In this document: one piece after another, positions 1-24,000 of the stretch
How positions within the stretch are numbered: position 1 is the first letter of the stretch
Layout: each line of letters starts with the position of its first letter
Assembly (NCBI RefSeq): GCF_017255185.1
Contig: NZ_JAFKCZ010000008.1
Coordinates: 83,714-107,713, forward strand
Length of the DNA: 24,000 nt
Direction of reading: 5' to 3'
DNA from: Parahaliea mediterranea
Lineage (GTDB): Bacteria; Pseudomonadota; Gammaproteobacteria; Pseudomonadales; Halieaceae
Translations under genes and position numbers: made by a program
The notes under the pieces: model-generated
What the model saw: the letters and a program-made list of their open reading frames with translations, nothing else
Databases searched by the model: none
What the model was told of the DNA's origin: nothing

Positions 1-800
1 TGGTCCTCCCAGATGGTGGGACCGTCCTTGCTCTCCACGCATTCCTGCGCCACGCCGGGGCCCATCACCTCGGACAGGCCGTAGATATCCACGGCATCGA
101 TGCCCAGGCGCTGCTCCATCTCACTGCGCATCGCGTCGGTCCAGGGCTCGGCGCCGAAGATACCCGCGCGCAGCGACAGGTCGCGGGGGTCGATGCCCTG
201 GCGCTCCAGCTCATCGGCGATGTTCATCATGTAGGAGGGGGTCACCATGATGATGTCGGGGTCGAAATCCCGGATCAGCTGCACCTGCTTCTCGGTCTGC
301 CCGCCGGACATCGGCACGACCGTGCAGCCCAGGCGCTCGGCCCCGTAGTGCGCCCCCAGGCCGCCGGTAAACAGACCGTAGCCGTAGGCGACATGCACCA
401 TGTCCTCGGCCCGGCCGCCGGCGGCGCGAATCGAACGCGCCACGACCTCGGCCCAGGTGTCGATATCCTCTTGCGTGTAGCCCACCACCGTGGGCTTGCC
501 GGTGGTGCCGCTGGAGGCGTGGATGCGCACCACCTGCTCCCGGGGCACGGCGAACAGGCCAAAGGGGTAGTTGTCGCGCAGGTCCTGCTTGGTGGTGAAG
601 GGAAAGCGCGCCAAATCCTCCAGCGACCCCAGGTCCTCCGGCGACACCCCGTGGGCCTCGAAGCGGGCGCGATACACCGGGGAATTGTCGTAGACGTGCC
701 GCAGCGTCTCGCGCAGTCGCTCGAGTTGCAGCGCGCGCAGCTCGTCGACACTGGCGGTCTCGATGGCGTGGAGTGGCTGGGTACAGGGTTGTGATCGCAT
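1..800 (-). CDS. paaK: Phenylacetate-CoA ligase, N-terminal ~266 codons; the 3' end runs off the left edge of the window
   Basis: Absent from the ORF track because no stop codon lies in the window. My translation of the minus strand from ATG 800..798 gives MRSQPCTQPLHAIETASVDELRALQLERLRETLRHVYDNSPVYRARFEAHGVSPEDLGSLEDLARFPFTTKQDLRDNYPFGLFAVPREQVVRIHASSGTTGKPTVVGYTQEDIDTWAEVVARSIRAAGG...MVTPSYMMNIADELERQGIDPRDL... This is a PaaK-type N-terminus with the SSGTTGKPT adenylation loop. GGAG lies ~8 nt upstream of the ATG. Track ORFs 211..873(-) and 275..751(-) are out-of-frame shadows. Confidence 0.9.
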   Translation of the reverse strand, partial: MRSQPCTQPLHAIETASVDELRALQLERLRETLRHVYDNSPVYRARFEAHGVSPEDLGSLEDLARFPFTTKQDLRDNYPFGLFAVPREQVVRIHASSGTTGKPTVVGYTQEDIDTWAEVVARSIRAAGGRAEDMVHVAYGYGLFTGGLGAHYGAERLGCTVVPMSGGQTEKQVQLIRDFDPDIIMVTPSYMMNIADELERQGIDPRDLSLRAGIFGAEPWTDAMRSEMEQRLGIDAVDIYGLSEVMGPGVAQECVESKDGPTIWED

Positions 801-848
801 GGGCTCGCTCCGGCTTCCTGTTATGCGCATTATAGGCGAGCAGTATGT

Positions 849-885
849 AATACCATTTATAATTATTTTTCAATATTTTTGTATC
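849..885 (-). promoter_or_regulatory. Candidate PaaX operator in the paaK promoter (GATACA-N25-GGTATT read on the minus strand)
   Basis: The minus-strand sequence is GATACAAAAATATTGAAAAATAATTATAAATGGTATT, in the AT-rich region just upstream of a perfect TATAAT (minus strand, 834..829) and the paaK ATG at 800. The same half-sites with the same 25-nt spacing recur at 1859..1895. Confidence 0.4.
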
Positions 886-1202
886 ACTTAATCCTCAACT
901 CACTCGCGCCGGCGGCGGAGCCGCGACCCCGCTAACCCGGCGACCGCCGGACCGCACGCGCGCAATACGCGCCCCGTGAAAGGGGCTGGCGGGATCAATG
1001 GGGCCAGGGGTGACAATGGATTGACCAGGCCTCGCCGCCCCCGCGGGTGCAGTGGCGGCCGAACGATTCACGGGAATGAGCGAAGCCCGGCCGGGGAGGC
1101 GGAAAGGGCCGACTGGCGGGAAAAATCGATGCCCGGTACGCGCGAGCGGCCGGGCCCGGTCGGGAAAAAGACCGCTGCTAAATCAGTGCCGCACCACGCG
1201 GC

Positions 1203-1802
1203 TCAGCCGCGGCTTTTGTACAGCGGCTGGACATCCTCGACGACGATGCGGCGCCTGTCCGCCTCGACCGCCGCCAGGGGCTCCGCCGGCCGCAGGGTCT
1301 GCAAACAACGCCGCGAGAGTGCCTGATACTCCGCGGTACCCCGCGATTTCCAGGCAATTTCCTCATCGGTGACCTGGCGCAGAAGCCTGGCTGGACTGCC
1401 CACCAGCATGGACCGGGCATCGCAGTGAAACTTGGCCTTAACGAAGGCGCAGGCCGCGACAATGCATTCGGGGCCGATCTCCGCGCCGTCCATAATCACC
1501 GCGTTCATCCCCACCAGGGTGTTGCGGCCGATGCGGCAACCGTGCAGTACCGCGCCGTGGCCAATGTGGCCGTTTTCCTCCACCTCGGTATCGGTCCCCG
1601 GAAAACCGTGCATGATGCAGGTATCCTGCAGGTTCGCGCCCGGGCCGAGGATCAGGCGACCAAAATCGCCGCGCATCACCGCGTTGGGGCCCACATAGGC
1701 GCCGGGGCCGACGATGGCATCGCCAATCAACACCGCGGTCTCGTGCACGAAAGCCGTGGGGTCGACCACCGGCGTAATTCCATCGATACTGAATACTGGC
1801 AT
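1203..1802 (-). CDS. paaY: Phenylacetic acid degradation protein PaaY (hexapeptide-repeat, gamma-carbonic-anhydrase-like thioesterase)
   Basis: ORF 1203..1865(-). I place the start at the internal ATG 1802 ([89 protein letters not shown]...). From that point it is colinear with E. coli PaaY as I remember it. Left-handed beta-helix hexapeptide repeats are visible. Confidence 0.85.
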
Positions 1803-1858
1803 GGCTATTGCGTCCCCGAGCACAAATGGAGCGTCCAGTATAGGCGCCTGCTTTTTAT

Positions 1859-1895
1859 GACACAATTTTTATATATTTTTTAATTATTTGGTATT
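1859..1895 (+). promoter_or_regulatory. Candidate PaaX operator in the divergent paaY/paaX intergenic region (GACACA-N25-GGTATT)
   Basis: GACACAATTTTTATATATTTTTTAATTATTTGGTATT. It has the same architecture as 849..885: a 6-nt left half differing at one base, an identical GGTATT right half, and identical 25-nt AT-rich spacing. Confidence 0.4.
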
Positions 1896-1954
1896 ATGTA
1901 AAGCATCATTCCAATAGCGCTGTGCGCTCGCACAGGGCAATAACAAATCGATAT

Positions 1955-2884
1955 ATGGCACAACTCAAAATCATTTCCGACCTGCTGGACGACTTCCGGC
2001 AGCGACGCCCGATCCGCGGGCGCTCGCTCATCATCACTGTGTTTGGCGACGCCATTTCCCAGCACGGCGGTTCCCTCTGGCTGGGCAGCCTGATCCACGC
2101 CCTGGCGCCCTTCGGCCTCAGTGACCGCCTGGTGCGCACCTCGGTCTACCGCCTGCTGCAGGAAGACTGGCTCACCTCGCGCCAGGTGGGGCGGCGCAGT
2201 TACTACAGCCTGTCCGAGACCGGTTCGCGCCAGTACCAGCGTGCGGCCCGCCGCATTTACGCCGCCGCCCGCCCCCGCTGGGACGGCCAGTGGATCGTGG
2301 TCATGCCCTCGTTCCTGGTGGACGAAGAGCGCGAGCAGTTGCGCCGCCAGCTGCGCTGGGAGGGCTACGCCGCGCTGGCCTCGGGTGTTCTGGGGCACCC
2401 GGGCGGCGACCGCCGGGCGCTGGATGAAACCCTCCAGGAACTGGGGGCGAGCGACAAGGTGGTGGTGATGAACGCCCACACCGAGGACGCCGCCTCGCAG
2501 GTGGCGCTGCAGGAGCTGGCCCGGGACTGCTGGCAGATCGACGAGCTCGAGGCCCGCTACAACGCCTTCCTGGCGACCTTCCGGCCGGTACTGGCGGCCC
2601 TCAAGCGGGCCAGGACGCCAGCGCCGGAACAGTGCTTCCAGGTCCGCACCCTGGCAATTCACGAATACCGGCGCATCCTGCTGAAAGACACCGACCTCCC
2701 CGACGAGCTGCTGCCCGGGAACTGGGCCGGCAAGGCCGCCCGCAACCTGGCCGCCAATCTCTACCGCGCCACCTACGCCGGCGCCGAACACTACCTGACC
2801 GGGACCATGGAGACCGCCGAGGGCGCCCTGCCACAGGCGGATGCCAGCTTCTACGACCGCTTCGGCGGCCTGAAACGGGCATAA
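1955..2884 (+). CDS. paaX: Phenylacetyl-CoA-responsive transcriptional repressor PaaX
   Basis: ORF 1922..2884(+), trimmed to ATG 1955 (MAQLKIISDLLDDFRQRRPIRGRSLIITVFGDAISQHGGSLWLGSLIHALAPFGLSDRLVRTSVYRLLQEDWLTSRQVGRRSYYSLSETG...WDGQW...YRRILLKDTDLPDELLPGNWAG...FYDRFGGL). These blocks match the conserved blocks of E. coli PaaX. The gene is divergent from paaY, as is typical. Confidence 0.9.
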   Translation: MAQLKIISDLLDDFRQRRPIRGRSLIITVFGDAISQHGGSLWLGSLIHALAPFGLSDRLVRTSVYRLLQEDWLTSRQVGRRSYYSLSETGSRQYQRAARRIYAAARPRWDGQWIVVMPSFLVDEEREQLRRQLRWEGYAALASGVLGHPGGDRRALDETLQELGASDKVVVMNAHTEDAASQVALQELARDCWQIDELEARYNAFLATFRPVLAALKRARTPAPEQCFQVRTLAIHEYRRILLKDTDLPDELLPGNWAGKAARNLAANLYRATYAGAEHYLTGTMETAEGALPQADASFYDRFGGLKRA

Positions 2885-3150
2885 CGCCACCCGCCCCCGC
2901 CCTTGCCCCGCGAAGGGTTCTATACTCTGACTATGGCCTGGTTGCACCCCGGGACCCCGGCTGCCGGCTTCAATGGAAGGCGGCCTGTGGCGCCGCCGTT
3001 TCCCACACCCGGACCGGGACCGACAAGCAAGGCAACAAGCGGTTGATTTATATGGATAAATAAACGAAGACCCGGTGCCGCGAGCGCCCCATAGCCAACG
3101 GCAGTTTCCACGCCAGCAGGGTGTGGGAGGCCTGCCCAGAGGAGGTCACC

Positions 3151-5394
3151 ATGTCGCTTCAACCCGTAAACCCCGCAATTATAAGCCGCCCCGCCCTCGC
3201 CTTCGCCGCGGGCGCCTCCCTCGCATGCCTGCTCCCCGCCGCGCCCGCCCACGCCCAGGCCGGACAGCTGGAGGAGGTCATCGTCACCTCGAACTACCGG
3301 GAGGAAAACCTGCAGGATGTCGCCGTCGCGGTGACGGCCCTGTCCGGGGATGAACTCAACGAGGCGCAAATTTTCGGCCCCACCGAGATCGCCTACAAGG
3401 CGCCGGGCATGGCCTACGCCGAGTTCGCCCCCGGCCAGGCCATCATCTCCATGCGCGGCATCAGCTCGGCGGACGACGGCGCCGGGATGGACAACTCCGT
3501 GGTCATGTTCCTCGACGGGGTCTATGTCGGCAGCATCGCCAGCATCAACCAGGAAATGTTCGACGTGCAGCGAATCGAGGTCCTGCGCGGCCCACAGGGC
3601 ACGCTGTTCGGCCGCAACGCCATCGGCGGCGTGCTGAACGTGACCACCCTCAAGCCCTCGGACGAGCTTAACGTGCGGGCGGAAGTCTCGGTCGGCAACG
3701 AGGGCAACCTGCGCTACCAGGGCCTGGTGTCGGGCGGCATCACCGACTCCCTCTCGGGCAAGCTGGTCTACAACCACCGGGAACACGACGGCTACGTGGA
3801 TAACGTCGTTCTCGGCATCGACCAGCAGGACGAGGATGTGACCTCCTATCGCGGGCAGTTGCGCTGGGAGACCGAGTCCATGGACTGGCTGTTCTCCGCC
3901 GATTACATGGAGGACGAGCGGGAGGACATGGGGCGCGTGCCGATCGTCTCCGGCACCGCGCCCACCGTGGACCTGTGGCGGGAACAGGGCGGCTCGTTCC
4001 GCAAGGTGACGGCGCCGGTGGGCACCAAGGCCGAGGGCGGCGGTTCGGAGCGCGAAACCGGGGGTGTCAGCCTGCAGGGCGACATCCTGTTCGAATCCGG
4101 TACCTTCACCACCATCACCGCCTTTCGCAACGCCGAAACGGACTGGGGCATGGCGTCGATCGGCGTGGGCATCCCGGTGGAGATCATCGACGATATCGTC
4201 CAGGACATCGATACCTTCACCCAGGAATTCCGCTGGACCTCCAACCTCGGCGGCAACTTCAACTACGTGGCGGGCATCTACTACCTGGACGAGGAAACCG
4301 ACCGCACCGAGCAGTTTCGCCTGCTGCTGCCCGGGACCGGCGACATTGGCAACGAGGTCTCGCGGCAGGTTAACGAAACCACCAGCTACGCCGCCTATTT
4401 CCAGGGCGACTACGATTTCTCCGAGGCCCTGACCCTGACCGTCGGACTGCGCTATACCTACGACGACAAGGAAACCCGCTCCATTTCAGTCAACTGTGGC
4501 CAGCCGGGCGCGGCTGACTACCCCCGGTACTGCACCGGGGTCGGCGGCAGCCTGGCGATCATCGCCCAGACCTTCGACGTGACCGCCGATGACTCCTGGA
4601 GCGATGTCTCGCCCAAGGTCACCCTCACCTACCGGCCGCTGGACAACATGATGGTCTACGGCACCGTGGCCTACGGTTTCAAGAGCGGCGGCTTCGGCGG
4701 CGCGCCGGGCACGCCGGAGCAGGCGCAGGTACCGGTCGACCCGGAGGACGCGATCAATTACGAGCTGGGCCTGAAGGGCGACTTCCTCGACCAGAGCCTG
4801 CGCCTCAACGCGGCGGCCTTCTACATCGACTACCAGGACCTGCAGATCGTACGCTTTGGCCCCACCGAGGCCAACCCGGACTTCGGCTCGTTTATCACCG
4901 ACAACATCGGCGAGGCGGACATCTACGGCATCGAGACCGAATTCACCTGGCACCCCAGCGACAATTTCCGCCTCAGCGGCAACTACGCCTACCTGTCCAC
5001 GGAGGTCAACGACCTGATCATCGCCGGCGCCGGCGGCGCGGTCGATGTATCCGGCTCCGACCTGCGCCAGGCGCCGGAAAACAAATACTCGTTGACCGCC
5101 AGCTACGACATCCACCTGGGCGGCGGCTCGCTGATCAACCTGCGCGCGGACTACGCGCACACCGACGAGCAGATCAATGACTACCTCAACCAGGACACCA
5201 TTATCGAGGACTTCGACCTGTTCGACGCCCGGCTGGCCTGGGTGTCCGCCAGCCAGAACTGGACCGTGGCGGCCTGGGGCAAGAACCTGACCGACGAGGA
5301 GTACATCTCGCACAGCTATGTGATCGGCCCCGGCGTGATCGGCGTCTGGGGTCACCCCAGAACCTACGGCCTGTCCATCAGCTACGAAATGTGA
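3151..5394 (+). CDS. TonB-dependent outer-membrane receptor
   Basis: ORF 3121..5394(+). The start is set at ATG 3151, preceded by GGAGG at 3141-3145. It has a long signal peptide ending AHAQA, a plug domain (EEVIVTSNYREENLQDVAVAVTALSGDEL...RIEVLRGPQGTLFGRNAIGGVLNV) and a C-terminal beta-barrel with the alternating pattern (...AAWGKNLTDEEY...RTYGLSISYEM). Confidence 0.9.
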   Translation: MSLQPVNPAIISRPALAFAAGASLACLLPAAPAHAQAGQLEEVIVTSNYREENLQDVAVAVTALSGDELNEAQIFGPTEIAYKAPGMAYAEFAPGQAIISMRGISSADDGAGMDNSVVMFLDGVYVGSIASINQEMFDVQRIEVLRGPQGTLFGRNAIGGVLNVTTLKPSDELNVRAEVSVGNEGNLRYQGLVSGGITDSLSGKLVYNHREHDGYVDNVVLGIDQQDEDVTSYRGQLRWETESMDWLFSADYMEDEREDMGRVPIVSGTAPTVDLWREQGGSFRKVTAPVGTKAEGGGSERETGGVSLQGDILFESGTFTTITAFRNAETDWGMASIGVGIPVEIIDDIVQDIDTFTQEFRWTSNLGGNFNYVAGIYYLDEETDRTEQFRLLLPGTGDIGNEVSRQVNETTSYAAYFQGDYDFSEALTLTVGLRYTYDDKETRSISVNCGQPGAADYPRYCTGVGGSLAIIAQTFDVTADDSWSDVSPKVTLTYRPLDNMMVYGTVAYGFKSGGFGGAPGTPEQAQVPVDPEDAINYELGLKGDFLDQSLRLNAAAFYIDYQDLQIVRFGPTEANPDFGSFITDNIGEADIYGIETEFTWHPSDNFRLSGNYAYLSTEVNDLIIAGAGGAVDVSGSDLRQAPENKYSLTASYDIHLGGGSLINLRADYAHTDEQINDYLNQDTIIEDFDLFDARLAWVSASQNWTVAAWGKNLTDEEYISHSYVIGPGVIGVWGHPRTYGLSISYEM

Positions 5395-5479
5395 ACCGGG
5401 GGCCGGCGGCGCGAGCGCCACGCCGGCCCACCCTTGCGCGCAACCCAGCGACCTGCGCGGTTGCCGGAGAACAACAGCG

Positions 5480-7996
5480 ATGAAACGTACCGCCCTCGCC
5501 GGTATCGCCCTGATAGGTATTTGCCTGCAAGCCTGCCATACCGGGCCCGGCGGCGCCGATGCCGGCGCGCCGGTCGCGGCCACCCGCACCGAAGCGGTCA
5601 CCCTCTATCGCGACCGCTACGGCACGCCCCACGTCTTCGCCGAGAGCAACCGCGGCGTGTATTTCGGCTACGGTTACGCGGTGGCGCAGGACCGGCTGTT
5701 CCAGATGGAGATGCTCAAACGCACGGCCACAGGCACGGTATCGGCGGTGCTTGGGGAGGATTACCTCGACCTGGATATCACGCTGCGCACCCAGTACAAC
5801 CACCCCGCGGTGGCGGCGCAGGTGGCGGCGCTCAACGCCCGGGACCGCGAGATTCTGGCGGCCTACGCCGAGGGCTTCAACGCGCGCATCGACGAACTCG
5901 CCACCGACAGGGGCGCGCTCCTGCCCAAGCCCTTTATCGACTACGACTTTGCGCCCTCGCGCTGGAGCGCACAGGACGTCGCCGCGATATTCGTCGGCGC
6001 CATCGCCCACCGCTACGCCGATTTCAACTCCGAGCGCGACAACCTCGCTTTTCTGCAGGCGATGGAGGCCCGGCACGGCAAGCGGGCGGCCTGGGCCCTG
6101 TTCAACAGCGTGAAATGGCTCTACGACAACACCTCGCCGACCACCATCGCCCGCACCGGCGAGGTCGACGACAACGCTCCCCCGCGCCCTGCCTACCTCG
6201 ACGAGCTGGCGCCATCGAAGGGCCCCAGCCGGATGGTGTTCGACGACACCGGCAAGCTCGCCGGCCTGAGCAGCACTCCGGAACTGGCCAGCCAGCTGCG
6301 ACAACAACTGACCCGCAGCGGTTTCGGCGCCCACCCCGAGTTCGCCCCGGCGAGCAATTTCTGGGCGATGAACACGCTCGGCGATGCCAGGGGCGCACTG
6401 CTCAACGGCCCTCAGTTCGGCTTTTCGATGCCCGGCTATGTCTACGGCATCGGCCTGCACGGCGGCGACTTCGATGTCGTCGGCAACACGCTGCTGGCCC
6501 TGCCCTCGCTGCTGTTCGCCCACAACAACGCTATCGCCTGGGGCAGCACCGCCGGCCTCAGCGACCAGACCGACGAGTACCTGCTGCGCCTCAACCCCGA
6601 CAATCCCGGGCAATACCGACACAACGGCAACTGGGTGGATTTCGACACCTGGGAGGAAACCATTCACGTGCGCGGCCGTCCCCCGGTGACAGTGACCGCC
6701 CGCCGCGCCGTGCAGGGCATGGTGCTCGATCACCGGCCGATGGAGGGTATCGCCTGGGCCCGCGCCCGCGCCTGGGAGGGCAAGGCGGTGGATTCGCTAA
6801 TGGCCTGGATCTGGCTTGCCGTCGATAAAGCCCTGCCCGCGGCCGTGGACCGGATCGGCGCCAAGGTCACCAACATCAACATGTACCTGATGGACAAGAC
6901 GGGACGCCTGGCCTATATCCACAGTGGCCGCTACCCCCAACGGGCCGCCGGGCACGACTCGCGGCTGCCCGCCGTGGGCGACGGGCGCGCCGACTGGGCG
7001 GGCCTGCGGCCCTATGCGGACAACCCCAAGACCCTCGACCCGCACCAGGGCTATATCGTCAACTGGAACAACCGGCCCGCGCAAAACTGGCGCAGTTCCG
7101 ACCTGTGGAACCTGACCTGGGCTCGCGCCGACCGCGCCCAGGTGCTGATCGACGCCATGCGGGCCGCGCGCGGCGGCACCGTGCAACAGATGGTGGATAT
7201 CAACCGGCGCAGCACCTTCGCCGACGTCAACCTGCCGTTCCTGCTGCCCTACCTCGAAAACGCGCTGGCGGATCGCGAGCTACAGGCCACACGGATGCAG
7301 GCCCTGGCCCTGCTCAGGAACTGGGACGGCCAGTGGCGGGCGGACGGCAAGGGGCAGTTCGGTCCCGCGGCGACCCTGATGGAAGCCTGGGTGCGGGCGC
7401 TGCTGGAGCAGGTCTTTCAGGACGATGTGGGTGGGGATTTCTGGCACCTGTTCGCCGCCACCAACTACCCCACCACCCGACAGGGACCCTCGATCGGCAA
7501 CCCGGTGGGCGTAAAAGCCCTGGTGCGGCAGCTCGACACGCTGGCCGCGGGCGGCCAGCCGGCGTACGACTTCCTCAACGGCCAGTCTCCGGACACGGTG
7601 CTCGCGCACAGCTTTATCACCGCCGTCGACGCGTTGCGCGCCAGCCAGGGCGAAGAGGTCGGCGCCTGGCGCGTGGATGCGGCGCCGATGCAGTGGGCGC
7701 CGGTCAATTTCCGCGGAGTCCCCCAGGCCAGCGAGGACAACCTGTTGAGCGTCCCCACCTACCAGAACCGGGGCAGCGAGAACAATGTCTTCGTCGCCAC
7801 CGGCACGGGTATCGAAGGCCGCGACGTGATCCCCCCCGGCCAGGGCGGCCACCTGCTACCCGACGGCTCGCCGGCGCCGCACTACGACGACCAGCTGGAA
7901 CTGTACAAGCGCTTCGAATACAAGGCCCTGCCGTTCTCGCGCGCGGCGGTGGAGCGCGCCGCCGCCTCCGTCACCGAGTTGCGGCTGCCGCGATAA
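5480..7996 (+). CDS. Penicillin G acylase family Ntn-hydrolase (S45), probable lipoprotein precursor
   Basis: 838 aa. The N-terminus [19 protein letters not shown] carries a lipobox-like LQAC. The alpha chain reads [38 protein letters not shown]. The putative beta-chain N-terminal nucleophile is Ser292 (AGC 6353..6355) in [68 protein letters not shown]. This is nearly colinear with the E. coli PGA beta chain as I recall it (SNMWVIG...[32 protein letters not shown]...GHNGVISWGSTAG). Confidence 0.9.
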
Positions 7997-9383
7997 GCGG
8001 CTCGATCGCGGCGGCAATGTCCAGCAGGCGGCAGTCGCTGCCGGCGGGGCCATCGAGTTCCATGCCGATGGGCATGTCACCACCCGCGGCGGGCAGGCTG
8101 ATACCGGGAATACCGGCGTTCGAGGCGGGATCGGTGTTGCGAATGTAGGTGTTGAAGGTCGGGCGGCGCTCTCCGTTCAGGGACACCGTTTCCAGGTTGC
8201 CGGCAATCGGCCGCGCCGCCAGCGGCGTGGTGGGAAAAATCACCGCCTCGACATCGTGCCCTGCGAAATAGTCCCGATAGGCCCCCTGCAGCGCCCGCCG
8301 GTGTTCGCCGACAGCACTGCGGTAGCTGGCCTCATCGACGGCGCCCCCCAGCGCATCGCCGACCACCGCTTTGACATCGGGGCTGGCAATACTGTCCACG
8401 AAGGCCTCGATGCCCAGCCCCGGCCGGTACCGCGCCAGGTAGTCAGGCAGCAATCTGCTGGTTTCGTACAGCACCACGGGAAAGCCCACGGCGCCGTTCA
8501 GCGACTCGATGTCCGCAATATCCGCCTCCACCAGTACCGCGCCAGCCGCCGCCAGGCGCTCCAGGGACGCGGCCGCCGCGGCGGCGACGAGCGGGCTCAG
8601 ATCGTCGTAGAAGTAGGCGCGGGGCACACCGAGTCGCAAACCCGCCAGCTTTGCGGGCTCCAGGCTGCCGCAGGCCTCATCGGCCATCACGCTGTCGAGC
8701 AGGGCCGCGGTACGCACATTCATCGCTATCGGTCCGGCGGTATCCCGCGTGGTGGAAATCAGCGTCATGCCGCTGTTGGGATAGCGGCCGGTGGTGGGCC
8801 GGAAACCGACCACCCCGTTCAGCGCGGCGGGGATGCGCACCGAACCCCCGGTATCGGTGCCGATACCGGCATCGACCAGCCCCAGGGCCACGGCGACGGC
8901 GGTGCCGCCACTGGAGCCCCCGGCGAGGTAGTCCGCATCCCGGGCATTGCCAACCACTCCGTAGGCGGTGTTGGCGCTGGTAATACCGTAGGCGAGTTCG
9001 TGCAGGTTGTTCTTGCCGGCGATGGTCGCCCCCGCGGCCCTGAGCCGCGCGACAACCCCGGCATCCTCCCCGGGCACGAAGCTGGCCAAAGCCGGCGTCC
9101 CCGCGGTGTTGGGCAGGCCGGCGACGTGGATATTGTCCTTGATGCCCAGGGTCATCCCGTCGAGCGGGCCGGCGCCGGTCGGCGGGATGCTGGCCCGGGT
9201 GATGAAGCTGGCGTGCTCGCTGGGGTTGTCGGTGTACGGTTGCTGCGCGATGACGACAGCCGGTGGGCTCACGACCTGGCCTGGCGACTTCTCGCTACCG
9301 CCCCAGGCACTGGCCGCCATGCCCAGGAGAACGGCCCCGGCGTTGACGACCCAGTTGCGATCACGCAAAACTCCAGTCACCAC
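7971..9383 (-). CDS. Amidase-signature family amidase with N-terminal signal peptide
   Basis: 470 aa. GTG start at 9383, with GGAAGGAGAG 7 nt upstream. Signal-like N-terminus [24 protein letters not shown] signature [47 protein letters not shown], plus an upstream LGIKDNI lysine. The 3' end overlaps the acylase 3' end by 26 bp (convergent). Confidence 0.85.
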
Positions 9384-9458
9384 GGCAGCTCTCCTTCCCG
9401 ATATTATCGTGCTCTTTAAAACCGGCGCCCGGTCAGAACACAGCCGGGGCCTTGAACA

Positions 9459-10913
9459 CTAGCGCGGTTTCCACGCCGGCGCCACCATGCGCCGCTTGCC
9501 ATCGACGGTGAGCGCGACCCCCGGCTCGTCCAGTTGCTCCCGGTCCCACAGCTCACAGGTGACCTGCTTGTGTTTCTGGTCCAGGCCCTCGCAGTAGTTG
9601 CTGTAGCGGCATACGATGACTTGCGGGCCGTAGCCGGTGCGCACCTTCTCGAACCAGTCCGGGTCCGCCAGGGCCTGGCGGGCGAAGCCGATGATGTCGG
9701 CCTTGTCCTCCCGCAGGATGTCCTCGGCGGCCTTGAAACCGAAGATGCCGCCGGCGACCACCACCGGGATGTCGAGCTGGTGCGCCTGCAGCGTCTGGCG
9801 GATGGCCGCCACCGGCTCGATATTGCGCCCGAAGGGCCCCTGTTCATCGGAAATATAACCCGGCATGCACTCGTAGCCGCTCTGCCCGGTATAGGGATAG
9901 GCGGCCCAGCCCACCTTCGGTTGCTTGGCGTCGTCGAATTTGCCGCCGCGGGACAGGGACAGGAAATCCATGCCGGCCTCGGCAAAGCAGCGGGCGAAGT
10001 AGCAGGCGTCGTCGACCCGGTTGCCGCCGTCGATGATCTCGTCGCTCAGGAAGCGGCAGCCCACGGCGAATTGGTCGCCGGTGGCCTCGCGCACCGCGCG
10101 GTACACCTCCAGGGGCAGCCTCACGCGACCCTCCCGCGCCCCGCCGTAGCCGTCCTCGCGGGTGTTGGTGGCCGACAGGAAAGAGGCCATGGTATAGGCG
10201 TGGGCGTAGTGCAGCTCCACCCCGTCAAAACCCGCTTCCTCGGCGCGCCGCGCGGCGTCGGCGAACAGGCCGGGCAGGGTTCGCGGCAAATCGGCGACAC
10301 CGGGAATGTGGGTGTCGGTCACCCGCTCCCGGTAGCCCATTTGCATGTCTTCCCACTCCTTGGGGGTCAGCGCGGCTTGCAGCGCACCGGGTTCCAGGGC
10401 CAGCAGCGCCTCGCGCACCGCCGCCTCGTCCGCGCCGGGCAGATCGAGCGCCTGGCGATGGTGGTCGCCCACCGCGAGAAAGCGGCGCAGGAACTTCTCC
10501 GGGTCCGGGCGGCGGCGAATGGGCAGGAAGTCGATGATCTGGATCAGCAGACGGGTCTGGCCCTCGCTGGCCTCGCGCACCACATCCACCAGTTTTTTCA
10601 GCCCGGGGATGTAGCGGTCGTCGCCGATACGCAGCAGGGGGCCGCTGGGAATGTCGCGGATGCCGGTGGCCTCGACCACGATGGCGCCGGGCTTGCCGCG
10701 GGCGAAGCGCTCGTACCACTGCAGTACGTCGGCGGTGACCTCGCCCTCCTCGTTGGAGCGCCAGGGCACCATGGCCGGTATCCAGGTGCGCTGGTCCAGG
10801 GTCAGCGGGCCGGCCCTTAGCGGCGAGAACAGGCGACTGGCGGCGGCCTCGGAGGCGCTGGGCCAGTCCTCCTCAACAGCGGTGTACTTGATGCGTTGCG
10901 GCGGTTTCCACAT
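9459..10913 (-). CDS. Atypical old-yellow-enzyme family FMN oxidoreductase (484 aa, with an insertion)
   Basis: It aligns by eye with the C-terminal OYE domain of the 11744..14071 protein: AEEAGFDGVELHYAHAYTMASFLSATNTREDGYGGAREGRVRLPLEVYRAVRE versus [59 protein letters not shown] lies 6 nt upstream of ATG 10913. The C-terminal Cys-containing tail is VCRYSNYCEGLDQKHKQVTCE. Confidence 0.8.
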   Translation of the reverse strand: MWKPPQRIKYTAVEEDWPSASEAAASRLFSPLRAGPLTLDQRTWIPAMVPWRSNEEGEVTADVLQWYERFARGKPGAIVVEATGIRDIPSGPLLRIGDDRYIPGLKKLVDVVREASEGQTRLLIQIIDFLPIRRRPDPEKFLRRFLAVGDHHRQALDLPGADEAAVREALLALEPGALQAALTPKEWEDMQMGYRERVTDTHIPGVADLPRTLPGLFADAARRAEEAGFDGVELHYAHAYTMASFLSATNTREDGYGGAREGRVRLPLEVYRAVREATGDQFAVGCRFLSDEIIDGGNRVDDACYFARCFAEAGMDFLSLSRGGKFDDAKQPKVGWAAYPYTGQSGYECMPGYISDEQGPFGRNIEPVAAIRQTLQAHQLDIPVVVAGGIFGFKAAEDILREDKADIIGFARQALADPDWFEKVRTGYGPQVIVCRYSNYCEGLDQKHKQVTCELWDREQLDEPGVALTVDGKRRMVAPAWKPR

Positions 10914-10938
10914 GGTCGACTCCCGATTGAAGGAGCCG

Positions 10939-10958
10939 ATATTTTAAATCTAAAATAT
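10939..10958. promoter_or_regulatory. Operator copy 1: palindrome ATATTTTA-AATC-TAAAATAT overlapping the promoter of the OYE-like gene
   Basis: Perfect 8-bp arms with a 4-bp spacer, 26 bp upstream of ATG 10913. On the minus strand a TTGCAC (10970..10965), an 18-nt spacer and a TAAAAT (10946..10941) form a plausible sigma70 promoter whose -10 lies inside the palindrome. The same motif occurs at 11631 and 22988. Confidence 0.6.
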
Positions 10959-11134
10959 TTTGCTGTGCAAGCCGCGGCGGCGTGTTGGCGCCCATGTCCG
11001 CGAGCGCCGCTTGCCCCCGCCCCACCCCATGCTTGCGCGCGCGACGCTCAACTATCGCGAAATACCTGGCTAGTAACGGGGGAAATGGGCCGCCGCCCGC
11101 GCGAGGGGGCGACGAAATGCGCGGCGGAGGCCGG

Positions 11135-11620
11135 CTATAGCCCCTCTTTTACCCGGCTGAGCAGGACCATCAACTGATCCACCTCAGCAACCTCGAGGTG
11201 CCCCAGCATGCCGATAATCCAGTGCTCGTGCTCCTCGGCCATCTGCGCGAAAGTCCGCGCGCCTTTCGGGGTCAACTTGACCAGCACGGTGCGCCGGTTG
11301 TCCGGCAACGGACTGCGCTCCACCAGGCCCTCGTTGACCAGCTGTGTGGCGATGCCGGAAATATTGCCCCCGGACACCATCATGCGCCGGGACAACTCGC
11401 CCATGGTGAGCCCGTTGGGCGTGCGCTCGAGCTGCGCCAGGAAATCGAAGCGCGGCAGCGTGGTATCGAAGGTTTCGCGCAGCGAGGTGCGCAGGCGCGA
11501 CTCGATCAGGCTGGAGCAGGTCAGCAGACGCAGCCACAGCTTGATGGAGTGGTGATCATCCTCGTGAAGGCGCGTTTCCTGGTCGAGGGTAACAAGTGCT
11601 TGGGGTTCGCTAGTGGCCAT
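11135..11620 (-). CDS. MarR family transcriptional regulator
   Basis: 161 aa with a winged-helix pattern: LPRFDFLAQLERTPNGLTMGELSRRMMVSGGNISGIATQLVNEGLVERSPLPDNRRTVLVKLTPKGARTF. It is divergent from the monooxygenase/reductase operon, with a palindromic site in between. Confidence 0.85.
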   Translation of the reverse strand: MATSEPQALVTLDQETRLHEDDHHSIKLWLRLLTCSSLIESRLRTSLRETFDTTLPRFDFLAQLERTPNGLTMGELSRRMMVSGGNISGIATQLVNEGLVERSPLPDNRRTVLVKLTPKGARTFAQMAEEHEHWIIGMLGHLEVAEVDQLMVLLSRVKEGL

Positions 11621-11630
11621 GTGTCAGTTG

Positions 11631-11650
11631 ATATTTTAAATATAAAATGT
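11631..11650. promoter_or_regulatory. Operator copy 2: ATATTTTAAATATAAAATGT in the divergent marR / monooxygenase-reductase promoter region
   Basis: Imperfect version of the same palindrome (8 of 10 positions symmetric per half). It sits 11 bp upstream of the marR ATG (11620). It also lies just upstream of a plus-strand TATACT (11657..11662) that could serve as the -10 for the 11744 operon. Confidence 0.55.
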
Positions 11651-11743
11651 TTGCGCTATACTGGCATCAAGCTTTAAGCTTAAACTATTATTGCCTGTCT
11701 GGCGACCGCCACTGGCGCCCGACCCTTGAAGAGAGGAATGCCC

Positions 11744-14071
11744 ATGAAAATCGTGTGCCTCGGCGGCGGCCCTTCCGGCCTGTACCTGGCCATCTCCATG
11801 AAGCTGCGCGACCCCTCCCACGACGTCACGGTGTACGAGCGCAACCGCCCGGACGACACCTTCGGCTGGGGCGTGGTGTTCAGCGACCAAACGCTGGAAA
11901 ACCTGATGGCCAATGACCCGGTCAGCGGCGAGCGAATCGCCGGCGAGTTTATCCACTGGGACCTGATCGACTGCTACTTCAAGGGCGAGATGGAGCGCTC
12001 CGACGGCCACGGCTTTATCGGCCTCGGGCGCAAGCGCATGCTGCAGCTGTTGCACGAGCGCTGCCGGGAACTGGGCGTCAAGCTGGAATTCGAGAGTGAA
12101 TTCAGCCCCGAGGACATCGACACCCGCTTTGCCGACGCCGACGTGGTGGTGGCCGCGGACGGCATCAACTCCCGCATCCGCAACGCCGACCTCGAGACCT
12201 TCGATTGCAGCGTCGACGTGCGCCCCAACAAGTTCGTCTGGCTGGGTACCAAGCAGACCTTCCGCGACGCCTTTACCTTTATCTTCGAGGAAACCGAGCA
12301 CGGCTGGATCTGGGCCCACGCCTACCAGTTCGACGAGGAGACCTCCACCTTCATCGTCGAGTGCAACCCCGACGTCTACGACGCCATCGGCTTCGAGCAC
12401 ATGAGCCACGCCGAAAGCGCCGAGACCTGCCGCAAGATCTTCGAGAAGTACCTCGGCGGCCACGAGCTGCTGACCAACTCGGCCCATATCCGCGGTTCCG
12501 CCTGGATCAACTTCCCCCACGTGCTGTGCCGCAACTGGGTGAAAGACGACCGCCTGGTACTGATCGGCGACGCCGCCCACACCGCCCACTTCTCCATTGG
12601 CTCGGGCACCAAGCTGGGCCTGGAAGACGCCATTTCCCTGGCCGATCACCTGACCCGCGACGCCACCATCGGCGAGGCCCTGCACGCCTACCAGGCGGAG
12701 CGCGAGATCGACGCCCTGCGCCTGCAAAACAGCGCGCGCAACGCCATGATCTGGTTCGAGAATGTGCCCCGCTACGCCAAGGCCTTCGACCTGAAGCAGT
12801 TCAACTACTCCATGCTCACCCGCAGCCAGCGGGTGAGCCACGAAAACCTGCGCCTGCGCGACAAGACCTGGCTGGAGGGCATGGAGAAACACCTGGCCAA
12901 GCGCGTGCTGGGCGATGACTTCGACGAGGCCGTGCCGCCCATGTTCCTGCCCTACAAGCTGCGGGACATGAAGCTGATCAACCGCGTGGTGGTGTCGCCG
13001 ATGTCGATGTACAGCGCCGTGGACGGCCAGCCGGACGACTGGCACCTGGTGCACTACGGCGCCCTGGCCAAGGGCGGCGCGGGCCTGGTGTACACCGAGA
13101 TGACCGATGTGTCGCCGGAGGGCCGCATCACCCCCGGGTGCGCCGGCATCTGGAACGACGAGCAGGAAGCGGGCTGGAAACGCATCAACGACTTCGTGCA
13201 CCAGCACACCCAGGCCAGATTCTGCCTGCAGATCGGCCACGCCGGCGCCAAGGGCGCCACCAAGGAGCCCTGGAAGTGGGATCCGGCCATCCTCGACGAG
13301 CCCCTGGACGCCGCCGATCAGTGGCCCCTGGTGTCCGCCTCCGCCATCCCCTACGACAGCTACAGCCCGGTGCCGACGGCGCTGACCCGGGAGATGATGG
13401 ACGAGATCACCGCCCAGCATGTCGCCGCGGCGCAGCGCGCCGAGCGCGCCGGCTTCGACATGATCGAGCTGCACGCCGCCCACGGCTACCTGCTCAGCTC
13501 CTTCATCACCCCGGTAATGAACCAGCGCGACGACGAATACGGCGGCAGCCTGGAGAACCGGTTGCGCTATCCGCTCGAGGTATTCCGCGCCATGCGCGAG
13601 GTGTGGCCGCAGGACAAGCCGATGTCGGTGCGCATCTCCGCCTGCGACTGGATGGCCGAGCAGGGCAACACCGAAGAGGACGCGGTGGCTATCGCCCGCG
13701 CCTTCAGCGAGGCCGGCGCCGACATCATAGACGTGTCCAGCGGCCAGGTTTCCCACGACGCCAAGCCCCTGCCCGGGCGCATGTTCCAGACCCCGTTGTC
13801 GGACCGCATCCGCAACGAGGGCGGGCTCGCCACCATGGCGGTGGGCAACATCTACGAGGTGGACCACGTCAACAGCATCATCGCCGCCGGCCGCGCGGAC
13901 CTGGTGTGCCTGGCGCGGCCGCACCTGGCGGACCCGGCCTGGACCCTGCGCGCCGCCGCGGAAATGGGCCACACCGGCGTCGGCGTGGTCGAACCGCACC
14001 AGTACTTCCTCGGTTACCGCCAGCTCCATATCAACATGGAGCGGGCCCGGGAAATGGCGGCCAACGCATGA
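11744..14071 (+). CDS. Bifunctional aryl-CoA FAD monooxygenase / OYE-type reductase (2-aminobenzoyl-CoA monooxygenase/reductase; salicylyl-CoA 5-hydroxylase-like)
   Basis: ORF 11726..14071(+), trimmed to ATG 11744 (GAGAGGA 6 nt upstream). The N-terminal half is a group-A flavin monooxygenase: [16 protein letters not shown] Rossmann GxGxx[10 protein letters not shown], and [24 protein letters not shown]. The C-terminal half from ~aa 400 is an OYE TIM-barrel: [10 protein letters not shown] and [32 protein letters not shown]. This fusion architecture is the hallmark of the Azoarcus evansii 2-aminobenzoyl-CoA monooxygenase/reductase family. Confidence 0.85.
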
Positions 14072-14826
14072 TACACGCCCTGATCACCGGCGCCGGCAGC
14101 GGCATCGGCGCCGCCATCACCCGCACGCTCGCGGGGCAGGGCTACGCCGTCAGCCTGCTCGGCCGCCGCGAGGCGCCGTTGCAGGCCACCAGCGGGCAGC
14201 TGCCCGAGGGCGCCCGCAGCCACATAGCCACCTGCGATGTCACCGACAGCGACAGCGTCGCGCGCGCCTTCGACAGCGCGCGCGCGGCCCTCGGCGACAT
14301 CGACGTGCTGGTCAACTGCGCCGGCGCGGCGCCCACCACGCCCTTCCACAAACTCGACAGCGCCGGCTGGCGCGCGGTGATGGCGGTGAACCTGGACGGC
14401 GTGTTCAACTGCTGCGCCCAGGTGGTGCCGGCAATGCGCGAGCGCGGCGCCGGACGCATCGTCAATATCGCCAGCACCGCCTCCCTCAAGGGCTATGCTT
14501 ACGTCAGCGCCTACTGCGCGGCCAAGCACGGCGTGCTGGGCCTGACCCGCGCCCTGGCCCTGGAACTGGCGCGCAAGGGCGTAACCGTGAACGCGGTGTG
14601 CCCCGGTTACACCGACACCGATATTATCCGCGACGCCGTGGCCAATATTGTGCAGAAAACCGGCCGCAGCGAGGAGCAGGCGCTGGAGGAGTTCACCCGC
14701 GTCAATCCTCAGGGCCGCCTGATCGACCCGCAGGAAGTGGCGGATACCGTGACCTGGCTGTGCTCCGAGGGCGCGCGCTCGGTCACCGGGCAGGCGATTT
14801 CCATCAGCGGTGGCGAGACCAGCTGA
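14068..14826 (+). CDS. Short-chain dehydrogenase/reductase (probable hydroxyacyl-CoA dehydrogenase of the pathway)
   Basis: The real start is the internal ATG 14068 of track ORF 13138..14826. It forms an ATGA overlap with the upstream stop (14069..14071), suggesting translational coupling. Motifs: [16 protein letters not shown] (TGxxxGxG), NIASTAS...YCAAK (YxxxK). Confidence 0.85.
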
Positions 14827-14862
14827 CGCAACGATTGCAACACAACAACACAGGACCGCAGC

Positions 14863-15675
14863 ATGCAACTATCATCCATGGCGGGCTACCAGGCCACGCA
14901 TTTTCTCTGGGAGGCCGATGAGGGCGTCGCCACCATCACCCTGAACCGCCCCGAGCGCAAGAACCCGTTGACCTTCGATTCCTACGCCGAGCTGCGCGAC
15001 CTGTTTCGCGCGCTGGTGTACGCCGACGACATCCACGCCGTGGTGATCCGCGGCGCCGGCGGTAATTTCTGCTCGGGCGGCGACGTGCACGAGATCATTG
15101 GCCCGCTGACCAAAATGAGCATGAAAGAGCTGCTGGCCTTCACCCGCATGACCGGCGACCTGGTCAAGGCCATGCGCGCCTGCCCGCAGCCCATTGTCAG
15201 CGCGGTCGAGGGCGTGTGCGCCGGCGCCGGCGCCATCGTCGCCATGAGCTCCGACCTGCGCTACGCGGCCCCGGACGCCAAGGTGGCCTTCCTGTTCAAC
15301 CGCGTGGGCCTGGCCGGCTGCGACATGGGGGCCTGCGCCCTGCTGCCGCGCATTATCGGCCAGGGACGCGCCAGCGAGCTGCTCTACTTCGGCCGCGCGA
15401 TGAAAGCCGAGGAAGGCGAGCGCTGGGGCTTTTTCAACGCGGTCAGCGACGACCCCGCCGCGGACGCCCTGAAGGCCGCCCGCCGCATCACCGAGGGCCC
15501 GACCTTCGCCAACGGCATCACCAAGACCCAGCTGCACCAGGAGTGGAACATGTCCGTGGACCAGGCCATCGAGGCGGAAGCCCAGGCCCAGGCCATCTGC
15601 ATGCAGGGCAAGGATTTCGAGCGCGCCTACAACGCCTTCGTCAACAAGCAAACGCCGGTGTTCGAAGGCGACTAG
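14863..15675 (+). CDS. Enoyl-CoA hydratase/isomerase (crotonase) family protein
   Basis: 270 aa. [26 protein letters not shown]...[17 protein letters not shown]...[21 protein letters not shown] is a typical crotonase fold signature. AGGA lies 7 nt upstream of the ATG. Confidence 0.85.
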
Positions 15676-15687
15676 GGGAAATACGCT

Positions 15688-16878
15688 ATGAGCGACAGAA
15701 GCTACCTGCAGTGGCCCTTCCTGGATGACAGCCACCGCGACCTGGAGGCGGTTGTCGACCGCTGGGCCAGCGAGCACATCCCGGCACTGGTGGCCAACGA
15801 GCACGACGACCTCGACGGCACCTGCATCGGCCTGGTGCGCGCCATGGGCGAGGCCGGGATCACCAGCTATGCGGTCCCCGCCAGCGGCGGCGGCGCCCTC
15901 GACAAGCTCAGCGTGCGCAGCCTGTGCCTGATTCGCGAAACCCTCGGCCGGCACCACGCCCTGGCGGACTTTGCCTTCGCCATGCAGGGCCTGGGCTCGG
16001 GCCCGATCTCGCTGTTCGGCAGCGACGCGCAGAAGGAGCGCTTCCTGCCCGACGTGGCGGCGGGTAAAAAACTGTCCGCCTTCGCCCTGTCCGAACCCGA
16101 CGCGGGCTCCGACGTGGCGGCCATGGCCTGCAGCGCCACCCTGGACGGCGACCACTACGTGCTGAACGGGGAAAAGACCTGGATCTCCAACGGCAGCATC
16201 GCGGATTTCTACACCGTGTTCGCGCGCACCGACGAGGCCCCGGGCGCCAAGGGCATCAGTTGCTTTATCGTCGAGGCGGACACCCCCGGTTTCGAGATCG
16301 CCGAGCGCATCGACCTGGTGGCGCCCCACCCCCTGGCCACCCTGCGCTTCACCAACTGCCGGGTACCGGCGGCCAACCGGGTCGGCGAATCCGGCCGCGG
16401 TTTCGGCATCGCCATGGGCACGCTGGACGTGTTCCGCTCCACCGTGGCCGCCGCGGCGCTGGGCATGGCGCGCCGGGCGCTGGATGAAAGCCTGGCCCAC
16501 GTGCAGCAACGCAAGGCCTTCGGCGGCACTCTCGCCGACCTGCAACTGGTGCAGGGCAAGCTGGGGGACATGGCCCTGGCCATCGACAGCAGCGCCCTGC
16601 TGGTCTACCGCTCGGCCTGGACCCGCGACTGCGTCGCCGACCGGGTCACCCGGGAGGCGGCGATGGCCAAGCTACACGCCACCGAGTCGGCGCAACAGGT
16701 GATCGACGCCGCGGTGCAGTTGCACGGCGGCCAGGGCGTGCGCCGCGGGCACATCGTCGAGTCGCTGTACCGGGACATCCGCGCCCTGCGGATCTACGAG
16801 GGCGCCTCGGAAGTGCAGCAGACCATCATCGCCCGCCAGGCCCTGGCGGCCTTTGGCGAGGCCGGCGGACGGTCCTAG
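15688..16878 (+). CDS. Acyl-CoA dehydrogenase
   Basis: 396 aa. [24 protein letters not shown] and the C-terminal [10 protein letters not shown] with the catalytic Glu are classic ACAD motifs. Confidence 0.9.
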
Positions 16879-16997
16879 GCCGCACCCACGCCATCGCCAG
16901 CCCCAAGGGGCGACAGTGGACGCTGTGCGCCGCCCTGGTTTAAGGTAGCGGCGGCGGGCCCCGAGGCCCGCCGTCGTCACCCCACAGGGAACCGCAC

Positions 16998-17459
16998 ATG
17001 AGCCGATACTGGAGCGACCTGCAGCCCGGCGAGACTTTCGCCACCGGCCAGCTGACGCTGGACCGGGAAGCCATTCTCGACTTCGCCGCCGAGTTCGACC
17101 CCCAACCCTACCACCTCGACAACGCCGCAGCGGAAGACTCCATCTTCGGCGGCCTGTGCGCCAGCGGCTGGCAGGTGACGGCGCTGATGATGCGCCTGCT
17201 GACCGACACCCTCCACCAACAGGGCGTGCCGGTCATGGGTATCGACTCGGTCCCCTCCCTGCGCTGGAAGGCGCCGGTGTTCGTCGATGACACGCTCCAG
17301 GGTAAAGTGACCATCCGCGGCGGCGAGAACAACTCGCGACAGGCGGGCTGCGGTCGCACCCACATGGACATCACCGTGCACAACCAGGACGGCCGGCCGG
17401 TCATCGAGCTGAACGCCGTGCTGCTGGTGGCCCACGGGGAGCACAGCGATGCAGCGTAA
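16998..17459 (+). CDS. MaoC-like (R)-specific hydratase hot-dog protein, subunit 1
   Basis: 153 aa. The hydratase-2-like segment FDPQPYHLDNAAAEDSIFGGLCASGW retains both Asp and His. AGGGAA lies 6 nt upstream of the ATG. Confidence 0.8.
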   Translation: MSRYWSDLQPGETFATGQLTLDREAILDFAAEFDPQPYHLDNAAAEDSIFGGLCASGWQVTALMMRLLTDTLHQQGVPVMGIDSVPSLRWKAPVFVDDTLQGKVTIRGGENNSRQAGCGRTHMDITVHNQDGRPVIELNAVLLVAHGEHSDAA

Positions 17460-17964
17460 GCCCTACATCCGCAGCCGCTGGTGGGAGGACATCCCGGTCG
17501 GCGAGTTCCACGTGTTCGGTTCCCACACCTTCAGCGAGCTGGAAATCATCGAGTTCGGCGAGCGCTACGCCCCCGAAATCTACCACACCGACCCGGTGGC
17601 GGCGCGGGATACCCTGCACCGCGGCCTGGTGGCCTCCGGCTGGCACCTGACCGCGACCTGGATGCGCTTGATGGTGGACTACATGGAGCGCTTCGCCCGC
17701 GGCGTGCGCGACGGCCGCCGCAACGGGGCGGGCATGGGCCTGGAGGACCTGGAGTGGTTCGTGCCGGTGCGGCCCGGGCACACCATCACCTTCACCTACG
17801 AGATCACCGAGAAACCCGAGCGCGTGGTGCGCGACCGCTGGGGCATCATTCGCAGCCGCAACGAGGCCTACAACCAGTACAACGAGCTGGTGATGCGGTT
17901 TAACATCGATATTCTCGCGGAGCGCAATCCGGGGGTGGAGGACGGCGGGGCGTTGGCCGAATGA
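17449..17964 (+). CDS. MaoC-like hot-dog protein, subunit 2 (catalytic Asp position replaced)
   Basis: 171 aa. It overlaps the upstream gene by 11 bp, with GGGGAG 7 nt upstream. The equivalent segment YAPEIYHTDPVAARDTLHRGLVASGW has Ala where subunit 1 has Asp. The last codons and the TGA stop (17962..17964) lie inside the first REP hairpin. Confidence 0.75.
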   Translation: MQRKPYIRSRWWEDIPVGEFHVFGSHTFSELEIIEFGERYAPEIYHTDPVAARDTLHRGLVASGWHLTATWMRLMVDYMERFARGVRDGRRNGAGMGLEDLEWFVPVRPGHTITFTYEITEKPERVVRDRWGIIRSRNEAYNQYNELVMRFNIDILAERNPGVEDGGALAE

Positions 17965-18407
17965 ATTCGGCCGAGAAGCGGCGGAATGAATTCCGCCCGA
18001 CGGGGTGACGCCATCCGCGCCGTGTAGGGTCGAATTTATTCGACCGAAAAGCGGCGGAATGAATTCCGCCCTACAGGGGGCGCCACCCGCGCCGTGTAGG
18101 GTCGAATTTATTCGGCCGAGAAGCGGCGGAATGAATTCCGCCCGACGGGGTGACGCCATCCGCGCCGTGTGGGGGCGAATTCATTCGACCGAGAAGCGGC
18201 GGAATGAATTCCGCCCTACAGGGGGCGCCATCCGCGCCGTGTTGGGTCGAATTCATTCGACCGAAAAGCGGCGGAATGAATTCCGCCCTACAGGGGGCGC
18301 CATCCGCGCCGTGTGGGGGCGAATTTATTCGACCGAAAAGCGGCGGAATGAATTCCGCCCTACAGGGGGGCGCCATCCGCGCCGTGTGGGGTCGAATTTA
18401 TTCGACC
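17955..18407. repeat. BIME-like array of 13 alternating REP-type hairpins (about six tandem units of 72-73 bp)
   Basis: 18-bp palindromes of the form GGNNGAAT-NN-ATTCNNCC start at 17955, 17980, 18028, 18053, 18100, 18125, 18173, 18198, 18245, 18270, 18317, 18342 and 18390. The GGTCGAATTTATTCGACC type and the GGCGGAATGAATTCCGCC type alternate. They are separated by a 7-nt linker (GAAAAGC or GAGAAGC) and a conserved ~27-30-nt linker (CTACAGGGGGCGCCATCCGCGCCGTGTAG). Read with their flanks they are one family, TGTAGGG(T/C)(C/G)GAAT..ATTC..CC, in alternating orientation. The array fills the whole gap between convergent genes ending at 17964 and 18413. Confidence 0.9.
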
Positions 18408-18412
18408 ACGGC

Positions 18413-19951
18413 TTACGCCGCCCGATTCGAGGCCTTGGGTTCGCTGCCAGCCGATGATGCCGCCAGCGACTGGCGAAACGCCACGCCATCGTCATCGGCA
18501 AAGGCGGTTTCGCGCCAGTGGGCCACGGCCGCCGCGGACGCCCCGCCCTGCTCCGCCCGCGCCAGGATATCGGCCACCTGGGCGCTGGTGCGCGCGCGGG
18601 TGTCGCCGTATCCCTTCACCAGCCGACCGCACTCCGCCAGCTCGCGGGCCAAATCCAGATCGTCTCCCTGCGCCGCGCGGCGGATCGCCTGCAGCCAGCG
18701 CCCGATCAGCGCGTGCTCCTCGGCGTAGGCGAGACTGCGGCGCCGCCAGCGCCGCAGGCCAGCCAGAATGCGCAGCACCAGGAATACGCCAATGGTATTG
18801 GTGCGCAGCTTCTTGCCGCCGGTGAAGCGGCCGATCACGGCGCTGGCGGGGCGCGAGGATTGCACTGCGCGCCCCAGTCCCGCGGGCAGCATGCCGCAGA
18901 CTTCCTCCACCCGGGGGCGGAAGAACTCGGTCACGTCGAAAAGCTGCCCGGGCTCGGCCTTGACCTCGTCGCGGACCTTGTCCATGCGCGAGGCGCGGGT
19001 TTTCAACTGCGCCACCCGGGGGATATCCTCGAAACACATCCACAGCGCCAGGTAGCGCGCGGTCTCCCGGGTCAACTGGTGGTCGCCGGCGCCGTCATCG
19101 CGCTCGTGAATGTCTTCCAGCTCGTCCAGGTACTGCCCGGCATAGGCGTAGTCCTGGTAGTCCACCAGCTTGAGCAGGCCCCGGTACAGGACCTCGTGAC
19201 AGTTCTCGGGAAAGACCCGCAGGCGCGCCAGCAGCTGCTCGCCCTCGGGGCTGTGCGCTTGCGGCAGCGCAAAGCCCGCGGCCGGCTCCGCCGCCTTGGC
19301 CGGCTCGAACTGCTGGACCCCGCGCGCCTGGGCCGCCTGGTAGCTGGCGTTGAAGGCCGCGAGGTTGGTTTTCACGGCCTTGCCGGAGGCCTCGATGGCG
19401 GCGATGAAACTCTCCCGGCGAAAGGGCAGCACCCCCGAACCGGCCAGCGCCCCCAGCATCACCGCGGAGATCACCGCATTGTGCGCCTTGGCCAGCGCCG
19501 CCATGTCGAAGTGGATGTAATCCCTGGCGTAGCGGCCGGCAATGGCCTGCACCGCGGCGGGGTCGATGGTGCCATCCCCCAGGTTGATCTTCTCGGTGAT
19601 GCCGTAGACCCGGTGATCCGAGGCGATCAGCGTGGTGCGGTCCGGGGTCACAAAGCCCCGCTGCACCATGCGCCCGGCCTCCGCCACTTCCGAGGCAATG
19701 GCCACGTCGATGTCGCCCTGGGCGGGAAACAGGGACATCACCGGCCGCTCGCCCTCGGGGATGTCGCCGCGGGGGTACATCTCCAGGTAGTAAATAGTGG
19801 CGCCGGTGCGCTGGGCCACCCCCGCGAGGAAGGTGCTCTGGCACAGCCAGCCCTCGCTGTTAGCCACGTCGATCACCCAGTTGGTGAATACGCCGCCGCC
19901 CTCGCCACCCAGGGCGGCGACAACCATGTTGATGGTACGTTGTTTGGTCAT
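18413..19951 (-). CDS. iorB: Indolepyruvate/2-oxoacid:ferredoxin oxidoreductase, beta (IorB-like) subunit family protein
   Basis: 512 aa. The N-terminus INMVVAALGGEGGGVFTNWVIDVA...GVAQRTGATIYYLEM...AQGDIDVAIASEVAEAGR is typical of the pyruvate/ketoisovalerate oxidoreductase gamma-type domain of IorB. A long C-terminal extension follows. The ATG 19951 forms an ATGA overlap with the iorA stop. Confidence 0.8.
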   Translation of the reverse strand: MTKQRTINMVVAALGGEGGGVFTNWVIDVANSEGWLCQSTFLAGVAQRTGATIYYLEMYPRGDIPEGERPVMSLFPAQGDIDVAIASEVAEAGRMVQRGFVTPDRTTLIASDHRVYGITEKINLGDGTIDPAAVQAIAGRYARDYIHFDMAALAKAHNAVISAVMLGALAGSGVLPFRRESFIAAIEASGKAVKTNLAAFNASYQAAQARGVQQFEPAKAAEPAAGFALPQAHSPEGEQLLARLRVFPENCHEVLYRGLLKLVDYQDYAYAGQYLDELEDIHERDDGAGDHQLTRETARYLALWMCFEDIPRVAQLKTRASRMDKVRDEVKAEPGQLFDVTEFFRPRVEEVCGMLPAGLGRAVQSSRPASAVIGRFTGGKKLRTNTIGVFLVLRILAGLRRWRRRSLAYAEEHALIGRWLQAIRRAAQGDDLDLARELAECGRLVKGYGDTRARTSAQVADILARAEQGGASAAAVAHWRETAFADDDGVAFRQSLAASSAGSEPKASNRAA

Positions 19952-22128
19952 AGCGTTCCGGCCGCCTGTTGGTCGTCATCGCGCGACTGCATCCAGCCGA
20001 TCACGGTCTGTCGTAACTTGCCCATCATCCGATCGCGCCAGCTGGGGTTGTACACCAGGTCGACGCGGGAAAAGGACGGGCACAGGATCGCCGAGTGCAC
20101 GTTCTCGCCGCACACGCCGCAGCCCACGCAACTGTTGTCGACGTAGGAAACGGGATCCTTGCGCAGGGGGTCCGGGTTGGGCTTGATGGTCAGCGAGGGG
20201 CAGCCCGACAGGCGGATACAGGCGTGATCCCCGGTACAGGTCTCGGCATCCACCATGAAACGGGCACGCAGGGTGCGCTTGCCATCGGCGATGGAGCGCT
20301 TCATCAGCGGCTTGATGCGCCGCTGCCGGTTGAGCATGCACTCGCCCTCGGCGATGATCACCTTGAGGCCGCCCTCGTCGGTGGTCAGCGCCTCGCGCAG
20401 GGTGTTTTTCATCGCCTCGATATTGTAGGTGCTCACGGTGCGAATCCAGCGCACGCCGGCGCCGCGGCAGGCGTCCTCGATCGGCTGCTGGTCCTCCCGT
20501 GCCGGGGCGTCGGTATCGATGGTGGTGGCGATGATCTTGTTCGGCTCCACCAGCGAGGGAATGTCCTGGCCCCCGGTGGCGGCGGCGTAGCCGTTGTCGA
20601 CGATGATCAACAGGCCGTCGTGCTTGTTGAACACGGCACTGGTCACGCCACTGGTCAGGCCGTTGTGCCAGAAGCCGCCGTCGCCCATGATGCTGATCGA
20701 CTTGTGCGGCAGGGTGTGGCGAATACTGGAGGAACTGGCCAGGGACAGGCCGTAACCCATGATGGTATTGCCCAGGTTAAAGGGCGCCAGGGTGGCGAAG
20801 GAGTGACAGCCGATGTCGGAACTGATGTGAAACGGCCCCAGCTCCTTCTGCACCTGCTTGACCGCCGAAAACAGCGGGCGCTCCGGGCACCCGGTGCAGA
20901 GGCCCGACGGCCGCGGCGGCACGTTGCTCAGCAATTCCCGCTGGTCGTCCTCGGACAGCGGTGTTTCCATCGCCGCCACGGCGGCACTGCCCAGCGCCGG
21001 CGTCATACCCGCCGCCTCCAGGAAGCGTGCAATGCCGAGCAGCATCACCTGCCCGGTGTACTCGCCCGCCATCGGCATGATGTCCTTGCCGTACACCCGG
21101 GTCTGCACATCGGCCCGGCGCAGCACCGTATTGATCCCCTGCTCGACATATTCCGGCTGGCCTTCCTCCAGCACCAACACCTGCTTCTTGTCGGCGCAGA
21201 ACTGGACCAGCTCGTCCGGTACCAGCGGGTAGGCCACGTTCATCACGTAGATGGGTATGTCGGAATTGCCGAGTACGTCGGACAGGCCCTGGCGCTGCAG
21301 GGCGCGCACCAGGGTGTTGTAGCAACCCCCCTGTACGATAATGCCGAGGTCGCCGTGCTTGCCGGGGAAGAACTCGTTGAGTTTGCGCTCTTTGATGAAT
21401 TCAATCGCCGCCGGCAGGCGCTGTGCGATTTTCTCGCGCTCGTGGGCGTAGACATTGGGCGGCAGGATGATCTTGTCCGCCTCGCGATTGGGGATGACCG
21501 GATTGCTGTCGCTGTACCGCGGGGGCACGTTGTCGTGGGCGACAAATTCACCCGAAACGTGGCAACCGCGAATCCGCATCATGAAGAACAGCGGCGTATT
21601 GCTGGCCTCCGACAGTTCGAAGCCCTTCTCCACCATGTCCACGATGCTGGGCAGGTTGGGCCTGGGGTCCAACAGCCACATCTGCGCCTTCATGGCGAAG
21701 GCGTAGGTGCGCTCCTGCATGATGCTGGAGCCCTCGCCGTAGTCCTCGCCGACGATCACCATGGCGCCGCCGGTCACGCCGGAGGAGGCCAGGTTGGACA
21801 GGGCGTCCGAGGCGACATTGGTGCCCACGGTGGATTTCCAGGTCACGGCGCCGCGCAGCGGGTAATTGATCGACGCACTGAGCATCGCCGCCGCAGTCGC
21901 CTCGCTGCCCGCCGCCTCGAAGTGTACCCCCAGCTCGCCCAGGATATCCTGGGCGTCGTTGAGCACATCCATCAACGCGGAAATCGGCGCGCCCTGGTAG
22001 CCGCTGACATAGGACACCCCGGACTGCAGCAGCGCCTTGGTGATGGCGAGGATGCCCTCGCCCTTGAACACCTCGCCGTCGCCGGCGCGCAGCTTCAGGA
22101 CTTCCTCGGCAAAGGAACGTTCAGCCAT
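19948..22128 (-). CDS. iorA: Indolepyruvate/2-oxoacid:ferredoxin oxidoreductase, alpha (IorA-like) subunit, TPP and Fe-S binding
   Basis: 726 aa. TPP motif IMGDGGFWHNGLTSGVTSAVFNKHDGLLIIVDNGYAAATGGQ (GDG...N). C-terminal Cys clusters ETCTGDHACIRLSGCPS and NSCVGCGVCGENVHSAILCPS (CxxCxxC...CP). The N-terminal pyrimidine-binding domain reads SGYQGAPIS...GEDYGEGSS. Confidence 0.85.
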   Translation of the reverse strand: MAERSFAEEVLKLRAGDGEVFKGEGILAITKALLQSGVSYVSGYQGAPISALMDVLNDAQDILGELGVHFEAAGSEATAAAMLSASINYPLRGAVTWKSTVGTNVASDALSNLASSGVTGGAMVIVGEDYGEGSSIMQERTYAFAMKAQMWLLDPRPNLPSIVDMVEKGFELSEASNTPLFFMMRIRGCHVSGEFVAHDNVPPRYSDSNPVIPNREADKIILPPNVYAHEREKIAQRLPAAIEFIKERKLNEFFPGKHGDLGIIVQGGCYNTLVRALQRQGLSDVLGNSDIPIYVMNVAYPLVPDELVQFCADKKQVLVLEEGQPEYVEQGINTVLRRADVQTRVYGKDIMPMAGEYTGQVMLLGIARFLEAAGMTPALGSAAVAAMETPLSEDDQRELLSNVPPRPSGLCTGCPERPLFSAVKQVQKELGPFHISSDIGCHSFATLAPFNLGNTIMGYGLSLASSSSIRHTLPHKSISIMGDGGFWHNGLTSGVTSAVFNKHDGLLIIVDNGYAAATGGQDIPSLVEPNKIIATTIDTDAPAREDQQPIEDACRGAGVRWIRTVSTYNIEAMKNTLREALTTDEGGLKVIIAEGECMLNRQRRIKPLMKRSIADGKRTLRARFMVDAETCTGDHACIRLSGCPSLTIKPNPDPLRKDPVSYVDNSCVGCGVCGENVHSAILCPSFSRVDLVYNPSWRDRMMGKLRQTVIGWMQSRDDDQQAAGTL

Positions 22129-22134
22129 ATAAAT

Positions 22135-22926
22135 TTACCCCTGGGGTACCAGCGCCAGCACCCGCGCCGGGCTGCCGGAGCCGTTCTTGATCTTGAGCGG
22201 CGCGGCGATCAGGATCGCGCCGGTGGGCGGCAGCTGGTCCAGGTTGCACAGGCTGGCCAGGCCGCACTTGTTGGCGCCGTGCATCAGGTTGTGGCAGGGA
22301 AACATCGGGTCCTGCGCCGGCGCCTGGCCGGCGTCGGTGCCCACGGTTTCCACGCCGACACCGATCACGTCGCGCTCCTCCGCCAAAAATACCACCGTGG
22401 CCGGATCCCAGCCCGGGGTGTGGCTGCCGTCATCCTGTGCATTAAGGTATTCCTCGTTAGAGGCTTTCTTCGACCAATCGGTGCGGTACAGCACCCAGGA
22501 GCCGGCGGGGATCTCGCCGTGGCGCTCCTCCCAGGCCTTGATGAAATCGACACTCATCAGGAAATCCGGGTCGGCGGCGGATTCCGCCACCGCGTCGATC
22601 ACCACCGCGGGGGCCACAAAACGCTCCGGCGGCAGGGTGTCGGTGGCGTGGTTTTCGTGGTCCTTGCCGGTCACCCAGTGGATGGGCGCGTCGAAGTGGG
22701 TACCGGTGTGCTCGCCGCACTTCAGGTTGTTCCAGTACCAGGCGGGCCCCTTCTCGTCGTAGCGTGAAATCTGCTCCATGCTGAAGGGCCAGGACTCGCC
22801 CCAGCCGAATTCGGTGGGCAACTGAAGGATCGGCGTATCCGGCGACAGCGTGGCTGTCAGGTCGACGATACGCACCTTGCCGCTGGCAAGGCCCAGTGCG
22901 AGTTCAGTCAGAACGGAATCGGTCAT
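22135..22926 (-). CDS. Cyclase-family metal-dependent amidohydrolase (kynurenine formamidase / isatin hydrolase family)
   Basis: ORF 22135..22962(-), trimmed to ATG 22926 (GGGGAGAA 5 nt upstream). It carries the family motif HTGTHFDAPIHW (HxGTHxDxPxH). Only 6 nt separate its stop from the iorA ATG, so the two genes share an operon. Confidence 0.8.
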   Translation of the reverse strand: MTDSVLTELALGLASGKVRIVDLTATLSPDTPILQLPTEFGWGESWPFSMEQISRYDEKGPAWYWNNLKCGEHTGTHFDAPIHWVTGKDHENHATDTLPPERFVAPAVVIDAVAESAADPDFLMSVDFIKAWEERHGEIPAGSWVLYRTDWSKKASNEEYLNAQDDGSHTPGWDPATVVFLAEERDVIGVGVETVGTDAGQAPAQDPMFPCHNLMHGANKCGLASLCNLDQLPPTGAILIAAPLKIKNGSGSPARVLALVPQG

Positions 22927-22982
22927 GCTTATTCTCCCCGGTATGCTGGCTATATTTTCCACGGTTTACCCGCGCTTCGGGT

Positions 22983-23012
22983 GGATTATATTTTAGACCT
23001 AAAATATAATCC
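22983..23012. promoter_or_regulatory. Operator copy 3: perfect 30-bp palindrome GGATTATATTTTAG-AC-CTAAAATATAATCC carrying two divergent TATAAT boxes
   Basis: Perfect 14-bp arms. The core 22988..23007, ATATTTTAGACCTAAAATAT, matches copies 1 and 2. A plus-strand TATAAT at 23005..23010 faces ridA. A minus-strand TATAAT at 22990..22985 faces the cyclase-iorAB operon. Confidence 0.7.
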
Positions 23013-23046
23013 AGTGCCTTAACCGCTAAATCACCTGGAGCACGAT

Positions 23047-23439
23047 ATGCATATCTCCCTGTTACCCGAAGGCTGGCCGCGCCCCAAAGGCTACTCAAAC
23101 GCCATTCTCGCGCGCGGCAACGAGACCATCTTCGTCGGCGGACAGATAGGCTGGAATTCGGATTTCGTATTCGAAAGCAATGACTTCACCGACCAGGTCA
23201 AGCAGGCGCTGACGAATATCACCGACATCCTGGCCAGCGCCGACGCCGGCCCCGAGCACATCACGCGCATGACCTGGTATATCACCGACAAGCAGGCCTA
23301 TGTCAACAACCTCCGCGGCATCGGCGCCGCCTACCGCGAGGTCATGGGCAAGCATTTTCCGGCGATGAGTGTTGTAGAGGTCAGCGCATTGATAGAAGAT
23401 GAGGCCCTCGTGGAAATAGAAGTCACAGCCGTGAAGTGA
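23047..23439 (+). CDS. ridA: RidA/YjgF/L-PSP family enamine/imine deaminase
   Basis: 130 aa. [25 protein letters not shown]...[10 protein letters not shown]...[25 protein letters not shown] is the typical RidA fold sequence. GGAG lies 7 nt upstream of the ATG. Confidence 0.85.
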
Positions 23440-23444
23440 GCCTT

Positions 23445-24000
23445 ATGACAGAAACCGTAAGTTATCGCCGCGATGGCGACATTGGCATCGTTTGTATTGA
23501 CAACCCGCCGGTCAACGCCCTCTCCCACAGTGTGCGCAGCGGGCTGATGGCGGCGCTGGAGCAATCCTCCGCCGACGACAGCCGCGCCCTGGTCGTACAC
23601 TGCGCCGGGCGCACCTTTATCGCCGGCGCGGATATCACCGAGTTTGGCAAGCCGCCCCGGGAGCCCATCCTGGGCGAGGTGCTCGCGCGCCTGGACGCGC
23701 ACGACAAGCTAACCGTGGCGGCCGTGCACGGCACCGCCCTCGGCGGCGGCCTGGAGACCGCCCTGTGCTGCCACTACCGCTGCGCCCTGCCCTCGGCGAA
23801 GGTCGGCCTGCCGGAAGTCAAACTGGGCCTGCTGCCCGGCGCCGGCGGCACCCAGCGCACGCCGCGTCTCACCGGCCTGGAGACCGCCCTGGAACTGATT
23901 ACCAGCGGCAACCCGATGCCCGCCCCGCGGGCCGCCGACGCCGGCCTGGTGGATAAAGTCATCGAGGGCGACGACCTGCTCGCCGGCGCGCTGGCCTACA
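23445..24000 (+). CDS. Multifunctional enoyl-CoA hydratase / 3-hydroxyacyl-CoA dehydrogenase (FadB/FadJ-like), N-terminal part; continues past the window
   Basis: Not in the track because no stop lies in the window. My translation from ATG 23445 gives [142 protein letters not shown]... This is a crotonase domain of the type found at the N-terminus of ~700-aa FadB-like proteins. Confidence 0.8.

Follow-up and report, generated by a model that had tools for sequence, protein, structure and literature searches.

A 20-bp palindrome that recurs in the promoter regions of a Parahaliea mediterranea locus appears to be the operator of the MarR protein encoded at 11135-11620, which would act as the autoregulated repressor of one pathway leading from the plant hormone auxin (indole-3-acetate, IAA) to 2-aminobenzoyl-CoA; on sequence evidence, we put the probability of this reading at roughly 0.8. 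The narrower claim, that the palindrome is where the MarR repressor of the adjacent gene binds DNA, is very probably correct. The window is the whole 24,000-nucleotide stretch of DNA that was analysed. The original prediction had placed a single MarR operator before the OYE-like gene, marR, the monooxygenase/reductase, cyclase-iorAB and ridA. Genome specificity, intergenic footprint, co-occurrence and layout bear this out, but a second palindrome, O2, had been missed. The predicted regulon of ~14.5 kb likewise stands for the units in the window but proves too small, as it extends to an iad-like ligase-thiolase-SDR-Rieske operon 22.5 kb past the window. Operator copies and genes are as follows.

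7971-9383, minus strand: amidase-signature enzyme (Pfam Amidase, E 4e-84), 75 bp downstream of the OYE-like gene
9459-10913, minus strand: OYE-like flavin oxidoreductase, 484 aa (Pfam Oxidored_FMN), proposed to be transcribed from site 1
10939-10958: operator site 1, ATATTTTAAATCTAAAATAT, 25 bp upstream of the ATG (10913) of the OYE-like gene
11135-11620, minus strand: marR, a 161-aa MarR-family regulator of the IadR2 / ACMR-linked subfamily (ACMR, fused 2-aminobenzoyl-CoA monooxygenase/reductase)
11631-11650: operator site 2 (O1), ATATTTTAAATATAAAATGT, in the promoter region between marR and the divergent monooxygenase gene; the ATG of marR is 10 bp away and that of the monooxygenase (11744) 93 bp
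11669-11688: O2, AAGCTTTAAGCTTAAACTAT, a weaker second palindrome (23.0 bits), 38 bp centre to centre from O1
11744-14071, plus strand: fused FAD monooxygenase / OYE reductase of the ACMR or salicylyl-CoA 5-hydroxylase type (Pfam FAD_binding_3 and Oxidored_FMN)
14068-14826, plus strand: short-chain dehydrogenase SDR1, with an ATGA overlap with the monooxygenase
14863-17964, plus strand: rest of the monooxygenase operon, comprising an enoyl-CoA hydratase (14863-15675), an acyl-CoA dehydrogenase (15688-16878) and two MaoC hot-dog genes (16998-17459 and 17449-17964)
18413-22926, minus strand: cyclase-iorAB operon, with an IadI-like cyclase (22135-22926), IadA-like IorA (19948-22128) and IadB-like IorB (18413-19951), proposed to be transcribed from site 3
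22988-23007: operator site 3, ATATTTTAGACCTAAAATAT, the inner part of a palindrome that is perfect over 30 bp (22983-23012)
23047-23439, plus strand: ridA, proposed to be transcribed from site 3
23436 onward, past the window end (24000), plus strand: FadB-like enoyl-CoA hydratase / 3-hydroxyacyl-CoA dehydrogenase, proposed to be transcribed from site 3
Contig C8, 130192: fourth strong site, ATATTTTACATTTAAAACAT, ahead of an iadF-G-H-D-E-like operon that lies outside the window at a distance of 22.5 kb

A pattern scan for ATATTTTA-N4-TAAAATAT with up to two mismatches returned exactly three matches in the window, at 10939-10958 (no mismatch), 11631-11650 (one) and 22988-23007 (none), with positions and sequences as originally quoted, and no match in 100 dinucleotide-preserving shuffles of the window. 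The consensus of the 20-bp palindrome is AYATTTTA-ARYT-TAAAATRT, its half-site centres lying 12 bp apart. Site 3 is 61 bp from the cyclase start, since the GTG at 22962 that had been taken for that start is replaced by the ATG at 22926, which has GGGGAGAA ahead of it. Six sites with up to two mismatches were found in the whole genome (5.03 Mb, 64.4% GC), against one for the reversed-pattern control, and seven of the 33 genomic copies of the 8-mer half-site fall in four sites on contig C8. That the motif might simply be frequent in AT-rich intergenic DNA had been named as grounds for refutation. Only four of the 796 AT-rich islands in the genome (defined as at least 70% AT over 40 bp) carry it at no more than one mismatch, against a mean of 0.1 for shuffled island sequences, so this objection fails and a generic AT-rich motif is ruled out.

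The genome-wide matrix scan that had been suggested was made with a weight matrix trained on relatives only, and it placed the three window sites at ranks 1 to 3 (site 2, 44.6 bits; site 1, 43.3 bits; site 3, 40.4 bits). The fourth site scored 33.7 bits and, bar one unconserved candidate at 34.2 bits, the next match below these four reached 23 bits, giving four or five strong copies in the genome. The unconserved candidate, C4:334361, lacks support: the genes after it encode a TonB-dependent receptor and a PhoD phosphatase, and the receptor is unrelated to those adjoining sites in relatives. Another site with two mismatches, C4:240490, abuts the start of a LysR gene and is probably a chance occurrence.

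The motif accompanies the regulator across the family. Among 151 Halieaceae genomes, it is present in 35 of the 36 with a MarR orthologue (122 sites) and in 11 of the 115 without one (13 sites), the latter being close to the level of the reversed-pattern control (20 sites in the 151 genomes). Mixed genera show the same partition, with motif carriers among MarR-positive versus MarR-negative members numbering 4/4 versus 1/7 in g4, 2/2 versus 0/2 in g19, 5/5 versus 0/5 in g37 and 6/6 versus 0/4 in g38. Genome G042 is MarR-positive, yet has no site at one mismatch or fewer, and three MarR-negative genomes of its genus carry perfect copies of the site-3 type.

Site layout and surrounding gene order are kept across genera. 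In the first block of the conserved layout, one site precedes the OYE-like gene, which follows marR in nearly all Halieaceae loci, and another lies between marR and the divergent monooxygenase operon, whose gene order is the same in relatives. The equivalent of site 1 is found between marR and the OYE-like gene in most relatives, and O2 occurs at the identical +38 spacing in many of them; when the marR-monooxygenase intergenic regions of 28 genomes were aligned, only O1, a -10 element (ATAcT) and O2 were conserved. In the second block, a site separates cyclase, iorA and iorB, read in one direction, from ridA-iadFGHDE, read in the other. This site-3 equivalent was present between cyclase/iorA and ridA in the relatives examined, and a perfect copy lies 10.8-13 kb from marR in G007, G043, G059, G065, G082, G124 and G148. 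In relatives, the functional link that had been predicted for iorAB and the aminobenzoyl-CoA genes holds. In P. mediterranea, ridA is followed by the FadB-like gene, and the iad-like operon that lies directly behind ridA in relatives (iadF-G-H-D-E) is displaced by ~22 kb, with its own operator copy. The amidase gene is a possible extension of the OYE-like transcription unit; no amidase was found beside the OYE-like gene in the relatives' loci searched, nor were amidase or FMO homologues found in those loci where the sites are retained. The spacer separating the OYE-like and amidase genes contains a weak hairpin with T's after it.

The MarR protein has a winged helix-turn-helix MarR domain (Pfam MarR_2, 46.2 bits; MarR, 44 bits; both above cut-off) and matches 35 solved MarR structures, the best being 3boq (E 1.4e-21), of which no mention was found in the literature searched. 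Its relationships point to IadR2 (MarR_50) of the Variovorax paradoxus CL14 iad locus, a regulator for which neither ligand nor DNA site has been identified (Conway et al. 2022, PMC9613470). We picked the IadR2 orthologue by locus order, the Variovorax-like loci of G662 and G822 reading iadF2-iadJ2-iadJ3-iadR2 as in CL14 (Supplementary Table 1, PMC9613470). MarR is 52% identical (E 7e-51) to the MarR at the far end of the G662 iad locus and 51% identical to that in G822; it groups with IadR2 in a clade that excludes IadR (support 99/98), and the two share the motifs LWLRLLxC, TLPRFD and MVxGGN. By these sequence comparisons, MarR is a member of the IadR2 (MarR_50-like) group. Orthology to IadR is ruled out by 31% identity over a 75-residue stretch, a weak match to structure 7kfo (E 1.9e-4) and a closest IadR match in the P. 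mediterranea genome of 27% identity. A wide protein search did not reach Variovorax, as the matches listed, at least 120, were all Halieaceae-type proteins.

The resemblance to IadR2 extends to the neighbourhood, both MarRs being encoded in loci with iadA/B and iadD/E-type genes (in P. mediterranea, IorA and IorB in the window and Rieske alpha/beta 22 kb away, adjacent in relatives), and the Variovorax deletion phenotype points to repression of a neighbouring SDR. In Variovorax, however, IadR2 plays a minor part as the second regulator after the IAA-binding IadR and has no monooxygenase/reductase next to it, whereas P. mediterranea is without a close IadR and its IadR2-type protein appears to control the whole route. 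Mismatch scan and weight matrix found no copy of the palindrome in three Variovorax-type loci, where the region around IadR2 was covered, nor in three further iad-like ones; it is therefore not a universal operator for the whole subfamily, and these scans did not find it as a Variovorax IadR2 operator. IadR (MarR_73) and IacR are also MarR repressors of auxin-catabolic genes, with one site in a divergent promoter beside iorA/iadA, but the published 24-bp IadR site, AATTCATGATTGTGGATACATTCA, is unrelated to the palindrome and its ligand is IAA.

The genes under the operator support the view of a regulon for iad-type auxin catabolism feeding an aminobenzoyl-CoA pathway, as judged from their predicted products. 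The iad-type marker set is present by Pfam and NCBIfam matches (iadA/iadB, iadD/iadE, iadF, iadG, iadH and iadI), with identities to Variovorax-type loci of mostly 41-62%: 58-60% for the cyclase, 60-62% for IorA and 43-46% for IorB, these two forming an alpha/beta pair of the indolepyruvate:ferredoxin-oxidoreductase type, and lowest, 33-41%, for the Rieske beta subunit. SDR1 shares 58% identity with the G822 counterpart of iadJ3 (gene 51). The fused monooxygenase/reductase, together with the hydratase, dehydrogenase, SDR and MaoC genes, makes up an abm-type set. The aerobic 2-aminobenzoate (abm) clusters of Azoarcus evansii contain a fused monooxygenase/reductase followed by beta-oxidation-like genes. 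The present cluster shares both, and in many bacteria a MarR gene is embedded in such an operon, but here no aminobenzoate-CoA ligase adjoins and the cluster is tied to cyclase-IorAB and iad-like genes. No AMP-ligase was found between 9459 and 24000, and the operator governs a single ligase gene, which is iadF-like and lies beyond the window. The monooxygenase/reductase matches NCBIfam NF006101 with 1207 bits (cut-off 1078); as that family is named salicylyl-CoA 5-hydroxylase, the assignment of its substrate is provisional. Our literature search found no described MarR of an aminobenzoyl-CoA cluster, the original A. evansii cluster description lying outside the search. A single autoregulated repressor would span iad-type IAA breakdown (Rieske oxygenase, CoA ligase, thiolase, SDR, cyclase and IorAB) and the aerobic 2-aminobenzoyl-CoA route that it feeds.

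The signal that lifts repression is most likely an intermediate of the pathway. The leading candidate would be 2-aminobenzoyl-CoA, an aryl-CoA effector being plausible, if a guess. The hydroxycinnamoyl-CoA-responsive CouR, FerC and HcaR, and also BadR, are MarR repressors of aromatic CoA-thioester pathways that are released by the acyl-CoA of the pathway, the logic on which the original prediction drew. They offer a comparison of possible working, not of membership: their operators are unrelated to the palindrome, and HcaR shows distant similarity only (structure 3k0l, E 1.8e-5). The operator could also be real and respond to IAA itself, to a free acid or to an intermediate derived from indole (such as anthranilate, isatinate, isatin or dioxindole), a reading to which we give serious weight without favouring it. 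Most characterised MarRs of aromatic pathways have free aromatic acids as ligands, and IadR and IacR bind IAA (PMC9613470); moreover, the first oxygenase steps belong to the Halieaceae regulon, which makes an early intermediate a logical inducer. Against this, the subfamily adjoins the monooxygenase/reductase in every locus, with or without iad genes, a constant linkage that argues for a signal from the lower pathway, and the IadR2 proteins of Variovorax and Bradyrhizobium do not bind IAA and have no carboxylate-binding residues (PMC9613470).

A wider proposal, which we offer tentatively and consider doubtful, is that IadR2-type MarRs are repressors of the lower CoA-thioester branch, with 2-aminobenzoyl-CoA or a neighbouring intermediate as their signal; a single protein of this type would, in Halieaceae, have come to control the whole route from IAA to central metabolism via AYATTTTA-N4-TAAAATRT without an IAA-binding IadR, and IadA/B would turn isatinate directly into 2-aminobenzoyl-CoA. 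If so, the co-regulation of cyclase-IorAB with the monooxygenase/reductase would mean that IadA/B by-passes free anthranilate and a CoA ligase.

Other candidates for binding the palindrome lie close by. Site 4 has a LysR gene directly on its upstream side, the window is followed after ~4 kb by a second MarR gene (L007:4765-5247), and a PaaX regulator is also encoded nearby; nucleoid proteins, for their part, are attracted to AT-rich promoter DNA. Binding by the LysR protein, the second MarR or an AT-preferring nucleoid protein, the link to MarR reflecting shared locus ancestry, is in our judgement improbable. A site lies at marR's own promoter in 29 of 30 family loci, and a search of the relatives' loci with retained sites found no LysR homologue. 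In the 67 homologue loci examined, which come from several phyla, the monooxygenase or the rest of its operon is always beside the MarR gene, and many have related TTTA-N4-TAAA palindromes upstream, with no such LysR or second MarR gene seen nearby. The half-sites show strict dyad symmetry, invariant TTTA/TAAA cores and fixed spacing, which fits a dimeric winged-helix protein and not a nucleoid protein.

A MarR dimer would bind each copy of the palindrome. Promoter elements were predicted as consensus matches in hexamer scans, which placed -10 or -35 hexamers inside every site. As each copy overlaps a predicted core promoter element, MarR bound to any of them would shut out RNA polymerase. Site 1 overlaps the predicted minus-strand -10 TAAAAT (10946-10941) of the OYE-like gene, which its occupancy would block. 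Two predicted elements fall within site 2, the marR -10 TATATT (11644-11639) and, for the monooxygenase promoter, the -35 TTTAAA (11635-11640), and its occupancy would block the two together; O2, just downstream of that operon's conserved -10 TATACT (11657-11662), lies over the expected transcription start and could block it. The ends of the 30-bp palindrome form back-to-back TATAAT boxes (23005-23010 on the plus strand and 22990-22985 on the minus strand), so that occupancy of site 3 would close cyclase-iorAB and ridA at once. Site 4 covers the -10 of a predicted TTGACA-N17-TATTTT promoter, and when occupied would block it ahead of the iadF-G-H-D-E-like operon.

E. coli MarR binds palindromes as a dimer, with two marO sites over the -35/-10 and downstream elements, and is autoregulated. 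Two palindromes in one promoter region and the proposed autoregulation recall that system, but there a single operon is controlled, whereas here one operator type serves five or six units from no fewer than four promoter regions, and the proteins are only weakly similar (E about 1e-7). We infer repression from the position of the sites and from the published IadR2 deletion in Variovorax, which derepressed the adjacent gene 51 and made IAA degradation faster (PMC9613470). That MarR binds these sites and activates, or acts dually, at some promoters has a still slimmer chance in our view: such action is known for some MarR-family proteins (PMC9613470), and poor -35 elements, such as those predicted here, are common at activated promoters, but the sites overlap predicted -10 boxes or transcription starts at every promoter, and the deletion phenotype points the other way. 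That the repeats are non-regulatory, being either short elements dispersed in the genome or hairpins in RNA that act as terminator or attenuator, is very improbable, for in spite of the site 3 RNA fold of -11.4 kcal/mol and a REP-like array in the same window, the genome holds only four or five copies, all upstream of genes and none downstream, the sequence itself is conserved without compensatory changes, its half-sites being invariant and not covarying, and a hairpin or terminator is ruled out by weak folds at site 1 (-4.3 kcal/mol) and site 2 (-5.5 kcal/mol) and none at site 4.

With the autoregulated MarR repressor as the preferred reading, the IadR2 subfamily gains a member whose operator is conserved and sharply defined and whose regulon can be read, and operator and repressor together could be put to use as a sensor. 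The regulon further suggests what IadA/B may do; these are markers for iad loci, but they lie outside the nine-gene iadC-K2 region which restored anthranilate production in a Variovorax iad-locus deletion (PMC12633357). It would link iad-type auxin breakdown with the aerobic 2-aminobenzoyl-CoA pathway, and it places auxin catabolism genes in Halieaceae from the sea, a point relevant to algal-bacterial exchanges.

The original prediction of one operator shared within a MarR regulon is supported by co-occurrence, position, footprint, layout and matrix score, and is extended by a fourth site ahead of an iad-like operon outside the window. In a pattern scan, ATATTTTA-N4-TAAAATAT has three matches in the window at up to two mismatches and none in 100 dinucleotide-preserving shuffles of it, and these matches have exactly the positions and sequences first predicted. 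They lie among the following genes:

7971-9383, minus strand: amidase (Pfam Amidase, E 4e-84)
9459-10913, minus strand: OYE-like flavoprotein
10939-10958: site 1 (OYE-like gene), perfect match to the palindrome pattern
11135-11620, minus strand: marR
11631-11650: site 2, or O1 (marR / monooxygenase), one mismatch
11744-14071, plus strand: fused FAD monooxygenase/OYE reductase (ACMR; NF006101, 1207 bits, cut-off 1078)
14068-14826, plus strand: SDR1, in ATGA overlap with the monooxygenase
14863-15675, plus strand: enoyl-CoA hydratase
15688-16878, plus strand: acyl-CoA dehydrogenase
16998-17459 and 17449-17964, plus strand: two MaoC genes
18413-19951, minus strand: IorB type
19948-22128, minus strand: IorA type
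22135-22926, minus strand: cyclase-family hydrolase (start ATG 22926)
22988-23007: site 3 (cyclase / ridA), perfect match
23047-23439, plus strand: ridA
23436 onward, beyond the window end, plus strand: FadB-like gene

Further upstream in the window are paaK, a hexapeptide transferase, paaX, a TonB-dependent receptor and a penicillin-amidase homologue. The amidase-signature gene follows the OYE-like gene after 75 bp and converges with the penicillin-amidase homologue; it may be part of the operator-controlled OYE-like unit. No counterpart was found in the loci of relatives. Indoleacetamide hydrolases are members of this enzyme family. Between MaoC and IorB, which converge, the gap is taken up by six tandem units of about 72-73 bp each (17955-18407), made of GC-rich 18-bp palindromes; the array is REP/BIME-like, and its first unit overlaps the end of the second MaoC gene. 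Past the window (L007:150-5247, C8:107149-112246), ridA is followed by the 704-aa FadB-like gene and an FMO-like flavin monooxygenase (519 aa), with a further MarR gene on the strand opposite to both; indole oxidation by bacterial FMOs is known.

The whole genome (5.03 Mb, 64.4% GC; the window is C8:83714-107713) holds only six sites at up to two mismatches, versus one for the reversed-pattern control, and 33 occurrences of the 8-mer half-site. The motif is found at up to one mismatch in 4 of 796 AT-rich islands, where shuffled island sequence gives an expectation of 0.1; it is thus not frequent in AT-rich intergenic DNA and, given its genome-wide rarity, is not a by-product of such DNA. A matrix scan of this genome, trained on the sites of relatives only, ranked the window's three sites first to third (44.6, 43.3 and 40.4 bits) and site 4 fifth (33.7 bits). 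The only intruder among the top matches (34.2 bits; ATATTTTACGTTCAAACTGT, C4:334361, L165:4362-4381) sits 68 bp before a gene for a TonB-dependent receptor, with a PhoD-like phosphatase gene behind it, and a check of relatives gave no support for its conservation. A one-mismatch site also precedes a TonB-dependent receptor, unrelated to this one, in another genome (G008, L129). Another MarR-family gene (L009:3121-3684) of the same genome as the window has a two-mismatch copy, AACTTTTAAGTCTAAAATAT, about 260 bp upstream (L009:3948-3967, C1:423947). The AT-rich stretch upstream of paaX (1850-1900; 42.5% GC over 200 bp) lacks the palindrome and is presumably a separate PaaX-controlled promoter region.

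Among 151 Halieaceae genomes (Parahaliea, Haliea, Halioglobus, Kineobactrum and Luminiphilus), 36 have MarR orthologues (E 1e-20 or better), the closest named MarR among the matches listed being from Parahaliea mediterranea (82% identity). The pattern AYATTTTA-N4-TAAAATRT, at up to one mismatch, is present in 35 of these 36 genomes (122 sites) and in 11 of the 115 without a detected MarR (13 sites); with the reversed pattern as control, all 151 together gave 20 sites. Because related genomes are not independent, contrasts within genera carry more weight.

Genomes with the motif, by genus, among MarR-positive and MarR-negative genomes
g4: 4/4 and 1/7
g19: 2/2 and 0/2
g37: 5/5 and 0/5
g38: 6/6 and 0/4
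g35: 1/1 and 1/9

In genus g6, the exception, a close match is missing from one MarR-positive genome, and sites occur in three genomes without a detected MarR.

A site lies directly upstream of marR in 29 of 30 orthologue loci, and most have a second just beyond the marR stop, ahead of the OYE-like gene. The 28 aligned marR-monooxygenase intergenic regions are variable except for three conserved blocks: O1, a -10-like ATAcT six bases past it and, at 38 bp from O1, a weaker palindrome with the core TTTAAGCTTAAA, whose window counterpart is O2 (11669-11688; 23.0 bits in the matrix scan). G007, G043, G059, G065, G082, G124 and G148 each have a third site, a perfect one, at 10.8-13 kb from marR. 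In the gene maps of relatives, marR and, across a site, the OYE-like gene read away from the monooxygenase operon, which has its own site; from another site, cyclase-iorA-iorB diverges from ridA-iadF-iadG-iadH-iadD-iadE (the cyclase was searched for in G043, with no match). Given this order at ridA, the iad-like operon there hangs on site 3. We infer a functional role for the palindrome, linked to the MarR of the locus. An extra copy, ACATTTTAAGCTTAAAATGT, occurs in three genomes of one Halieaceae genus (L125:7562-7581 in G043, L130 in G082 and, with one mismatch, L131 in G065), in front of an rnfA-type gene (Pfam Rnf-Nqr, E 7e-62) at a distance of 63 bp. It could connect the re-oxidation of ferredoxin with the ferredoxin-dependent IorAB, or could be there by chance.

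In the genome of the window, ridA has the FadB-like gene behind it, and the iad-like operon, displaced, comes with an operator copy of its own, as expected if the site is needed for its control. This is site 4, ATATTTTACATTTAAAACAT at C8:130192, 22.5 kb past the window, the fourth-best exact-pattern match, which overlaps the -10 of a predicted TTGACA-N17-TATTTT promoter (consensus scan). Behind it are genes for an AMP-ligase, a thiolase-like protein, a ChsH2/OB-fold protein, an SDR, Rieske oxygenase alpha and beta subunits and a CMD-family protein. The set corresponds to the Variovorax genes iadF, G, H, D and E, from the iad locus that degrades indole-3-acetate (IAA), and the window cyclase, IorA and IorB correspond to iadI, iadA and iadB (gene assignments: PMC12633357; PMC12852158; PMC9613470 Supplementary Table 1). 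Identities to Variovorax-type loci are 42-49% for IadD, 51-55% for IadF, 53-55% for IadG, 57-60% for IadH, 58-60% for IadI, 60-62% for IadA and 43-46% for IadB. Upstream of site 4 (L008:1795-10117, C8:121794-130116) are genes for a TonB-dependent receptor, a flavin amine-oxidase-like protein and an Amidohydro_3 protein, possibly an uptake and feeder module, and a LysR regulator, possibly a second regulator for the iad-like operon.

Promoter hexamers lie in or against every site in consensus scans, and at the monooxygenase the predicted promoter placement is backed by the conserved -10 that separates O1 from O2. Site 3 forms the middle of a perfect 30-bp palindrome, either end of which carries a TATAAT box, one per strand. 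Folded as RNA it reaches -11.4 kcal/mol; the remaining sites fold weakly or not at all, and the half-sites are invariant rather than covarying, which all but rules out an RNA element and argues that the element acts as DNA. Most likely, a MarR dimer at each site would repress sterically, marR would be autoregulated, and a pathway metabolite would lift repression. 2-Aminobenzoyl-CoA is the leading candidate effector, at slightly less than even odds, because the regulator stays with the monooxygenase gene from phylum to phylum, irrespective of the pathway that feeds the enzyme.

The MarR gene adjoins the fused monooxygenase/reductase, or the operon remainder where the record ends, in every one of 67 other homologue loci examined (Gamma-, Beta- and Alphaproteobacteria, Chloroflexota and others; 51-75% identity). 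It is frequently embedded, in the order monooxygenase-(SDR)-MarR-hydratase-dehydrogenase, and upstream of the monooxygenase there are often kindred palindromes with a TTTA-N4-TAAA core. Together with the absence of an IadD-like gene from four such genomes, these loci point to the monooxygenase/reductase operon as the ancestral partner of the MarR subfamily; iad genes are attached in some lineages only. In a genome of another family (G433), a MarR of this subfamily (L144:6170-6577; 46% identity) lies about 1.3 kb from an iadH-G-F-E-D-like cluster, and no monooxygenase/reductase gene was detected in the 20 kb examined around it.

Two Comamonadaceae-group genomes, G662 and G822, carry iad loci in which the MarR adjoining iorA matches the V. 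paradoxus IadR structures 7kfo and 7kki (E ~1e-73). A ligase-like gene and two SDR genes precede their second MarR, about 25 kb away; this order, that of iadF2-iadJ2-iadJ3-iadR2 in strain CL14, identifies it as the IadR2 orthologue. The window MarR is 52% identical to the IadR2 orthologue (E 7e-51) and aligns with IadR over 75 residues only (31% identity). In the tree, it forms one clade (support 99/98) with all monooxygenase-linked MarRs and the two IadR2 orthologues, to the exclusion of IadR and two other MarRs of its own genome, and signature motifs common to clade members are visible in the alignment. No close IadR relative was found in that genome, the best match being the MarR at L009 (27% identity). 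IadR2 does not bind IAA, no DNA site was found for it, and its deletion derepresses gene 51, iadJ3 (Conway et al., PMC9613470); the iadJ3 counterpart in G822 is 58% identical to SDR1 of the window. The Variovorax-type loci examined do not contain the AT-rich palindrome, so we do not claim it as the IadR2 operator everywhere.

The system appears to be of an ordinary kind, in which a palindromic operator brings aromatic catabolic genes under a MarR repressor. The present member is undescribed in the literature searched; comparative evidence defines it very well, and it bears on the question of IadR2.

Follow-up and report, generated by a model that had tools for sequence, protein, structure and literature searches.

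A candidate isatin funnel into the 2-aminobenzoyl-CoA pathway, in which an IorAB-type oxidoreductase may take the place of the aryl-CoA ligase

The window, i.e. the whole stretch of 24,000 nucleotides that was analysed, carries the following features:

1203-2884: PaaX- and PaaY-like genes, 15 kb from iorAB and without the operator described below
9459-10913, minus strand: OYE-family flavoprotein of 484 aa (PF00724), with an operator upstream
10941-10956: operator 1 (ATTTTAAATCTAAAAT), separated by 28 nt from the OYE-like gene that it precedes
11135-11620, minus strand: MarR-family regulator of the abm type (PF01047/PF12802)
11633-11648: operator 2 (ATTTTAAATATAAAAT), in the intergenic region of marR and the monooxygenase/reductase operon; Parahaliea and Luminiphilus have it conserved
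11744-14071, plus strand: fused FAD monooxygenase/OYE reductase of the 2-aminobenzoyl-CoA monooxygenase/reductase type (ACMR; PF01494, PF00724)
14068-17964, plus strand: lower-pathway genes in an SDR-ECH-ACAD order syntenic with abm-type operons, comprising the next four lines
14068-14826, plus strand: SDR
14863-15675, plus strand: enoyl-CoA hydratase
15688-16878, plus strand: acyl-CoA dehydrogenase
16998-17459 and 17449-17964, plus strand: two MaoC genes
17958-18407: 72-bp tandem repeat array (6.2 copies) with internal inverted repeats, which takes up the space where the convergent MaoC and iorB genes face each other
18413-19951, minus strand: IorB-like beta subunit (IadB homologue), 512 aa, POR domain (PF01558) and DUF6537 (PF20169)
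19948-22128, minus strand: IorA-like alpha subunit (IadA homologue), 726 aa, TPP/Fe-S 2-oxoacid oxidoreductase with a TPP_enzyme_C domain
22135-22926, minus strand: predicted isatin hydrolase (IadI homologue), 263 aa, cyclase fold with a Mn-type metal motif (PF04199, PDB matches, motifs)
22982-23013: operator 3, a perfect 15+15 palindrome located where the hydrolase gene and ridA have their divergent promoters
23047-23439, plus strand: RidA-family protein (PF01042), a conserved member of abm-type clusters
23445-24000, plus strand: N-terminal part of a FadB-like enoyl-CoA hydratase/3-hydroxyacyl-CoA dehydrogenase (ECH_1), which leaves the window

The operon on the minus strand corresponds to open reading frames at 22135-22962 (with a GTG start), 19948-22128 and 18413-19951. 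The stop codon of the cyclase-family gene ends at 22135 and the iorA ATG begins at 22128, leaving a gap of 6 nt, and the iorB ATG (19951-19949) extends across the iorA TGA (19950-19948) in an ATGA overlap. As judged from this spacing, the hydrolase, iorA and iorB genes are translationally coupled, and the three-gene arrangement given in a preliminary description of this DNA is borne out in its coordinates, gap and overlap. A Shine-Dalgarno sequence, GGGGAGA, is found 5' of the ATG at 22926, and as the homologues are about 263 aa long in all 120 matches listed, the real hydrolase gene spans 22135-22926 and encodes 263 aa, which is the size initially assigned to it.

The homology evidence supports well that this hydrolase is an isatin-hydrolase-type enzyme. 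It matches the Cyclase family (PF04199) with E = 2e-40, and the previously noted HxGTHxDxPxH pattern reads HTGTHFDAPIH. The closest PDB entry is 5NMP, the isatin hydrolase of Ralstonia (E = 2e-106, ~60% identity), with 5NNA/5NNB at 1e-94 (~57% identity to 5NNB) and 4J0N at 5e-89. Isatin hydrolases and kynurenine formamidases (KynB) had both been considered as relatives, and the comparison by HMM and motif places the enzyme with the former: it scores 35.9 bits with the KynB equivalog TIGR03035 (cutoff 223), KynB chains in the PDB match at E ~1e-6 as opposed to 1e-106 for the isatin hydrolase, and it carries the GLAS signature of isatin hydrolases and not the I(L/I)E of KynB (signatures defined in PMC6117287). 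The KynB identity was rejected on the basis of the subthreshold TIGR03035 score and the GLAS signature.

The trio is homologous to iadI, iadA and iadB of the iad auxin-degradation locus, which has been published (PMC9613470) and whose genes are tabulated in PMC12852158. Identities to the Variovorax proteins are 55% for IadI, 59% for IadA and 46% for IadB, and the gene adjacency is the same. A step from isatin to isatinate had been suggested for the operon at the outset; the hydrolase fits this step, but it had been overlooked that the genes resemble iadI, iadA and iadB and that an iad route through isatin and then isatinate (isatinic acid) is already accepted chemistry (PMC9613470). In the literature covered, to which the naming paper of iadA-R (Nascimento et al. 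2021) does not belong, no function is assigned to IadA or IadB. In B. japonicum, IAA under air induces iorA 31-fold and iorB 7.6-fold (PMC3788728). The IadCDEFGHJ module adjoins the cluster in Parahaliea and was not seen inside the window. As a point against the funnel proposed below, some hydrolase-containing iad clusters lack IorAB within 10 kb, e.g. in Roseibium and in Azospirillum, where IorB is 18 kb away.

With respect to the oxidoreductase, IorB reaches 603 bits with NF006179 (cutoff 348), and it attains at most 40 bits with canonical IorB equivalogs (cutoff 237), while IorA remains with 278 bits under the cutoff of 651 of IOR_alpha (TIGR03336). No PDB relative of IorA was found by sequence. 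The TPP motif GDGGF...N and 12 cysteines of IorA are invariant across 79 homologues. These cysteines suffice for three built-in clusters, and the lack of a free-standing ferredoxin gene, which the preliminary description had pointed out and which holds for 9459-24000, therefore carries little weight.

The fused monooxygenase/OYE protein scores 1207 bits with NF006101 (cutoff 1078) and is 57-62% identical to the enzymes of ligase-containing clusters of Ralstonia and Marinovum; the Marinovum cluster adjoins genes for tryptophan 2,3-dioxygenase and kynureninase. RidA shares 50-59% identity with RidA proteins that Ralstonia, Phyllobacterium and Aminobacter encode within their ACMR operons, and the FadB-like orthologue in Parahaliea is a full-length protein of 704 aa with ECH and 3HCDH domains. 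The MarR protein shares 53% identity with its counterpart in the ACMR-ligase operon of Ralstonia, as compared to 25% with the MarR of the Roseibium iad locus. Exact matches to ATTTTA-N4-TAAAAT occur three times in the window, with 0.00 expected from 100 shuffles, and Parahaliea, Luminiphilus and uncultured relatives have the sites at matching positions, in agreement with the early proposal that the hydrolase-iorAB and monooxygenase operons have an operator in common. Operator 3, TGGATTATATTTTAG-AC-CTAAAATATAATCCA, overlaps -10-like hexamers and is kept in 7 related loci. The abm-type MarR is presumed to be the repressor that binds the three predicted operators, and it would thus act on ATTTTA-N4-TAAAAT at three promoter regions serving five transcription units. 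The 484-aa OYE-like protein is likely a further member of this regulon; its homologues (60-89% identity) accompany ACMR/IorAB in 9 loci. Operator 1 upstream of its gene was absent from the sites listed originally.

We propose, with a probability of roughly 60%, that the operon is an isatin funnel into the aerobic "hybrid" 2-aminobenzoyl-CoA pathway, in which IorAB replaces the ligase. In the source host, a marine gammaproteobacterium of the Halieaceae, this funnel would have two steps. The Mn-type isatin hydrolase would open the lactam of isatin or a relative thereof (e.g. dioxindole), yielding isatinate (2-aminophenylglyoxylate), and the IorAB-like TPP/[4Fe-4S] enzyme may then oxidatively decarboxylate isatinate with CoA to 2-aminobenzoyl-CoA and CO2, the electrons passing via its three built-in clusters to an acceptor. 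The IorAB-type pair thus probably makes 2-aminobenzoyl-CoA directly from an indole/auxin breakdown product, and this step would stand in for the ATP-dependent 2-aminobenzoate-CoA ligase of canonical clusters. The IorAB enzyme family is known to form acyl-CoA products, and the phenylglyoxylate:acceptor oxidoreductase of Azoarcus evansii, which makes benzoyl-CoA, is a chemical precedent. By homology, the fused monooxygenase/reductase would hydroxylate and reduce the ring, and SDR, hydratase, acyl-CoA dehydrogenase, MaoC, FadB-like and OYE-like enzymes would carry out a beta-oxidation-like breakdown, with RidA probably handling an enamine or imine intermediate. Indole-3-acetic acid may be the source of the isatin, by way of the IadCDEFGHJ module. 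Given the homology of the three genes to iadI, iadA and iadB, the same conversion of isatinate to 2-aminobenzoyl-CoA is also proposed for IadAB in general.

The genes recur together in other genomes: in 47 IorB-seeded loci with full flanks, the hydrolase is present in 33, the fused monooxygenase in 19, the iad oxygenase module in 15, and none of these in 6. That an O2-dependent monooxygenase goes together with a TPP/Fe-S enzyme was initially regarded as unusual, but for this subfamily it is not: the combination is found in 23/80 IorB-seeded loci (e.g. in Variovorax, sphingomonads and Halieaceae). A 2-aminobenzoate-CoA ligase orthologue lies within 10 kb in only one of 28 loci that have IorAB and ACMR; this locus carries an IorAB of the outgroup clade, and for the hydrolase-linked clade the corresponding count is 0/27 ACMR loci. 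In contrast, ACMR loci without IorAB, a small control set (n=11) chosen from plasmids, have the ligase in or adjoining the operon in 8/11 cases, and 3/11 have no nearby ligase. The contrast of 1/28 to 8/11 (Fisher p = 2e-5, uncorrected for phylogeny and from counts that are not independent) fits the idea, already put forward in the preliminary description, that IorAB takes the place of the aryl-CoA ligase. In a Steroidobacteraceae locus (L018), a canonical ACMR-SDR-MarR-ECH-ACAD-RidA operon lacking only the ligase is divergent to hydrolase-iorA-iorB. Moreover, a gene for a 4HBT-type thioesterase directly follows iorB on its 3' side in Burkholderia, Caballeronia, Pseudomonas gessardii, Xenorhabdus and Paraburkholderia, and its presence in several lineages implies that IorAB yields a CoA ester. 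An outgroup IorAB on a Variovorax plasmid, with a mandelate-racemase-like enolase and an alpha-hydroxy-acid oxidase encoded beside it, is likewise in keeping with an aryl-glyoxylate substrate.

Could the aryl-CoA nevertheless come from a ligase whose gene lies beyond position 24000 or at a different locus, with isatinate being converted to free anthranilate by other enzymes and IorAB being accessory, redundant or unrelated? The strong build-up of C8H7NO3 in a strain with iadC-K2 and without iadAB counts in favour of the funnel (PMC12633357). On the other side, Variovorax iadC-K2 without iadAB still gives free anthranilate, which is the reported product, and not the CoA ester (PMC12633357); isatinate thus can be converted in the absence of an IorAB-type enzyme. 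In line with a ligase elsewhere, a 2-aminobenzoate-CoA-ligase-type gene lies ~6 kb from iorAB-thioesterase-hydrolase in a Paraburkholderia locus (L035), and three control clusters also manage without a nearby ligase. The initial statement that there is no aryl-CoA ligase holds for 9459-24000, where no AMP-binding ligase was found, but past the window end the closest sequenced relative, Parahaliea mediterranea, has an AMP-binding gene two genes beyond ridA-fadB. This ligase is 47-50% identical to IadF and only 24-25% to 2-aminobenzoate-CoA ligases; it is thus of the IadF type and does not refute the replacement of an anthranilate ligase. In a 90%-identical relative the operon stops after fadB without a ligase, and together with the 0/27 count this makes a ligase elsewhere unlikely.

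It is rather improbable that IorAB is an indolepyruvate/arylpyruvate:ferredoxin oxidoreductase that acts after transamination of tryptophan or phenylalanine to make indoleacetyl-CoA or phenylacetyl-CoA, and that is next to the hydrolase only by a common indole theme. Family-level IOR homology, the occurrence in iad loci that degrade indole-3-acetate and the PaaX-/PaaY-like genes of the window would agree with such a role, but the canonical cutoffs are missed by far, the latter genes are distant and without operator, and the regulon in the window has neither an aminotransferase nor an enzyme that uses indoleacetyl-CoA. Such a role also does not account for the translational coupling to the hydrolase, and it leaves the displacement of the ligase and the adjacent thioesterase and aryl-CoA hydroxylase genes unexplained.

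Even less probable is a decarboxylation of isatinate by IorAB without thioester formation, giving 2-aminobenzaldehyde or free anthranilate for subsequent activation or excretion. Free anthranilate and C7H7NO (by its formula consistent with 2-aminobenzaldehyde, which is not named in the preprint) were found in Variovorax, but both accumulate in the strain without iadAB. The regulon has neither an aldehyde dehydrogenase nor a ligase, and the thioesterase genes point to a CoA ester. This also agrees with the acyl-CoA-forming nature of the enzyme family. The formylkynurenine route of the preliminary description, in which a kynurenine formamidase and a transamination precede the formation of 2-aminobenzoylacetyl-CoA by IorAB and its thiolysis to 2-aminobenzoyl-CoA, is very improbable. 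The fold family and metal motif are indeed common to KynB and some abm-type clusters adjoin kynA/kynU, but the TIGR03035 score, PDB matches and GLAS signature speak against KynB, the window has no aminotransferase or thiolase, and the clusters with kynA/kynU carry the ligase and no IorAB.

For the hydrolase-IorAB operon we favour, with a probability of about 0.6, a mechanism in which an isatin hydrolase supplies IorAB and IorAB in turn supplies a 2-aminobenzoyl-CoA pathway. Isatin, or a closely related lactam, would be opened to isatinate by the hydrolase, IorAB would convert isatinate and CoA to 2-aminobenzoyl-CoA and CO2, and this thioester would enter ring hydroxylation/reduction and then beta-oxidation-like steps, with one MarR repressor controlling all of them. 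What the sequence shows directly is the gene anatomy, the operators, the family memberships and the conserved neighbourhoods, and we regard the parts as identified almost beyond doubt; the IorAB step and what follows it we infer from context.

Genes of the hydrolase-IorAB operon
22135-22926, minus strand: cyclase-fold hydrolase, 263 aa
19948-22128, minus strand: IorA-like protein, 726 aa
18413-19951, minus strand: IorB-like protein, 512 aa

With a G+C content of 64-70% across the window, long shadow ORFs are abundant and the real genes were picked by homology; long antisense ORFs such as 11636-14029 (minus) and 20095-22767 (plus) were set aside as shadows of real genes in this 66% G+C DNA. The longest hydrolase ORF begins with a GTG at 22962, the ATG at 22926 is preceded by a GGGGAGA ribosome-binding site, and nearly all homologues among the 120 matches listed have 260-264 aa. 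The 6-nt gap between the hydrolase gene and iorA and the ATGA overlap of iorA with iorB, as given in the preliminary description, are both exact in the sequence. The hydrolase matches the Cyclase profile PF04199 over its full length (138.5 bits, E = 2e-40), and the Pfam/NCBIfam models place TPP_enzyme_C in IorA and POR with DUF6537 in IorB. With the canonical IOR-alpha model TIGR03336 (cutoff 650.9), IorA reaches 278 bits, and IorB reaches at most 39.9 bits with the equivalog models of a beta subunit of about 200 aa (cutoff 237). IorB is 512 aa long with its DUF6537 extension, and the one model whose cutoff it exceeds is that of the subfamily, NF006179 (603 bits, cutoff 348). The thiamine motif GDGGF...N and 12 cysteines are invariant across 79 IorA homologues. 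Judged by these domains and scores, IorAB belongs to the 2-oxoacid:ferredoxin oxidoreductase superfamily and is not the canonical indolepyruvate enzyme. As the 12 IorA cysteines suffice for three [4Fe-4S] clusters, the missing separate ferredoxin gene is uninformative. Sequence searches of the PDB with IorA and with IorB found no relatives, and an Rfam scan of the window gave zero matches.

The entire gap between iorB and the convergent MaoC gene (17958-18407) is filled by 6.2 copies of a 72-bp unit (91% matches) with internal inverted repeats. The array translates to repetitive "EFIRP..GGMNSALQG" pseudo-ORFs and resembles either a bidirectional terminator or an array of the REP type.

For the hydrolase, the best match among all PDB chains is the isatin hydrolase of Ralstonia solanacearum (5NMP, E = 2e-106, about 60% identity), together with the Labrenzia isatin hydrolases A (5NNA/5NNB, E = 1e-94, about 57% identity to 5NNB) and B (4J0N, E = 5e-89), whereas several kynurenine formamidases in the PDB reach only E = 2e-6 to 8e-5. 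The isatin hydrolase metal motif HxG[T/A]HxDxPxH (PMC6117287) is present as HTGTHFDAPIH. The signature GLQC or GLAS of isatin hydrolases, which is replaced by I(L/I)E in KynB (PMC6117287), appears as GLAS in the context KCGLASLCN. Fold, length, metal motif and signature motif are thus common to the window hydrolase and the crystallised enzymes LaIHA, LaIHB and RsIHA (PDB 5NNA/5NNB, 4J0N/4M8D and 5NMP; PMC6117287); RsIHA has GLQC and LaIHB GLAS, and the window hydrolase has GLAS, yet is closest overall to RsIHA. By strong homology, this Mn-type hydrolase would convert isatin (or a closely related lactam) to isatinate, and the first half of the originally proposed isatin route is thereby supported at the sequence level. 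An alternative route had been considered in which a KynB-type enzyme hydrolyses formylkynurenine to kynurenine; the GLAS signature in place of I(L/I)E argues against it, as does the score of 35.9 bits against the KynB equivalog model TIGR03035 (cutoff 223), on which a KynB identity was rejected. The paper on the crystallised isatin hydrolases (PMC6117287) mentions no operon, gene cluster, ferredoxin, oxidoreductase, anthranilate or MarR in its text and does not address a downstream physiological partner.

The palindrome between the hydrolase gene and ridA is perfect and has the core ATTTTA-N4-TAAAAT, which occurs in three exact copies in the 24 kb, against 0.00 expected.

Operator sites in the window
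22982-23013: operator between the hydrolase gene and ridA
11633-11648: operator between marR and the fused monooxygenase gene
10941-10956: operator 28 nt upstream of the OYE-like gene

These sites overlap -10-like hexamers, and their placement is conserved in Parahaliea, in three Luminiphilus lineages and in uncultured relatives. The operator shared by the hydrolase-IorAB operon and the monooxygenase cluster, as first described, is borne out by the exact cores and the conserved sites, and there is one operator more than had been listed. The MarR protein (11135-11620) shares 53% identity with its counterpart within the monooxygenase-ligase operon of Ralstonia, but only 25% with the MarR of a Roseibium iad cluster. 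Since the operators are common to the operon and the monooxygenase gene, and since the MarR is of the type found in aerobic 2-aminobenzoyl-CoA (abm-type) clusters, the hydrolase-IorAB operon is, as read from these sites, wired to a 2-aminobenzoyl-CoA-type pathway regulator. The OYE-family flavoprotein (9459-10913, 484 aa) that has its own operator is found together with monooxygenase/IorAB genes at 9 other loci (60-89% identity), and it probably acts in the lower pathway without having been recognised as part of it.

Clusters of the abm type have been described for Azoarcus evansii. The fused FAD monooxygenase/OYE reductase of the window (11744-14071, plus strand) scores 1207 bits against NF006101 (cutoff 1078), a family named for salicylyl-CoA 5-hydroxylase, and it is accompanied by SDR, ECH, ACAD, RidA and MarR genes; the syntenic genes are 40-73% identical to their counterparts in the control clusters. 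With abm-type clusters of Ralstonia solanacearum, Paracoccus, Phyllobacterium, Marinovum and Limnohabitans, the window has a monooxygenase of 57-62% identity, the SDR, the enoyl-CoA hydratase, the acyl-CoA dehydrogenase, RidA, the FadB-like protein and the MarR type in common. In those clusters, the operon includes a 2-aminobenzoate-CoA ligase and frequently a thioesterase as well, and several are fed by kynA/kynU, whereas the window has no ANL-family match at E <= 1e-6 and hence no candidate for the 2-aminobenzoate-CoA ligase of an abm cluster; here, the hydrolase and IorAB under the same operator would fill the role of the ligase.

The same fused enzyme family also serves the salicylyl-CoA/gentisate route known from the Streptomyces sdg genes, in which the CoA ester is hydroxylated and hydrolysed and the ring is cleaved, a logic that is mirrored by the Burkholderia-type relatives (iorAB-thioesterase-hydroxylase-cupin dioxygenase-FAH). 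In contrast, the window has a beta-oxidation-like branch and no cupin dioxygenase, and its monooxygenase presumably acts on the amino and not the hydroxy analogue, i.e. on 2-aminobenzoyl-CoA rather than salicylyl-CoA. The closest homologues of the monooxygenase adjoin an annotated 2-aminobenzoate-CoA ligase or kynA/kynU.

The replacement of the ligase was assessed by an IorB alignment scan with one genome per species, which gave 80 loci whose neighbours were scored by tblastn against 39 reference proteins. Flanks of 8 kb or more on either side are available for 47 loci; among these, an isatin hydrolase lies near IorB in 33, the fused monooxygenase/reductase in 19 and the iad Rieske/IadF/IadG module in 15, and six have neither hydrolase, monooxygenase nor iad module.

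Four recurrent architectures of IorAB loci
Variovorax type: iorA-iorB-iadCDEFGH-hydrolase-iadJ
Window type: hydrolase-iorAB beside monooxygenase-SDR-(MarR)-ECH-ACAD-RidA
Burkholderia type: iorAB-thioesterase-monooxygenase-cupin dioxygenase-FAH-C-N hydrolase-maleate isomerase, with MarR and hydrolase nearby
Paraburkholderia type: iorA-iorB-thioesterase-hydrolase

A 2-aminobenzoate-CoA-ligase orthologue occurs within 10 kb in only one of the 28 distinct loci that combine IorAB with the monooxygenase, and this locus has an IorAB from the outgroup clade; three further loci of the 28 have an IadF-type ligase as part of the auxin side-chain module. In monooxygenase clusters without IorAB, by contrast, the orthologue is found in or beside the operon in 8 of 11 (Fisher's exact test, p = 2e-5, with shared ancestry uncorrected and a small control sample), these controls being taken from plasmids and chromids of Ralstonia, Paracoccus, Rhodococcus, Phyllobacterium, Marinovum, Limnohabitans, Burkholderia, Arthrobacter, Aminobacter, Novosphingobium and Ensifer. 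A FadB-seeded metagenome scan returned generic FadB paralogues only, none with the monooxygenase, and was left out as a control. The clearest single case is a Steroidobacteraceae locus (L018), in which the canonical operon lacks the ligase alone and faces hydrolase-iorA-iorB. Because a thioesterase gene directly follows iorB in several lineages, the context implies that the IorAB product would be a CoA ester. One outgroup IorAB adjoins an alpha-hydroxy-acid oxidase and a mandelate-racemase-like gene, which suggests aryl-glyoxylates as the kind of substrate for this IorAB family.

Several loci of the scan deserve mention in their own right. One cluster without a ligase, in the order iorA-iorB-thioesterase-fused hydroxylase-cupin dioxygenase-FAH-C-N hydrolase-maleate isomerase, is common to Burkholderia, Caballeronia, Pseudomonas gessardii, Xenorhabdus stockiae and Paenalcaligenes (loci L006, 1-10774; L010, 9815-22201; L033; L082; L051) and reads like an undescribed ring-cleavage route from isatinate via 5-hydroxyanthranilate. 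On a Variovorax boronicumulans plasmid (L008, 13797-24373), outgroup IorAB genes stand with an ABC transporter, an enolase of the mandelate-racemase-like kind and an alpha-hydroxy-acid oxidase, and may form a route from mandelate through phenylglyoxylate to benzoyl-CoA. Five loci (L054, L065, L068, L070 and L089) form a separate IorA clade, in which the hydrolase, the monooxygenase and the iad genes are all missing within 10 kb.

The preliminary description had seen no aryl-CoA ligase of this regulon between 9459 and 24000. Exact-protein look-ups with RidA and the hydrolase, and a 39-mer exact search of metagenome contigs, found no match that would extend the sequence past 24000. In Parahaliea, the operon continues as ridA-fadB-AMP ligase-thiolase-DUF35-SDR-Rieske alpha-Rieske beta, so that a ligase does lie downstream, but it is not an anthranilate ligase: it shares 47-50% identity with the IadF proteins of Roseibium and Variovorax, against just 24-25% with 2-aminobenzoate-CoA ligases. 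By this relationship, it is predicted to serve the removal of the acetate side chain from oxidised indole-3-acetic acid (IAA) and not the activation of anthranilate. In another close relative, whose hydrolase is 90% identical, the operon stops after fadB.

IadF is one product of the iad loci for degradation of the auxin IAA, which comprise the MarR regulator iadR, the IorA-like iadA, the IorB-like iadB, the reductase iadC, the Rieske oxygenase iadD and iadE, the AMP ligase iadF, the thiolase iadG, the SDR iadH, the cyclase iadI and the SDR iadJ (PMC12852158, PMC9613470), and in which isatin is converted through isatinic acid to anthranilic acid, with iadA/iadB as exclusive markers (PMC9613470). 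The window hydrolase, IorA and IorB are 55%, 59% and 46% identical to Variovorax IadI, IadA and IadB, and the window IorA falls in the same large clade as Variovorax IadA, with the hydrolase adjacent, which makes the pair members of the IadA/IadB group. The iadCDE, iadF, iadG and iadH module is absent from the 24-kb window; it adjoins the cluster in Parahaliea and is absent after fadB in the other close relative. The best hydrolase matches (Kineobactrum, Chromatocurvus, Luminiphilus) place the organism in the marine Halieaceae, with Parahaliea mediterranea DSM 21924 as the closest genome. Like the window, the iad loci of Variovorax paradoxus, Achromobacter and Bradyrhizobium japonicum have a MarR repressor with an upstream operator, and isatin and isatinic acid are their intermediates (PMC9613470, PMC12633357, PMC12852158). 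They differ in gene order, as the window has a compact hydrolase-iorA-iorB operon without Rieske oxygenase, IadF, IadG and IadH, in their IAA-binding IadR-type MarR as opposed to the abm type, and in their root-associated as opposed to marine Halieaceae hosts. Moreover, a full 2-aminobenzoyl-CoA dearomatisation pathway adjoins the window cluster, and no such pathway appears within 10 kb of the Variovorax loci. The "iad" genes of Pseudomonas sp. LY1 were rejected as a guide, as they carry the same letters in another organisation (iadHABICDEFG) tied to catechol/protocatechuate genes (PMC8383072).

In the literature that could be searched, no role is assigned to iadA/iadB. Isatinate has the formula C8H7NO3. 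A 2025 preprint gives roles to IadC-J without mentioning IadA/IadB, finds iadC-K2 enough for anthranilate production, and records a strong build-up of C8H7NO3 and C7H7NO only in iadC-K2 strains, which were made in a whole-locus deletion background (PMC12633357). In B. japonicum, iorA is induced 31-fold and iorB 7.6-fold by IAA (PMC3788728). That anthranilate is reached in Variovorax without iadAB (PMC12633357) counts against the IorAB route, as do some iad clusters without IorAB nearby and a ligase that may be encoded elsewhere in the genome. In Paraburkholderia (L035 and L066, about 7700-13500), there is a compact iorA-iorB-thioesterase-isatin hydrolase module that would take isatin to free anthranilate through the CoA ester, and a module of this type could explain anthranilate as the measured product of iad strains.

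The reaction proposed for IorAB is of the type catalysed by phenylglyoxylate:acceptor oxidoreductase in anaerobic phenylacetate metabolism of Azoarcus/Thauera, a TPP/Fe-S enzyme of five subunits that converts an aryl-glyoxylate and CoA to aroyl-CoA and CO2. The likeness drawn here is in the type of reaction, and the window IorAB has two subunits, a DUF6537 extension and an aerobic host, in contrast to five subunits and anaerobic hosts. That IadAB-type "IorAB" proteins are oxygen-tolerant isatinate:acceptor oxidoreductases, which would make 2-aminobenzoyl-CoA without ATP, is an assignment to which we give slightly better than even odds. To our knowledge, ATP-free aryl-CoA formation by a TPP/Fe-S enzyme is confined to anaerobes; here it would take place in aerobes, which in several proteobacterial classes would have a TPP/Fe-S decarboxylase in exchange for the aryl-CoA ligase.

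Neither the parts nor the two flanking pathways are new. No literature link of isatin hydrolase or isatinate to IOR or 2-aminobenzoyl-CoA was found, and the junction, with hydrolase-IorAB in place of the ligase under an abm-type regulator, and the specific function implied for IadAB appear new as far as the searchable literature goes. If the assignment is true, the marker genes iadA/iadB of the auxin-degrading iad locus gain a function, and the product of the iad branch is a CoA ester and not free anthranilate. The iad loci are studied because root bacteria use them to remove auxin and rescue plant root growth. The window and its relatives offer a testable assignment for iadA/iadB, isatinate + CoA -> 2-aminobenzoyl-CoA, which would account for the entry of auxin- or indole-derived isatin into a complete catabolic pathway, and they extend iad-type genes to abundant marine Halieaceae, for which algal or bacterial indoles are plausible substrates.

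Further to the left in the window, a TonB-dependent receptor (3121-5394) has as its neighbours a protein of the penicillin-amidase family (5480-7996) and an amidase convergent with the latter (7971-9383), with no operator found around 5480-9383. The amidase is 53% identical to an annotated indoleacetamide hydrolase on a Variovorax plasmid, and a "penicillin G amidase" (iadL) is likewise listed for the Variovorax iad locus; the pair could free indole acids from amides or conjugates. At the left end (1203-2884), genes for a PaaY-like hexapeptide-repeat protein and a PaaX-family regulator suggest a phenylacetyl-CoA-type cluster upstream.
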